A DNA stretch of 64,000 nt, from NCBI GenBank assembly GCA_963761125.1, contig CAVXFV010000004.1, positions 264,544 to 328,543 on the forward strand. Reading direction: 5' to 3'. Every line of letters starts with the position of its first letter. Positions within the stretch are counted from its first letter, which is position 1. The translations under genes were made by a program, and so were the position numbers. Source of the stretch: Candidatus Latescibacterota bacterium (GTDB lineage: Bacteria > Krumholzibacteriota > Krumholzibacteriia > WVZY01 > JAKEHA01). Below the pieces are notes generated by a model. It did no database searches. It worked only from the letters and a program-made list of their open reading frames with translations, and was not told the DNA's origin. Below are positions 1-64,000 of the stretch, in pieces.

Positions 1-2161
1 CGCGCGCGGCGCGTGAGGATCGGGAACCTCGAAGACGATCTCGCGCAACTCGCCGAGTGCGACTGGGTGCTCGAGGCGATCGTCGAAAAGCTCGCGATCA
101 AACAGGCGCTCTTCGAGAAGATCGCGCCGCATCTGCGCGACGGCGTAATCGTCACGTCGAACACGTCGGGGCTCTCGATCACCGACATGGCGGCGGCGAT
201 GCCGGAGGCGCTGCGCCCGCGCTTTCTCGGTACGCACTTCTTCAACCCGCCACGTTACCTGCACCTGCTGGAATTGGTCCCGCACGCGGGCACCGATCCC
301 GCCGTGCTCGCCTTCATGCGCGAGTTCGGCGACGCCGTGCTGGGCAAGGGCGTGGTGGTGGCGCGCGACACCCCCAACTTCATCGCCAATCGCGTCGGGA
401 CGTTCACGGTGATGTCGGCGATTCGCGCGATGCTCGACGGCGGCTACACCGTCGAAGAAGTCGACGCGCTGACCGGCCGGCTGCTGGGTCGGCCCAAGAG
501 CGCGACGTTCCGCACCGCCGACCTCGTCGGCCTCGACATTCTCGTGCACGCGTCTGCGACGGTCTACGACCGCGCGACCGGCGACGAGAAACGCGACTAT
601 TTCAAGGCGCCGCCGTTGCTCGAGAAGATGCTCGAGGCCGGCATGCTGGGCGACAAGACCGGCAAGGGCTTCTACCAGAAATCCGCGGCGAGAAGGGCTC
701 CAGAGATCCAGACGCTCGACCTCGACACGCTGACGTACCGCGCCAAACAGTCGGCGAAGTTCCCATCGCTCGAAATGGCGAAGGTCCTGGAGAACCTGGG
801 CGAGCGCGTGCGCGCGGTGATCGCGGGGAAAGACCGCGCCGCCGCGTTCGTGTGGCGCACGTTGTCCGAGACATTCCTTTACAGCGCCGCGCGTCTGGGC
901 GAAGTCTCCGACGACGTGCTTTCCATCGACCGCGCGATGCGCTGGGGGTTCGGTTGGGAGCTGGGTCCGTTCGAATTGTGGGACGCGGTCGGCGTCGAGA
1001 AGACGGTGGAGCGCATGGTCGCCGAAGGCATGGCGATTCCGCCCGCGGTCGAAGCGGTGCTCAAGACGCCGTCGAAGGCGTTCTACCGGCGCGACGACGC
1101 CACGAAAACGTTCCAGTTCCTCCGCGGCGACTGGGCCGCGGTGGAGGCGCCACCGGCGACGATCGATCTCGCGGCGCTCAAGGCCGCGGGGAAGACCGTC
1201 AAGAAGAACGCGGGCGCGAGTCTGGTCGACATCGGAGACGGCGCGCTGTGCCTCGAGTTCCACTCCAAGATGAACGCGATCGGCGCCGACATCCTCTCGA
1301 TGATCATGGCCGGCGTGCGCGAGACCGAGGCCAAGTTCAAGCGCTCGTCGTCGGCAACCAGGGCACGAACTTCTCGGTTGGCGCCAACCTGATGCTGTTG
1401 CTGCTCGAGGCGCGCGAAGGCAACTGGGACGAGATCGACCTCATTGTCCGCCAGTTCCAGAAGGCGACGATGGCGCTCAAGTACTGTCGCAAACCCGTCG
1501 TCGCGGCACCCTTCGGCATGGTGCTCGGCGGCGGCTGCGAAGTCGGCTCGGCGCGCAGCACGCGGTGGCGAGCGCGGAGACGTACATGGGACTGGTGGAA
1601 GTGGGCGTCGGGTTGATCCCGGCCGGCGGCGGCTGCAAAGAACTCGTCATGCGGAATCTCGACGGCCTGCCGCACGTCGACGGCATCGACGTGTTCCCGG
1701 CGGCGCGCGCGGCGTTCGAAACCATCGGTCTGGCGAAAGTCTCGACCAGCGCGGAAGAGGCGTTCGCGACGCGCATGCTGCGCGACGGCGACGCCATCGT
1801 CATGAATCCCGACCGCCTCCTGCATGCGGCCAAGGTCACGGCACTCGCGCTTGCGCGGCGCGGCTACCAGCCGCCCGATCCGGCGCGCGAGATTCCGGTG
1901 GCGGGCGAAGGCGGCGCGGCCGCGATGCGCGCGTCGCTCTACAATATGAAAGAGGGGAAGTACATCTCCGAGTACGACGAACACATCGGCTCGCAGCTCG
2001 CGCGCATTCTCTGCGGCGGCGACGTCCCGGCGGGAACGCTCGTGACCGAGCCGTACCTGCTCAATCTCGAGCGCGAGGTGTTCCTGAAGCTGGTGAGTCA
2101 GAAGAAAACGCAGGACCGCATGCAGTTCATGCTGAAATCGGGGAAACCCTTGAGGAACTAA
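1..2161 (+). pseudogene. fadN: FadN-type bifunctional 3-hydroxyacyl-CoA dehydrogenase / enoyl-CoA hydratase. The 5' end lies outside the window. The frame is broken twice as sequenced (~1338-1342 and ~1545-1549).
   Basis: ORF 13..1392 has the HAD signature ([21 protein letters not shown]). The ECH half continues in two other frames: [21 protein letters not shown], then [23 protein letters not shown] in ORF 1565..2161. Adding one base at each junction (aag[g]cg, ggc[c]tc) gives a continuous protein. The frame is open to base 1. Confidence 0.85.
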
Positions 2162-2811
2162 TGATCGCGGAAGTCGCGACGATCCTGGCGGCGATGCTGG
2201 CCGCCGCCGATCCGCCACCGGAGATGCCGCCCAGTCCGCCCACGGTGCACTGGTCGGCCGGGGTGGATGTCGGACTCGCCACCGATTTCGACGATTCGGG
2301 ATTGTGGTCCAACGGGTACGCGGCGGGGGTGTCGGGTTACTGGTCGGTGAATGGCGCGGTGTCGGTGGGGATGCGGTTCGGGATCGAGCACTGGTCGTAC
2401 AATCAAGCTTCGGTGCTGAGGCAACTGGTGCCGCCGAGCGCGACGATCGTCACCGAAACGTCGACCGGATCGGTTCAGTTGCTCGAGTTCTCGCCGTTCG
2501 TGCGCTACTGGCGCGAAGGGATCGTCGGACCCAAAGCGGGGGGATTCCTCCAGGCCTCGATGGAATTCGCGTATGTCAATCCTTACGCGTTGACGCAGGT
2601 CGTGTACGACGACGGTGCGCGGGGCGGACAGGCGACGTTCGAGATCAACGAATCGGCGTGGCGGCCCGCCGTCTGGGGCGCCGCCGGGTTGACGTTCGAA
2701 GTGTCGGATCAGTCATGGATCGAGTTGTTTCCGTCGGTTCGTGTGATCTTCGAGAACGGCGGGACGAAGGAATTGTGGGCGTTCTCGGTTGGATTCAAGA
2801 TGAGGGTGTGA
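2161..2811 (+). CDS. hypothetical small outer-membrane beta-barrel-like protein nested between fadN and fadA
   Basis: ATG 2161 overlaps the fadN stop (TAATG), and the ORF ends 1 nt before the fadA start. It is the C-terminal part of ORF 1444..2811. Gly/aromatic alternating segments ([34 protein letters not shown]) suggest a beta-barrel. No family recognised. Confidence 0.5.
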
Positions 2812-2812
2812 C

Positions 2813-3991
2813 ATGAGAGACGCATATATCGTATCCGCCGTGCGGACGCCGGTCGGGCGCGCGTTCAAAGGCACGCTTCGCGACACGCGCCCCGACGAAC
2901 TCGCCGCGATGGTGATCCGCGAGGCGCTGGCGCGCGTGAAGGGACTGAGCGCCGAGCGCGTCGAGGACGTCGTGCTCGGGTGCGCGATGCCGGAAGGCGA
3001 ACAGGGACTCAACGTGGCGCGTCTGGCACTCCTGCGCGCCGGACTTCCGATCACGACCAGCGGCGTCACCGTCAATCGCTTCTGTTCGTCGGGCCTGCAG
3101 GCGATCCACGACGCCACCGCGCGTATCCGTCTGGGCGAAGCCGAGGTGATGATCGCCGGCGGCGTCGAATCGATGAGCATGATTCCGATGGGCGGAAACA
3201 AGGTCTCGCCGGATCCCGCGCTCCAGCGCGACATGCCCGCGGCGTACATCAGCATGGGCAACACGGCGGAGAACGTGGCGGAGAAATTCAACGTGTCGCG
3301 CGAAGAGCAGGACGCGTTCGCGCTGCGCTCGCACCGGCGTGCCGCCGCGGCGATCAAAGAAGGCAAGTTCAAAGACGAGATCCTTCCGGTGACCGTGGTC
3401 GAGAAAACGATCGATGAAAAGAACAAGCTGCAGAGCCGCGAGATCGTCTTCGACACCGACGAGGGCGTGCGCATGGACACGTCGCTCGAGGCGCTGGCGG
3501 CGCTCAAGCCCGTGTTCCGCGCGGGCGGCAGCGTCACGGCGGGGAATTCCTCGCCGATGAGCGACGGCGCGTCGGCGCTCGTGCTGGTCTCCGAAGACGT
3601 GGTCGAAGAACTCGGCCTCACCCCGATGGGCAAGCTGGTCGCGTTCGCGACCGCGGGCGTCGAACCCGAGCTGATGGGCATCGGCCCGACGGTGGCGGTG
3701 CCGAAGGTGCTCGAGCAGGCGGATTTGTCGATCGGCGAGATCGGGTTGATCGAGTTGAACGAAGCTTTCGCGTCGCAGTCCGTGTACGTCGCGAAAAATC
3801 TCGGCATCCGCGACGACCAGCTCAACGTCAACGGCGGCGCGATCGCGCTGGGACATCCGCTGGGATGCACGGGCGCCAAACTCTCCACCACCCTGCTCTA
3901 CGAAATGCGACGCCGCAACGTCGAGTACGGCATCGTCACCATGTGCATCGGCGGCGGCATGGGCGCCGCGGGTGTGTTCCAGCGCGCGTAG
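2813..3991 (+). CDS. fadA: acetyl-CoA C-acyltransferase (3-ketoacyl-CoA thiolase)
   Basis: 392 aa with thiolase motifs [11 protein letters not shown] (active-site Cys), [23 protein letters not shown] and CIGGGMG. Confidence 0.95.
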
Positions 3992-4108
3992 CGCCGGGGA
4001 CCGTCGAAAATTCTGGACGAATCGGGTGCATCTGGGTTGGAATGAGACCCGCCCGCGGCACGCGTGCCGCATTAGCCCCTGACAGCAGGTTTAAAAAAGG
4101 GAGAGACG

Positions 4109-4849
4109 ATGAAGCGAATCGCCTTACTGATCTTGAGTGTTTTCCTCGCTGGAGCGTTCTACGCGTGCAGCGGCTCCGACGGTGCGAACGGTGTTGCCGG
4201 TGCGCCGGGGAAACCGCAACCGGTGAAAGTGGTCATGCTCGGCTCCGACAATAGCGGCGCCGCGGCGCGGGTGTTGTGGTTCAATGCGACCGGCAAACTG
4301 CCCCAGGGCTCGACAATCAACTACATCAACGTGGCGGATTCGATTCCACCGGTGTCGGAGCTTCAGAAGTATAATTGTGGCGTTCTCTACACGAACAATA
4401 CCGCCACCGACCCGGTCGCGCTCGGCAATCGGATGGCCGACTGGGTCGACGCGGGCGGCAAGCTGGTCGTCCTTCAGGCCGCTTTCAGCAACCCGTACTC
4501 CATCACCGGGCGCCTGATGAACGCGGCCTACTCGCCGCTTACCGTCGCCGCAGCGGCCGGAGATGGTGCGGACAAGACGCTCGATCTTTCGACGATCGCG
4601 TTCCCGCTGCACAAGATCTTCGTCGGAATCGATCTCCCGGGCTATGTGCGCCCTGGTGTCGTTAACTACTCCGTCCCCGGGGTGCAGAGCAACGCGACCG
4701 TACTCGCCAGCTTCAACGGCGGGCTCGTAGCGGTGGCGATCAACGCCAACAAGACCATCATTGCGATCAACGACTTCCCGGGGTCTTCGACCGAGTCGGT
4801 GAACGCCCTCGCGGCGAACTGCGTGATGTACCTGTCCGGAAAAATCTGA
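4109..4849 (+). CDS. hypothetical lipoprotein
   Basis: Lipobox signal MKRIALLILSVFLAGAFYAC, purine-rich RBS upstream, lower G+C than flanks. No family recognised. Confidence 0.7.
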   Translation: MKRIALLILSVFLAGAFYACSGSDGANGVAGAPGKPQPVKVVMLGSDNSGAAARVLWFNATGKLPQGSTINYINVADSIPPVSELQKYNCGVLYTNNTATDPVALGNRMADWVDAGGKLVVLQAAFSNPYSITGRLMNAAYSPLTVAAAAGDGADKTLDLSTIAFPLHKIFVGIDLPGYVRPGVVNYSVPGVQSNATVLASFNGGLVAVAINANKTIIAINDFPGSSTESVNALAANCVMYLSGKI

Positions 4850-4859
4850 CCGTCCATGT

Positions 4860-4895
4860 GGCGGGACGGCGCCCGGACGGCGTCGTCCCGCCTTT
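4860..4895 (+). terminator. candidate intrinsic terminator after the lipoprotein gene
   Basis: 9-bp GC stem ggcgggacg (4860-4868) / cgtcccgcc (4884-4892), 15-nt loop, then TTT. It overlaps the RBS region of the DinB gene. Confidence 0.4.
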
Positions 4896-4906
4896 GGAGC
4901 CTTTCC

Positions 4907-5380
4907 ATGGAGATGAAGCAGTACCTCGTCGACACGTTCATGTTCAACGATCGCGCGAACCGTCAGGTTCTGGAGAAGATCGTGGAACTCCCCGAGCGCG
5001 AACAGAGCGTCAAGTTTTTCAGCCATCTCATCAACTCGCAGAACAAGTGGCTCGCGCGAATCCAGCAGTACCCCCGCGATCCGGGTCTTGACTGGTGGAC
5101 GCCCGTCTACAAACTCGAAGACCTCGCCCGTGAATGGGACACGAGCCTGCGCGCCTGGCTGGAATTTCTGGACGGCAAGAGCGAGGACGACCTGATGGCG
5201 CCGGTCAAGTGGGTCGGATTCGATGGCGCGGAGTGGACGGCGCCGCTCAAGGACATCGCGCTCCAGTTGAACTACCACTCGATCCATCATCGCGCGCAGA
5301 TTCAGTCGTTGATCCGCGCACAGGGATTCAAGCCCGACTTCGTCGACTACATCGGGACGGTTTACCGCAAGCTCGGCTAG
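4907..5380 (+). CDS. DinB family protein
   Basis: Start moved to ATG 4907, with GGAG 7 nt upstream. DinB-like helical bundle pattern including LNYHSIHHRAQI. Confidence 0.8.
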   Translation: MEMKQYLVDTFMFNDRANRQVLEKIVELPEREQSVKFFSHLINSQNKWLARIQQYPRDPGLDWWTPVYKLEDLAREWDTSLRAWLEFLDGKSEDDLMAPVKWVGFDGAEWTAPLKDIALQLNYHSIHHRAQIQSLIRAQGFKPDFVDYIGTVYRKLG

Positions 5381-5385
5381 CGCGT

Positions 5386-7082
5386 CTACCGCGCGAGTAC
5401 CATCTTGCGTGTGACTGTCTCGCTGCCCGCGTGGACGCGATAGAAGTACACGCCGCTCGGTAACGCGCGGGCGTGGTCGTCGCGGCCGTCGAACGCGAGC
5501 CGCATCTCTCCGGCTTCGACCGTTCCCATCTCGATGTCGCGCACGCGGCGCCCCGCGGCGTCGAAGATCTCCACACTCACGGGTTCTTCTTGGCGGAGCG
5601 TGAGCTCCATCGCCGTTCCGGCGGAGAACGGATTGGGATAGTTGGGAGAAAGCATGAGCGCGGACGCGGACGGCGTGTTGTGGACGCCGGTCGGGATCGA
5701 CCCGCCGGGACCGACGCGCTGGGCGTAGATGTCCTGGTCGCTGTTTTGCCGGTCGAAGTAGGCGACGATCGCACCGCCAACGCCGTTGGCGACGATCGCC
5801 GGGGCGTACTGATCGTTCGGTGCCGTCTCGAGCGCCACGCCGTCGGCGGTCCACTGAACTACGCCGGATGCGTCGACCCGTTGCGCGTAGACGTCCTCGT
5901 CGCTGCCGCGCGAGTCGGTCCATGAGACGATCGCGCCACCGGAACCGTCGGCATCGATCGCCGGCTGCGCCTGGTTGTGGATGGCGGCGCACAGGGCGAC
6001 GCCGTTCGCCGCCCACAGGGCTGCCCCCGTCGGATCGATCCGCTGCGCATAGATGTTGTCGTCGTTGTAGGCCGCCCGGTAGTCCTCCCAGGTGACGATC
6101 GCGCCGCCGGCCCCGTCGGATGCGATCACGGGCGACAGCTGGTCGGCCGTCGCGGTGCAGACGACGGCGCCGTTCGCCGCCCATTGCACCGCTCCCGGCG
6201 CATTCACGCGCTGCGCGTAGATGTCCGCGGTCGTTCCCCCGCGGTAGTCCTGCCAGGTCACGATCGCGCCGCCGGCGCCGTCGGTGGTGATCTTCGGGAT
6301 CGATTGATTGGCGGTCGCGGTGCACAGGGCAACGCCGTTCGCGGCCCACTGGACCGCGCCGGACGCGTCGATTCGCTGCGCGTAGATGTTCGCGTCGCTG
6401 GTGGAGGCGCGGTAGTCGTACCACGTGACGATGGCCCCGCCGGCGCCGTCCGAAACGATGGTCGGGCTCCACTGACTGTTGACGGCGTTGCACAGGACGA
6501 CGCCGTCGGTCGTCCACTGCACCCCACCCGACGCGTCGATCCGCTGGACGTAGATGTTGAGGTTGGTGAAGCCGAGGCGGGCGTCTTCCCACGCGACGAT
6601 CGCGCCCCCGGCGCCGTCCGACGCGATGGCCGGGGCCGCCTGGTAGTCGGTGGCAGTGCACAGGGCGACTCCGTTGGCGGTCCATAGCGCGGCCCCCGAC
6701 GCATCGATTCGTTGCACGTAGATGTCGGCGGCGTCGTTTCGGGAGTCGTCCCACGCCACGATCATTCCGCCGGCGCCGTCGGAGACGACGACCGGGTCGC
6801 CCTGGCTGTTGGCCGCGGTGCAGAAGGCGATGCCGTTCGTCGTCCACTGCGCGACGCCCTGGCCGTCGACCCGCTGGGCGTAGAGGTCGGAAGAACTCCC
6901 CCCCGGAAGTCCCACCACGTGACGAATACGCCTCCGAGCCCGTCGGCAAGCAGTTCGGGGCGGTACTGGTCGCCGGTGGCGACGCAGATGGGGTCACCGC
7001 CGGCGGGCCAACTGGCGTGCGTTACGCCGGGTTGCAACAGGGACAGGAGTGCGCAAAGGAGAAGGGCGAAGCGGGTTTTCAT
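5386..7082 (-). pseudogene. DIYAQR-repeat secreted protein with T9SS-type C-terminal domain, paralogue A; one frame break at a G7 tract (plus-strand C7, 6898-6904)
   Basis: Signal peptide MKTRFALLLCALLSLLQPGVTHA (ATG 7082, GGAGG 8 nt upstream) is in ORF 6762..7256. The body is in ORF 5386..6918. There are eight D/N-I-Y-A/V-Q-R units. CTD: NYPNPFSAGTAMEL...SGVYFYRVHAGSETVTRKMVLAR. G8 instead of G7 would join the two frames (WWDFRGGSSSDLYAQR). Confidence 0.85.
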
Positions 7083-7233
7083 GGTGTCAGCCTCCGAACC
7101 CGGTCCGACAAGCCGTCGGCCGAGGCCAGGTGTGTGGGGCGCGCGCCGTGCAGGCGAAAATGTCTGCCACGGATCGAAGGAATAGGACGGACGCGGTCCC
7201 CGAAAATCACAGAAGGTTTCGGGCTGGGCGGGC

Positions 7234-7268
7234 AAAAAAAGCGAGGAGCCGGACATCCGACTCCTCGC
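7234..7268 (-). terminator. Rho-independent terminator downstream of paralogue B
   Basis: The minus strand reads GCGAGGAG-(12 nt loop)-CTCCTCGC followed by TTTTTTT (plus-strand A7 at 7234-7240). It lies 29 nt after the corrected stop of B (7297). Confidence 0.75.
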
Positions 7269-7296
7269 GCGTGTCTCCGATATTCCGAGTCGCCGC

Positions 7297-8989
7297 CTAC
7301 CGGTCGATCACCATCTTCCGCGCGACAGTCTCATTGCCGGCGTGCACGCGATAGAAGTACACGCCGCTGCGCAGTGGCCGGCCGCTTTCGTCGCGACCAT
7401 CGAAGGCGATCGCGTTGGATTCCGGCGCTCTCGTGGCCGAGGTCGAGGTGCCGCACCCGGTGGCCGGCAACGTCGAACACGTCGACGTTCACGGCGGCAT
7501 CCGCGGGGAGGTCGAGCGTCATCGCGGTCTCGCCCGAAAATGGATTGGGATAGTTCGCCGAGAGAGCCATCGCGGGTGCGCGCGGGGTGTCGTGAACCAC
7601 CGTCGGCACCAGGCCGCTGGAGCCGATGCGTTGGGCATAGATGTCTCCACCGCTGCCGCTCCGATAGTCTCCCCACGCGACAATCGCGCCACCGGAAGCG
7701 TCCGCGGTGACGACGGCAAAGGACTGCTGGCCCGCGGCGGTTTCCAGCGCGATCCCGTCGGTCGTCCACGAAATGTCTCCCGATGCCGTGATCCGCTGGG
7801 CGTAGATGTTGTAGGGGTCAGTGCTACCGCGGCCGTCGCCCCACGCGATGATCGCGGTGCCGCCTCCGTCCGCGGCAATCCCCGGCTGGAACTGGCCGCC
7901 CGCGGTGGTGCAGATCGCGATGCCGTCCGGCGTCCACTGGGCCACCCCGGACGCGCTGAACCGCTGCGCGTAGATGTCGCCGGAGGCGTCGTCTCGGGCA
8001 TCTTGCCACGCGATCATGGCGCCACCGCTTCCGTCCGCACCGATCGTCGGAACGGTTTGATCGTTCGCAGCGGTCGAGATCGCGACCCCGTCGGTCGTCC
8101 CTTGCGGGTTGCCCGAGGCGTCGATCCGGCGCGCGTAGATATCGCCGTCACCGTTGCGGTAGTCTTCCCATGCCACGATCGCCCCGCCGGCATCGTCGGA
8201 GACGATGGCGATGTTGTAGCGATCGCTCGCTGCCGTGCAGAGCGCGACGCCGTCGGCGGACCACTGGGACGCACCGGACCCGTCGATTTTCTGCGCATAG
8301 ATGGCGCCGTCGGTGCCGGCGCGATAGTCGTACCACGCGACGATGGCCCCGAGGTTCCCGTCCGATACGATCGCGGGGTCATCCTGATAGCCGGTGGCCG
8401 AACAGACGAGGACGCCGTCGGCGGTCCACTGCGGCACACCCGTCGCGCTGATCCGCTGGACGTAGATGTCGCTTTCGGGGCCTCGATAATCGGTCCACGC
8501 GATGATCGCGCCACCAAACCTCTCCGCGATGATCGCCGGACTGTACTGATCGTGCGCTTCGGAGCACACGGCGACGCCGTCGGTCGCCCAGGCGACGGTT
8601 CCCGTCTTGAAGATCCGCTGGGCGTAGATGTCGTTGTTGGTACTGCTCCGATAATCGTTCCATACCACGATTGCCCCGCCGAGTCCGTCCCCCACGATCA
8701 GGGGGTGGCACTGGTCGTCCACCGGGGTCGACACCGGGACTCCGTCTGGCGTCCACAACGCCACGCCCGCCGGGCTCATCCGCTGCACATAGACGTCGAA
8801 GTTGGAGCCGCTTCGATGGTCCTGCCACGTGATGAGCGCGCCGTTGCTGCCGTCCGAGGAAATCGTGACGAATTCCTGGGCGCCCGTGGCGGTGGTCACG
8901 GGGACACCGTCGGGTGCCCATTGCGCGAGCACGGGTGTGGCGAGGATGAACGCTAGCAGCACAGCGGGACACAATAACCGGATATTCAT
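7297..8989 (-). pseudogene. DIYAQR-repeat secreted protein, paralogue B; frame break in the C-terminal sorting domain (~7405-7425)
   Basis: ORF 7331..8989 ends in the aberrant tail ...GIQRDRLRWSRRKRPATAQRRVLLSRARRQ. Shifting one base after GIQ restores AIAFDGRDESGRPLRSGVYFYRVHAGNETVARKMVIDR with stop at 7297-7299. Signal peptide MNIRLLCPAVLLAFILATPVLAQW. Confidence 0.8.
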
Positions 8990-9390
8990 CTGCGGCCTCC
9001 AGGGGCGACGAACGCGCGGTGTCGGCGACCGCCATGTTGAAAGAAGCGGCGCCCGGCCGACGGTGCGGGCGCGCGGACTCGATGTCTCTACCGGTCGATG
9101 ACCATCTTGCGCGTGACCGCTTCACGTCCGGCGTGCACGCGATAGAAATACACGCCACTCGGGAGTGCGTGCGCGGCGTCGTCCATCCCGTCGAACACGA
9201 GCCGCGACTCGCCCGCCTGCAGGCGGCCGACTTCGATCTCGCGCACGCGGCGACCGGCCACATCGAAGACCTCGACGCGCACGGGTTCCGCGTCGCGCAA
9301 GGTGAGGTCGATCGTCGTGGCGGCGGAGAATGGATTGGGATAGTTCGCCGAGAGCGCGATCGTGGACGCGGACGGCGTATCGTGAACGCC
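8978..9390. repeat. ~410-nt direct repeat, copy 1 (5' end and leader of B + C-terminal domain of C)
   Basis: Manual alignment with 10768-11180 shows about 15 substitutions and one 1-nt indel. Confidence 0.8.
9016..9063 (-). promoter_or_regulatory. conserved bipartite leader motif, copy 1 (upstream of paralogue B)
   Basis: Plus strand: GCGGTGTCGGCGACCGCC (9016-9033), 18 nt, CCCGGCCGACGG (9052-9063). The first element lies 26 nt from the start codon. Confidence 0.5.
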
Positions 9391-10779
9391 CGTCGGCACG
9401 AGTCCATTCGGGCCGACGCGCAGGATGTCGAGGTCTCCGGCGGTGTCGTTGCCGAAGTCTTCCCAGGTGACGAACGCCCCGCCGGACCCATCCGGGGCCA
9501 CGGCGACGAAGGACTGCTGGCCCGCGGCGGTCACCAGACCGACGCCGTCGGCCGTCCATTTGGTCGTGCCCGACGCGTCGATGAGTTGCGCGTAGACGTC
9601 GTAGCTGGTCGACCCGCGATTGTCATTCCACGCCACGATGGCGTCACCGCCATCGTCCGAGGTGATTGCAGGGTCGGACGCATGATCGTTGGTCGTCAGT
9701 GCGACGCCGTTGGGAGACCACTGGGTGACCCCCGACGCGTTGAGTCGCTGGGCGTAGACGTTGTAGTGAGTACCATTTCCAATATCCGTCCATGCGATGA
9801 ATGCCCCGCCGGTTCCATCGGAGGCGACCGTCGGAAACGTCTGCTCGTGCCCCGTCATCGCGACGGCGACGCCGTTGCCAATCCACTGCACGTCGCCCGA
9901 TGCGTCCACCCGCTGGGCGTAGACGGTGTAGTTGGACCCGCTCCGATAGTCTTCCCACGCGACGATCGCGCCGCCCGCTCCGTCCGACACCGCGGCCGGG
10001 GTATCTTGATCGGATGCCGCCGTACAGAGTGCGACACCGTCGGTCGTCCACCGGACGGCGCCGGTGTGGTCGATCCACTGGGCGTACACGTCGAAATCGT
10101 TGCCGCCCCGAATGTCGTACCACGTGACGATGGCTCCGTTGGTGTTATGCGCGACAACGTCGCCCGTGAACTGATCACCGGTGGCCGTGCACAGCGGGAC
10201 GCCTTCGGCGGCCCACTGGATCGTGCCCGCGATATCGATGCTCTGGGCGTAGACGTCGGAATCGTTTCCGTTGCGACCGTCGTCCCACACGACGAGCGCG
10301 TCGCCCGACCCGGTGGGAACGAGCCGGGCGCGGTGTTCACCGCTGCCGGCCGTGCACACGGGAATGCCGTCGGTCGCCCACTGAACGTCGCCCGAGGTCA
10401 GGATCCGCTGGACGTAGGCGTGCGGGTCTCCGCTTCGAAAGTCGTCCCAGGCGACGATCACTCCGCCCCGTCCGTCCGACATGAGTGCGGGGTTCAATTG
10501 ATTGCCCGGAGCGGCGCAGAGGACGACGCCGTTGGTCCCCCACTGCGGGGTCCCGGAGCCGTCGAAACGCTGGGCGTAGATGTCGTAGTCGACACCGTTG
10601 CGGTGATCCGTCCACACGACCATCGCCCCGCCCACACCGATCGGCATGACCGCCTGGTTGTTCTGGGCGCCCGTTGCGTTGCATATGAGAACGCCCCCGG
10701 GGGTCCACTGGGCCCGCGCGGCCACCGGAAGAACGAACGTGCAGGGGAGTAGCAACGCGAGCAGAACCCGGATATTCAT
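9088..10779 (-). CDS. DIYAQR-repeat secreted protein with T9SS-type C-terminal domain, paralogue C (intact)
   Basis: Start trimmed to ATG 10779 (MNIRVLLALLLPCTFVLPVAARAQW). Eight repeats. CTD: NYPNPFSAATTIDLTLRDAEPVRVEVFDVAGRRVR...SGVYFYRVHAGREAVTRKMVIDR. Confidence 0.9.
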   Translation of the reverse strand: MNIRVLLALLLPCTFVLPVAARAQWTPGGVLICNATGAQNNQAVMPIGVGGAMVVWTDHRNGVDYDIYAQRFDGSGTPQWGTNGVVLCAAPGNQLNPALMSDGRGGVIVAWDDFRSGDPHAYVQRILTSGDVQWATDGIPVCTAGSGEHRARLVPTGSGDALVVWDDGRNGNDSDVYAQSIDIAGTIQWAAEGVPLCTATGDQFTGDVVAHNTNGAIVTWYDIRGGNDFDVYAQWIDHTGAVRWTTDGVALCTAASDQDTPAAVSDGAGGAIVAWEDYRSGSNYTVYAQRVDASGDVQWIGNGVAVAMTGHEQTFPTVASDGTGGAFIAWTDIGNGTHYNVYAQRLNASGVTQWSPNGVALTTNDHASDPAITSDDGGDAIVAWNDNRGSTSYDVYAQLIDASGTTKWTADGVGLVTAAGQQSFVAVAPDGSGGAFVTWEDFGNDTAGDLDILRVGPNGLVPTGVHDTPSASTIALSANYPNPFSAATTIDLTLRDAEPVRVEVFDVAGRRVREIEVGRLQAGESRLVFDGMDDAAHALPSGVYFYRVHAGREAVTRKMVIDR

Positions 10780-11180
10780 CTGCGGCCTCCAGGGCGACGA
10801 ACGCGCGGTGTCGGCGACCGCCATGTTGAAAGAAGCGGCGCCCGGCCGACGGTGCGGGCGCGCGGACTCGATGTCTCTACCGGTCGATGACCATCTTGCG
10901 CGTGACGGTTTCGCTTCCCGCGTGCACGCGATAGAAATACACGCCACTCGGGAGTGCGTGCGCGGCGTCGTCCATCCCGTCGAACACGAGCCGCGACTCG
11001 CCCGCCTGCAGGCGACCGACTACGATCGCACGCACGCGGCGACCGGCCACATCGAAGACCTCGACACGCACGGGTTCCGCGTCGCGCAAGGTGAGGTCGA
11101 TCGTCGTGGCGCCGGAGAATGGATTGGGATAGTTCGCCGAGAGCGCGATCGTGGACGCGGACGGCGTATCGTGAACGCCC
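10768..11180. repeat. ~410-nt direct repeat, copy 2 (5' end and leader of C + C-terminal domain of D)
   Basis: See copy 1. The offset between the copies is ~1790 nt, one array unit. Confidence 0.8.
10805..10852 (-). promoter_or_regulatory. conserved bipartite leader motif, copy 2 (upstream of paralogue C)
   Basis: Identical elements at 10805-10822 and 10841-10852. Confidence 0.5.
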
Positions 11181-12571
11181 GTCGGAAGCGCCCCGTCGGG
11201 GTTCACGCGCAACGCATAGACGTCGTAGTCCGCGCCGTTGCGGTGGTCCTGCCAGGCGACGACCGCGCCGCCGGCCCCGTCGGAGATGATCGCGTTCGGC
11301 CGCTGATTGAACGCCGCGGTCGAGAGCGCCACGCCGTCGTCGGCCCATTGTGTGGCCCCCGACGCGTCGACCCGCTGGGCGTACACGTCGTCGGTGCCAT
11401 TGCGACCGTCGCGCCACGCGGCGATCGCTCCACCGTTACCGTCCTCGACGATCAATGGCGAGGACTGGCTGTTCGCGGCGGTACAGAGCGCGACGCCGTT
11501 GGCGGTCCACTGGACCGCACCCGAGACGTTGATACGCTGCGCGTAGATGTCGTAGTTGCCGTCGCGGTCGTCGAACCACGTCACGATCGCCCCGGTGGTT
11601 CCGTCGGAAACGATCCGGGGAGCGAACTGAGTGTTCGTGGTGGCACTCACGGCGACCCCGTTTGCGGCCCACTGGACCGCGCCCGAGGCATTGACGCGCT
11701 GCGCGTAGACGTCATAGTCCACGCCGTTGCGCCGGTCTTCCCAGGTGACGATCGCCCCGCCGGATCCGTCCGAGGCGAGCGCGGGAACGAGTTGAAGGTC
11801 GGCGGCGGTGCAGAGGGGAACCGCACTCGATTGCCACTGGATCGCCCCCGACTCATTGATGCGCTGCGCGTAGATGTCGGAGGTCCCGCTTCGCGAGTCC
11901 TGCCAGGCGATGATCGCTCCGCCGCTGTCATCGGCGATCATCTCCGGGAAGTTCTGAACACCCGTGGTGGCACACACCGGCACGCCGTCGGTCGTCCACT
12001 GAACCACGCCGAAGCCGTCGATGCGCTGCGCGTAGATATCGGCGATGTCGACCCGGCCGTCGAACCACGTCACGATCGCACCGCCGACCCCATCCGGGAT
12101 CATCCGAATGCTGCCCTGATCGCCCGTCGCCGTGCACAGGGCGACGCCGACGCCGGCCCTCGTCATCCACAGGACCGCTCCCGACGCGTCGATGCGCTGC
12201 GCGTAGAGATCGTTGCCGGCCACACCCTGATAATTCTGCCAGGCGATGATCGCTCCGCCGGCGCCGTCCGAGGCGATCGCCGGGTTCAACTCCTCGTTGG
12301 GGCCGGTGGTCACGGGAACACCGTTGGTTGTCCACAGAATCCCGCCCGACGCGTTGATGCGTTGTGCGTAGATGTCGTTGCTGGTCGTGCTTCGACGGTC
12401 GTGCCAGACGATGATCACGCCGCCGGCGCCGTCGGACGCGAGCACCGGAGAAATCTGATCGCCCGCAAGGGTCGCGACGCCGGTCCCGTCAGTCACCCAT
12501 TGGGCGAGCGACGCGACCGGTCGGACGAGGCACGAAAGCAGCAACAGTGGGAGCAGGACCCGAGTATTCAT
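10877..12571 (-). CDS. DIYAQR-repeat secreted protein, paralogue D (intact)
   Basis: Start trimmed to ATG 12571 (MNTRVLLPLLLLSCLVRPVASLAQW). Eight repeats. The CTD is nearly identical to that of C. Confidence 0.9.
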   Translation of the reverse strand: MNTRVLLPLLLLSCLVRPVASLAQWVTDGTGVATLAGDQISPVLASDGAGGVIIVWHDRRSTTSNDIYAQRINASGGILWTTNGVPVTTGPNEELNPAIASDGAGGAIIAWQNYQGVAGNDLYAQRIDASGAVLWMTRAGVGVALCTATGDQGSIRMIPDGVGGAIVTWFDGRVDIADIYAQRIDGFGVVQWTTDGVPVCATTGVQNFPEMIADDSGGAIIAWQDSRSGTSDIYAQRINESGAIQWQSSAVPLCTAADLQLVPALASDGSGGAIVTWEDRRNGVDYDVYAQRVNASGAVQWAANGVAVSATTNTQFAPRIVSDGTTGAIVTWFDDRDGNYDIYAQRINVSGAVQWTANGVALCTAANSQSSPLIVEDGNGGAIAAWRDGRNGTDDVYAQRVDASGATQWADDGVALSTAAFNQRPNAIISDGAGGAVVAWQDHRNGADYDVYALRVNPDGALPTGVHDTPSASTIALSANYPNPFSGATTIDLTLRDAEPVRVEVFDVAGRRVRAIVVGRLQAGESRLVFDGMDDAAHALPSGVYFYRVHAGSETVTRKMVIDR

Positions 12572-12597
12572 CTGCGGCCTCCAGACACGACAAACGC

Positions 12598-12646
12598 GCG
12601 GTGTCGGCGACCGCCAACGATGCGGGGAACGGGCCCCGGCCGACGG
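12598..12646 (-). promoter_or_regulatory. conserved bipartite leader motif, copy 3 (upstream of paralogue D)
   Basis: GCGGTGTCGGCGACCGCC at 12598-12615 and CCCGGCCGACGG at 12635-12646. The spacer sequence differs from copies 1 and 2. Confidence 0.5.
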
Positions 12647-12666
12647 CTTCGGGGCCTCGCGTGTAG

Positions 12667-14364
12667 TTACCGGTCGATCACCATTTTTCGGGTGACCGTT
12701 TCGCCGCCGGCGTGCACGCGAAAGAAGTACACACCACTTGGCAAATAGTTGGCGTGGTTGTCCATGCCGTCGAACCTGAGTTCCGACGTTCCGGCGCCGC
12801 GCCGGCCGATGTCCATCTCGCGCACCCGGCGACCGGCCACATCGAAGACCTCGACGCGCACGGGTTCCTCGTCGCGAAGTGTCAGGTCGACGACGGTTTC
12901 GCCGGAAAACGGATTGGGATAGTTGGGCGACAGCGTCAACTCCGACGCACGCGGCGTATTGTGGACCCCCGTTGGAATCGTTCCGTCTGGAGTGACTCGC
13001 AGCGCGTAGATGTCGTAACTCGATCCGCCGCGAAAGTCCTGCCAGGCTCCGATCGCGCCGAAGCTGCCGTCGGACGCGAGGACCGGGTTCGTCTGGTCGT
13101 TCGCGGACGAACACAGCGTGACGCCATTGGTCGTCCACTGCACGACTCCGGTTGCATCCACGCGTTGCGCATAGACGTCGTAGTCCGTCGTGTTTCGATG
13201 GTCCTGCCACGCGATGATCGCGCCGCCGGCACCGTCCGAAACGACGGAGGGGAAGAGCTGATAGTCGGCGGCGGTGCAAACGGGGACTCCGTCTCCGGTC
13301 CAGAGGTTGACGCCGGACGCGTTCACGCGTTGTGTGTAGATGTCGTAGAAGCCGCTCGAGCGACCGTCAGCCCACGCCATAATCGCGCCGCCGGCGCCGT
13401 CCGAGGTGGCGCTCCCGATAGCCTGCGGACCCGGGGCGGTGCACACCGGAACGCCGTCGGTGGGCCACTGCGCCACCGCGGATCCGTTGATGCGCTGCGC
13501 GTAGATGTCTTCGTCCGCGTTTCGAAAGTCGTGCCACATGACGATCGCACCGCCGGCGTCGTCCGATGCGATAAAGGGCGTGGCCTCCTGGGCGGCGTTG
13601 GGGCACAGACGGGCGCCGTCGGTCGTCCACTGGACGGCTCCGGACGCGTCGATGCGCTGCATGTAGACGTAGGCGGCGGTTCCGTTGCGAATGTCGATCC
13701 AGACGATGATCGCGCCGCCTGTCCCGTCGGACACGATCTTGGGATACTGCTGGTCGAGCGCGGCGACGCACAGGGGAACGCCATCGGTCGTCCACTGCAC
13801 GACACCCGCCCCGTCGATCCGCTGCGCATAGATGTCGTAGTTCGAGCCGTTGCGATCGTCTTCCCAGGTGACGATCGCACCGCCGGTCCCGTCCGGGGCG
13901 AGGGTCAGGCGGTCGGAACTGGCAGCGGCCGTGCATAGCGCGACGCCGTTGGCCGTCCACTGCACGACGCCCGCGCTGTTGATCCGCTGCGCGTAGATGT
14001 CCACCCCGGTGGTGTTGAGATTGCGACGGTCCTCCCACGCGATGACGGCCCCGCCGGCGCCGTCTTCGACCATCGCCTGCGCGAGCTGGTCGTTCGTCGC
14101 CGTGCACACGGCCACGCCGTTGCTGGTCCACTGCACCATGCCGAACGCATTGACCCGCTGCGCGTAGATATCGCTGTTACGAACGCGGAGGTCTTGCCAC
14201 GCGACGATCGCACCGCCGGATCCGTCCGGGACGATCGTGGCGTGGGTCTGATCGTTGGGGACGATGCAGAGGCCGTTCCCGTTGGTCAGCCACTGCGCGT
14301 GCACCGCGATCGGTTGCAGGAAATACGCGGACAAGAGCATTACCGTTGCGAGTCTGAGTTTCAT
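12667..14364 (-). CDS. DIYAQR-repeat secreted protein, paralogue E (intact)
   Basis: 565 aa. Signal peptide MKLRLATVMLLSAYFLQPIAVHAQW. Repeats DIYAQRVNAFG ... DIYALRVTPDG. CTD: NYPNPFSGETVVDL...SGVYFFRVHAGGETVTRKMVIDR. It starts 19 nt after the stop of F. Confidence 0.9.
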   Translation of the reverse strand: MKLRLATVMLLSAYFLQPIAVHAQWLTNGNGLCIVPNDQTHATIVPDGSGGAIVAWQDLRVRNSDIYAQRVNAFGMVQWTSNGVAVCTATNDQLAQAMVEDGAGGAVIAWEDRRNLNTTGVDIYAQRINSAGVVQWTANGVALCTAAASSDRLTLAPDGTGGAIVTWEDDRNGSNYDIYAQRIDGAGVVQWTTDGVPLCVAALDQQYPKIVSDGTGGAIIVWIDIRNGTAAYVYMQRIDASGAVQWTTDGARLCPNAAQEATPFIASDDAGGAIVMWHDFRNADEDIYAQRINGSAVAQWPTDGVPVCTAPGPQAIGSATSDGAGGAIMAWADGRSSGFYDIYTQRVNASGVNLWTGDGVPVCTAADYQLFPSVVSDGAGGAIIAWQDHRNTTDYDVYAQRVDATGVVQWTTNGVTLCSSANDQTNPVLASDGSFGAIGAWQDFRGGSSYDIYALRVTPDGTIPTGVHNTPRASELTLSPNYPNPFSGETVVDLTLRDEEPVRVEVFDVAGRRVREMDIGRRGAGTSELRFDGMDNHANYLPSGVYFFRVHAGGETVTRKMVIDR

Positions 14365-14383
14365 GAGAGCCCTCCAGGCCGCC

Positions 14384-16805
14384 TCATCGCGTGATCAACA
14401 TTTTACGCGTGACGGTTTCGCCGTGCGCGGTGACGCGGTAGAAATACACGCCGCTCGCGAGTGCCGCGCCGTGCGCGTCGGTCCCGGCGAAGCGCACCGA
14501 CTGCCAGCCCGCGACCCCCGCGACGTCCATCGTCCGCACGCGGTGGCCCGCGACGTCGTACACCTCGACCTTGATCGAAGCCGCCGCCGGCAGTCCCACC
14601 TGCAACTCCGTCTCCGCGGTGAACGGATTGGGATGGTTCTGCAGCACGGTGAGTGCGGTGATCGAGGGCGTGTTGCCGACGTTGGTCGTGGCACTCACAC
14701 TCGCTTCATTCGACGGCGTGCTCTGGTTCGCATGCACGTCGGTGGCGGTGACGATATAATAGAGCGTCGTCGTCGGTGCGCCCGCGTCCACGAGTACCGA
14801 GTCGCTGTCTTCCGCGAGGAAGTTGCCGGGGATCGGCGTGACACCCGAAGCCGTCGCGCGGTACACGGCGTAGTCCTTGAGATCCGGAACGTGCACGCGG
14901 TTCCATTTGAGCATGCACGTCGGCGCCCACGCGCTGCGCGGTCAGATACAGCGGCGCCGCGGGCGCGAGGTTGTCCACGGAGTGGCCGCTCATCACATTC
15001 GATGGCCAGTTGATGTACGCGCTGTTGTACGCATGCGCGACCACCTGGAACTGGTGGGTCGCCGGACTGGCGGCTGTGGAGTCGTACTTCGTCGGCGCCG
15101 TGAAGGAGTAGGCGGCTCGGTAGATCGCGGACTGGTTTCCGACGAGCTCCCAGAAGTAGTCCGATGTCGTCGTCTTTTCCTCGCGGATCGCCGGCCCCGA
15201 AAAGTCGGCACCGACATCGACGAGCTTCACCTTCGGCACACCGTCTTCGGACGCGGCCATCGCCGCGGCCGCGTCGGTCGCGCGCCATATGGAATAATGG
15301 CTGATCACCTGCTGGTTCAGCGCGTCGCGGCCGCTCGCGTAGAAGTCGAGGGTGACCGCTCCGCCCTGGTCGCCGGGGACGTCGCTCACCGCGGACAAGA
15401 CCGGCTCGGGGGTCCCGTAGTACCCGTAGCGACCGTCGATGCGTTGTGCGTAGATGTCGTATGTAGTACCGCTCCGGTCATCCTGCCAGGCGATGATGGC
15501 GCCACCGTTTCCGTTGGAGACGATTGACAGAAGGTACTGCAGGTTGGTAGATGTGCAAACCGGCGCGCCGTCAGCGGCCCACAGCGTCGTTCCCGATAGG
15601 TCGATCCGCTGCGCGTAGACGTCACCGGAGGCCGCGCGATAGTCCTGCCACGCCACGATCGCGCCACCCGCGCTGTCCCCGACGATACAGGGACCGGTCT
15701 GATCGCCCGATGCGATGCTTAGCGCGACGCCATCGCCGGCCCACTGCACGGTCCCCGAGGCGCTGATACGCTGCGCGTAGATGTCATAGGTCACGGCCGA
15801 GCGATAGTCCTGCCACGCCACGACCGCTCCCCCGGCGCCGTCCGACGACACCACCGGGCTGTACTGAGCGTTGGCGGCCGCACATACGCGAAGGCCGCCC
15901 GCCGTCCACCGGTCGGCACCCGATGCATTGAGCCGCTGGGCATAGATGTCCGGCGAGTTTGCGTTTCGACTGTCATTCCACGCGACGATCGCCCCGCCGC
16001 TGCCGTCCGCAGCGATCGACGCGCTGGACTGATCGTACGCGAATGCGGCGAAAGCGATGCCGTTGGCCGTCCACTGGGCGATGCCGGAGGCATTGACTCG
16101 CTGGGCGTAAAGATCGTAGTTGGTCCCGTTGCGAAAATCGGCCCACACCCCGATCGCCCCGCCGGAGCCGTCCGACGTGATCGCGAGACCCGACTGATCA
16201 CCGGTGACGGCGCACAGGACCACGCCATTGCTCGTCCACTGCGCCACCCCGGACGCATTGATGCGTTGCGCATAGATGTCATAGCCGCCCCCGTTCCGGA
16301 GGTCTTGCCATGCAATGACGGCGCCGCCGGCGCCGTCCGCAACAATCTGCTGACCCGCTTGATTGGCGGAGGCCGTGCATACCGGCACGCCATTTGAAGC
16401 CCATTGCGTCACACCGGAGGCATCGACGCGTTGAGCAAAGATGTCATAGCCCGACGCGCCCCGAAAGCCGTCCCAGGCGATGATCGCCCCGCCCGCGCCA
16501 TCCGAGGTGATCACGGACTCCAACTGACCGTTCGGGTCGGTAGAGATGGGTACGCCGTCGAGCGTCCACAATGGAACACCCGACCCGCTGATCCGCTGGG
16601 CATAGATGTCGCCGTAGATATTGCTTCGGTAGTCGTACCAGGTAACGATAATACCGCCCGCGCCGTCCGAAACGGCTTTCGGGTTGTATTGAAACGAAGC
16701 TGCCGTCGAAACGGGCGTGCCGTTGTAGACCCACTGGGCGCGGGTCGAGACAGGGACGAGAAATTGCAGAACGAGAAATAGCGGAGCCAAGAGCCAGATG
16801 TTCAT
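14384..16805 (-). pseudogene. long-form DIYAQR-repeat protein, paralogue F (8 repeats + ~250-aa extra module with FN3-like segment + CTD); one frame break (~14912-14918)
   Basis: ORF 14706..16862 (start trimmed to ATG 16805, MNIWLLAPLFLVLQFLVPVSTRAQW) runs into ...RVGADVHAQMEP. ORF 14384..14914 continues LKWNRVHVPDLKDYAVYRA...NHPNPFTAETEL...SGVYFYRVTAHGETVTRKMLITR. Removing one base gives GADVQLKWN, as in paralogue H. Confidence 0.8.
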
Positions 16806-16827
16806 CTGCGGCCTCCGGGATGGAGAC

Positions 16828-16892
16828 GCGGTGTCGGTGACCGCCGACTGTATGGAAGGCACCCGGCCGACGGGATTTTCGGGTGTCGACGA
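16828..16892 (-). promoter_or_regulatory. conserved leader motif, copy 4 (upstream of paralogue F), with extra shared box
   Basis: GCGGTGTCGGTGACCGCC at 16828-16845, CCCGGCCGACGG at 16862-16873, TTCGGGTGTCGACGA at 16878-16892. Confidence 0.5.
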
Positions 16893-16982
16893 CCAGGCGG
16901 GAGTCCGCAGACTTCAGGGGGCTCTCGCGTGTTCAACGAGTCTAGCACCGAGGCAGGGCCGCCCGCAACGGGGCAGCGGCGT

Positions 16983-18677
16983 TCAGTGCGTGATTACCAT
17001 TTTGCGCGTGACGGCCTCGTTGCCAGCGTGCACGCGATAAAAGTACACGCCGCTCGGCAGAAAGTTGCCGTGGTCGTCGCGGCCATCGAATGCCATCCGT
17101 CGCGACCCCGCGCCCGGCCGGGTGAGGTCCATCCGCCTGACGAGTCGCCCGGTCACATCGTACACGCGAATGTCGACGTCGGTGTCTCGCGGGAGGTTGA
17201 GGTCGAACGTCGTCTCGTCGGAGAACGGATTGGGGAAGTTCGCAGAGAGCGTCATCTCCGTGAGCGTCGGGGTGTGGCCGACCGGCGTGGGGATCGACCC
17301 GCTCGCATTCAGGCGATGCGCGAAGATGTCGAGATCGGCGTTGCGCGCGTCCTGCCACGCGAGGAACGCGCCGCCGGCGCCGTCCGAGAAGATCGTGGGG
17401 GCTCGCTGCTCCCCGCTCGCGGTGGTGACGACGATGCCGTCGGTCGTCCACTGCGCGGCACCGGACGCGTCGACTCGCTGCGCGTAGAGATCGTACTCAC
17501 CGCCGCGCCGATCCTGCCATGCGACAATCGCTCCGCCGGCACCGTCGGAAGCGGTGCTCGTGCGATCCTGCGCGCCGCTCGCGGCGCAGACTGCCACGCC
17601 GTTCAGCGTCCACTGGGGAGCGCCGGTTGCGTCGATGCGTTGCGCGTAGATATCGGTTCCCGAAACGCGCGAGTCCTCCCACGAGATGACGGCCCCGTTC
17701 GCACCGTCGGTGGCGATGCTCGGGTAGTTCTGGAAGCTCCCTTCGGTGCAGACGGCGGCGTCGCCGGTCCACTGCGCCACTCCGGCGAAGGACACGCGCT
17801 GCGCGTAGATGTCCGCCGAGACCCCGCGATTGTCCTGCCAGGTCGCGATGGCGCCGCCGGCGCCGTCGGAGACCATCTCCAGATTGAACTTGAGTCCGCT
17901 CGACGTGCTGATCGCGGTCCCGTTGGCGCCCCATTGCGGAGTGCCGTCGGAGATCACGCGCTGCGCATACACGTCGTAGTGCGTGAGGCTCCGGAAGTCG
18001 AGCCACACGATCACCGCGCCGCCCGCGCCGTCGGACACGATGCGGGGACCGATCTGGCTTCCCTGGATGACGGCGATTTCGACGCCGTCGGTGAGCCACT
18101 CGACGACGCCCGTCGAATTCACGCGCTGCGCGTAGACATCCGGGGTCGAGAAGTTGTTTCGGTAGTCGTACCACGTGATGATCGCGCCGCCCGCACCGTC
18201 GGATGCGAGTTTGGGAACGAGCTGGTTGCGCGTCGCGGCGCAGATAAGGACTCCGTCGGTGGTCCACTGCGGCACGCCGTCGGCGTCGAGCTTCTGCGCG
18301 TAGATGTCGGCATTGGTGTTGACGCCGTCGGTGCGGCCGTCGTGCCACGCAATGATCGCACCGCCCGTGCCGTCGGGGATGATCGAGGGGATGAGTTGAT
18401 CGTCGGTCGCGACGCACACGGCGACACCGCCCGGGGTCCACTGGGGAACGCCCGCCCCGTTCAGCCTCTGTGCGTAGATGTCGGCCGCGGCGCCGTTTCG
18501 ATAGTCGTACCACGTGACGAACATCCCGCCGGCGCCGTCGGGGCAGGACGCGGTAGAAAGCTGGTTGCCGGTTTCGGTGCAGACACCCAAACCGCCCGAC
18601 TGCCACTGGGCGTGGGCGACGGACGCAACGACGAGCACAACGAGGACGACAACGAGACAGCGGTTCGGGAGTCTCAT
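16983..18677 (-). CDS. DIYAQR-repeat secreted protein, paralogue G (intact)
   Basis: 564 aa. Signal peptide MRLPNRCLVVVLVVLVVASVAHAQW. Eight repeats. CTD: NFPNPFSDETTFDL...SGVYFYRVHAGNEAVTRKMVITH. Confidence 0.9.
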   Translation of the reverse strand: MRLPNRCLVVVLVVLVVASVAHAQWQSGGLGVCTETGNQLSTASCPDGAGGMFVTWYDYRNGAAADIYAQRLNGAGVPQWTPGGVAVCVATDDQLIPSIIPDGTGGAIIAWHDGRTDGVNTNADIYAQKLDADGVPQWTTDGVLICAATRNQLVPKLASDGAGGAIITWYDYRNNFSTPDVYAQRVNSTGVVEWLTDGVEIAVIQGSQIGPRIVSDGAGGAVIVWLDFRSLTHYDVYAQRVISDGTPQWGANGTAISTSSGLKFNLEMVSDGAGGAIATWQDNRGVSADIYAQRVSFAGVAQWTGDAAVCTEGSFQNYPSIATDGANGAVISWEDSRVSGTDIYAQRIDATGAPQWTLNGVAVCAASGAQDRTSTASDGAGGAIVAWQDRRGGEYDLYAQRVDASGAAQWTTDGIVVTTASGEQRAPTIFSDGAGGAFLAWQDARNADLDIFAHRLNASGSIPTPVGHTPTLTEMTLSANFPNPFSDETTFDLNLPRDTDVDIRVYDVTGRLVRRMDLTRPGAGSRRMAFDGRDDHGNFLPSGVYFYRVHAGNEAVTRKMVITH

Positions 18678-18695
18678 TCGGGGCTCTCCTGGTTC

Positions 18696-18732
18696 GGTCA
18701 GTTCAATTCGGGCGGGAGCTTCGGAACTGACC
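18696..18732 (-). promoter_or_regulatory. perfect 9-bp inverted repeat in the leader of paralogue G
   Basis: ggtcagttc (18696-18704) and gaactgacc (18724-18732) flank a 19-nt spacer, 19-55 nt upstream of the G start codon. Function unknown. Confidence 0.3.
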
Positions 18733-18874
18733 GCTCTCGCAGGGAGATCTGTCGAAAAACAATTCTATCACGGCGGCCAGGGTGCCGCCCAGACACCGGG
18801 CGATCGCCACGCCTCCCCCCCGCGATCCCGGACGAAATGGTCCGATTGTTGCTTTCCCGGGACGGCAAATCTCG

Positions 18875-18884
18875 CTTATATAAG
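18875..18884 (+). promoter_or_regulatory. AT-rich perfect palindrome CTTATATAAG upstream of fadE (candidate -10 box or operator)
   Basis: This is the only AT-rich patch in the 235-nt divergent intergenic region. It lies 29 nt upstream of the fadE ATG. Confidence 0.3.
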
Positions 18885-18912
18885 AGACAGGCCACAGGCA
18901 AAGGGAGCCCAC

Positions 18913-20709
<1,797 letters not shown>

Positions 20710-20716
20710 GGGGGTA

Positions 20717-21343
20717 ATGTCGCCTATCCCTTCATCGAGCCTTCCCGGCCTAAGCACACTGCACAAGCGAGTGACAAGTGCTCTCGAGTACCGCAGCGAA
20801 ACAGAATGGATTGAATTCAAGTGCGCGGCAGATTGGGACGGACTCAAGCATAAAATTGTGAGAACCTGCCTCGCGATGAGCAACCAGCGCGATGGGGGGA
20901 TAATCATCGTCGGAGTCGGAGAATCAGGCAACGAGTGGGAACTAACTGGCATTGACGGGGAGCAACGCGATACCTACGACGCCGACGACTGTATCGACTT
21001 CATCAATCGTTATTCTTCGCCGGCGATACACCCGGTTCTGGCGACAGTTGAATATGACGGGAAGGCCTTTCTGGCGATCGACGTGGCTGAATTCGATAGC
21101 ATGCCGATTGTGTGCAGACGAAACGGGCCCGAAGGCACGGGACTTGAGGCTGGCCGCGTCTACGTTCGTGATGTAGGCAAGGCTCGAACGACACGAGTGA
21201 TGACCGCCGAGCAGATGCGCAACTTGTTGGAGCTCGCTGCAGAGAAGAGGGCTCGAGAGTTGATCGGCAGTGCGAAGAGGATCGGCATGGAGGCGCCCGA
21301 CATATCTGGTGCCCGCTATGAAGAGGAGCGGGAAGGGTTGTAG
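20717..21343 (+). CDS. AlbA_2 / Schlafen-like putative nucleic-acid-binding domain protein (short, 208 aa)
   Basis: SETEWIEFKCAADWDGLKHKIVRTCLAMSNQRDGGIIIVGVGESGNEWELTGI fits the AlbA_2 (PF04326) pattern E-x-EFK ... A-x-x-N-x-x-GG-x-hhhGV. The ATG is 7 nt after the fadE stop. Markedly low G+C. Confidence 0.6.
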   Translation: MSPIPSSSLPGLSTLHKRVTSALEYRSETEWIEFKCAADWDGLKHKIVRTCLAMSNQRDGGIIIVGVGESGNEWELTGIDGEQRDTYDADDCIDFINRYSSPAIHPVLATVEYDGKAFLAIDVAEFDSMPIVCRRNGPEGTGLEAGRVYVRDVGKARTTRVMTAEQMRNLLELAAEKRARELIGSAKRIGMEAPDISGARYEEEREGL

Positions 21344-22083
21344 TGGCTATCGCGGACTTCAAGAAACTCGTTCTTGAACAGCCTCATTGGCGGGTGAATC
21401 TATATCCCTCTGTGTTCAAGGAGGCCCGCGTGGAATCTGTCGCCGGATGTCTTTCGCTGGTGCAGAAGACCAAAGTTCAACTTCGCGGGTGGGATTTTCC
21501 TCACATTTCGAAGCGCCCAGACGAGCGCGAGTTTGGGAATAAGTTTTTTGCGTCCGGCGCTGAATTCATGGGAATAGTCGAGTATTGGCGTTTCTACCAG
21601 AGCGGGCAGTTCCTTCACTTAAGCGCGGTGCGAGAGGCCCCGTCGTCGGAGTGGTTTCAGAAACTGAAACAGCGAGCTGTGTCGAGCATCTTTCTGAAGC
21701 CAGAAGGTGTCGACTTGAACAAGGCCCCTGGATTCATTTCCATACTCAATACCATCTACATGTTCACAGAGATTTTTGAGTTTGCGGCTCGTTTGAGTGA
21801 GGTTGGTCTCTACGATGGTCGGGTCGAGGTGAGGATAGCAGCTGTCGGAATTGGAGGTTTCGTGCTTGTCGCAGGAGACGACCGGGCGTGGCATGAGTAT
21901 TTTCATGCGACGGTTGACCAGGTGGACAAGATATGGCAGATCGACGCCGATTCACTGTTACGCCAGCCAGAAGTCCACACGTTGAATGGTCTAGAATGGT
22001 TCTTTGAAAGGTTCGGTTGGATAAACCTGCCCAAAGAAATCCTGGGTCATGAAATCGAGTCTTTTCGCGGTAGGCGGTCGTGA
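21343..22083 (+). CDS. hypothetical protein, partner of the AlbA_2-like gene
   Basis: The GTG start overlaps the upstream stop by 1 nt (taGtg). 246 aa with ordinary amino-acid composition. Sampled lines are ~45-50% G+C. No motif recognised. Confidence 0.6.
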   Translation: MAIADFKKLVLEQPHWRVNLYPSVFKEARVESVAGCLSLVQKTKVQLRGWDFPHISKRPDEREFGNKFFASGAEFMGIVEYWRFYQSGQFLHLSAVREAPSSEWFQKLKQRAVSSIFLKPEGVDLNKAPGFISILNTIYMFTEIFEFAARLSEVGLYDGRVEVRIAAVGIGGFVLVAGDDRAWHEYFHATVDQVDKIWQIDADSLLRQPEVHTLNGLEWFFERFGWINLPKEILGHEIESFRGRRS

Positions 22084-22225
22084 TCGGCACCACTTCAGAA
22101 TCTCAAATGGTACCGTTTTTGACCCTGGCCGGCGCCCTGCGTCCTACCCGGTGCTGGGCGGTGAGAGCGCGATCGGAGCGCCGTTTGTTAGGAAGGCTCG
22201 GCAGTACAGAGGGGTGAGGGCGCTC

Positions 22226-22951
22226 ATGACAGGACAAATACGCGGCTTATTCGGCATGGCTGGCGTGATGGTCGTGGTGATATGCGGATGCAATAGCCAT
22301 CAGCAATCACAGCACTCGGCGAAGTCAGTGCCATCTAGGCATGATGGACGACGATCAGACGCCAAAGCCACGCTCATTCCGAGCGACGTATCGTTCTCGG
22401 TGATTGATTCCGAGACGATCAGGGGCATCAAGCGCAGTCTGGTTGTGCGCCTCAACAAGGGTGTTTCGGAGGAAACACTTCGTGCCATTGCCCTCGAATT
22501 GAAGGCCCGCGATTCGCGCCACTATGACCACACGTTCATGAGTTACTACGTCGACGGCATGGCAGTAGGATCAGGTGCTTGGGCGACAACTCATTTCGAT
22601 CCGGTCCTCAAGGTTCAGATCAATGGTTTGACGGAGGAAGACGAGCACAGGTTGGCGAGTCAAGGGCGCGTTGCTGATGGTGAAGTCGTTGGACGCTGGC
22701 TCGACGAGAGTCCGTTTGTTGCGGGACGTATCACCCTGATCCAGAGCGGGACGAAGCTCTTCGTTGAGCGAACATTCAAAGATGGTAGTAGCTCCGGAGA
22801 CGAGGTCGTGGAGAAACGGACTTCCGCTGGTCGCCGCTTCGACAAGGTGGAGGGCTCTTCCACCGGAGACCATTGGGTCATCAACGCCAATGGGGATTTG
22901 GAAATTCGGGACAAGGATGGATTAATTGCTACTGCCAAGAAGATTCACTGA
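22226..22951 (+). CDS. hypothetical lipoprotein
   Basis: Start trimmed to ATG 22226. Lipobox MTGQIRGLFGMAGVMVVVICGC. Low G+C. Confidence 0.6.
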   Translation: MTGQIRGLFGMAGVMVVVICGCNSHQQSQHSAKSVPSRHDGRRSDAKATLIPSDVSFSVIDSETIRGIKRSLVVRLNKGVSEETLRAIALELKARDSRHYDHTFMSYYVDGMAVGSGAWATTHFDPVLKVQINGLTEEDEHRLASQGRVADGEVVGRWLDESPFVAGRITLIQSGTKLFVERTFKDGSSSGDEVVEKRTSAGRRFDKVEGSSTGDHWVINANGDLEIRDKDGLIATAKKIH

Positions 22952-23044
22952 CTTCCAGCATCGCCAAGAATCCGAGTGTGCATGTTTCTAGAGATCCCGC
23001 CGTTGTTCCCGCCAAGGCTAGCCGGACACGGGAGTTTCTCAACC

Positions 23045-23573
23045 GTGAAGCCAGTGATCACGTTGATCCTTCTCAGCGTGCTCGCCAGCGGAGTCGCGTG
23101 TACGTTGCCGGGGGAGTCAATCATGCCTCCGCACCCGGTGTTGGCAGGTCCGCCGGGGGCCGACGGCGGATGCTGACCTCATTCTCTGCGAGGCCATGCT
23201 GCGCGCGTATCCGCCGTCTCACGTCCGTCATGAGGATGGCGTCGTGCCGCAGGTCGCGATTACGCTCCCGCTGGATTCTCTGTATTTTGATACGCTGGTT
23301 CAGCGCATCAGCGATCTTCCGGTCGAATGGGTCCGGTGCTCGCGCAAACCGATTCCCAGCGGAGAGGGATGGACGGACACGCGTCGCGTGTTCGACACGC
23401 CGATCCCGTCGGTCTACGTCCACGTCTCGATCTACTGGATTCAAGCTGACAGCGCCATGGTCGTCATCAGTCGGTGGCAGGAGTCCGGGAACGAGTTCGA
23501 TCGGTGCAGCGCACGGTACAAGTCGGGCTCATGGGACTTGAAGTGCGGGGCGTTGTCGACACGCTTGCGGTAG
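23045..23573 (+). CDS. hypothetical lipoprotein, possibly frame-disrupted
   Basis: GTG 23045 opens the lipobox peptide VKPVITLILLSVLASGVAC, which stops after 44 codons. ORF 23196..23573, in another frame, has a globular-looking composition. A join is possible near the G5 run at about 23155. Weak. Confidence 0.3.
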
Positions 23574-23605
23574 ATATTGTGACGCGAGCGCGATAGGAGG
23601 GCTGC

Positions 23606-23944
23606 ATGTCATACGACGAAGGGCTTGCGGAGCGGGTGAGGGAGGTGCTGGATCGGCAGCCGGACATCACGGAGAAGAAGATGTTCGGGGGGATCGCGTT
23701 CATGGCTCGGGGATACATGTTCATCGGGATCGTCGATGATGTGCTGATGGCCCGGGTCGGGCCTGACTACTATGAGACGGCGCTTTCCCGGGACCACGTT
23801 CGCAAGATGGACTTCACGGGCAAACCGATGAAGGGATATGTCTACGTGGATCCGCCCGGTCACGAGGAAGACTCCGACCTGCGTGAGTGGGTCCAGCGAT
23901 GCCATCGGTTCGTGCAGTCGCTTCCGCCCAAGAAACCCAGATGA
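23606..23944 (+). CDS. TfoX N-terminal domain-containing protein
   Basis: 112 aa. MSYDEGLAERVREVL...EKKMFGGIAFMARGYMFIGIVDDVLMARV is the TfoX/Sxy N-domain pattern. Confidence 0.85.
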   Translation: MSYDEGLAERVREVLDRQPDITEKKMFGGIAFMARGYMFIGIVDDVLMARVGPDYYETALSRDHVRKMDFTGKPMKGYVYVDPPGHEEDSDLREWVQRCHRFVQSLPPKKPR

Positions 23945-23953
23945 TCAGGAACC

Positions 23954-24397
23954 GTGATGCACTGGTACTTTGAAGTCATTCGAAAATACGCGGTGTTCGA
24001 CGGCAGGGCTCGCCGGGCGGAATACTGGCTGTATACGCTGGTCAACTTTCTCGTCATGGTGATGCTCGTCGGGATCGACGTGACCAGCGGACATTTCGAC
24101 GCCGACATCGGCTTCGGTCCCTTGAGCGGCATCTACGCGCTGGCGGTGCTGGTCCCGGGTCTTGCGGTGGGTGCGCGTCGACTGCACGACACGAATCACA
24201 GCGCGGCATGGTTATTCCTGAGCGTTGTTCCGTTCCTCGGCGGCATCGTGCTGCTGTATTTCATGGTCCTGGAGGGAGAGCCCGGAGACAACCGCTTCGG
24301 ACCGGATCCGAAGGCGGTCCACTGTATCAGTTGTGGTGCGACGGTGCCGCAGGGGACGGAGTTCTGTCCCGGTTGCGGGGTGCGTCAACTGGTCTGA
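23954..24397 (+). CDS. DUF805 inner-membrane protein with C-terminal zinc ribbon
   Basis: DGRARRAEYW, RRLHDTNHSAAW and GEPGDNRFGPDP are DUF805 hallmarks. The C-terminus carries CISCG...CPGCG. Confidence 0.85.
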   Translation: MMHWYFEVIRKYAVFDGRARRAEYWLYTLVNFLVMVMLVGIDVTSGHFDADIGFGPLSGIYALAVLVPGLAVGARRLHDTNHSAAWLFLSVVPFLGGIVLLYFMVLEGEPGDNRFGPDPKAVHCISCGATVPQGTEFCPGCGVRQLV

Positions 24398-24576
24398 GGT
24401 GAATGCGCCGCCATCGTTCACCGCGTTTCGCGCGCCCACTACGACCGTAACGGCACCAATAAGCATTGGTGCACCTGCCAGAAGTTATTGGTGGAACAGC
24501 CGTGGAGGTCTATATTGCCAACAAGACCCCGCCCATCTTCCCGCCAACGCCAGCGACACGCTGGAGTATCTCGCCC

Positions 24577-24807
24577 ATGAAGCCTCTGATCACGTCGGCG
24601 CTCTGTTGCGCGCTCGCCGTGTGCGCGGTCGATTGCGCCAAGGTGAACGAATCGCTGCCGTCGGTGATCGCGTCGAAGGACTCCCTCTGCTTCCGGATCC
24701 CCGTCCGGGAAGCCGACGGCGTTTGGGTTCGTAATCGTCTTCCCGCGGGCACGCCGGAATATGAGTGGGTATTCGACGCGCCCGTGAAACGAAATGCCGG
24801 CTTCTAG
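24577..24807 (+). CDS. small lipoprotein-like ORF, possibly the N-terminus of the next ORF
   Basis: ATG 24577 with GGAG upstream. Signal MKPLITSALCCALAVCAVDC. It ends at a TAG that is in frame with ORF 24829..25626. Confidence 0.4.
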   Translation: MKPLITSALCCALAVCAVDCAKVNESLPSVIASKDSLCFRIPVREADGVWVRNRLPAGTPEYEWVFDAPVKRNAGF

Positions 24808-24828
24808 CGTTTCAGGGGGACCGTTCAC

Positions 24829-25626
24829 GTGTCCATCACGTCAGAGAGCGCCGGCCCGCCCAGCGTCCATGGAACGCTCGGATACGTGGCCGCCAACAGC
24901 AAGGTCCGCTTCTGGAAGACACCCGCGCCCGGTGAGAAGCCGCTCGGCCCGTTTGAGCGAGAGACGCGCACGATCGATGCGAAACCGACTCAGGATGGAA
25001 ACGTCGTCGGGGTCACGATTCATGACCGCGACCTGGTGGAGGCGTTTGCCCGTCTCCATCTTCGGAGAATGACCATGCGCAGCAGGCGAGCGGACGGGTC
25101 ACCTTCTACACAACCCGTCGTGGTCACGAATCTCAAGGATCCGCGCGAAGAGAAGGCGCGCGCGATCGACGGCCCATTCACCCCGGACGAGTATGCGATC
25201 TACCAGACCATCATTGACCACGCATACGACACCAATATCGGTCATCCAAACCCCGGCGATATCATTGTGACACCGACCTTCGGTCGCAGGAAGAGCGACC
25301 TGATCGAGCCGAACATGCAGTTCCTGGACCTGAACGACCAGACGATCGACGACTATGTCGAGAAGCGCTCGATCACGATGGATACGTTCTCTTTGGCGGC
25401 TCTCGGGCACGACGTCATGACCGAGGATGAATACATGGCCGATCATCGCGCGCACAAGGTCGCGATCACGGTTTCGCGAGTCGGGTTCAACAAAGCGCGA
25501 ACGCAAGCTGTGATCCAGTACGCGTACTGGTGCGGCGTGTTGTGTGGCGAAGGTCTGGGTGTGCGCCTCGACAAGATCGATGGCCGGTGGTTGATAGCAC
25601 GGCGCATCAGCTTGTGGGTATCGTGA
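24829..25626 (+). CDS. hypothetical protein with DEYAIYQ...VSRVGFN module
   Basis: 265-aa ORF with a GTG start and AGGGGG upstream. No named family recognised. Confidence 0.6.
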   Translation: MSITSESAGPPSVHGTLGYVAANSKVRFWKTPAPGEKPLGPFERETRTIDAKPTQDGNVVGVTIHDRDLVEAFARLHLRRMTMRSRRADGSPSTQPVVVTNLKDPREEKARAIDGPFTPDEYAIYQTIIDHAYDTNIGHPNPGDIIVTPTFGRRKSDLIEPNMQFLDLNDQTIDDYVEKRSITMDTFSLAALGHDVMTEDEYMADHRAHKVAITVSRVGFNKARTQAVIQYAYWCGVLCGEGLGVRLDKIDGRWLIARRISLWVS

Positions 25627-25856
25627 TGGGGGGCGTCGCGTCGTTGTCGGCGCTCGGTTTCGACGTCATGCCGGATTCGGCCTTCAAGGATCGGCGGATG
25701 CACGGGCAACACGACGCATACGCTGTGCGAGTGACCGCGATCGGCTTCAACGACGCAAGGGATCAGGCGCTTGTGCGCTACCATCGTGTCGAAGGCGAGT
25801 ACCCGGGCTTCGTGAGATGCGCTGCGGTCCGTTGGACAAACGTGGATACCTTGTAG
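25626..25856 (+). CDS. small hypothetical protein carrying a second VGFN-type module
   Basis: ATG 25626 overlaps the upstream stop (TGATG). VRVTAIGFNDARDQALVRY resembles ITVSRVGFNKARTQAVIQY of the upstream protein. Confidence 0.45.
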   Translation: MGGVASLSALGFDVMPDSAFKDRRMHGQHDAYAVRVTAIGFNDARDQALVRYHRVEGEYPGFVRCAAVRWTNVDTL

Positions 25857-25912
25857 TATAAGATCGACTATCTGATCGAGTCCGACCGGATCACGCGTTC
25901 GCCGCACGAACC

Positions 25913-26590
25913 ATGGTCACTCACATTTCTCAATCCACGAAGACCCTCGGATTCTGGTCCGCCGTGCTGGCGACTGTGTTCAGCATTACCTATGACCTCG
26001 GGCAGATCGCCGAATGGGCGGGATGGATGGGGTCGGGAGGCGGACCGGAACACGCGAGCACGCCGCTCGGACTTATCGTCCTGCTGACGCCGTCGCTCTT
26101 CCTGGGTGCGTCGTTTCTGGTGCTCATGGTGTGCGTCCACCAGCTCGCGTCGCATGATCGGAAGGTCTGGAGCCACGCCGCGATCGCTTTTGCCACCATC
26201 TATGCGGCGCTGATCAGCATCAACTACTTCGTGCAACTCACCTGGGTGACACCGCGGATCGCGTCCGGGCGTACACAGGGCATCGAGCCGTTTCTGTTCA
26301 CGCCGTTCGACTCGTTTCTGTATGCGGTCGACATTCTCGGCTACAGCTTCATGAGCTTGTCCACACTCTTCGCGGCACAGGTGTTCACGGGGTCGGGGCT
26401 GCAGCGCGTGGCGCGACGATTCCTGATCGCCAACGGGCTGCTGCTTCCGTTCGTCGCGCTTCAGATGTACGTCCACTGGCTGATCTGGCTCGCCGCACTC
26501 TGGGCGGTGACGTTCCCCGGGTCGACGTGGTCGCTCGCAATCCTTTTCCGAAGGATGGAAACCACGACGCCCAATTCGACGGAGGCGTGA
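25913..26590 (+). CDS. hypothetical integral membrane protein
   Basis: 225 aa with at least five hydrophobic spans. Confidence 0.7.
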   Translation: MVTHISQSTKTLGFWSAVLATVFSITYDLGQIAEWAGWMGSGGGPEHASTPLGLIVLLTPSLFLGASFLVLMVCVHQLASHDRKVWSHAAIAFATIYAALISINYFVQLTWVTPRIASGRTQGIEPFLFTPFDSFLYAVDILGYSFMSLSTLFAAQVFTGSGLQRVARRFLIANGLLLPFVALQMYVHWLIWLAALWAVTFPGSTWSLAILFRRMETTTPNSTEA

Positions 26591-26617
26591 TCTGTAGAAC
26601 GCCGGAAAGGGGAGAGC

Positions 26618-27367
26618 ATGAAAGCGACCAAACGACACGGGGCGTTCAATCAGGGTGAGACGCCCACGATCGCGGTGTTCAACCAGTCCACGGTCGATCT
26701 CGGTGTGGACTTCGACAAGCTCATCGCTGCGCTCCAGGTCTATGTCGACAAGCATGTCTTTCCGGTGTGGGGGACGCCGGCGCGGCTTCGCAGGACGAGG
26801 GGCTTTATCAAGGGCGCGTGGGGGTTTGTCTTTCTGGACGACTCCGACGAGGCCGACGCGCTTGCGTACCACGACCTCACCGACGACGGCCTCCCGCTCT
26901 CGCGCATCTTCGTCCGCTCGACCCTCGACAACGGCGACCTGGTCAGCGTGTCGGCGTCGCACGAACTGGTGGAGATGCTGGTGGACCCCGGGATCAATCT
27001 GATGGCGACCGGCCCCGATCCCAAACTCGGATACGCCTACGAGAGCGCGGACCCGGTGGAAGAGACGCACTTCGGGGTCAACGGCATTCCGATGAGCAAC
27101 TTCGTCTACCCGTCGTACTTCGAAGACTTCCACAAGAGAAACTCGGTGTACTTCGATCACCTGGGCAAGCTGTCGCGGCCGTTCCAGGTTCTGCGCGGCG
27201 GCTACCAGAGCGTCCTGAAGAACGGCAAGTGGACGGACGTCTTCGGTTCGAAGGCCAAAGCCAAACGGTTCGCCAAAGAGGATCGTCGCGGCCACCGGAG
27301 CGAACAGCGCACGCGTCGTCGCCGGCTCAAGCGTTCGGAGCCGACGCGCGCGCGACGTCGCAAATAG
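26618..27367 (+). CDS. conserved hypothetical protein with HELVEML motif and strongly basic C-terminal tail
   Basis: 249 aa. ALAYHDLTDDGLPLSRIFV...SASHELVEMLVDP. The tail reads KAKAKRFAKEDRRGHRSEQRTRRRRLKRSEPTRARRRK. Confidence 0.7.
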   Translation: MKATKRHGAFNQGETPTIAVFNQSTVDLGVDFDKLIAALQVYVDKHVFPVWGTPARLRRTRGFIKGAWGFVFLDDSDEADALAYHDLTDDGLPLSRIFVRSTLDNGDLVSVSASHELVEMLVDPGINLMATGPDPKLGYAYESADPVEETHFGVNGIPMSNFVYPSYFEDFHKRNSVYFDHLGKLSRPFQVLRGGYQSVLKNGKWTDVFGSKAKAKRFAKEDRRGHRSEQRTRRRRLKRSEPTRARRRK

Positions 27368-27369
27368 GA

Positions 27370-27605
27370 TTGTTCGTGTTCGTCAAAGCCCTGCTGATCT
27401 GGCTCGTCATGATTCCCGTGGCCATCCTGAACGCGGCGTTTCGAACGATCGTGGTCACGCCGCGCTTCGGCGAACACTGTTCGGCAACTCGTGGGAGCGT
27501 CTGTTCGCGGACTACAATCTGCTGCACGGCCGCGTATGGGTGGTCGTACTGCTCGTGATCCTCTTCGGCCCGGTGTGGGTGGGCCGCCGCCGCCGGTTGG
27601 TGTAG
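27370..27605 (+). pseudogene. small two-span membrane protein, apparent frame break near 27470-27480
   Basis: LFVFVKALLIWLVMIPVAILNAAFRTIVVTPRFGE is in one frame. LFGNSWERLFADYNLLHGRVWVVVLLVILFGPVWVGRRRRLV-stop is in the next frame. Confidence 0.3.
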
Positions 27606-27731
27606 GGCCGAATCGTCTAGCAGCCGGCCAGGTGCGCGAGACTGCGCCAGCCCGGGAGGGGCTTCCGGATACCGAAGTGCTGTCGTATGATCCCGATGCG
27701 TGGATTAGCTCGCTTCCCCAAGGAGACCGCA

Positions 27732-28283
27732 ATGAAACGAGCATCGTGTCTGATGGTTGTTCTCGGTCTGTTGATTTTCTCCGCGCCGGTTTTCTCCGCA
27801 CAGTGGCCGAAGCCCAGATCACCCGCGATCCCCGAAGCCGACGGATACGTTGCGATCCCGAACGTAGCGGTCGCGCCCGATGTGAAGCACACTTACCGGG
27901 CGATCTACAACGCAACCATGGCGGCCGACGCTCCGGATCATCTCCTGCCCGCGCTCAACATGGCCGGGTCGGAGTTGAACGCGTTCAGTGTCGCCGGCGT
28001 ACCGCTGAAGAACGTGAAGTTCGTCGTCGTGTTTCACGAGAACGCCATGGACGGCATCCTGGACGACGCGCACTACCGGGCCAAGTTCGGTGTCCCCAAT
28101 CCGAATCTTCCGGTGCTGTCCGCGATGCGCAAGCAGGGCGTGGAGTTGTACGTGTGCGGCCAGAACATGGTCGCGATTCACGTGGATCCGGCCACGATCT
28201 CGCGCGACGTCACCGTCGCGAGCGATGCGCTCATCGTATTGATGGCCTACGAGAACGACGGGTACGCGCTGTTGAGCTTCTGA
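27732..28283 (+). CDS. secreted DsrE/DsrF-like family protein
   Basis: ATG 27732 with AGGAG 6 nt upstream. Signal MKRASCLMVVLGLLIFSAPVFSA. VKFVVVFHENAMDG...ELYVCGQNMVA...ALIVLMAYENDGYALLSF resembles COG1416-type DsrE-like proteins. Confidence 0.55.
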   Translation: MKRASCLMVVLGLLIFSAPVFSAQWPKPRSPAIPEADGYVAIPNVAVAPDVKHTYRAIYNATMAADAPDHLLPALNMAGSELNAFSVAGVPLKNVKFVVVFHENAMDGILDDAHYRAKFGVPNPNLPVLSAMRKQGVELYVCGQNMVAIHVDPATISRDVTVASDALIVLMAYENDGYALLSF

Positions 28284-28298
28284 CGTCTGCCGTCTACC

Positions 28299-30688
28299 TT
28301 ACCGCGCGATCACCATCTTGCGCGTCACCGTTTGTCCCGCCGCGTGCACCCGGTAGAAGTACACGCCGCTTGCGAGCGCTGCGCCGCGCGAATCGAGGCC
28401 GGAGAAGGGCACACCGTGCCACCCGGCGGGCTGTCCCTTGAACGCGAGCGTACTCACCCGTCGACCGGCGACGTCGAAGATCTCCACTTCGACATCCGAC
28501 GTCGCGGGCAATCCGATTTGTAGTTCCGTCGACCCCGTGAACGGGTTCGGATGGTTCTGCAGCACGGTGAGCGCCGTGATCGACGGCGTGCTGCCTACAC
28601 CGGTCGTGGCGCTGACGTGCGCTTCGTTCGACGGCGCGCCCTGGTTGTTGTGCACGTCGTAGGCGGTCACGATGTAGTAGAGCGTCGTCGTGGGGGCGCC
28701 GGCATCCACGAGAACGGTATCCGCGTTGCTGGCGAGGAAGTTCCCCGGTACCGGGGTCACACCGGACGACGTCGCGCGATACACCGAGTAGTCGCGGAGG
28801 TCACGGAGGTGGACACCGTTCCACTTCAACTGTACGTCCGCGCCGACGCGTTGCGCCATCAAGAGCAACGGCGCCGCGGGTGCGAGGTTGTCCACGGAAT
28901 GCCCGCTGCCCACATTGGATTGAAACGCGATGTAGCTGTCCGACTGGTCGTGCGCCATGACCATGAAGTACTCGGTCCCGGTGGCGCTCACCACCGAATC
29001 GGCGCGCGTGGACGCAGAGAATGAGTAGCCGGCGAGTCCCTGCGCGGCCTCTGTGCCGACCAGCTCCCAGTAGTAGTTCGAGCCGGTTGCTGCCGCGGCG
29101 TACGCGACGCGCGTGTCCAGACGCACCGACTTCATGTCCTGAGCGCAACGGTCTGGCCCGTGTTCGCGTCCATCGGAAGCGCGGTGACGGCACGCCAGAT
29201 CGAGTAGTGATCGATCGTGCGGGATTGGGAATATCGCGCGCACTCGCGGTCCAGTCCACGGCAACCCTGCCGCCCTGATCGTTGGGAATGTCGGCGACCG
29301 CCGTGATGACGGGCTCCGGGTGGCCCCAGTAGCCGTACTGAAACTCGACGCGCTGCGCGTAGACATCGACGGCCGTGCTGCGATAGTCGGCCACCGCGAC
29401 GATCGCGGCGTTAGCGCCGTCCCACGCAATGGACGCCGGGCTCTGAGACATCGAATGAGCGTCGATCGCGACGCCGTCAGTCGTCCATTGCACGGAGCCG
29501 AATGCACTGATGCGCTGCGCGTACGCGTCGCCTTCCGGGGTCCGATAGTCGGACCACGTCAGCACAGCACCCCCCCGCCCCGTCGGCCGTCATCGCAATT
29601 CCGTACTGCTCGTTCACATCGGTGCAAACGGGTTCGCCGTTCAGAGTCCACTGGGGAACGCCCGACGCGCTCACCCGATTCGCATAGATGTCCGTATTGA
29701 CGATCCGGTTGTCTTCCCATGCAACGATCGCACCGCCCGATCCGTCGGACACCAGGGCCGCCCATCCCTGAAAACCGGCGGCGACGCAGGCGCCGACACC
29801 GTTGGCGGTCCATTGCGGCGTACCGGCGGAATTCACGCGCTGAACGTAGATGTCGCCACTGCCGTTACGATAGTCGTCCCACTGGATGATCGCGCCCCCG
29901 GCGCCGTCGGGGACGATCTTGGGACTATACTGGGTGTTCGCCGCCGTCGAGATGGCAGCGCCGTTGGCGGTCCATTGCACCACACCCGATGCGGTCACAC
30001 GCTGCGCGTAGATGTCGGGGGACGCCGAGCGGTTGTCCTGCCAGGCGACGATCGCACCGCCCGCCCCGTCGGATGCAATTGCGGGATTCAACTGATCTCC
30101 GGCGAGGACGCACAGGCCAACGCCATTCGCGGTCCACTGGGCGACACCCGATGCGTTGATTCTGCGGACGTAGATGTCGTCGTCGACGCCGTTGCGAAAA
30201 TCCTGCCACGCCACGATTGCACCGCCCGCGCCGTCCGAAACGATCTGTTGAAAAACCTGGCTATTGGCCGCGGTACAGAGCGCAACGCCATTCGCCGTCC
30301 ACTGCGGTACCCCGGCTGAATTCACGCGCTGCGCGTAGATATCGTAGTTGCCCGAGCGGTCGTCGTACCACGAAACGATGAATCCGCCCGCGCCGTCGGC
30401 AACCAGGGTCGGAGCCACCTGCTGGCTCGGTAACGTGCAGATGGGGACTCCGTTGAGCGTCCACTGCGCGACGCCGGCCGCGTTGATGCGTTGGGCATAG
30501 AGGTCCGCGGAGACGGCGCGATAGTCGTACCACGTGATGAAGGCGCCCCCGGCCCCGTCCGAGATGACCTGCGCCGAATACTGCTCGTGGTCGGCGGTGC
30601 AAACCGGATACCCGTCAGGCTGCCACTGCGCATGGGCGATCGATGTCAGGGAAAGAACGAGAATGAGAGCGACCGGGCGAACACGCAT
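28299..30688 (-). pseudogene. long-form DIYAQR-repeat protein, paralogue H (dispersed copy); three frame breaks (C7 at 29570-29576, ~29215-29226, ~29136-29145)
   Basis: ATG 30688 (MRVRPVALILVLSLTSIAHAQW, RBS GGGAGGGG). The gene is pieced from ORFs 29477..30982, 28801..29565, an unlisted short frame (TIDHYSIWRAVTALPMDANTGQTVAL) and 28299..29507. It is colinear with paralogue F. CTD: NHPNPFTGSTEL...SGVYFYRVHAAGQTVTRKMVIAR. Confidence 0.8.
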
Positions 30689-30715
30689 TGCGACCCCTCC
30701 CGCATGTGGAGGAAG

Positions 30716-30775
30716 GCGGTGTCGGGACCGCCCCTGGTGATTGCGGGCACCCGGCCGACGTTCGGGTGTCGACGA
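30716..30775 (-). promoter_or_regulatory. conserved leader motif, copy 5 (upstream of paralogue H), with extra shared box
   Basis: GCGGTGTCGGGACCGCC at 30716-30732, CCCGGCCGACG at 30750-30760, TTCGGGTGTCGACGA at 30761-30775. Confidence 0.5.
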
Positions 30776-30968
30776 GCGACGGGTCGCCGATAACCCGGCT
30801 CCCGCGTTCAATAATTCTACCACAATTGTCACGGCTGCGTGGTCTGCGCGGAATTCGAGGACGCAAAGAGGTCGGACAAGGAAGTCGGGGGATTGCCGAG
30901 CGCCCGGTCGTTCGCTACATTCATACCTTCGAGGCACACAACCAACCAATCGTCGAGGAGGAACCCCA

Positions 30969-31361
30969 ATGGATAGCGTCATTCACTTCGAGATGCCGTA
31001 TGAGAACCAGGAGCGCGTCGCGAAGTTCTACGCGAGCGCGTTCGGCTGGGGCGCGCAGATGCTCGGGGCGGAGATGGGGAACTACATCGTCGTCACCACC
31101 ACCGAAACCGACGAGAAGGGCCCCAAGAAGCCGGGTGCGATCAACGGCGGGCTCTATCAGAAGCAGGCCGACAAACCGATGCAATATCCCTCCGTCGTGA
31201 TCGCGGTGGACGACATTCATGCGGCGATGAAGAAAGTCGCGGCGTCGGGCGGCAAGGTGCTCGGCGACCCGATGCCGATCCCCGGCGTCGGGCACTACGT
31301 GTCGTTCACGGACACCGAAGGCAACCGCGTCAGCCTGTTGCAGCCGTTCCCGCGCGGCTGA
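30969..31361 (+). CDS. VOC (glyoxalase/bleomycin-resistance fold) family protein
   Basis: ATG 30969 with GAGGAGG upstream. 130 aa. MDSVIHFEMPYENQERVAKFYASAFGW...VGHYVSFTDTEGNRVSLLQP. Confidence 0.85.
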   Translation: MDSVIHFEMPYENQERVAKFYASAFGWGAQMLGAEMGNYIVVTTTETDEKGPKKPGAINGGLYQKQADKPMQYPSVVIAVDDIHAAMKKVAASGGKVLGDPMPIPGVGHYVSFTDTEGNRVSLLQPFPRG

Positions 31362-31378
31362 CCTGCATCGGAGTCGCT

Positions 31379-31442
31379 GTACTCCCGCTGCGAGATCTTT
31401 ACATTCACTCCCGCAGCGGGAGTACGCACTTCTTTCACGAGC
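31379..31442 (+). repeat. REP-like palindromic element / candidate terminator, copy 1
   Basis: 14-bp perfect stem gtactcccgctgcg (31379-31392) / cgcagcgggagtac (31412-31425). The following 25 nt, gggagtacgcacttctttcacgagc, are shared 22/25 with copy 2. It sits 18 nt after the VOC stop. Confidence 0.55.
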
Positions 31443-31480
31443 AGGGTCGAGCACCGGCCACCAACCGAAAAGAGGACACG

Positions 31481-31864
31481 ATGATCGCTCGCGGAACATT
31501 CGATGTGAAGACGATCCCGCAACCCCCGGACGACAGCGCCGGCGGTCCGTTCGGCCGGCTGTTTCTCGACAAGCAATTCCATGGCGACCTCGAGGGCATC
31601 AGCAAGGGACAGATGCTGGCCGCGATGACCGCGGTCGAGGGCTCCGCCGCGGGCGTGGCGTTCGAGATGGTGTCGGGAACGTTGCACGGCAAGCGCGGGA
31701 GTTTCTTTCTCATGCATCACAGCACGATGCAGGCCGGCAACTATTTCATGGACGTGACCGTCGTTCCGGACTCCGGCACCGACGAGCTGACCGGTCTCGC
31801 CGGAAAAATGACGATCATCATCGAAGGCAAGGCCCACGCCTACGCGTTCGAGTACACGCTATAG
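31481..31864 (+). CDS. DUF3224 domain-containing protein
   Basis: 127 aa. GTFDVKTIPQP...FHGDLEGISKGQML...GSFFLMHHSTM...VVPDSGTDELTGLAGKMTIIIEGKAHAYAFEYTL matches the DUF3224 pattern. Confidence 0.8.
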   Translation: MIARGTFDVKTIPQPPDDSAGGPFGRLFLDKQFHGDLEGISKGQMLAAMTAVEGSAAGVAFEMVSGTLHGKRGSFFLMHHSTMQAGNYFMDVTVVPDSGTDELTGLAGKMTIIIEGKAHAYAFEYTL

Positions 31865-31956
31865 AGCGGTTGGATTTTGCTTGGTGGTTTCCCGCCTGGG
31901 CGCGCACAATCGCGCGACGGAATACAGGCACGTCCGCCTGGTGTCGGGAGGTCTCC

Positions 31957-32595
31957 GTGAAAACACGCATTATCATCGTCGCGATCGTCGCGCTTCTCAT
32001 TCCGCCGGTGTGCGCGAATGCCGGATACGGAATCCTGGTGGGTGGCGGGAAGACGTACGTCAAGTCCTCGAGTTCCTATCCGGTCGACGACGCCAACGGA
32101 TATGGAGCGGGCGTCTTCCTTCAGGGAGCGATGTCGCCCGGAATCATCGCGCGCGGGACCGTGGGATATCGTCAGCTGGGCTTCGAAGAAACGTACGTGG
32201 ACTCCGCCGGCAACGCCGACGCCACGCTGAAGACCACGACGCGCGCGGATTACTTCTCCGTCTCCGTGCTCATCGTTGCGTCCGGGCAACAGGGCTCGTC
32301 GTCGCGCGGATATCTGCTGTTCGGTCCGCGCGTGGATCTTCTGGTGCACGACAGCGGCGCGACGTTTCATCCCGCCGCGGACAAGGCGCCGCTGCCGGGG
32401 AATCTTCCCCACGACTATCGCTCGTCCATCATCGGAGGCACCGTGGGCGGGGGCGCCTCCCTGGGCGCCGGACCCGCGCATCTGCTGATCGAGATTCACT
32501 ACGACTTCAACTTCAGCGACGTCTCGAACATCGGCTGGGCCGACCTCGGCGCCAAGGGCCTGTCGGCGTACGTCGGCGTCGCACTGGGGAATTGA
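31957..32595 (+). CDS. outer-membrane beta-barrel (porin-family-like) protein
   Basis: GTG 31957 with GGGAGG upstream. Signal VKTRIIIVAIVALLIPPVCANA. Alternating Gly/aromatic beta-strand pattern. Confidence 0.65.
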   Translation: MKTRIIIVAIVALLIPPVCANAGYGILVGGGKTYVKSSSSYPVDDANGYGAGVFLQGAMSPGIIARGTVGYRQLGFEETYVDSAGNADATLKTTTRADYFSVSVLIVASGQQGSSSRGYLLFGPRVDLLVHDSGATFHPAADKAPLPGNLPHDYRSSIIGGTVGGGASLGAGPAHLLIEIHYDFNFSDVSNIGWADLGAKGLSAYVGVALGN

Positions 32596-32657
32596 TCGGG
32601 CGTTTCCGACTCCTTCGACTGATTGATTGACCACTTCTCCGCCCCGCAGGAGCCTCC

Positions 32658-33374
32658 ATGCGAGTTCGAATCGCGGTGGTCGTTGCGCTGTTCGCACCGG
32701 CGCTTGCGACGTGCAACGACAACGACACCGTTGCCATCGACTGGCTCGCCCACGGCCGCTTCAGTGTCACCAACCACAGTTCCGAGGATCTAACCGTTGC
32801 GTGGAGTTTCCAGCGGGACGGGCAGTGTCGCGGTCCGGTTGCGATCGCGACGGGGAATTCCGAGACCATCCACGAATACGATTCCTTTGACGGCCCGCCC
32901 CCGGACGCGGCGCGCGAGTTCCGCTGCGTCTCCGTCTATCGGACGCGCGACGACCGGCTGGTGCATCAATTGGTGCCGGTTCGGAACGATCAATGGTCCC
33001 GTCACAAGAACAACCCGTATGACATCGCGTTCACGCTCGTGCTCACCAACGCCACGCTGGACTCGACCATCCAGAACGCCTGCGCGCGGCTCTCCGGAAC
33101 CGTTGTCGATAGCCTGACGATGGCGCTGCTCGATCAAGTGACAGTCGAGGTGCATGAGAACGGCGTCGGAGACGAGCCATCGGGCATTGCCGTGATGTCG
33201 CCGGGAAGCTTCGGTTACGGGATCGAGTGGGCCGGGGAACTTCCGAGCGCCGAGATCCAATTCTCGCGCGATGGATTCGTCACGCGCGCCTACCGGCTTC
33301 CCGACGACACCACCGATCTCGGCGACCGCCACTACGAGCTGAATGCACTGTTGGTGCCCGCGCCGAGCCCGTGA
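32658..33374 (+). CDS. hypothetical lipoprotein
   Basis: MRVRIAVVVALFAPALATC lipobox. 238 aa. Confidence 0.6.
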   Translation: MRVRIAVVVALFAPALATCNDNDTVAIDWLAHGRFSVTNHSSEDLTVAWSFQRDGQCRGPVAIATGNSETIHEYDSFDGPPPDAAREFRCVSVYRTRDDRLVHQLVPVRNDQWSRHKNNPYDIAFTLVLTNATLDSTIQNACARLSGTVVDSLTMALLDQVTVEVHENGVGDEPSGIAVMSPGSFGYGIEWAGELPSAEIQFSRDGFVTRAYRLPDDTTDLGDRHYELNALLVPAPSP

Positions 33375-33483
33375 GGATCTCCGGGAAGTCGATCGGCGGC
33401 TGGTCGCCCTTGCGTTCGCTGTTTCGACCTGTTAGCTTCCCAGTAAACCTTCCCGGCCCCACCCTTGGGAACAGGAGTTCACA

Positions 33484-35061
33484 ATGCGACTCCGGCCCAG
33501 TGTTACCTCGGTTCTCTTGATCCTTGCGACCGCGCTCGCGCCGGTATCCAGCGGATCCCAGGATGGCGGCGATCTCGTCAACGCGGTCATCGGCAACACG
33601 AGCTTTCAGGAGCGATCCCATCGCGCCCCGAACCGCGCCGACGAAGCCACGCGAATTCGGACACACCTCGAAACCGTCGCGTCGCGCCTGGCCGGGACCG
33701 ACGTGTCATCGCTGTCGCCCGACCAGCGCCGGGCGCGAGCGCGCAACATCGGACGAATCGTGGCGTATGCACGCGCCGGGCGTTTTCCCCACAACCCGTC
33801 GTCGATACCGGGACGCGCACCCAATTTCATGGACGCGTCCGGCGCGGTGTGCGCGGTCGGCTATCTCGTCGAGCAGGATCGCGGGCGAGGTGTCGTCGAG
33901 GCGATTGCGCGCGAGCACCAGTTCGACTACGTGCCCTACATCAAGTCGCCGGTGCTGGCCGACTGGCAGGCGTCGAGCGGGTTGTCAGCGATCGAGCTGG
34001 CGACGATTCAACCGACGTACGTTCCTCCTCCGCCGACGCCGGATCTGGTCCTTCCGTTTGACGTTTCCGCTTCCGAGAGGGCGATCGATCATACGCCGCC
34101 GTCCGCGCCGTCACTGAACTGCGTACTCATCTGGCGCGGGTGGGAGGAGGGCGTTCCCGTACCCGCGGGCAACCCGTATGGACGATTCGCGTTCGTTGAG
34201 TTCTTCGCCGACAGCGCAAAGGACGATCGTACTCTCGCTGATGACCTGGGATATCGTTTTGAGCACGTGGATGGAACTCTGCCCGCAGAAATGCAATTTC
34301 CGACAACGATCCGCCGATCGCCGCTGACGCACGTACTCTACCTGACGTGGATCGAAAAGAAAGGTTGGGATCGAGAACCATTCTACTTTCGCGTAGCGGT
34401 CAGGTCCATCGACAGAGCGGGAAACGAGAGCGAACGATCCAACGTCGTCATCGTCGGGCACGATGGCGACGTGAAATTCATGAAAGCGTATGCGATGCGG
34501 ACGTACTTTCTGGCCTCCATCAAGGAGTCGGAGCGCGCCGCGCGCAGGCAACTTCCTGAATTCGGCAGGGTGACGATGGATACAATTCGCGTGGATGACA
34601 CACGAACATCGTGGGCATCGTCGCCGGCGTCGATCGCAAGCGTCTATTCGCCCGAGGCGATTGAGCTGATCGAAGTACTTGGTGACGCACGGGTCGATCG
34701 GGTGACGCCGTCACGGAGCGCACCGGACAATCCGCCGTATGAACTCGAAGGGCTCTCGTGTACCGAAACGGGGCGGGAGATGAGTGTCGACGAAGCGCGG
34801 CAGCTTCGATTGTTGTTGCTTCGGCCCCGCAGCTACATCTCGGATAAGTACATGTGCACTCTGTCACCCGAGTATGTCGTCTCCTTCGACAGAGATGGAG
34901 GACGTTGCCATGTGCTCGTCGGGAGCGATTGTCATCAGGTGGGGATATTGGGTCCGGACATTCAAAGTGGCGGGGATCTCACGCGCGAAGCCGCGGAAGT
35001 TCTTCGCGGGCTCTGTCAGGGACTTTTCAAGCTCGGGCCCTTGCCGGCGGGTGCCCGGTGA
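33484..35061 (+). CDS. hypothetical secreted protein
   Basis: 525 aa. Signal MRLRPSVTSVLLILATALAPVSSG. No family recognised. Confidence 0.7.
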   Translation: MRLRPSVTSVLLILATALAPVSSGSQDGGDLVNAVIGNTSFQERSHRAPNRADEATRIRTHLETVASRLAGTDVSSLSPDQRRARARNIGRIVAYARAGRFPHNPSSIPGRAPNFMDASGAVCAVGYLVEQDRGRGVVEAIAREHQFDYVPYIKSPVLADWQASSGLSAIELATIQPTYVPPPPTPDLVLPFDVSASERAIDHTPPSAPSLNCVLIWRGWEEGVPVPAGNPYGRFAFVEFFADSAKDDRTLADDLGYRFEHVDGTLPAEMQFPTTIRRSPLTHVLYLTWIEKKGWDREPFYFRVAVRSIDRAGNESERSNVVIVGHDGDVKFMKAYAMRTYFLASIKESERAARRQLPEFGRVTMDTIRVDDTRTSWASSPASIASVYSPEAIELIEVLGDARVDRVTPSRSAPDNPPYELEGLSCTETGREMSVDEARQLRLLLLRPRSYISDKYMCTLSPEYVVSFDRDGGRCHVLVGSDCHQVGILGPDIQSGGDLTREAAEVLRGLCQGLFKLGPLPAGAR

Positions 35062-35163
35062 TTCGGCTCGCGCCAGCTACAACAATTCCTTGAACCCTCG
35101 CGGAATCGCGGCCTATCATGCGACGACACCGGCCGCGGCTTCTCGACAATCCCGGGGGTTTCG

Positions 35164-35562
35164 ATGAACAAGGTGATTGCGCGCTTCAAAGACGGACGGC
35201 TGCTCAAGGGCGTGACCAACGACTTCACACCCGCGAAGGAGTTGTTCCACATCGTGCCGGTGGGGGCATCGCTGGAAACCCCTCCCACCGAGGTCCAGCG
35301 CGAGGACCTCAAGGCGGTTTTCTTCGTGAAGGACTACGAGGGTAACCCGGACCACAACGAACGCAAGGACTTCGACGCGGCGAAGCAGACCAGCGGTCGG
35401 CGCATCAAGGTCGTCTTCAAAGACGACGAGGTGCTGGTGGGCATCACGCTGGGCTACCAGAAGGGACGTCCGGGCTTCTTCTTCGAATCCGTGGACGACG
35501 AATCCAACATTCTGCGCTGCTACGTGGTCAGCAGCGCGACCAAGGAAATCTCCTTCGTCTGA
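35164..35562 (+). CDS. conserved hypothetical protein (two similar half-domains)
   Basis: 132 aa. ARFKDGRLLKGVTNDF...FHIVP is echoed by VVFKDDEVLVGITLGY...FFFESV. Confidence 0.7.
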   Translation: MNKVIARFKDGRLLKGVTNDFTPAKELFHIVPVGASLETPPTEVQREDLKAVFFVKDYEGNPDHNERKDFDAAKQTSGRRIKVVFKDDEVLVGITLGYQKGRPGFFFESVDDESNILRCYVVSSATKEISFV

Positions 35563-35692
35563 GGACTCCGCGTCCGAATGCCGCTGTCTTCGCGGCCCCT
35601 CGCGCACCGTCCGCGCATGTGCTAGAGTGTCGGGAACGGACGACGGAGGAACAGCGCCGTCCGTGACTCTGCATCAACGGAGGTGCTCGACC

Positions 35693-37582
35693 ATGCGATC
35701 GTTCGCGCTCGCCGCAGCCATCGGTCTGCTGCTCGTTTCTCAATTCGCCCGCGCTGCCGACTCCGCGCAGCCGATCCAACTCCAGCTCGACGCATCCGAC
35801 GCCCCGCGCAACCTGTTCCACGGCACGTTGCACATCCCCGTGCACGCGGGACCGGTGACGCTGGTGTACCCGAAGTGGATTCCGGGCGAACACGGACCGA
35901 CCGGCCCCATCACCGACTTCGTCGCCACCGTGTTCACGGTGGGCGGCAAGGAGGTCGTGTGGCGACGCGATCAGGCGGACATGTACGCGTTCCACGTCGA
36001 CGTGCCCGAGGGCGCCACGATGCTGGACGTCACCTTCGACTTCCTGGGTGCGACGTCGTCGAGCGGGTTCACGTCGGCGGCGTCGGCGACGCCGAATCTG
36101 GCGATCATCGCGTGGAATCAGGTTCTGCTCTATCCTGACGGCACGAAGTCCGACGACGTGCAGTTCCAGGCGAGCATCACGACGCCCGCGAACTGGCAGT
36201 CGGCAACCGCGCTGACCGTCGCGGGACGCCAGGGTGATCGCATCGACTACAAACCGGTCTCGCTCACGACACTGGTGGATTCGCCGGTGCTCATGGGCCG
36301 GTACTTCCGCGTTGTGCCGCTCGACAAGAGTTCGCGCCCGGTGGAACTGGACATCGCGGCCGACAGTCCCGCGGCACTCGACATCAGCCCGGAGTCGGTC
36401 ACCGCGATGCAGAATCTGGTCAAGGAAGCGGACGCACTGTTCGGTGCACGTCACTACGACCACTACAATTTCCTCTTCACGTTGAGCGATCACGTGGCGC
36501 ACTTCGGACTGGAGCATCATCAGTCCAACGACACGCGCCAGGCCGAACGCACGCTGCTGGACAAACAGGTTCGACTCGGCCTGTGGGTGCTCTCTCACGA
36601 ATACGTGCACTCGTGGAATGCCAAGCACCGGCGCCCGGCCGGGCTCGCGACACCGAACTATCAGGAGCCGATGAAGGGCGAGATGCTCTGGGTCTACGAG
36701 GGACTGACGGAGTACCTGGGCTCATTGCTCGCGGCGCGTAGCGGCATCTGGTCGCCGGACGACTATCGCGAGCGCCTCGCCGACATGGCCGCGTTCTACG
36801 ACCACGTGCGCGGCCGCGACTGGCGTCCGCTGCGGGACACGTGCGACGCGGCGCAACTCCTGTACGAAGCGCCGCACGAGTGGGAGATGTCGCGGCGCGG
36901 TACCGATTTCTACGACGAAGGCTGGATGCTGTGGCTGGACGTCGACACGCGGATCCGGTCGCTGACAAAGGGCGCTCGCTCGCTGGACGACTTCTGCCGC
37001 GGGTTCTACGGCGGCGAGAGCGGTCCGCCCACGCTGATGCCGTACACCTACGACGATATCATCAACGCGCTCGGCAAGATCGTGGCGTACGACTGGCGCG
37101 GCTACTTCGAGACGCATGTGATGCAGACCACCGAGCACCCGCCGCTCGACGGTCTGACGCGCGGGGGATGGAGTCTCGTGTACAACGACACGCCGAACAC
37201 GTATCTCGACGGCGTCGAGAAGGGCGAGAAGAAACTCATCGAGACCGCGTTCTCGATCGGCCTGCGGGTCAAGACCGACGGCACCATCGAGGACGTCGCG
37301 CCGGGATCGACCGCGTTCATGTCGGACATCGGACCCGGGATGAACCTGGTCGCCGTGAACGGCCGCAAGTTCTCGAGCGACGTGCTCAAGGACGCCATCA
37401 AGGCGACCCCGACGTCGAAGCAGCCGATCGAGCTTTTGATCGAGAACCACGAGTTCTTCTCGACGCATCCTTTGGACTATCACGACGGCCTGCGCAATCC
37501 GCACCTCGCACGCGACACCAAGGCAGCGGATGTCTTGAGCGACATCATCGCCCCGCATGCGGGGGCCGCGAAGAAGAAGTAG
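35693..37582 (+). CDS. M61 family metallopeptidase with C-terminal PDZ domain
   Basis: ATG 35693 with GGAGG upstream. Signal peptide. HExxH in LSHEYVHSWNAKHRRP. PDZ-like GMNLVAVNGRKFS. Confidence 0.8.
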   Translation: MRSFALAAAIGLLLVSQFARAADSAQPIQLQLDASDAPRNLFHGTLHIPVHAGPVTLVYPKWIPGEHGPTGPITDFVATVFTVGGKEVVWRRDQADMYAFHVDVPEGATMLDVTFDFLGATSSSGFTSAASATPNLAIIAWNQVLLYPDGTKSDDVQFQASITTPANWQSATALTVAGRQGDRIDYKPVSLTTLVDSPVLMGRYFRVVPLDKSSRPVELDIAADSPAALDISPESVTAMQNLVKEADALFGARHYDHYNFLFTLSDHVAHFGLEHHQSNDTRQAERTLLDKQVRLGLWVLSHEYVHSWNAKHRRPAGLATPNYQEPMKGEMLWVYEGLTEYLGSLLAARSGIWSPDDYRERLADMAAFYDHVRGRDWRPLRDTCDAAQLLYEAPHEWEMSRRGTDFYDEGWMLWLDVDTRIRSLTKGARSLDDFCRGFYGGESGPPTLMPYTYDDIINALGKIVAYDWRGYFETHVMQTTEHPPLDGLTRGGWSLVYNDTPNTYLDGVEKGEKKLIETAFSIGLRVKTDGTIEDVAPGSTAFMSDIGPGMNLVAVNGRKFSSDVLKDAIKATPTSKQPIELLIENHEFFSTHPLDYHDGLRNPHLARDTKAADVLSDIIAPHAGAAKKK

Positions 37583-37598
37583 GCGGGCTACTCTCCCT

Positions 37599-37649
37599 GT
37601 GAAAAAGTGCGTACTCCCAGCGCCGGGAGTACGCACTGGTTTCACAAGC
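37599..37649 (+). repeat. REP-like palindromic element / candidate terminator, copy 2
   Basis: gtgaaa-aa-gtgcgtactccc (37599-37618), loop agcgcc, gggagtacgcac-tgg-tttcac (37625-37645). It begins 17 nt after the M61 stop. Confidence 0.55.
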
Positions 37650-37729
37650 GCATGGAAATTCATCCTTTCGCGGGATCGCGCGGGGAACCTATATTGAGGC
37701 GAGACCCCGCCATCGTCGATCCATTCACG

Positions 37730-38626
37730 ATGCGACGTTTTGTTCTTCTACTGGCTCTTCTCCTGATCGCCTCGCCCGCGCGTGACGCCCGGGCGATGCC
37801 CGCGGGCGAAGTCCCGGCCGTCACGGCCGAAACCGCCGACTACTCGGGACACAAGACCGAGACGATCTTCTTTCTCCTCGGAATGCTCGACGATTATTCG
37901 GGGCGGACGGTCGTTGAAGGGGTGGATCGGGTGGAGCGTTTCTACTGCAATGAAGATCTCGCAGCGTTCGTATTCCTTGCCTACCTGAATCGGCTCGCGG
38001 CCGAGCAAGGTCTTGAGCCTGCGATAGACACTCGCTGGGATGGCTGCCTGGTTGCCTTCCATTCCCCTTCGTTGATGGAGTCCATCGATTCGTTCTTCGA
38101 CATGAAGCCACTCAGCGGCATCTACACCATGATTGACGACGAAAAACGAACCATGAGCGCCGGGCGGTTGTCTCACGCTCAATTCGAACGGCACGGTCGC
38201 GAAGCGACCCTTGCGTACCTTGCGGGAGCGTACTTCCGGTACAACATGGACGGACACTTTCGGTTCGCCAACTCGGGCGACAAGGTGCAACTCGTTGCGC
38301 AGTTGCTGGGCGAGATCGGATGCCAGGGGGTCAGCACGCAGTCGCGCGCCAGCCTGCCGGCGCAGAACGAGGTCTACTTCCAGCCCACGGACGAGCTCGC
38401 GGCGACTTTCGAGCGGCTTCCGGGCGCGCGCGGTATCGCCGCGGCCGATTCCCTGGTGGGCCTCGCGTCGCACGACGAGTTGGAGATCTATCGTGAGGTC
38501 ATTCGAGCCGGGCAAAATGGTTGGTTCGACAACTGTCCGATCAGCACGCCATGCGCGGTCGAGCATTTCACGCTCATCCCGATGCGGCGGCGTCGGGGTG
38601 AAATTCCCGCGAAGGAAAATGGATGA
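37730..38626 (+). CDS. hypothetical secreted protein
   Basis: ATG 37730. Signal MRRFVLLLALLLIASPARDARA. Contains DELEIYREVIRA, similar to DEYAIYQTIIDHA of 24829..25626. Confidence 0.65.
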   Translation: MRRFVLLLALLLIASPARDARAMPAGEVPAVTAETADYSGHKTETIFFLLGMLDDYSGRTVVEGVDRVERFYCNEDLAAFVFLAYLNRLAAEQGLEPAIDTRWDGCLVAFHSPSLMESIDSFFDMKPLSGIYTMIDDEKRTMSAGRLSHAQFERHGREATLAYLAGAYFRYNMDGHFRFANSGDKVQLVAQLLGEIGCQGVSTQSRASLPAQNEVYFQPTDELAATFERLPGARGIAAADSLVGLASHDELEIYREVIRAGQNGWFDNCPISTPCAVEHFTLIPMRRRRGEIPAKENG

Positions 38627-38928
38627 AGAGCGCCCTCGCCGACTACGACAGCGTGGCCTTCCGGTTGAGGTGCATTCGCGAGCTGGCCACCGATTCGGTG
38701 CTGGTCCGTGTGACGCCGATCGCGCATGCGAGTGATACGTGCTCGGTGACGCTGTCGAGAGTCGGCTTCAATCGGGATCGCGACGGTGCCGTCGTCGTGA
38801 TGAATCATTTCAGCCGGACGCCCGGAGCATGCAACCAGATGCTTGCGGCATTCTTGCGAAAAGGACCAGACGGATGGGAGGTGACGAACTACGCGGTCGA
38901 GCATGTCTCCCGAATCCCGCGGAAGTGA
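38623..38928 (+). CDS. small protein with VGFN-type module
   Basis: ATGA overlap with the upstream gene. VTLSRVGFNRDRDGAVVVM. Confidence 0.5.
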   Translation: MKSALADYDSVAFRLRCIRELATDSVLVRVTPIAHASDTCSVTLSRVGFNRDRDGAVVVMNHFSRTPGACNQMLAAFLRKGPDGWEVTNYAVEHVSRIPRK

Positions 38929-38956
38929 TGGTCGTCTACGACCCACTCGACAGCTG

Positions 38957-39633
38957 TCACGGCGACTTCGCTTCGTCGTAGCGGGAGACGATCTCGATCT
39001 TGTCGCCGGTTTGGAGTTTGATCTCGGTGGCGACTTCCAGGCGCCCCTCGTCGTCGATGCGATAGATGCGCGTGACGTCGTGCCCGTTGATCGTCGTCGT
39101 GAGCACGAGCGAGAGTTCCTTCCACTCGCCTTTGACGTCGGTCTCGCCGAGCAGCGTCTTGGTCTTGTGCTCCTTGCCGTCGGGAATCACGGTGACGGTA
39201 TCGCGGCCTTCGGGGATCAGCGTCAGCTTGCGGTCGTCCTGAAGGATCACGAGTTTTTTCGGCGTGTCCATCGGGTGCATGCGCGGTTGTGCATCGGCGC
39301 CGCGTTCGTCGCCATCCGGCGGGCCGCCACGGCCTTCGTCGCCGTCACCATCTCCGCCGCCCCATCCGCCATGACCGTGCCCGCGCCGCCGCCCCAACCG
39401 CCTCCGCCGGGACCACCGCCACCCTCCGGCGGACCACCGCCCTGACCGCCGTGACCGTGCATCTCCTGCATCTTCTTGCGAATCACATCGCGGGGATTAT
39501 CGGAGCGATCGGGATTGAGCACCCACGTGCCCGAGATGTCGACGCCCACCAGTTGCGCGGACCCGCCGCGCGCGACGACCAACAGCAAACCGGCGGCCAT
39601 CGCCGCCGGCATCCACGCAGTCTTCCTCGACAT
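38957..39633 (-). pseudogene. secreted Gly/His-rich protein with C-terminal globular domain; apparent frame break inside the Gly-rich tract (~39370-39440)
   Basis: ATG 39633 (RBS GGAGG). Signal MSRKTAWMPAAMAAGLLLVVARGGSA, then ...MHGHGGQGGGPPEGGGGPGGGGWGGG in ORF 39247..39957. It continues as GHGHGGWGGGDGDGDEGRGGPPDGDE...PKKLVILQDDRKLTLIPEG... in ORF 38957..39397. Confidence 0.6.
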
Positions 39634-39698
39634 GTCAGTCCTCCAGAGAAAGAAGCCGGGGGCGGGGTGGGGGACGCCCCCGGCATTACCGAGACGAA

Positions 39699-40674
39699 CT
39701 AGAAATCGCGCGGGCCCCGCGGTTGAAGTCGGCGAATGATGTCCATGCGCTCGGACTGCTCCTGCGTGAGCACGCCGTCGAGCGCCTGTTTCATCGCGTC
39801 GTGGGTCTCGCGCATCTGAAGCCGGCTCGCGTCGCGTGCGAGGGTGCCCTCGCGCACGCCTTCGAGTGCCGCCTTCTCTTTGGCCGTGGTCGCCTGCAGT
39901 GCGGTCTTGAGCTGGGACGTCTGGGAGGCGTCCAGTCCGAGGACCGTCGCGAGCCACGTCAGGTGCGCCTCGGTTCGGTCGTTCAGGTGTTCGATCCGGC
40001 GATCGAGCATCGTGTTCATGCGGTCTTCATGGGCCGCGTCGAATTTCGCCAGCTGGTCGGGTGTCAGAATGGTCGCGAGCTTCGCATGCGCGGCCTCGTG
40101 CAACGCACGCATCTTGTCCGGGACCTGGTCGCGCGTCACGGAACCGTCCTGGATGGACGCGTGCAGCGCCTCCATCTGCGTCTTCATGTCGGCGTGCAGC
40201 GCGTCGACGGCGGTCTTCTGATCGGCGGACAGCCCGAGCGACGCGACGAGCTTCGCCTCGCGGTCGAGGCCGTTGCCGCGGCGTTCGCGGGCCGTCGTGC
40301 GCGCGGCCTTCATCTGCTGATCGCGAAACGCGGCCAGGTAGTCGACGATGCTCGAGAGCTGCGAATTGTCCAGCGACGGCGCCACCGGCGGCGATGAAGT
40401 CCATGCCCGCGTGGTGCCGGTCGAACGGCGTCCGGTCGACGCGGCCGCGGCGTTCTTCTGCCATGCGGCGAGCGCGGTCTGGACGACGGCCGCGTCGGCG
40501 TCGTCCAGCGTGACGGCCTTCTGAATGTCGGAGAACGCGGGAACGGCGGCCGTGGTGGCCGTGCTCGACGCGTCCGTCCGCGTTGACCGTGTCGCCGGAG
40601 CTGCAACCCGTCCCGGCCATCGCGAGTGTCGCGATCATGCCGGCGGCGACGATCATATGAAGTTTGCGGATCAT
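39699..40674 (-). pseudogene. Spy/CpxP-like periplasmic lipoprotein (LTxxQ repeats); apparent frame break ~40570-40585
   Basis: Lipobox MIRKLHMIVAAGMIATLAMAGTGC at ATG 40674. The body frame (ORF 39699..40385) stays open upstream as AVPAFSDIQKAVTLDDADAAVVQTALAAWQKN. Motifs LSADQKTAV, LTPDQLAKF, LDASQTSQL, LTQEQSERM. Confidence 0.65.
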
Positions 40675-40739
40675 GAGAGCCTCCTGTGTGGGTGTCGCGA
40701 AGTTGGACCGCCCACGCGCTGTCGTTCTTGCAAAAAAAA

Positions 40740-41258
40740 CTACGGCTGATCGGATGGATCGTCGTCATCGGGTGGCGGACCCGGAGGACCGTCGCCGCGC
40801 ATGTGCATGATCGCGTCCATCAGGTGTTCGCGCTGATCGGGCGAGAGCGTCTTGCCGAGCGTGATCATCTGATCGGTGGCGCGCCGCGCGATCTCCAGCC
40901 GGTTCGCGGAGATCTGCTGCAGCAGCGAATCGATGTGCGCGCGCGGGACGGGGTCGTCGCGCATCGAGGCGATCACGTCTTCTTCCATCATGCGAGTCTG
41001 GCGCATCATGTCGCCGTTCTTCTCGTGAAATGCCTTCATCGATGCGAACAGCTTCTTGCGCTCTTCGGGTCCGAGTTGACCCATCATGCGCTGATGAAGC
41101 CGCGCCCGATCGCCCATGCGCGCCGCGCCGCGATCGCCGCCGTGGTGCCATGGTGGCGACGAGCGATGGTGCACGTGCACGAACACAAACGCGCCGAGTG
41201 CCGCGAGATTCATCACCATCAGGAGCGCCAGGGCGCCGACCAGGAGTTTGACCTTCAT
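40740..41258 (-). CDS. periplasmic Spy/CpxP/ZraP-like protein (membrane-anchored)
   Basis: 172 aa. N-terminal hydrophobic span, His-rich segment HVHHRSSPPWHHGG, LSPDQREHL motif. It overlaps the anti-sigma gene stop. Confidence 0.7.
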   Translation of the reverse strand: MKVKLLVGALALLMVMNLAALGAFVFVHVHHRSSPPWHHGGDRGAARMGDRARLHQRMMGQLGPEERKKLFASMKAFHEKNGDMMRQTRMMEEDVIASMRDDPVPRAHIDSLLQQISANRLEIARRATDQMITLGKTLSPDQREHLMDAIMHMRGDGPPGPPPDDDDPSDQP

Positions 41259-41659
41259 TGCTGCACCTCGTTATCGGAAACATCCCAGGCCTGCAGGTCG
41301 TCGGCGAATCCGGTCTGCGACAACACGCTCCACAGCGCGGCGACCGTCTCGGTCGGTGCGGTCTCGGTGACCGATTCGCTTGCGCGCGCGCTCACCACCG
41401 ACGTCCCGGCGGTATAGCCGACATAGCTGCCGATCGCGAATGCGATCGCGACCCCGGTCGCGGCGAGCGAGACGGGCAGCCAGCGGCGGCGCCGCGGCGC
41501 GGGCGCCAGCATACCGGCGTTTCCGAACTCCCGGCTCATCGCGCGGATACGCGTCGGCAGATGGGGATCCGGTTCGAGCGACGGAATCGACTCCGGCCCG
41601 GTGCGCTGGAGCAGCCGGGTGAGTCGGGCGTCGCGTTCTTCGTCGTGCGAGTGCGTCAT
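41255..41659 (-). CDS. putative membrane-anchored anti-sigma factor
   Basis: 134 aa with a single central TM segment (WLPVSLAATGVAIAFAIGSYVGY). It lies immediately downstream of the ECF sigma gene. Confidence 0.6.
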   Translation of the reverse strand: MTHSHDEERDARLTRLLQRTGPESIPSLEPDPHLPTRIRAMSREFGNAGMLAPAPRRRRWLPVSLAATGVAIAFAIGSYVGYTAGTSVVSARASESVTETAPTETVAALWSVLSQTGFADDLQAWDVSDNEVQQ

Positions 41660-41722
41660 GATGTCACGTCCACTGAGTTGGACCGCGGAGCAGTCCGGTT
41701 TCTTGCGCCCTTTTCGCGCGGG

Positions 41723-42331
41723 TCAAAGCGCGTCGAGCAACGGGCCGAGCACTTTCGCCAACTGCTTGCGCGCCCGATGGATCCGCGCCTCGACCGCCGA
41801 GAGCGAGAGCCCCATCGTGTCCGCGATCTCGAGGTAGCTCAGTTCTTCATAGTGATAGAGCACCAGCGGAACCCGGTACTTGGGGTCGAGCGACTGGATC
41901 GCCCGCCACACGCGGTGTGCGCGCTCACCGGACTCGACGACCGCGTCCGCCTGCGGCGTCTCGCCGCGCTCGAGGAAGCGCGGGTCGACCGTCTCATCCT
42001 GCAGGACGTCGGCGATCGACCGGTCGAGCAGGTTGATCCACTTCGCCCGGCGCTCGCGCTTGAGGTGGCTCAACACATGGTTCACGGTGATCCGGTAGAT
42101 CCACGTGAACACGTCGGACCGTTCCTCGAACGTGTCCATGCGCTCGAAGACCTTGATCCAGACTTCCTGCGCGAGGTCGCGCGCCGATTCCTCGTTGCCG
42201 GTCATCCGGTACGTCAGGTTGAGCACGCGTCCGCCATAGCGGTCGTACATCGCCTCGAACGAGGCGATCTCGGGCTCGTCCGGTCCGGAGGTCGGCTCCG
42301 GCCGGGGCGTTTGTTTGGATGATACCGCCAC
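41723..42331 (-). CDS. ECF-type RNA polymerase sigma-70 factor
   Basis: 202 aa. Region 2: ARDLAQEVWIKVFERMDTF...WIYRITVNHVLSHLKRERR. Region 4: LSYLEIADTMGLSLSAVEARIHRARKQL. Confidence 0.9.
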   Translation of the reverse strand: MAVSSKQTPRPEPTSGPDEPEIASFEAMYDRYGGRVLNLTYRMTGNEESARDLAQEVWIKVFERMDTFEERSDVFTWIYRITVNHVLSHLKRERRAKWINLLDRSIADVLQDETVDPRFLERGETPQADAVVESGERAHRVWRAIQSLDPKYRVPLVLYHYEELSYLEIADTMGLSLSAVEARIHRARKQLAKVLGPLLDAL

Positions 42332-42490
42332 GAGTCAATGATAGTTGGTCCACGGGGTCGGCCCCATTCACTTCGACCCCCGGGGAGCAGATTTCTTGCG
42401 GATTTTTTGGCGCATTCGGTGATTTGCGCGATGCGGTGGGAGCGGTATCCTTTTGGACAGCCGCACGATCCACCGGCGCAAGGGGATGAA

Positions 42491-43279
42491 ATGATCGCAC
42501 GAACCGCACTCGTCACCGGGGCCAACCGGGGGCTGGGGCTGGAGACGGCCCGGCAGCTCGGCGCGCGCGGTTTTCGGGTGATCCTGACGAGCCGCAACGA
42601 GCCGGAAGGTTACGCCGCCGCGCACGAACTGGTGGCCGAGGGGCTCGCGGTGGAACATCGCCTGCTCGATGTCGCAAGTCGCGCGAGCATCGACGGGCTG
42701 GTGGACGGTCTCACTCGCGACGGCGCGCGGCTGGGCGTCCTGGTGAACAACGCCGGCATCGCGCCGAAGGGATTCAGCGCCGACATCCTCAAGAAGACGC
42801 TCGACGTCAACTTCTACGGCGCCGAGCGCGTGACCGACGCGTTGCTTCCGTTCATCGACGACGGCGGTTGCGTGCTGATGGTGTCCAGCAGTCTCGGCGA
42901 GTTGTCGGGCGGATACAGTCCCGCGATCCGCAAGCGCCTGCTCGAACCCGATCTCCCGCGCGCCGAACTCCACGAGTTGTTGAACGCACTCGTCCGCGCC
43001 GTCGAACACTCGCGCCAGGCCGATACCGGGTGGCCGTCGTCGGCGTACCGGATTTCCAAGGCGGCGCTTAACGCACTCACGCGCATTTTCGCGCGCGAAC
43101 TGGCAGGCCGCCGGGTGCGCGTGAATGCGGTTTGCCCCGGATGGGTGCGCACGGACATGGGGACCGCAAACGCAACGCGGAGCGTCGAAGAGGGCGCCGC
43201 GTCGATCGTGTGGGCGGCGTCCCTGGACGACGGACCGACCGGCGGCTTCTACCGGGACGGTCAGCCGCTGCCGTGGTGA
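42491..43279 (+). CDS. SDR family oxidoreductase (carbonyl-reductase-like)
   Basis: ATG 42491. TALVTGANRGLGLE, NNAG and SAYRISKAALNALTR (YxxxK). Confidence 0.9.
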   Translation: MIARTALVTGANRGLGLETARQLGARGFRVILTSRNEPEGYAAAHELVAEGLAVEHRLLDVASRASIDGLVDGLTRDGARLGVLVNNAGIAPKGFSADILKKTLDVNFYGAERVTDALLPFIDDGGCVLMVSSSLGELSGGYSPAIRKRLLEPDLPRAELHELLNALVRAVEHSRQADTGWPSSAYRISKAALNALTRIFARELAGRRVRVNAVCPGWVRTDMGTANATRSVEEGAASIVWAASLDDGPTGGFYRDGQPLPW

Positions 43280-43396
43280 TCGGCGCCCGGCGACGCCCGC
43301 CGCGCGTGCCTCTCCCCGCGGCCGCGGTTCTATAGTAAACTGTGAATCGCGTCCCGCCCGGGGACGCCCCGTCCTCACCGGCTCGGAGGCAATTCG

Positions 43397-44203
43397 ATGG
43401 CCGATTCCAACCTCGAGTCCCAGATTCGCGCCGCGACCGTCTACGAAGAGTTCTTCGTTCCCGCACTGTTCGATCAGTGGGCGGAGCCGCTCGCGAACGC
43501 GGTCGGCGTTCGCGCTGGGAGCCGCGTACTCGACGTCGCATGCGGGACGGGCGTGTTCGCGCGGGCCGCGGCCCGGGTCGCGGGGCCCACGGGATTCGTC
43601 GCGGGCGTCGATCTCAACCCGGGGATGATCACCGTCGCGAGTCGCATCCTGCCGGATATCGAGTGGCGACAGGGCAGCGTCGACGCGCTGCCGTACGACG
43701 ACAGGGCGTTCGACGCCGTCGCCAGCCAGTTCGGGCTGATGTTCTTCGAGGATCGCGCCGCCGCGCTACGCGAGATGGGTCGCGTGACCGCTCCCGGCGG
43801 CCGCGTCGCCGTGGCGGTGTGGGACGCGCTCGACAACATCCCCGCGTATTCCATTCTGGTGGCGCTGATCCAGCACCTCGTCAACAAGCGCGCGGCGAAT
43901 GCGCTGCGCGCGCCGTTCGTGCTGGGCGACCCGACGGCCGTGCGCGGAATCTTCGCGGAGGCGGGGCTCGGACCCGTCACGCTGGAGACGCACACGGGCG
44001 CCGCGCACTATCCGAGCATTCGTTCATGGGTGCTGACCGACGTGAAGGGGTGGTTTCCGCTGGTCGACATATTTCTCGAGAAGCGCGAGTACGAGCGTCT
44101 GGCGACCGAGGCCGAGCGGGCGCTGGCGATGTTCACGCTGCCCAACGGCATGGTGGAGTTCCCGATCTCCGTCCACATCGCGACGGCGGAGGTATCGTCA
44201 TGA
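43397..44203 (+). CDS. class I SAM-dependent methyltransferase
   Basis: 268 aa. SAM-binding motif VLDVACGTGVFAR. FDAVASQFGLMFF. Confidence 0.9.
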   Translation: MADSNLESQIRAATVYEEFFVPALFDQWAEPLANAVGVRAGSRVLDVACGTGVFARAAARVAGPTGFVAGVDLNPGMITVASRILPDIEWRQGSVDALPYDDRAFDAVASQFGLMFFEDRAAALREMGRVTAPGGRVAVAVWDALDNIPAYSILVALIQHLVNKRAANALRAPFVLGDPTAVRGIFAEAGLGPVTLETHTGAAHYPSIRSWVLTDVKGWFPLVDIFLEKREYERLATEAERALAMFTLPNGMVEFPISVHIATAEVSS

Positions 44204-44658
44204 ACATGAATCGCGCCTTGCTCATCATTGGGACCGCGGTCGCGGCGATCGCGTGGAGCGGGATCGCTGTCGCGCGGCCGGCGAAGATTCTGGGATTCGA
44301 AGACCTGTGGGCAGCCGCCACCGTGGTCGCGATCGGAACCGTAGAGTCCAGCGCGGACGACCCGTCCTGGGCGCCCGGGGCGAACGACCGCTTCGTTCCG
44401 GTACGCACCGTGTTTCGCCTGGAGCATGTGCTCAAGGGGGACGTGGCCGATTCGACGCTGGTTCTGGAGCACCAGCGCCCGACCGGAACTGCGCTCACGG
44501 AAATCGACGGACCGGACTACGTCGAGTTCGATGCGTCGCAGTCGCCGCGCTATCTGATGTTTCTTCGCCCGACGTCGACCGGTGGGTACGAGCCGGCCTC
44601 GCCCGAGCCGTCGAACTCGTTCATGCGTCTGGGGCCGTCGTTTGAGATGAGCAAGTAG
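44200..44658 (+). CDS. hypothetical secreted protein
   Basis: ATGA overlap with the methyltransferase stop. Signal MNMNRALLIIGTAVAAIAWSGIAVA. It is the last 152 codons of artefactual ORF 43342..44658. Confidence 0.6.
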   Translation: MNMNRALLIIGTAVAAIAWSGIAVARPAKILGFEDLWAAATVVAIGTVESSADDPSWAPGANDRFVPVRTVFRLEHVLKGDVADSTLVLEHQRPTGTALTEIDGPDYVEFDASQSPRYLMFLRPTSTGGYEPASPEPSNSFMRLGPSFEMSK

Positions 44659-44665
44659 AGAGCGA

Positions 44666-45031
44666 CTACTTCAGGTCGGGGCGGTGGAGCTGGCCGATGG
44701 CGTTGAGGTCATCGCGGAACTGATCGCTCAAGCGGCCGCACACCAGATCGCACAGCTGAAAGATCGACGCGTCCGACACCCGGTAATACGCCAGCAGTCC
44801 GTCCTTCCGCCGGCGCACGAAGCCCGCCCGCAACAGAATCTGCAGGTGTTTGCTGACGTTGGCCTGGCTCGCGCCCGAGGCCTGGACCAGCGCCCCGACC
44901 GACATCTCCTGGTCACCCAGCAGGTGGAGCAGGTGCAGCCGAAGCGGGTCACCCAGAACCCGAAACCGCTCCGCTACCAACGTAAGACTGTTTTTTTCTA
45001 AAGGTTTACGTTTTTCCATCGTCGCCCTCAA
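44666..45031 (-). CDS. ArsR/SmtB family transcriptional regulator
   Basis: 121 aa. FRVLGDPLRLHLLHLL...MSVGALVQASGASQANVSKHLQILLRAGFVRRRKDG. Confidence 0.9.
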   Translation of the reverse strand: MRATMEKRKPLEKNSLTLVAERFRVLGDPLRLHLLHLLGDQEMSVGALVQASGASQANVSKHLQILLRAGFVRRRKDGLLAYYRVSDASIFQLCDLVCGRLSDQFRDDLNAIGQLHRPDLK

Positions 45032-45077
45032 AGAGGTGGCTTGACATCATCAGGCCACTGTTATATAACTACACAAT

Positions 45078-45091
45078 CATATAATTATGTG
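45078..45091. promoter_or_regulatory. AT-rich near-palindrome in the divergent arsR/DUF2892 promoter region (candidate ArsR operator or -10)
   Basis: catATAATTATgtg is centred on the perfect palindrome ATAATTAT (45081-45088), inside the only AT-rich stretch (about 45040-45115) between the divergent genes. Confidence 0.4.
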
Positions 45092-45164
45092 GCTGATCAC
45101 TCAATCAATAATATGAGTCGCGTCGGCCGCTGACAAGCCCAAGCCCGCAGAAATCGGAGGAATC

Positions 45165-45428
45165 ATGAACTCGAAAACAGACACCCCGGCCGCCAGGTGC
45201 GCCCGGCCCAGCTGGAACGAACGCATGATCCGGCGCTTCGCCGGGGTCTTCGTGCTCGTGTCGCTCGCGCTCGGCTGGAAGGTTCATCCGGGATGGTTCG
45301 CATTCACCGCGTTCGTCGGCGTGAATCTGCTGCAGTCGAGTTTCACCAACTTCTGTCCCCTCGAGTACATACTGCGCCGGTTCGATCCGGAACGCCGTAC
45401 CGCGCACACGCATCCGGTCGCGCACTAA
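45165..45428 (+). CDS. DUF2892 (YgaP-like) small membrane protein
   Basis: 87 aa. ERMIRRFAGVFVLVSLALGW...FVGVNLLQSSFTNFCPLEYIL. Confidence 0.8.
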   Translation: MNSKTDTPAARCARPSWNERMIRRFAGVFVLVSLALGWKVHPGWFAFTAFVGVNLLQSSFTNFCPLEYILRRFDPERRTAHTHPVAH

Positions 45429-45464
45429 CTTGCACCCCCACCCGAGACGAAAGCGAGTTCGACG

Positions 45465-47810
45465 ATGAAGCGACTCTTTCCGGGCTTCCCGATCCGTCAC
45501 CCCAAACTTGTGATGGTGATCATCGGCGCGATCACGCTCGCAGCACTCGTGCAATTGCCGAAGATCAAGATCGATACCGATCCCGAGAACATGCTGCCCG
45601 CCGACGAGCCGGTGCGCGTGATCCACAAGAGCGTCAAAGCGGCGTTCAACCTCGACGACTTCCTCGTGCTGGGCGTCGTCGACGATCGCACCGTGTTCAC
45701 GCCCGAGATCCTGGGACGCGTGAAGACGATCACGGACTCGCTCCGCGACATGGACGGTGTCATCGCCGATGACATTCTCGCACCCAGCGAGGTCGACGAC
45801 ATCATTCCGGAGGAGGGCGGCGGCATTCGCGTGCAGACGCTGATGGAAACCGTGCCTACCAATGAGGCCGAAGCCCACCAGGTGCTGGTGCAGATTCGCG
45901 AGAACCCGATTCTCCGGGGCAAGCTCGCGTCCGACGACGGCAAGGCGCTCGGCGATCTTCATCCCGCTCAAGAGCAAGACCGTCGCCATGGAAGTGGGCG
46001 AGAAGGTCAAGGCACTCATCGCAAAAGATCACGGCGCGGAGCAGTACTACCTGGCGGGGCAGCCGATCGCGCAGGACACCTTTGGCGCGGCGATGTTCCA
46101 GCAGATGGCGTATTCGGCGCCGGCGGCGTTCGTCCTCATCTTCCTGTTGATGCTGTTCTTCTTCCGGCGCTGGAAGGTGGTCCTCGCGCCGATGATCCTT
46201 TCGGTGATCACCGTGATCTGGACGATGGGCCTGCTGGTGGGGATGGGCTATACGGTCCACATCATGAGTTCGATGATTCCCATCTTCCTGATTCCGATCG
46301 CGGTCTTGAACAGCATCCACATTCTGAGTTCGGTCCACGCCAACTATCACCAGAAAGAGAGTATGGAGGAGACGCTCTACCACACGATGCGCGAGCTGTT
46401 CCTTCCCATGGCATTCACGTCGCTCACCACGGTGGTCGGATTCGCCTCGCTCCTGTCGACGCCCATCCCGCCCGTGCAGGTGTTCGGCGCGTTCGTCGCG
46501 TTCGGCGTGCTGGTCGCGTGGATTCTCTCGCTGGTCTTCATACCCGCGTATGCGATGCTCATGCCGCCGTCGACCCTGGACAAGTTCGGACGACGCACGA
46601 AGGCGCCGCGGCGCCCGACCAGTACCTGCACCGGATCCATCGCTTTTCGGTGAAGCACCGCGTCGGCGTCCTCGTCGGCATCACCGCCATCATGCTGGTC
46701 GCCGGGTACGGCGTCACGCGGATCGTGGTCAACGACAACCCGGTGTACTGGTTCAAACCCGGGAGTCCCCTGCGCGTGGCCGACAAGGTGATGAACCAGC
46801 ATCTGCCGGGGACGTACCTCGCCTACGTGCAACTCGCGGGTCCGTCCGACGAGGCGTTTCTCGATCCCGCGTGGATGAGCTGGGCCGAACGCCTGCAGAA
46901 CGAGATCGCCAAGCAGCCCAATGTCGGCGCCGCGAATTCGGTGGTCGACGTCCTGAAGAAGGTTCAGTACGAACTGCTAAGCCGCGCACCCGGCAGCGCG
47001 ACGCTGGCGGACTCGAGAGAGAAGATCGCGCAGTATCTCTTCCTCTACGAGATGAGCGGCGGCTCCCCGGACGACCTGTTCAAGTTCATCACGCCCAACC
47101 AGGACAAGATCAACATCTGGGTCCAGATGCATCGCGGCGACAATCGGGACGTGCGCGCGGCTGTCGACGGCGTGCAGAGCTGGATCGACGACAATCCGCC
47201 ACCGGCCGGGCTGGACGTGAAGTGGGCGGGCCTGAGCTACATTAACGTGAAGTGGCAGCAGCTCATGGTGCGCGGTATGGCGAGGGCGCTGGCGGGATCG
47301 TGGTTGGTGGTGCTCGTCATGATGGTCTTCCTGTTCCGCAGTCTGCGGCTCGGCCTGCTCGCGATGATTCCGCTCACGGCGACGATTCTGATCACCTACG
47401 GGTGGGTGGGATTGACGGGACGCAACTATGACATGCCCATCGCCGTCTTGAGCAGCCTGTCGCTGGGATTGTCGATCGACTTCGCGATCCACTTCATCCA
47501 GCGAACGCGGGACATCTATCGCCGGCACAGCGGCAACTTCCAGCGGACGATGCAGGTGTTTTTTCACGAACCGGCCCAGGCGCTGGCGCGGAACATCGTC
47601 GTGATCGCGCTGGGCTTCGTTCCGATGTTCTTCGCGACTCTCGTGCCCTACCAGACCGTGGGCGCGTTCTTCTTCGCCATCATGCTCATCAGCGGCGCGG
47701 CGACGTTCCTGATCATGCCGGCCGCGCTGTCGTACTTTCCCTCGCACGTGATCGCCGGCTTCCGGCATCGCACGGCGGCGGATGGATCACTCGAAAAAGC
47801 GGCCGCGTAG
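45465..47810 (+). pseudogene. MMPL/RND-superfamily transporter; two compensating frame breaks (~45948-45953 and ~46588-46596)
   Basis: The outer parts are in ORF 45465..47810. The conserved first TM bundle (AMFQQMAYSAPAAFVLIFLLMLFFFRRWKVVLAPMILSVITVIWTMGLLV...) is only in ORF 45862..46653. In the long ORF's frame the middle is Arg/Gly/Pro junk. Confidence 0.85.
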
Positions 47811-47835
47811 GCGAGCCGCGAGGAGGTTGGACTCA

Positions 47836-48648
47836 ATGACGAAACGCACATGGATCGCCGCGATGCTTGCGGTGGGCGCCGCGGTGCTGCTGAACGGGTC
47901 GCCGGTCTGCGCGCAGACACCCGACGCCGAGGCCCTGATGAAGCAGGCGCATCTCAACATGTATTACGCGGGTGACGACGGGTCGGCGCGCGTCAAGATG
48001 ACGATCACCGACAAGAACGGCAAGACGCGCGAGCGCGACTTCACGATCCTTCGCAAGGACTTCGCCGACGGCGGCGAGCAGCGCTACTACGTTTATTTCT
48101 ACGAACCCAACGACGTCCGTCGAACGACATTCATGGCGTGGAAGAATCCCAACGGCGACGACGCGCGCTGGATCTACGTGCCGTCTCTCGATCTGGTCAA
48201 GCCGCTCTCGGCGAACGACAAGAAGAGCAGCTTCGTCGGCAGCGACTTCGCCTACGAGGACGTCTCCGGCCGCCACTGGAGCGAGGATTCGCACAAGTTC
48301 CTCCGCGACGAAGAGAAGAACGGCTACCAGACCTATGTGATCGAGAGCACGCCGAAGCAGAGCGACTACTTCGCCCGCAAGGTGACGTGGATCGACAAGG
48401 CCACGATGCTGATCGTGCGCGAGGAGTATTACGACTCGAAAAACGAGACGCTCAAGGTGCTCGAAGTGAATAAGATCGAAACCGCCGACGGTCATCCCAC
48501 CGCCGTGGAACGGACGATGAGCACGCCACGCAAGGGTAACAGCACCCACATCGTGTTCAGCGACGTGCGCTACGACCTCGGTATCAAGGAAGACATCTTC
48601 ACCGAGCGGTACCTCAAGAGCCCGCCGCACGAGTACATCACCCCGTAG
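47836..48648 (+). CDS. outer-membrane lipoprotein-sorting (LolA-like) protein
   Basis: ATG 47836 with AGGAGG upstream. Signal peptide. MTITDKNGKTRERDFTILRKDF...YFYEPNDVRRTTFMAW...WIYVPSLDLVKPLSANDKKSSFVGSDFAYEDV. Confidence 0.8.
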   Translation: MTKRTWIAAMLAVGAAVLLNGSPVCAQTPDAEALMKQAHLNMYYAGDDGSARVKMTITDKNGKTRERDFTILRKDFADGGEQRYYVYFYEPNDVRRTTFMAWKNPNGDDARWIYVPSLDLVKPLSANDKKSSFVGSDFAYEDVSGRHWSEDSHKFLRDEEKNGYQTYVIESTPKQSDYFARKVTWIDKATMLIVREEYYDSKNETLKVLEVNKIETADGHPTAVERTMSTPRKGNSTHIVFSDVRYDLGIKEDIFTERYLKSPPHEYITP

Positions 48649-48694
48649 GCCGGTGCGGTCGCATGTCGTTCACGACTAGAAAGGGTTCACGACG

Positions 48695-49972
48695 ATGAAG
48701 AAGTTATCAATTGTTGCGATCGCCGTCGCGGCGCTGGTTGTTCTGGTGACGCAACCGGCGCCGGCTCAGCTGGAACTCCACGGATTCATCGAGGCGGCGG
48801 GTGGTCTTCGGCTCACGGACGTGGGTGCACCGCCGGCGAACTGGGGCAACGTGCCGCCGTCGTATCTGCCGCCGGTCTGGAGCGGTGGGCGCGACTTCAC
48901 GATGCGGGAAGCGCGCGTGCAGCTCAAAAGCGACCTCTACGGCGACAACGCCGAGGCGCACGTGGTCGCCGATTTCCTGGCGGACCAGGTAGCTGCCACG
49001 ACGGGCGTTGTGTTGCGCGAGGGTTGGATGCTGTTCGACGCGTTCAACAAGCACCTCGAGGTCCGCGCGGGACGCCAGCCCACGACGTGGGGGACGGGCG
49101 ACCTGTTGTTCATCAACGATCTCTTTCCGAAAGACTACGTGAGCTTCTTCATCGGCCGGGACGACCAGTATCTCAAGAGCCCGTCGGACGCGTTCCGCCT
49201 GGGCTTCTTCGGGCTGCCGTTTGCGGTCGACCTGGTGTACACGCCGATCTTCGCACCCAACGTGCTTCCCACCGGCGAGCGACTGGTGTTCTGGACGCCG
49301 GTGTTCGCGCCGGCGATGCTGCCGGACCAGACCGCGAGCGACGGTGAGGTGGCCCTGCGACTGAGCCGCGCCATCGGGACGACCAACCTCGCCCTCTACG
49401 GCTACCACGGGTTCTGGAAGTCGCCGTTCGCTCTGGCACCGGCCGACTCCGCGAGCGCGACCGGCACGTTCTTCTACTACCCGAAGCTCAACGTCGTGGG
49501 TGCGAGCGCGCGTGGCGCGTTGTTCGGCGGCGTCGGCTGGGTGGAGGGCGGCTGGTACGACTCCGCGGACGACCGCGACGGCACCGATCCCTACATCCCC
49601 AATTCCGAGGCGCGCGCCATGGCGGGGTACGAGCGCCAGTGGTGGAGCGACTTCACCGGCGGCGCGCAGTTCTACTGGGAAGGCGTACGCAACTACCACC
49701 CCGGCGAATACGTGAAGGATGAGAACTACACCCTGGCGACACTGCGCCTGACCCAGATGCTCCGCTATCAGACGGTCACGCTCTCCGCGTTCGGCTTCTA
49801 TTCGCCGAGCGATCAGGACGCATACGCGCGGCTCGGGGTGAGCTATGCGTACTCCGACCAGGTCAGCCTGACCGTGGGCGCCAACCTGTTTACCGGCAAC
49901 GACCCGCGCACGCTCTTCGGGATGAACGAGGACAACAGTAACGCATTCGTTCGCATGCGCTACAGCTTCTAG
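48695..49972 (+). CDS. outer-membrane beta-barrel protein
   Basis: 425 aa. Signal MKKLSIVAIAVAALVVLVTQPAPA. Aromatic-rich strands. C-terminal ...FVRMRYSF. Confidence 0.7.
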   Translation: MKKLSIVAIAVAALVVLVTQPAPAQLELHGFIEAAGGLRLTDVGAPPANWGNVPPSYLPPVWSGGRDFTMREARVQLKSDLYGDNAEAHVVADFLADQVAATTGVVLREGWMLFDAFNKHLEVRAGRQPTTWGTGDLLFINDLFPKDYVSFFIGRDDQYLKSPSDAFRLGFFGLPFAVDLVYTPIFAPNVLPTGERLVFWTPVFAPAMLPDQTASDGEVALRLSRAIGTTNLALYGYHGFWKSPFALAPADSASATGTFFYYPKLNVVGASARGALFGGVGWVEGGWYDSADDRDGTDPYIPNSEARAMAGYERQWWSDFTGGAQFYWEGVRNYHPGEYVKDENYTLATLRLTQMLRYQTVTLSAFGFYSPSDQDAYARLGVSYAYSDQVSLTVGANLFTGNDPRTLFGMNEDNSNAFVRMRYSF

Positions 49973-50065
49973 CTTTTGACGCGCGACCTGCGCGCACATT
50001 ATATTGACTCCGCCGCCGGCGATGGTCGCCCGGCGGCGGTGCTATTTTGTCGCGGGAGGAATGCC

Positions 50066-51154
50066 GTGCGCGCCCGGTTTGTCATCGCCGCCCTGTCCGT
50101 GGTCTTGCTGTTCGCCGCCCGGAGCGCGGGCGCCTGGTCCGCCGGACACAATGGTGCGCCGTTCAGCATCACCGAGGTGTCGCCCGGCGTATACGCCGTC
50201 ATCAGCCTGGATCCGCTGGGGCTCGCCAACCACTCCAACGCCGTGTTCATCGTCACCGACGATGACGTCGTCGTGGTCGACACGCAGTTCACGCTGGAAC
50301 GCACGCAACTCGTTCGCGCGCTGTTGCTGACGCTCACCGAAAAGCCGGTGGGCGCGGTGATCAACACGCACTGGCACGACGACCACACGTTCGGCAACCA
50401 GGTCTACCAGGGCGAATTCCCCAACGTCGAGATCGTCGCCCAGGCGAACACGAAGGAAGACATGGCTGGCATCGGCGTCGAGAATCGGAAGAACCAGGTC
50501 GCCGGCGGCGCGGACGCGGTGGCGATGTTCAAGAACGCGCTCGAGAAGGGCGTGGCGCTGGATGGCACGCCCATGAGCGACGATGAACGCGAAGCGTACG
50601 AAAGCACCGTGGAGATCGCGGAGGAATATCTCAACGACCAGGCGACCTTCACGCTCACGCTCCCGACGAAGGCGTTCGACCGCCGCCTCACGCTTCGCGA
50701 TGGCGGGCGCACGGTAGAGTTGCGCCACTTTGGACCCGCCGTGACGCGCGGCGACGCGGTCGTCGTGTTGCCGAAGGAGGGGATCGTCGTCACCGGCGAC
50801 CTCGTCGACAATCCGATGCCGTTCACGTACGGCTGCGACGTGTCCGGCTGGATCGCCGCGCTCGATTCGCTCCAGGCGCTGTCGCCGCAGATCATCATTC
50901 CCGGTCACGGTCCCATCATGTACGACGACTCGAAGATCGTCCTGTTGAAGCAGGCGCTGGTGGCGATCCGGGACCAGACCGCCGCCGCGGTCGGTCGCGG
51001 CGAGACGCTCGACCAGGCGCGCGCCGGCATCCACCTCGACGAGTTCCGCACGCAGATGGCCGGCGACAGCAAGATGATGCGATTCCTGTTCGACGGCTTC
51101 TTCGCCGGGCCCGCGATCGGCAGCGCCTACGAGGCGGCGTCGAAGGCGCACTGA
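50066..51154 (+). CDS. secreted MBL-fold metallo-hydrolase
   Basis: GTG 50066 with GGGAGGA upstream. Signal peptide. INTHWHDDHTFGN (HxHxDH) and IIPGHGP. Confidence 0.85.
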   Translation: MRARFVIAALSVVLLFAARSAGAWSAGHNGAPFSITEVSPGVYAVISLDPLGLANHSNAVFIVTDDDVVVVDTQFTLERTQLVRALLLTLTEKPVGAVINTHWHDDHTFGNQVYQGEFPNVEIVAQANTKEDMAGIGVENRKNQVAGGADAVAMFKNALEKGVALDGTPMSDDEREAYESTVEIAEEYLNDQATFTLTLPTKAFDRRLTLRDGGRTVELRHFGPAVTRGDAVVVLPKEGIVVTGDLVDNPMPFTYGCDVSGWIAALDSLQALSPQIIIPGHGPIMYDDSKIVLLKQALVAIRDQTAAAVGRGETLDQARAGIHLDEFRTQMAGDSKMMRFLFDGFFAGPAIGSAYEAASKAH

Positions 51155-51199
51155 CCCGGCCGCTCGCCGGTATTGACAGCGCCCGGCAAGTCCTCAACA

Positions 51200-51463
51200 A
51201 TGCCAGCCATGTCGGACGAGATCCTCCGGATCCTGGAAGAGATGCGTCAGCAGCAGCGCGAGGCCGCTGCCCGCCAGGAGCAGGCGCTGGCATTCTTGCG
51301 CGCCGAAGCCGAAACCGCGCACCGGGTGCGCGAAGAAGCGCTCGCCATGCAGCGGGCCGCCACCGACCGCGTTCGCCGCGTCGGGGTGTTCGCGTTCGCC
51401 GGTATCGTCCTGTGCATCGTGCTGATCGTTTATCTCGTGTCCAAGTACCGGATCCTCTTTTGA
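51200..51463 (+). CDS. small coiled-coil protein with C-terminal TM anchor
   Basis: MPAMSDEILRILEEMRQQQREAAARQEQ...VGVFAFAGIVLCIVLIVYLV. Start uncertain. Confidence 0.4.
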   Translation: MPAMSDEILRILEEMRQQQREAAARQEQALAFLRAEAETAHRVREEALAMQRAATDRVRRVGVFAFAGIVLCIVLIVYLVSKYRILF

Positions 51464-51523
51464 CCTGCCCCCGGATTTCGGTATACTCGCCGTCCAACGG
51501 ATCGGAGTTGTGAGCATCCCGAG

Positions 51524-52786
51524 ATGAGTCGTACCCGCGCCGGCCGGAGCGCCGTCCTTTTCATATTCATCGCCGTGCTCGTCGACGTGATCGGGCTCGG
51601 CATCATCGTGCCCGTCATTCCGCGGCTGATCATGGATCTGACCGGCGAGGGCGTCAGCCGTGCGGCGATCTACGGCGGCTGGCTATGGTTCGCGTACGCG
51701 GTGATGCAGTTCTTCTGCGCGCCCATTCTCGGAAACCTGAGCGACCGCGTGGGACGCCGGCCGGTCCTGTTGTTTTCGCTGGCGGCACTCGGCGTCGACT
51801 ACACCATCATGGGACTGGCGCCGGCGCTGTCGTGGTTGTTCGTCGGCCGCACACTCGCCGGAATCGCCGGCGCGTCGTTCATCCCGGCATACGCGTATCT
51901 CGCGGACGTCACGCCGCCCGAAAAGCGCGCGCAGAACTTCGGACTGGTGGGCGCCGCGTTCGGCCTGGGATTCATCCTCGGGCCCGCCGCCGGCGGCCTG
52001 CTGGGCCAGATCGGCACGCGCGTCCCGTTCTTTGCGGCGGCGGCCCTCGCTGGATTGAACGTGTTGTTCGGACTGTTCGTACTGCCCGAATCGTTGCCGA
52101 AGGAATCGCGGCGGCCGTTCCAGATCCGCCGCGCCAACCCGGTCGGCGCCCTGGTTCACCTTCGCAAATATCCCGTCGTCCCGGGAATCGCGGCGGCGCT
52201 CTTTCTCTGGCAACTCGCGCAGCAGTCGTTTTCGAGCACGTGGGCGTTCTTCACGATGTACAAGTTCAACTGGTCCGAGGCGCAGGTCGGCGGGTCGCTG
52301 GCGTTCGTCGGCGTGATCATGGCGACGAGCCAGGGTGTGCTGACGCGTGTCGTGGTTCCGCGCTTTAGGGAACGGCGCGTCGTTCTGACCGGTCTGTTGT
52401 GCGGCATCGTGGGCTACGTCGCGCTCGGTTTCGCATCGCGGGGATGGATGATGTACGCGTTCATGCTGCCGTGGCTGATCGCCGGACTCGCATATCCGTC
52501 GATGAACGCGATCATGTCGCAGCAGGTCCCGCCGGACGCACAGGGCGAATTACAGGGAGGCGTCGCCAGTCTCTACAGCCTGGCGCTCGTCGTTGGCCCG
52601 CCCGTCATGACGCAACTGTTCGGCCGGTTCTCCGGCAAGACGGCGGTCGCCCACGTTCCCGGCGCCGCGTTTCTGTTCTCCGCGCTTCTTGCGACCGTCA
52701 GCGCGGGGCTGTTCCTGCGCGCGGTCGTCTCTGCCCGAACCGCTCGCCGGGCGACGGCGCCCGCGCCGCTTGCAGGAAACCCGTGA
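51524..52786 (+). CDS. MFS transporter (TCR/Tet-like, DHA1)
   Basis: 420 aa with 12 predicted TM segments. GNLSDRVGRRPVLL motif. Confidence 0.9.
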   Translation: MSRTRAGRSAVLFIFIAVLVDVIGLGIIVPVIPRLIMDLTGEGVSRAAIYGGWLWFAYAVMQFFCAPILGNLSDRVGRRPVLLFSLAALGVDYTIMGLAPALSWLFVGRTLAGIAGASFIPAYAYLADVTPPEKRAQNFGLVGAAFGLGFILGPAAGGLLGQIGTRVPFFAAAALAGLNVLFGLFVLPESLPKESRRPFQIRRANPVGALVHLRKYPVVPGIAAALFLWQLAQQSFSSTWAFFTMYKFNWSEAQVGGSLAFVGVIMATSQGVLTRVVVPRFRERRVVLTGLLCGIVGYVALGFASRGWMMYAFMLPWLIAGLAYPSMNAIMSQQVPPDAQGELQGGVASLYSLALVVGPPVMTQLFGRFSGKTAVAHVPGAAFLFSALLATVSAGLFLRAVVSARTARRATAPAPLAGNP

Positions 52787-52842
52787 CTCGTGCATAGTCA
52801 CCGGCCGATTCCCAACCCGGTCGCAACCCGTACATAACACCT

Positions 52843-53217
52843 ATGGCTGTCACTTATCGTATCGACGGGAATATTCTGTTCATGATCCTCTCCGGGACGT
52901 ATGTGCCCGACGACGTTCCCCGCCAGTTCGTCGCGGCGATCAACGACCCCGCGTGCCCGGAGCACGTACACCTCGTGGTCGACGTCACCGCCTCCGGATC
53001 GCTCGCCACGCGCCCGACCGACGATATCCGGCGCGTTGCCGAGGCGCTTGGCCCCTACGCCGCCCGCATCGGCGGACGCTGTGCGGTGGTGGCGAGCGAA
53101 GACGTCCACTTTGGACTGAGCCGCATGGGCGCGGTCTACAGCCAGGGCGTCGGCGTGGAAACCCAGGTCTTCCGAACGCTTGACGACGCGTTCGCCTGGC
53201 TCGACGCCGGCGTCTGA
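52843..53217 (+). CDS. hypothetical protein
   Basis: 124-aa ORF with normal composition. No family recognised. Confidence 0.55.
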   Translation: MAVTYRIDGNILFMILSGTYVPDDVPRQFVAAINDPACPEHVHLVVDVTASGSLATRPTDDIRRVAEALGPYAARIGGRCAVVASEDVHFGLSRMGAVYSQGVGVETQVFRTLDDAFAWLDAGV

Positions 53218-53230
53218 GACCGTTCGCCAC

Positions 53231-53254
53231 ATCGCGGCCGCGATTCACTATAAT
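53231..53254 (+). promoter_or_regulatory. perfect 14-nt palindrome ATCGCGGCCGCGAT followed by TATAAT upstream of the cyclase gene
   Basis: Palindrome at 53231-53244, TATAAT at 53249-53254, then GAGGAGG and ATG 53275. The TATAAT-to-ATG distance is short, so a leaderless-like or very short 5' UTR would be implied. Confidence 0.35.
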
Positions 53255-53274
53255 GAGGAGGTCGCAGGCCCGCG

Positions 53275-53940
53275 ATGAAACGCACGACACTCATAGACGT
53301 CAGTCACTCCGTCGAGCACGGGATGGTTACCTACCGGGGACTCCCGGCGCCGCTGGTCTGCGATTTCCTCAGTCGTGAGGCGTCGCGCGAGGTGTATGCC
53401 GAGGGCGTCACGTTTCATATCGGCCGCATCGACATGGTCGCGAACACCGGGACCTACGTCGACGCTCCGTTCCATCGCTACGAAGACGGTAAGGATCTCG
53501 CGGAACTACCGATCGAATCGCTGGCGAACCTCGACGGCCGGGTGGTCCGCGTCGAGCGCGGCCGCCGCGAGATCGATCGAAGCGCGTTCGAAGGACGGGA
53601 CCTCGCGGGCAAGGCCGTGCTCGTCGACACGGGTTGGTCGCGCCACTGGCGAACCGACGCGTACTTCGAAGGCCATCCGTTTCTCACCGAAGACGCCGCC
53701 GTGTTCCTGCGCGACGTGAAGGCGCGGCTGGTGGGGATCGATTCCCTGAACATCGACGACACCGCCGACCTCCGCCGCCCGGTTCATTCGACGCTGCTCG
53801 GTGCCGACATCCCGATCGTCGAGCACCTGTGCCGGCTCGACCGGCTTCCGGACAGCGGATTCGCGTTCCACGCCGTGCCCGTGAAGGTCCGGCGCTTCGG
53901 GACGTTTCCGGTGCGCGCGTACGCGGTGGTCGGGTCGTAG
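53275..53940 (+). CDS. cyclase family protein (arylformamidase-like)
   Basis: 221 aa. LIDVSHSVEHGM...GTYVDAPFHRY...VLVDTGW...GIDSLNID. Confidence 0.85.
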   Translation: MKRTTLIDVSHSVEHGMVTYRGLPAPLVCDFLSREASREVYAEGVTFHIGRIDMVANTGTYVDAPFHRYEDGKDLAELPIESLANLDGRVVRVERGRREIDRSAFEGRDLAGKAVLVDTGWSRHWRTDAYFEGHPFLTEDAAVFLRDVKARLVGIDSLNIDDTADLRRPVHSTLLGADIPIVEHLCRLDRLPDSGFAFHAVPVKVRRFGTFPVRAYAVVGS

Positions 53941-54072
53941 CGCTTCTCATCACTCGCCGTGGCGCGGCGACGCCACTTCCATGGGTCCACAGCGTCGAGT
54001 TGCGAAGCCGTCGCGGTTGGCCTATTCTAAGGCGAAGCGCACACACCAACCGACCGACCGGGAGGCAAGACC

Positions 54073-54498
54073 ATGGCTGCACTTCTTCGAACGGCGACGG
54101 GTGTCTGGCACGGAGACCTGCGAAGCGGCACGGGCGAGATGGGAACGACGAGCGGGGTGTTCGACCGGGTGCCGTTCACGTTTGCCACCCGCTTCGAAAA
54201 CGCGAAGGGAACCAACCCCGAGGAACTCATCGCCGCCGCGCATGCGGGGTGTTTCAGCATGGCGTTTTCGAACTATCTGAGCAAACAGGGACACGTGCCC
54301 GATACGATCACGACCCGGGCGACGATCAGTCTCGAGGACGGCAAGATCAGCAAGATGCATCTCGAGACGCGCGGCAAGGTATCGGGACTCGACGAAGCGA
54401 CGTTCAAACAGATGGCCGTCGAGGCCGAGAAAACGTGCCCGGTCTCGGTACTGCTTCGCCCGGGCCTGACGATTACGCTCGATGCCTCGCTGATGTAG
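54073..54498 (+). CDS. osmC: OsmC family peroxiredoxin
   Basis: 141 aa. TNPEELIAAAHAGCFSMA ... AEKTCPVS (the two conserved Cys). Confidence 0.9.
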   Translation: MAALLRTATGVWHGDLRSGTGEMGTTSGVFDRVPFTFATRFENAKGTNPEELIAAAHAGCFSMAFSNYLSKQGHVPDTITTRATISLEDGKISKMHLETRGKVSGLDEATFKQMAVEAEKTCPVSVLLRPGLTITLDASLM

Positions 54499-54517
54499 CG
54501 GAGGCGAAAGGACCCAC

Positions 54518-54835
54518 GTGAAATATCGATCGATGCTCGGCGTTCTGTTGGCGGTGGCCGCCGGCGCGTTGGTTGCGTGGATCGACTCGCGCCCCAACTG
54601 GGACGACACCGGCGTCACGGCATTCATGATCCTGTGCGGGTCGGCCGGTGCGACGTGGGTGGGTGCGCCGGCGTGGCTCGCGGCCCTCGCCGTGTCCGGG
54701 CCGATCATCGCGGCACCGCTTCTCCGGGGCGAGTGGATGATGCTGCTGCCGCTCGGGATCGCGCTGGTCGGTGCGTTCGCGGGGCTGTTCTTCCGGCGCG
54801 CGGTGTCGTCGCGGAGGGCGGCGAGCAAATCGTGA
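54518..54835 (+). CDS. small hypothetical membrane protein
   Basis: 105 aa, three hydrophobic spans, GTG start. Confidence 0.5.
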   Translation: MKYRSMLGVLLAVAAGALVAWIDSRPNWDDTGVTAFMILCGSAGATWVGAPAWLAALAVSGPIIAAPLLRGEWMMLLPLGIALVGAFAGLFFRRAVSSRRAASKS

Positions 54836-55971
54836 GTGTGCGTCGCGTCGTCGTGGTGTCGGTGATCGCTCTCGTCGTGGGGGGCGGGTCCGCGTCGGCG
54901 CAGCAGCGCTTCTCCGACGACTTCGAACACGGTCTCAAGAAATGGGACCTCACCGGGGTCGAGGGCGCGATGATCCGGGACTCCGGTGACCCCGCGCACG
55001 GTCATGTGCTGCTCTTGCGTCCGCAGGGCGACGTGCTCGCGCTGATCCACGGCTCCGAGAAGTGGGGCCCGGTCCGGGTCGAGGGGGACGTTCTCTTTCC
55101 GACCGACGAACAGAACTATCTCGGCGTGGTCTACAACGAGCACCAGACGGGGGACCGCCGCGACTTCGGTTTGATCTATATCAAAGGGAACGGGTCGTTC
55201 CTGATGGTGAATCCCCACCGCGACTTCAACGTGGGCCGCACGCTCTACGAAGAGTTTCACGTCGACCTCGAAGGCGACGCGGCGATCCGCGTAAACGAGT
55301 GGACGCATTTCAAGATGGAAGTCGTCGGCAAGGCCTGCCACTTCTACGTCGGCAACGTCGCCGCGCCGCAGCTGACGTTTCCGTTCTTCGAACTGGGCGA
55401 CGGCGCCGTCGGGTTGCAGCCGCGCTCGGTGGGCGGCGATGTCTGGGTCGACAACGTCGTCGTCACGTCGATCGCGAAGTTCACCTATCAGGGTCCGCCG
55501 CATCCCACCGGGATTCAGTACGACCCGGAGGCGATGATCACCAGTTGGCGCGTACTGGGTCCGTTTACGGAAACTCGGGACGAGGTCGCGCGCGACCCCC
55601 GCTCCGTGGAAGACGAGTGGAAGCCGTTCGAGACCGACCCGCGCGGCGCGGTTATCACCGGACGCGTGGTCGACTATCACGGGCCCAATACGGTCGCGTA
55701 TTTCCGTGCCGACGTGGTTCGCGACGAGGCCGGGCCGTCGGTCCTGCGCATCAGCACCGTGGACGACCTGGCGTTGTGGGTGAACGGCCATTTCGAGGGG
55801 TTCATTCCGCGCGAGGAACGCGCGTGGTACGACTTCTGGCGCAACGACCAGCACGAAGGCGAGCGGATTACCGTCAATCTGGTCGACGGCCGGAACGACA
55901 TCGTGTTTCGTGTGCGCGGGGGCGTGTACGCCAGCGGGGGCTTCTTTGCGCGCGTGGAGCGCGCGCGATAG
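54832..55971 (+). CDS. secreted concanavalin-A-like/DUF1080-like protein
   Basis: GTG 54832 overlaps the upstream stop (GTGA). Signal VSVRRVVVVSVIALVVGGGSASA. FSDDFEHGLKKWDL...WTHFKMEVVGKACHFYV. Confidence 0.6.
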   Translation: MSVRRVVVVSVIALVVGGGSASAQQRFSDDFEHGLKKWDLTGVEGAMIRDSGDPAHGHVLLLRPQGDVLALIHGSEKWGPVRVEGDVLFPTDEQNYLGVVYNEHQTGDRRDFGLIYIKGNGSFLMVNPHRDFNVGRTLYEEFHVDLEGDAAIRVNEWTHFKMEVVGKACHFYVGNVAAPQLTFPFFELGDGAVGLQPRSVGGDVWVDNVVVTSIAKFTYQGPPHPTGIQYDPEAMITSWRVLGPFTETRDEVARDPRSVEDEWKPFETDPRGAVITGRVVDYHGPNTVAYFRADVVRDEAGPSVLRISTVDDLALWVNGHFEGFIPREERAWYDFWRNDQHEGERITVNLVDGRNDIVFRVRGGVYASGGFFARVERAR

Positions 55972-55987
55972 GCGGGACGCAGATACG

Positions 55988-56473
55988 ATGACCGATCAGC
56001 CCACGCTCGCCATCCAGGATTTCTACCCCGACGATTTTTCGCACTGCTTCGGCTGCGGGCGGCTCAACGCGCACGGTCACCGGATCAAGAGCTACGTCGA
56101 CGGCGAATCGACGGTCGCGCGGTTCACCCCGGGCCCGCAGCACATGGCGCTCCCCGGTTTCGTGTACGGCGGCCTGGTGGCCTCGTTGATCGACTGCCAC
56201 GCCATGGCCACCGCCGCGGCGGCCGCGGAAACGGCCGCCGGGCGCCGCATCGGCGACGGCCCGACGCCGCGCTTCGTGACGGCGTCGCTCCGGGTGACGT
56301 TTCTCAAGCCCACGCCGCTCGGACCGGAACTGGAGGTCCGCGGGCGTGTACGCGAACGTAGCGATCGCAAGGCCATCGTGGACGTGACCGTTGAGGCGGC
56401 GGGCGTGGTCACGGCGACCGGTGAAGTGGTGGCCGTTCCGATGCCGGCGTCGATGGTGCGTGCTCGCGATTGA
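55988..56473 (+). CDS. PaaI-family hotdog-fold thioesterase
   Basis: ATG 55988. CFGCG...GFVYGGLVASLIDCH. Confidence 0.8.
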   Translation: MTDQPTLAIQDFYPDDFSHCFGCGRLNAHGHRIKSYVDGESTVARFTPGPQHMALPGFVYGGLVASLIDCHAMATAAAAAETAAGRRIGDGPTPRFVTASLRVTFLKPTPLGPELEVRGRVRERSDRKAIVDVTVEAAGVVTATGEVVAVPMPASMVRARD

Positions 56474-56533
56474 TCCGGGTACGATGCGCTCCGGTTTGCT
56501 ATGATGGTCCACTGGCCGCTCGAGGAATGAATC

Positions 56534-56953
56534 ATGACACGATCCGACGCAAATACACTGTGCTACGAATTGACCCTGTCGATGTCCTACGAGGCCGCGG
56601 TGGAACACGTTTCCGCGGAACTCAAGAAGGAAGGGTTCGGCATCCTGACACGCATCGACGTCGATGTGGCGTTTCGGGAGAAACTCGGCGAAGAGTTTCG
56701 CCGCTACGTGATCCTGGGCGCGTGCAACCCGCCGCTCGCGCACCGCGCCCTCTCGGCCCGTCCCGAGGCGGGGATGCTGTTACCCTGCAACGTCACCGTC
56801 GACGAGGTGGCGCCGGGCACGTGCCACGTCCGCATCGTCAATGCGGGCGAGATGATGAAGGTCGGCGGATTCGAAAACGACCCTGTGATCGCCGCAGTCG
56901 GCGCCGAGGCGGACGAACGGCTCCGTCGCGTCGCGGCCGCACTGCGTTCCTGA
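56534..56953 (+). CDS. DUF302 domain-containing protein
   Basis: 139 aa. EGFGILTRIDV...YVILGACNPPLA...LLPCNVTV. Confidence 0.85.
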   Translation: MTRSDANTLCYELTLSMSYEAAVEHVSAELKKEGFGILTRIDVDVAFREKLGEEFRRYVILGACNPPLAHRALSARPEAGMLLPCNVTVDEVAPGTCHVRIVNAGEMMKVGGFENDPVIAAVGAEADERLRRVAAALRS

Positions 56954-56969
56954 CGAATTCGGAGGTTTC

Positions 56970-57455
56970 ATGGCCGCAGCCGATAGTCCGAATGTCAAGT
57001 TTCCGCCACCGTTCATCTATGTGATCGCGTTTTGCGTGGGACTGTGGGTGCACCGCACCGTGGGAGGCGACGCATTGCCCGTCGGATGGCACACCGCGGG
57101 CGAAGGCGCGGGATCCGTGATCGCCTTCGGTGGCTTTGCGCTGAGTCTCTCGGGTGTTGCGACGTTTCGCCGGGCCGGCACCCATATCGCCCCGGTTCGC
57201 CCGGCGACGGCGCTGGTGGAACGCGGCCCTTACCGGTTCACCCGCAACCCGATGTATCTGGGGCTCGCGACGTTCTATACCGGGATCGCGCTCTTGATCG
57301 GCCGGTTGTGGCCGCTGTTGTTCCTGCCGGTCGCGATCCTCGTGGTGGATCGCGCGGTCATTGCGCGCGAGGAGCACTACCTGACGGGCCGCTTTGGCGA
57401 TGCCTATCAAGCGTACTGCGCCCGGGTTCACCGGTGGCTGGGACGCCGCGTGTAG
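56970..57455 (+). CDS. isoprenylcysteine carboxyl methyltransferase / phospholipid methyltransferase family protein
   Basis: 161 aa membrane protein. GPYRFTRNPMYLG...EEHYLTGRFGDAYQAY. Confidence 0.85.
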   Translation: MAAADSPNVKFPPPFIYVIAFCVGLWVHRTVGGDALPVGWHTAGEGAGSVIAFGGFALSLSGVATFRRAGTHIAPVRPATALVERGPYRFTRNPMYLGLATFYTGIALLIGRLWPLLFLPVAILVVDRAVIAREEHYLTGRFGDAYQAYCARVHRWLGRRV

Positions 57456-57519
57456 TCGCGTGCGATCGCCTTCGAATTCTCATTGGTTTCGTCCACCATC
57501 GACTCAGGAGGTTTCCATC

Positions 57520-58290
57520 GTGAAAGCATTTTCGTTGTTCGTCCTGACACTTTGCATCGCCGGCGCGTCGCACGCCGCGGTTCGCCTCGATCCGGTCGAG
57601 TACAAGGCGGGTGACATGACGCTGCGCGGCTTCGTCGCGTACGACGACGCGGTCACCGCCAAACGGCCCGGGGTCGTGGTCGTCCACCAGTGGTGGGGTC
57701 TCGATGACAACGCCAAGACGCGTGCAAAGATGCTCGCGGAGGCCGGATACGTCGCCTTCGCCGCCGACATGTATGGCGACGGCAAAGTCACCGACCACCC
57801 GCAGGAAGCGGGAGAATGGGCGACCGCCGTCGGCAAGAACAAGCAGGTCGCCGGTGAACGGTTCAACGCGGCGGTCGAGCAGCTCAAGAAGAATCCCCGC
57901 GTCGACCCCGCGCACATCTGCGCGATCGGCTACTGCTTCGGCGGGTCGATCGTTCTGGGCGCGGCGATGAGTGGCGCCGACCTGGACGGCGTGGTGAGCT
58001 TTCACGGCGGGCTGCCGGCGGACCCGGCGACGGGCAAGGTCACCGCGAGCATCCTCGTGTGTCACGGCGCGGCCGACGGTTTCGCGCCGCCCGAACTGAT
58101 TCAGACCTTCCAGAAGAACCTCGCCGCCGCGAACGCCGACTGGGAGTTCATCTCCTATGGAAACGCCATGCATGCGTTCACCGATCCGACCGCCGATAAG
58201 CGCGGTATCCCCGGGCTCGCGTACAACGAGAAGGCCGACAAGCGGTCGTGGAAGACCGCACTCGATTTCCTCGCCGAGGTAACGAAGTAA
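57520..58290 (+). CDS. secreted dienelactone hydrolase family protein
   Basis: GTG 57520 with AGGAGG upstream. VVVVHQWWGL...IGYCFGG...HGAAD. Confidence 0.85.
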   Translation: MKAFSLFVLTLCIAGASHAAVRLDPVEYKAGDMTLRGFVAYDDAVTAKRPGVVVVHQWWGLDDNAKTRAKMLAEAGYVAFAADMYGDGKVTDHPQEAGEWATAVGKNKQVAGERFNAAVEQLKKNPRVDPAHICAIGYCFGGSIVLGAAMSGADLDGVVSFHGGLPADPATGKVTASILVCHGAADGFAPPELIQTFQKNLAAANADWEFISYGNAMHAFTDPTADKRGIPGLAYNEKADKRSWKTALDFLAEVTK

Positions 58291-58818
58291 GTGACGACCA
58301 CGCGCCTGGGAATTCGCGCCGCCGCGGTGGCGTGCGGGCTCGTGCTGCTGGCCGCCGGCTGCGCCAAACAGGGCGCTCGCAACGCGGCGCCGGGCGAGAT
58401 TCCCGGCGTCGCGCCCGCGCCGGGCGGGCTCAAGTTCAGCGTGTCGATCCGCCCCCAGCGACTGGCGCTCGGCCAGCGCCTGTACATGGAGGCGTCGATG
58501 TTCAATGACAGCGAACACGTCTTCAAGAAAGACTTCCCGACCGGGTGCGCGTGGGACTACGAAGTGCTCGACGAGAATGGGAACGTGGTCGGGCCGGTGC
58601 ACACGTGCGCGGATTCGGCGCAGGCGAAAATCCAGCTCGAGCCCGGGGAGTTGCGCATGATCGTCCGCGAATGGAAGGGGCACGACCGATACTTCAGCGG
58701 TCCGGCGGACGTCGGGCCTGGACGCTACCAGATCGTGGCGGGCCTGGTCGGAAAGGATCTCCGCGTCGTCGCCATGTCGGAGCCCGCGTGGGTCGAACTC
58801 ACGCCGAGGGTTCGATGA
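58291..58818 (+). CDS. hypothetical lipoprotein (BsuPI-like inhibitor fold possible)
   Basis: Lipobox LVLLAAGC. 175 aa. The family call is weak. Confidence 0.5.
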   Translation: MTTTRLGIRAAAVACGLVLLAAGCAKQGARNAAPGEIPGVAPAPGGLKFSVSIRPQRLALGQRLYMEASMFNDSEHVFKKDFPTGCAWDYEVLDENGNVVGPVHTCADSAQAKIQLEPGELRMIVREWKGHDRYFSGPADVGPGRYQIVAGLVGKDLRVVAMSEPAWVELTPRVR

Positions 58819-59309
58819 GCGGCCCGCGTCCCGATGCCTCGACCCTGATCGACGCGCTCGATCTCGAGCCGCATCCCGAGGGCGGGTTCTTCCGCGAGTT
58901 CTTTCGTTCCGCCGCGACGGTCGCGCCGTCCGATGGGCGTCCGGAACGCGCCGCGCTCTCGGCCATCTATTTCTTTCTTCCCGCGGGACACAAGAGCCGC
59001 TGGCATTCGATCGTTTCCGACGAACAGTGGACGTTTCTGGAGGGCGACCCGATCGAGCTATGGGTGATTGACCCGACATCGATGCGCCGCGAGACGCATC
59101 GCCTGGGTCGCGCGTCGGACGCCGCGTCGCCGACCGTCGTCGTCCCCGGGGGCGCCTGGCAGGCGGCGCGTCCGCTGGGCGAGTTCGCACTGGTGACCTG
59201 CGCCGTCGGACCCGCGTTCGAGTTCGACGACTTCCGTTTGATTTCCGACGACCCGAAACACGCGGCCGCACTGCGGTTCGCGTTCCCCGATCTCGCGGAT
59301 CTCCTGTGA
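58815..59309 (+). CDS. cupin DUF985 family protein
   Basis: ATGA overlap with the upstream gene. LDLEPHPEGGFFREFFRS...IYFFLPAGHKSRWH. Confidence 0.8.
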   Translation: MSGPRPDASTLIDALDLEPHPEGGFFREFFRSAATVAPSDGRPERAALSAIYFFLPAGHKSRWHSIVSDEQWTFLEGDPIELWVIDPTSMRRETHRLGRASDAASPTVVVPGGAWQAARPLGEFALVTCAVGPAFEFDDFRLISDDPKHAAALRFAFPDLADLL

Positions 59310-59376
59310 CGCGTCGCGGCATTCCATACGAACGTTGGTCTGGATGCGCCGCCCGCCATTCGCTATTTTCCTCTCC

Positions 59377-59916
59377 ATGAAACTTCGATCCATCGTGCTG
59401 TCCGTGCTGGCGATCGGCCTGCTGGCGACGTCGCCGGTGCGTGCGTCCGCGCAGACCACGCCCGCGCCCTGCGAAGCGGACTCCGCGTTCGCGGTGCTCG
59501 ACTTCTGGGTGGGGGACTGGGACGTGTTCGTCGGTACCCGGAAGGTGGGCGAGAACCACATTGCGAAGGAACTCTCCGGCTGCGCGGTCACCGAAGACTG
59601 GACCGACGCCGACGGCTCGCACGGGCGCAGTCTTTTCTATTACATCCCGGCCGAGAAGACGTGGAAGCAGGTCTGGATAACCGACAACGCGCTCATGCCC
59701 GGGGGCGTCAAGGAGAAGACGCTGATCGAGCGCTTCCCCGACGGCGGCGTTCGCTTTCAGGGGCGGCTTCGACGGCTGGACGGAAAGGGCTGGTATCTCG
59801 ACCGCACGACGTTGTCGCCGATCGAGAACGGAGATGTCCGGCAGGTAATCGAGATTTCCGTCGACGACGGGAAGACGTGGCGGACGGGTTTCGACGCCCG
59901 CTACACGCGCCAGTAG
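59377..59916 (+). CDS. hypothetical secreted protein (DUF1579-like)
   Basis: ATG 59377. Signal MKLRSIVLSVLAIGLLATSPVRASA. LDFWVGDWDV...GCAVTEDW. Confidence 0.6.
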   Translation: MKLRSIVLSVLAIGLLATSPVRASAQTTPAPCEADSAFAVLDFWVGDWDVFVGTRKVGENHIAKELSGCAVTEDWTDADGSHGRSLFYYIPAEKTWKQVWITDNALMPGGVKEKTLIERFPDGGVRFQGRLRRLDGKGWYLDRTTLSPIENGDVRQVIEISVDDGKTWRTGFDARYTRQ

Positions 59917-59956
59917 CAGACGCCCCGACGATCTTCGCCGGGGCGCCCACCACCGA

Positions 59957-60472
59957 CTACATTCCGAAGCGGACCAGCGCGGCAAACGTGACGCTGTTGA
60001 GATCCTCTCCCGTGACGGCCTTCAGATCGCTGTCGTTCTGGAAACGATACGTCCCGTATACGTCCAGGGCGAGACCGGCCAGGCCGACATTGACGCCGAG
60101 GCGAAGCGCATAGAACGGATCGTTCTGCCAGTCGCCGTCGATGTATCCGATCCCGATTCCCGCACCCCCGTAGATCAAGCCGCTGGTCAGCACGTAGGCC
60201 GACGGCTCCCACATCGACTTGTCCGACCCGATGTAGTTAAAAATATATTCGAGGTTTCCCTCGATCTTGAGGAGCGCGAGGCTGTGCTGGTACGAGCCGA
60301 TAAGGGAGAACGAGTTCTGATCGAGGCCGGTGTTGGATTTGGTGATGTCCCCGAGATTGCGCAAATAATGAACACCGCCGCCGATGCTGCCGCCCGCGTT
60401 CGCGGCAGCGGACCACCCGATCAGCGAGAGGGCCAGCACGCCCGGAATGAGAGCTTTGAGAATGGTCCTCAT
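59957..60472 (-). CDS. small outer-membrane beta-barrel protein
   Basis: ATG 60472 with GGAGG upstream. Signal MRTILKALIPGVLALSLIGWSAAANA. Gly/Tyr-rich strands. Confidence 0.7.
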   Translation of the reverse strand: MRTILKALIPGVLALSLIGWSAAANAGGSIGGGVHYLRNLGDITKSNTGLDQNSFSLIGSYQHSLALLKIEGNLEYIFNYIGSDKSMWEPSAYVLTSGLIYGGAGIGIGYIDGDWQNDPFYALRLGVNVGLAGLALDVYGTYRFQNDSDLKAVTGEDLNSVTFAALVRFGM

Positions 60473-60621
60473 GGATTGACCTCCAGCCACGCGACTGCGT
60501 GGAAATAACGAACGTGTTTACGAATTGGTTCGGTTTCGGATAGCCTACGCGGGAATTCGGGACGCGGTCAATTCCTTTGGGGCGTCCACGAACGATAGAT
60601 TGGCGAACTGGAACTTTAACA

Positions 60622-61650
60622 ATGCGTTTCGGAACACGAGTAAAAATTCCCGTTCTTTACGGAATCGCCGCATGTGCACTGCTGGCCGCGTGCGGCTCCC
60701 GCGACAAGCAGAAACACGCGCTACCCGCGCGTGCACCGGACACGACGCGCACGGCCCTGCAGACGCCGGCACCGTCGCTCGACGAACTCAAGAACGCGAC
60801 CTACCGCGGTTTCGGCGCGATCGCCGATTCCGCCGGCGACTTCGAAGACGCGCCCGACTCGGTGACGCTGGTGGACGGCCGGTGGGAAGGCGAGCCATAC
60901 GACGAAGACGGAGCATCGCGTCCGAGCGTCACCTTCACCCGCGACTTCCGGCTGACGGGCGATCTCGACGGCGATGGAATGGATGACGCCGTTGTGTTGC
61001 TCGCGCGGTCCTCGGGCGGGTCGGGTGAAGACGAGTACCTCGCCGTCGTCATGCGCGTGCCGGGAGCGGTTCGCAACGTGGCGACGACGCTGCTGGGAGA
61101 TCGCGTTCAGGTTCGGTCCGCGCGGATCGAAGGCAGCCGAATCGTGCTGGACCTCGTGCAGGCGGGCGACGACGACGCGATGTGCTGCCCCGGCGATCTC
61201 GTCACGCGCCAGTGGACGCTCACCTCCGGCGGGTTGAGCGAGATCGCATCCGGTGAACGACCCGCTCGGCTGTCGATCGCCACACTCGTGGGACGAGAGT
61301 GGGTGCTCCGTTGGTGGGGATGGAACGAACCCGCCGCCGATAGCACCGGGGTGATCTTCACGGTCGGGGAAGACGGACGCATGAACGGGACCGGCGGGTG
61401 CAATCGGTTTTTCGCCGTCCTCACCGAAGGCGATTCGCCCGGCGACCTCACCATCGACTCCGGCAACAAGACCCAGTTGGCCTGCCCCGATCCCGCGGCC
61501 GCCACCGAAAGCCGGTTCTTCGGGCAGTTGAATGCCGTGACCCGGTTCGGTTTCGTCGCGACGCAGTTGGCCCTCACGTACGAACGCGACGGAGCGGTCG
61601 ATGTCATGCTGTTCGATGCCCGCCCGCGGGATACCCCGAACCGCGATTGA
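60622..61650 (+). CDS. lipoprotein with C-terminal META (HslJ-like) domain
   Basis: ATG 60622. Lipobox ALLAACG. REWVLRWWG...GTGGCNRFFAVLTEG...QLACPD. Confidence 0.7.
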   Translation: MRFGTRVKIPVLYGIAACALLAACGSRDKQKHALPARAPDTTRTALQTPAPSLDELKNATYRGFGAIADSAGDFEDAPDSVTLVDGRWEGEPYDEDGASRPSVTFTRDFRLTGDLDGDGMDDAVVLLARSSGGSGEDEYLAVVMRVPGAVRNVATTLLGDRVQVRSARIEGSRIVLDLVQAGDDDAMCCPGDLVTRQWTLTSGGLSEIASGERPARLSIATLVGREWVLRWWGWNEPAADSTGVIFTVGEDGRMNGTGGCNRFFAVLTEGDSPGDLTIDSGNKTQLACPDPAAATESRFFGQLNAVTRFGFVATQLALTYERDGAVDVMLFDARPRDTPNRD

Positions 61651-61700
61651 CCGCCGCCGCCGATTGTTCGTAAGATCGGGTTCCGCGGCCGCCGGATTTC

Positions 61701-62840
61701 ATGCGCATTCTTTTCATCAGTTCGATTCAGATGTGGGGCGGAGCCGAAGTCTGGCTGATGGACGTCGTCCGCGGCCTCGGCGGTCGCGGTCACGCGGTCA
61801 CCATTGCCTGCCGGCCCGGCACCATCCTCGAAAAAAACGCCCGCGCGGAGGGATTCGACGTCGTTCCCGTCGCCATGCGTAGCGACTTCGATCCGCTGGT
61901 CGTGCAGAACGTCGCGCGCATTCTCCGCGAGCGCAAAATCCAGATCGTCTCCACCAACATGGACAAGGAGCTGCGCTTCGGCGGACTCGCGGCACGCCTG
62001 ATGCGTAACGTCGCCGTCGTGCCGTCGCGCGAGGTGGACTATCCGCTCAAGAACAAGCTTCGCTATCGCTTCACCTACAACGTACTCGCCGACCGCGTGA
62101 TTGCGAACTCCGTCGCCACCAAACGGTCCCTGCTCATGAACGCTCCCTGGCTCAAGCCGGATCGGATCGAGGTCGTCTACAAAGGCATCGATCCCGCCCC
62201 GTACCTCGATCGTCCGGAAGAAGGCGACGCGCTTCGTCGCGAACTCGGGATTCCCGCGGACGCTCGGGTAGTGGGATTCGTCGGGCAGGTGATCGAGCGC
62301 AAGGGCGTTCACGACATCGCCGCCGCCCTGCCGCTGGTAATGAACGCGCGCGCGAATGCGCATTTCCTGGTGGTGGGAGAGGGAAAACTCGACGGGTTCC
62401 TCCGTCAGCGGCTGACCGACGCCGGCGTTTCGGAACGCGTCACGTTCGCGGGATTTCGAAACGACATTCCCGCCGTGATGAAGGCGATCGACCTGTTGAT
62501 CCTGCCGTCGGTCGTCGAAGGATTCGGCTACGTCCTGGTCGAGGCGATGGCGGCGGCGAAGCCCGTCGTCGCCACCAACGCGAGCAGCATCCCCGAAATC
62601 GTTCAACACGGAGAAACGGGCGTCCTCGTCGAGGTCAACGACCCGCCGCGTCTGGCCAACGCCATTGGCGAGCTGCTGGACGACCCCGCGAAGGCGCACG
62701 CCATGGGCGAGCGGGGTCGCCGGGTGATGCTCGAGAAGTTCACGCTGGAGCGGATGATCGACCGCGTCGAGTCGGTGTTTACGCGGGCGATCGAGGCAAA
62801 GTCCGCGCGCCGAGTTGACGACCGCGGGTCAGCTCATTAG
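61701..62840 (+). CDS. glycosyltransferase family 4 (GT-B)
   Basis: 379 aa. MRILFISSIQMWGGAEV...GFGYVLVEAMAAAKPVVATNASSIPEIV. Confidence 0.9.
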   Translation: MRILFISSIQMWGGAEVWLMDVVRGLGGRGHAVTIACRPGTILEKNARAEGFDVVPVAMRSDFDPLVVQNVARILRERKIQIVSTNMDKELRFGGLAARLMRNVAVVPSREVDYPLKNKLRYRFTYNVLADRVIANSVATKRSLLMNAPWLKPDRIEVVYKGIDPAPYLDRPEEGDALRRELGIPADARVVGFVGQVIERKGVHDIAAALPLVMNARANAHFLVVGEGKLDGFLRQRLTDAGVSERVTFAGFRNDIPAVMKAIDLLILPSVVEGFGYVLVEAMAAAKPVVATNASSIPEIVQHGETGVLVEVNDPPRLANAIGELLDDPAKAHAMGERGRRVMLEKFTLERMIDRVESVFTRAIEAKSARRVDDRGSAH

Positions 62841-62876
62841 TATTCACGCGAACGTTGCGTTTCAAGGAGGCACTTC

Positions 62877-63404
62877 ATGACATCCGCCACGCGTCGCCGG
62901 CCGCATCCATCCGAATACTTCGAGTACTACCACACATACGTGTCGGAGGTTCCCGACGGCGACATCGTGACCATCCTTCGCCGTCAGATGGAGGACGCGT
63001 CGGCGCTGCTGTCGTCGGTGCCGAAGGACCGGTCTGCGTTCCGCTACGCGCCGGGCAAGTGGACGCTCAACGAGGTCGTCGGCCACGTACTCGACATGGA
63101 ATGGGTATTCACGTCGCGCGCGCTGCATTTCGCCCGGGGCGTCGACGCGGTGCTTCCCGGCGTGGAACAGGACGACGTGATGAAGGTGTCGAATTTTTCG
63201 ACGCGCCCGCTCGACGACATCGTCGACGAATGGCGGCATCTGCGCGCGGCGGGGGCGCTGTTCTTCGAGGCGCTCGATGACGCCGCGTGGGACCGCGCGG
63301 GAACGGCGTCGGGACGGCGCTTCACCGTGCGCGCGTTTCCCTACATCATCGCCGGTCACGCGAACCACCACCTCGGCGTCATTCGAGACCGCTATCTGAA
63401 GTAG
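62877..63404 (+). CDS. DinB family protein
   Basis: 175 aa. KWTLNEVVGHVLDME...IAGHANHHLGVIRDRY. Confidence 0.85.
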   Translation: MTSATRRRPHPSEYFEYYHTYVSEVPDGDIVTILRRQMEDASALLSSVPKDRSAFRYAPGKWTLNEVVGHVLDMEWVFTSRALHFARGVDAVLPGVEQDDVMKVSNFSTRPLDDIVDEWRHLRAAGALFFEALDDAAWDRAGTASGRRFTVRAFPYIIAGHANHHLGVIRDRYLK

Positions 63405-63417
63405 GCGATCGTTTCGG

Positions 63418-64000
63418 TCAGGCGTCGCCGGTGAGCATGTCGACGACGGCGCGATTCCACCCCGACGGACCGACGCCTTCCGCCCGAACGAGCCCCGCGA
63501 TGCGCATGTCTTCCCATTCTCCGGGAGCTTTCTGTACCAGCACCGGAACGTCGACCGCGTCGAGCAACGGCCCGTCGTTGAAACTGTCGCCGATTCCGAT
63601 CAGGCGAACGTCGCCGCGCCAGCGGCGGTAGAGTTCAGCCAGGACGCGCGCCGCCGCGCCCTTGTCCGAGCGTCCCGACACCGCAAAGAATCGTCCCCCG
63701 CGCGAGAGCGCAAGGTCCCGCCGCGCCAGTGCCCGCGCCACGGCCGCGGCCTGGTCGGGTGTGAGCGCCGTCACGATGGTTTCTTCGTGCTCGCGCGTCT
63801 TTGCCCGTCGTGCGGATTCGAGATCCAGACCCGTGCGTTCGGCGACGTCGTTGTCGGAGAGGTCGCCGTACCCGGTAAGATCGACGCCGGTTTCGTCGCT
63901 GACCTCGCGGATTGCCGCGCGTACGCGTTCGTATCCGGGCCCGAGTCGAATCGCGAGCATTCCGTCCGGCAGGCGATCGCACGTGAACTCGAACGGAAAA
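63418..64000 (-). CDS. HAD-IIB hydrolase (mannosyl-3-phosphoglycerate phosphatase-like); N-terminus outside window
   Basis: GDSFNDGPLLDAVDVPVLV and SDKGAAARVL motifs. The frame is open through base 64000 (…FPFEFTCDRLPDGMLAIR). Confidence 0.7.
   Translation of the reverse strand, partial: FPFEFTCDRLPDGMLAIRLGPGYERVRAAIREVSDETGVDLTGYGDLSDNDVAERTGLDLESARRAKTREHEETIVTALTPDQAAAVARALARRDLALSRGGRFFAVSGRSDKGAAARVLAELYRRWRGDVRLIGIGDSFNDGPLLDAVDVPVLVQKAPGEWEDMRIAGLVRAEGVGPSGWNRAVVDMLTGDA

Follow-up and report, generated by a model that had tools for sequence, protein, structure and literature searches.

The analysed window, a 64-kb stretch of DNA, carries on its minus strand eight related genes whose products are putative secreted proteins, each combining a predicted eight-bladed β-propeller with a C-terminal domain of the T9SS type-A sorting kind. 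The most likely reading, which we favour with moderate confidence, is that the family members are T9SS-exported surface binding proteins. The copies are probably a repertoire of surface binders, because a rigid conserved frame is joined in them to one highly variable face.

The tblastn search with copy E and the ORF translations recovered seven head-to-tail genes (5386–18677) and a separate eighth, as the first-pass annotation of this DNA had claimed, and the near-constant start-to-start unit given there for copies B, C, D and E (1790, 1792 and 1793 nt) was found as well. The repeat and the tail are absent from every other gene of the window, in which neither a tRNA nor an Rfam match was detected. 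In all eight copies the start codon is an ATG preceded by a ribosome-binding site, GGAG(G), and 19 nt separate the stop codon of F from the ATG of E. Copy F belongs with H to a long form rather than to the short copies: an insert of about 250 aa lies between the repeats and the tail, and its extra domains resemble FnIII/Ig tandems and may form two Ig/Fn3-like stalk domains. The bipartite leader motif found upstream of several copies is absent from related loci. The idea that the shared leader forms a conserved RNA structure was rejected, as the RNAalifold fold was weak and showed no real covariation. The coordinates are collected in Table 1.

Table 1. Features of the propeller gene family and of its flanking elements in the window.
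Feature	Positions	Strand	Description
Copy A	5386-7082	minus	short form: signal peptide, 8 blades, CTD; 1 frameshift
G7 tract (C7 on plus strand)	6898-6904	minus	at frameshift of A; G8 or G5 restores the frame
Terminator-like hairpin (12 bp) and T7 run	7234-7268	minus	between B and A
Copy B	7297-8989	minus	short form; 1 frameshift
Frameshift of B	near 7420	minus	inside CTD, not homopolymer
C tail and leader of B	9000-9395	minus	near-identical to 10789-11184 (D tail and leader of C)
Bipartite leader motif	9016-9062	minus	CGTCGGCCGGG-N24-27-CCGACACCGC; upstream of B
Copy C	9088-10779	minus	short form; intact
Bipartite leader motif	10805-10851		C
Copy D	10877-12571	minus	short form; intact
Bipartite leader motif	12598-12645		D
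Copy E	12667-14364	minus	short form; intact, 565 aa
CTD of E	12670-12939	minus	
Propeller of E	12976-14292	minus	
Signal peptide of E	14293-14364	minus	
Copy F	14384-16805	minus	long form: 8 blades, ~250-aa putative Ig/Fn3-like stalk, CTD; 1 frameshift
Frameshift of F	near 14912	minus	
Bipartite leader motif	16828-16872		F
Copy G	16983-18677	minus	short form; intact
C7/G7 run	18815-18821		upstream of G
Copy H	28299-30688	minus	long form like F; 3 frameshifts
Frameshift of H	~29139	minus	
Frameshift of H	~29217	minus	
Frameshift of H	29570-29576	minus	at G7 tract
Bipartite leader motif	30716-30760		H

The repeat HMM detected exactly eight repeats of 50–58 aa (about 55 aa) in each of the eight copies, in agreement with the eight repeats of ~54 aa described earlier, and the DNA repeat finder showed a period of 162–168 nt with up to 53 copies. 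The AlphaFold (AF2) model of copy E (pLDDT 90.2, pTM 0.80) consists of an eight-bladed β-propeller of 8 × 4 = 32 strands followed by a seven-strand sandwich; the repeats are thus predicted to form one domain, a closed propeller of eight four-stranded antiparallel blades. The blades of the window are about 47% identical, both within a gene (47%) and between genes, where blades of the same index (48%) are no more similar than blades of different indices (47%), so positional orthology of the blades is not detectable. Like the highly repetitive, recently amplified β-propellers described by Pereira and Lupas 2022 (PMC9218822), among which WD40, VCBS and Asp-Box hubs were named, the blades clearly come from one ancestral blade, but they differ from those propellers in their low identity and the lack of positional orthology. 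Neighbouring blades in the homologues L003, L024 and L028 are 78–84% identical at the DNA level.

The first reading could not place the repeat in any named family, and this still holds, as no Pfam model matches it. The BNR/sialidase Pfam models gave no match at E ≤ 1; the domain is not an Asp-Box propeller, since the blade consensus SDGxGGAIVxW sits in the B-C turn and SxDxGxTW, the motif of Asp-Box blades, is missing. The sole curated repeat model touched by the blades is TIGR04275 (beta_prop_Msarc, NCBIfam), which matches several stretches per protein over the GGAIVxWxDxR strand with E values down to 1e-12. However, the scores of 27.4–47.5 bits stay below the cut-off of 85, and of the model's 40 positions only about 17 to 28 are aligned, so that the resemblance would be remote homology at best. 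Likewise, the literature on T9SS, signal peptides and propellers that we searched yielded no description of the repeat.

The Foldseek searches against PDB and BFVD returned generic propellers and no close solved relative. In the sequence profile search of the PDB, the matches covered the tail only. The best match was CV39L (PDB 6gxs), a symmetric propeller lectin (E = 6e-10, target-normalised TM 0.66), which shares with the family propeller the high internal sequence symmetry of its blades; it differs in its length (~360 against ~440 residues), and at 11–13% identity there is no sequence-level match. PorZ of Porphyromonas gingivalis (PDB 5m11, Foldseek E = 7e-10), with two β-propellers and a CTD, shares the propeller-plus-CTD architecture, but its TM is only 0.17–0.21 and the PDB sequence profile search matched the tail and not the propeller. 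Moreover, PorZ is a T9SS component, whereas the family described here is multi-copy. It is worth noting that the Foldseek matches mix propeller enzymes and a lectin, all with a query-normalised TM ≤ 0.46.

The hypervariable positions of the blades lie on one face of the predicted propeller. The hypervariable blade positions, which were picked by entropy (14, 16, 17, 19, 33, 35, 39, 40 and 41), are all found within or beside the AB and CD loops and make up about 9 of the 55 positions per blade, or about 72 per propeller. Hardly any variation is seen in the framework and on the BC/DA-loop face, while the opposite AB/CD-loop face is variable, the faces being assigned from strand topology and not from coordinates. 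Positions that are conserved are conserved in all eight blades, and the variable ones are variable in all eight. The residues at the variable positions change from one blade to the next, so that this face is asymmetric, unlike the ring of identical sugar sites in CV39L. Compared with the proteins of the window, the hypervariable positions of its copies are rich in Tyr (4.7×), Asn (3.1×) and Ser (2.2×) and poor in Arg and Lys (0.3× each).

The pooled dN/dS at the hypervariable positions was 1.0–1.5, against 0.27–0.28 elsewhere (24 and 238 recently diverged blade pairs), where values near 1 may mean only a lack of constraint, since the NG86 method used is prone to inflation in a GC-rich genome. 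The gene-wide dN/dS between copies was 0.23–0.55 with near-saturated dS, which reflects purifying selection and rules out gene-wide positive selection. The diversifying, ligand-facing repertoire proposed by the first-pass annotation is therefore retained only in part: a variable, possibly ligand-facing surface exists and its positions reach or exceed 1, whereas the genes as a whole are constrained.

The assignment of the C-terminal tail to the type-A sorting domain (TIGR04183) with an FlgD-Ig-like fold, made earlier from the letters alone, was confirmed at curated cut-offs. The tails of C, E, G and H scored 38.1–40.7 bits against TIGR04183 (cut-off 23, a margin of 15–18 bits) and 27.9–34.7 bits against PF18962 (cut-off 27), and the scores against PF13860 were 37–44 bits (cut-off 27); together they support secreted proteins with a T9SS type-A sorting tail. 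The tail HMM matched all eight tails, and the sequence profile search in PDB linked the tail to FlgD Ig domains, PorU, PG93 (PorZ) and gingipain CTDs. In the model of E, the tail forms seven strands (residues 476–563, block pLDDT 80–94), and the T9SS type-A CTD is described as an Ig-like 3+4 β-sandwich of seven strands (PMC11285876). The alignment of all eight copies contains the Lys of the last strand, in (T/A)RKM(V/L)(I/L), and the Gly of D(V/A)(A/T)G(R/H)(R/L)V, motifs that were assigned by inspection and not by superposition; the last-strand Lys (motif C-t.) and the β3-β4 Gly are called essential in T9SS CTDs (PMC11285876).

The family thus resembles the type-A cargo of Bacteroidota (CTDs of RgpB, PorU and PorZ) in having a signal peptide and a C-terminal Ig-like seven-strand sandwich of ~90 aa, in passing the same HMM cut-offs and in keeping the Lys and the Gly. 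It differs in its host, a Krumholzibacteria-like MAG, and in its passenger domain, which belongs to no described cargo family. The taxonomic placement is based on thiolase neighbours: those with a named source, 74–83% identical, come from Krumholzibacteria or Latescibacteria, both of which are FCB-group phyla. The machinery of type IX secretion (SprA/Sov, PorV, PorU, PorK-N) was not found in the window. A flagellar hook-capping identity was rejected, as the Ig-like part of FlgD (PF13860) was matched alone, with neither the FlgD N-terminal domain nor flagellar neighbours.

A putative N-terminal Sec signal peptide is present in each copy, with a basic residue, about 15 hydrophobic residues in a row and, ahead of (Q/S)W, a site of the AxA type; the model of E has a helix at residues 2–21, the signal-peptide region. 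The ending A-Q-W, at first ascribed to all copies, occurs in seven of the eight, while A ends in A-S-W. Reading A-Q-W by the Q-rule of Bacteroidetes was set aside, because this rule is stated not to be valid for the whole FCB group (PMC5837995) and because Q-W is also an ordinary blade-boundary motif.

According to one alternative, the CTD is no more than a surface or adhesion domain of the FlgD Ig-like type, the proteins are exported without T9SS and the propeller module is independent of that system. PF13860 indeed scores above PF18962, the tail is undetectable in eight-blade homologues of Chloroflexota, Nitrospiraceae, Actinomycetota, Acidobacteriota and one Promethearchaeota MAG, and our search found no paper joining Krumholzibacteria with T9SS or type IX secretion. 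We nevertheless consider it unlikely, given the wide margin over the TIGR04183 cut-off, the strictly C-terminal position of the domain and the last-strand Lys in every copy. Moreover, the forms with a tail are those of FCB-group MAGs, whose homologues carry the NCBI label of T9SS type A sorting proteins, and the commonest neighbours of family genes are other Por_Secre_tail proteins; apart from these, no recurrent partner emerged among 150 ORFs that flank family members elsewhere.

Many T9SS cargos are enzymes, and the propellers might likewise be secreted enzymes, such as a glycoside hydrolase, a lyase or a sialidase-like protein. The Foldseek matches do include sialidases, GH43, GH145 (BT3686), PL25 ulvan lyase and the propellers of DPP4/8/9, but they are generic (6–15% identity, with the low TM given above), and no Pfam or NCBIfam enzyme model was matched. 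An active-site signature is lacking as well: none of the conserved residues is specific to one blade, so that none could form a single asymmetric active site, and the conservation is that of the repeat consensus itself. An enzymatic role is therefore rather improbable.

We infer export by T9SS, surface display and a binding function. Each gene would give rise to a Sec-exported precursor whose mature part is a closed eight-bladed propeller, followed in F and H by two Ig/Fn3-like stalk domains, and whose last ~90 residues are a type-A sorting domain. Guided by the tail, the folded protein would cross the outer membrane by way of the type IX translocon and would then be either set free or anchored to the surface of the cell. 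Binding would be the task of the propeller, in which the hypervariable AB/CD-loop face would provide a different recognition surface in each paralogue. More tentatively, this may be a natural scaffold for hypervariable binding, with the eight copies as one genome's repertoire of different specificities and with polysaccharides, other cells or phages as examples of conceivable targets. The large family, the almost invariant eight-blade frame, the variable positions at or above the neutral rate and the multi-copy arrays are compatible with such a scaffold.

The first-pass annotation had also described an in-situ amplified family, implying a recent event, and this was not upheld. The copies are ancient, being 41–53% identical over the repeat bodies with dS of 0.8–1.9, and the window propellers are at least as distant from one another as from homologues in other phyla. 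The claim that repeat bodies diverge while termini stay conserved is valid for the tails (46–75% identity between copies) but not for the signal peptides, which are 17–62% identical. The position next to DinB is common to relatives whose DinB is only 68–70% identical. Judging from these comparisons, the tandem paralogues of the array form an old family that has stayed at its chromosomal position and was not recently amplified. Its 3′ ends and leaders would occasionally be homogenised by gene conversion; a tract of ~395 nt shared by the C and D tails with the following leaders is 96–97% identical, which indicates a recent conversion event.

In the assembly, half of the copies are out of frame: reading through A, B and F requires one frameshift each, and reading through H requires three. 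These frameshifts are probably assembly errors, because an unrelated MMPL/RND transporter gene in the window also has two, at ~45950 and ~46600. A metagenome scan with the neighbouring DinB, aimed at same-species contigs for a check of the frameshifts, returned only relatives at 54–84% identity. Alternatively, the genes could be phase-variable contingency loci that are switched on and off by poly-G slippage: all three C7/G7 runs of the window lie in or beside family genes, two exactly at frameshifts (in A and H) and the third upstream of G. This is very unlikely, since the remaining four of the six family frameshifts are outside homopolymers, as is the one transporter site examined at base level, and the conserved DGxGG codons naturally yield G runs. 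Two or three of three tracts inside the family is also not significant, because roughly one quarter of the window consists of family genes, and the DinB-adjacent homologues, on short-read metagenome contigs, align in a single frame along their length to the window copies. That the array itself is an artefact of collapsed or expanded repeats, as the clear indel errors and the near-identical C/D tract could suggest, is hardly credible, because the propeller DNA of the copies (56–64% identical) is too divergent for assembler confusion, each copy has its own sequence, ribosome-binding site and start codon, and independent assemblies hold comparable arrays.

As secreted propellers with T9SS tails are already known, the array itself is not surprising. 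Worth recording are the framework-plus-hypervariable-face pattern of the family and its size in uncultured phyla, with thousands of clusters, mostly of the eight-blade unit, and no Pfam model or solved structure. A curated repeat model would annotate many proteins currently labelled hypothetical. If the variable face binds ligands, the family would explain part of the interaction of uncultured bacteria with their surroundings and could be a stable natural binder scaffold.

At E ≤ 1e-30, the repeat family comprises 8,461 clusters (50% identity), and all its named matches are MAGs, spread over FCB-group phyla, Chloroflexota, Nitrospirota and one Asgard MAG. The blade counts in 258 homologues peak at 8 (109 proteins) and 16 (88 proteins), with 24 blades in three. 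The genome scan returned only relatives at 53% identity or less. Multi-copy arrays are present in other genomes as well, with four copies each in L012 and L055 and three each in L046 and L059.

The analysis of open reading frames and translations, together with a tblastn search using the intact copy E, placed seven genes head to tail between 5386 and 18677 on the minus strand, with an eighth at 28299-30688, and the start-to-start spacing of copies B to E was nearly constant (1790, 1792 and 1793 nt); both features had been described in the first-pass annotation. All eight genes start with ATG preceded by GGAG(G) 6-9 nt upstream, and with an HMM derived from the E repeats each protein gave exactly eight repeats (50-58 residues), the number first reported, whereas the rest of the window gave no match. 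A DNA repeat finder independently detected a period of 162-168 nt with up to 53 copies. The repeat HMM, the DNA period and the gene mapping thus establish the array as real and far beyond chance; a tandem array per se is ordinary for FCB-group genomes. The uniform architecture originally described for the seven tandem copies holds for A-E and G, but in F, as in H, about 250 additional residues separate the repeats from the tail. Only 19 nt lie between the F stop codon and the E ATG (14365-14386), compared with 95-215 nt in the other intergenic gaps, and E and F are probably co-transcribed. A terminator-like hairpin follows B.

Coordinates of the features discussed, in the window or, where an L number is given, at a related locus in another genome or metagenome contig
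Feature	Position (nt)	Strand	Remark
Copy A	5386-7082	minus	
Copy B	7297-8989	minus	
Copy C	9088-10779	minus	
Copy D	10877-12571	minus	
Copy E	12667-14364	minus	intact; tblastn query, AlphaFold2 target
Copy F	14384-16805	minus	
Copy G	16983-18677	minus	
Copy H	28299-30688	minus	
Hairpin after B	7234-7268		terminator-like
Frameshift in A	6898-6904		G7 run
Frameshift in B	near 7420		
Frameshift in F	near 14912		
Frameshifts in H	29570-29576; near 29217; near 29139		first in G7 run
Third C7/G7 run	18815-18821		upstream of G
Transporter gene	~45440-47760	plus	MMPL/RND-type
Bipartite motif	9016-9062; 10805-10851; 12598-12645; 16828-16872; 30716-30760	minus	before B, C, D, F and the unlinked H
3-hydroxyacyl-CoA dehydrogenase	1-1392		first side of array
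Thiolase	2804-3991		first side of array
DinB-like gene	4856-5380		first side of array, abuts A
Acyl-CoA dehydrogenase	18505-20709		ORF, other side of array
Schlafen/AlbA_2-domain gene	20717-21343		
ECF-type sigma factor gene	41723-42334	minus	region 40740-42334
DinB with family gene	L083 6182-11029; L088 1392-3498; L091 898-3259		two copies in L083
Blades 78-84% identical in DNA	L003 10000-11282; L024 5017-6231; L028 1-966; L047 4269-5337; L021 2899-4112		
Repeats, no tail detected	L056 10001-11383		Promethearchaeota MAG

The tails of C, E, G and H scored 38-41 bits with TIGR04183 (cut-off 23), 28-35 bits with PF18962 (cut-off 27) and 37-44 bits with PF13860 FlgD_ig (cut-off 27), which bears out the T9SS-type tail proposed from the sequence. 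In the PDB, the profile of 39 family members matched only FlgD Ig domains and the sorting domains of PorU, PG93 and gingipain, and its repeat region gave no match. In every respect that could be tested, the window proteins conform to T9SS type-A cargo. Beside these results, a tail that is a plain Ig-like surface domain, with export independent of the T9SS, appears unlikely. No T9SS components are encoded within the 64-kb window. The named neighbours of the thiolase belong to Krumholzibacteria and Latescibacteria (74-83% identity), and a Krumholzibacteriota-like member of the FCB group is therefore the most likely source. Several FCB phyla may have the T9SS, the Krumholzibacteriota-like phylum not being among those named (PMC11285876), and our literature search found no paper treating Krumholzibacteria together with the T9SS.

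As first suggested, the repeats lie outside the named families: Pfam gave no match, and TIGR04275 (beta-propeller repeat), the sole curated model touched, was reached with 27-47 bits against a cut-off of 85. The AlphaFold2 model of E, based on the 39-member alignment (pLDDT 90.2, pTM 0.80), consists of a signal helix and eight times four beta-strands (residues 25-463), followed, after a short linker of low confidence, by a seven-strand sandwich (476-563). Foldseek returned generic propellers only, led by the lectin CV39L (E = 6e-10; TM 0.45 query-normalised and 0.66 target-normalised; 11-13% identity) and followed by PorZ, sialidases, DPP4/8/9 and GH145. The likeness to symmetric propeller lectins and to PorZ is one of fold or architecture only, and FlgD, TIGR04275 and the Asp-Box propellers were rejected as families for these proteins. 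In the model of P0095 (pLDDT 87), a long-form homologue with 59% identity to F over the insert, the propeller and the tail are separated by a beta-sandwich and an Fn3-like domain, and the Foldseek matches of this model were FnIII/Ig tandem ectodomains.

When 936 blades of 117 eight-blade proteins were aligned on a single model of 55 positions, there were about twenty nearly fixed positions (W1, G5, C9, Q15, P18, D23, G24, G26, G27, A28, I29, W32, D34, R36, D42, Y44, Q46, R47 and G52) and nine variable ones (14, 16, 17, 19, 33, 35, 39, 40 and 41), with an entropy of 3.2-4.0 bits overall and a similar 2.8-4.0 bits in each of the eight blades taken individually. No residue was conserved in one blade only among the aligned blades, which counts against a single asymmetric active site and makes the alternative that the propeller is an enzyme quite improbable. 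According to the strand limits of the AlphaFold2 model, the variable positions map in or beside the A-B and C-D loops, which would lie on one face of the disc, with the conserved DGxGG (B-C) and SG..QW (D-A) turns opposite, a placement derived from the up-down blade topology and not from coordinates. For blade pairs from related loci (24 at 85-97% and 238 at 75-85% DNA identity), the pooled dN/dS of the variable positions was 1.53 and 1.03, respectively, against their own dS, and 1.43 and 1.32 against the overall dS (bootstrap intervals 1.18-1.76 and 1.18-1.45), compared with 0.27-0.28 at the remaining positions; these ratios come from sites picked by entropy and from non-independent pairs, and NG86 gives inflated values for GC-rich genes. 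Compared with the other proteins of the window, the variable positions are enriched in Tyr (4.7x), Asn (3.1x) and Ser (2.2x) and depleted in Arg and Lys (0.3x each), a composition that would not arise from mutational drift at 65% GC and resembles that of binding surfaces. Such a framework with a hypervariable face is unusual.

We consider it rather probable, on the basis of sequence and model, that the precursors would be exported by Sec, directed by the tail through the outer membrane in a T9SS-dependent manner and displayed or released at the cell surface, the long forms on an Ig/Fn3 stalk, where the variable face of the propeller would bind a putative ligand. The eight genes would then constitute an old repertoire of paralogues.

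The family to which the passenger domain belongs is very large and has neither a curated model nor a solved structure. A word-indexed search gave at least 8000 matches, and the exhaustive search of 50%-identity representatives gave 8,461 clusters at E <= 1e-30 and 21,011 at E <= 1e-10; the largest proteins reach 5,506 residues, and those that bear a name are called 'hypothetical' or 'T9SS type A sorting domain-containing protein'. No fewer than 583 loci of the species-representative genome collection encode relatives; among the matches listed, all hosts are MAGs, assigned to Latescibacteria, Krumholzibacteriota, Eisenbacteria, Ignavibacteriota, Bacteroidota and Sumerlaeaceae, as well as to Chloroflexota, Actinomycetota, Nitrospiraceae, Acidobacteriota, Brocadia and one Promethearchaeota MAG. 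At several loci of the latter group, no sorting tail was detected beside the repeats (e.g., L055 of Nitrospiraceae, L048 and L071 of Dehalococcoidia, L037 of Actinomycetota). The eight-blade module without a detectable T9SS tail is present in phyla beyond the FCB group and in the MAG of an Asgard archaeon, binning errors being possible. The number of blades per protein in 258 homologues had sharp peaks at 8 (109 proteins) and 16 (88 proteins); three others have 24 blades and the rest lie between, mostly at 13-15. This distribution independently supports an eight-blade domain. Tandem arrays were also present at other loci, with four copies each at L012 and L055 and three each at L046 and L059, and the genes flanking family members showed no recurring partner except more sorting-tail proteins.

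Half of the eight copies (A, B, F and H) cannot be read without a change of frame in the present assembly. Two of the three C7/G7 runs of the window coincide with frameshifts, in A and H, as phase-variable genes would have it, but the remaining family frameshifts and those of an unrelated transporter gene fall outside G7 runs, and phase variation is very improbable. The transporter gene is split over two frames by a 1-nt insertion at ~45950 (CTC[G]GCG) and another frameshift near 46600; the site inspected at base level is not a homopolymer, which suggests assembly-wide indel errors. Since, in addition, the DinB-adjacent homologues from short-read metagenome contigs align to the window copies over their full length in a single frame, we infer that the family frameshifts are assembly indel errors, the source plausibly being a long-read MAG. 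The third run is located upstream of G, in the divergent region facing the acyl-CoA dehydrogenase gene.

The window propellers share 41-53% protein and 56-64% DNA identity in pairwise comparisons (dS 0.8-1.9, dN/dS 0.23-0.55), and copies so divergent leave hardly any credibility to an array produced by the assembly. The blades are equally similar throughout, with identities of 47% inside one gene and, between genes, of 48% for matching and 47% for differing blade indices. For every window copy but C and G, at least twenty foreign propellers outscore the best sister copy; the in-situ amplification initially proposed, if recent, therefore leaves no signal in the propellers. The tails do retain phylogenetic signal: those of A-E cluster together, and F and H fall among other long forms. 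A tract of ~395 nt covering the tail of C and the leader of B is 96-97% identical to that covering the tail of D and the leader of C, while the adjoining propeller DNA is ~60% identical, which is the signature of recent gene conversion. The proposed contrast between diverging bodies and conserved termini does not extend to the N-termini, as the signal peptides are just 17-62% identical. The DinB-like gene next to A also adjoins family genes in three metagenome contigs, and this adjacency, kept at 68-70% DinB identity, indicates an old locus with a conserved neighbourhood. In some homologues, neighbouring blades of a gene, one to three blades apart, share 78-84% DNA identity, compared with ~62% in the window copies, which points to recent internal amplification or homogenisation in those homologues.

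Fatty-acid oxidation genes flank the array on both sides, and the apparent beta-oxidation cluster enclosing it (1-5380 and 18505-20709) suggests that the operon neighbourhood is older and that the array was inserted into it. A bipartite motif, CGTCGGCCGGG-N24-27-CCGACACCGC, forming an imperfect inverted repeat, lies 25-75 nt before the ATG of five copies (5 matches against 0 expected) and was absent from the rest of the window and from 80 related loci; covariation was sought and not found. A role as promoter, operator or RNA leader is possible. After the ECF-type sigma factor gene come two small ORFs of the same orientation that may code for an anti-sigma factor. Directly past the acyl-CoA dehydrogenase gene begins a stretch (20000-24000) with a G+C of 0.57-0.58 compared with ~0.65, which contains the Schlafen/AlbA_2-domain gene and several ORFs without a Pfam match and may be an acquired island.
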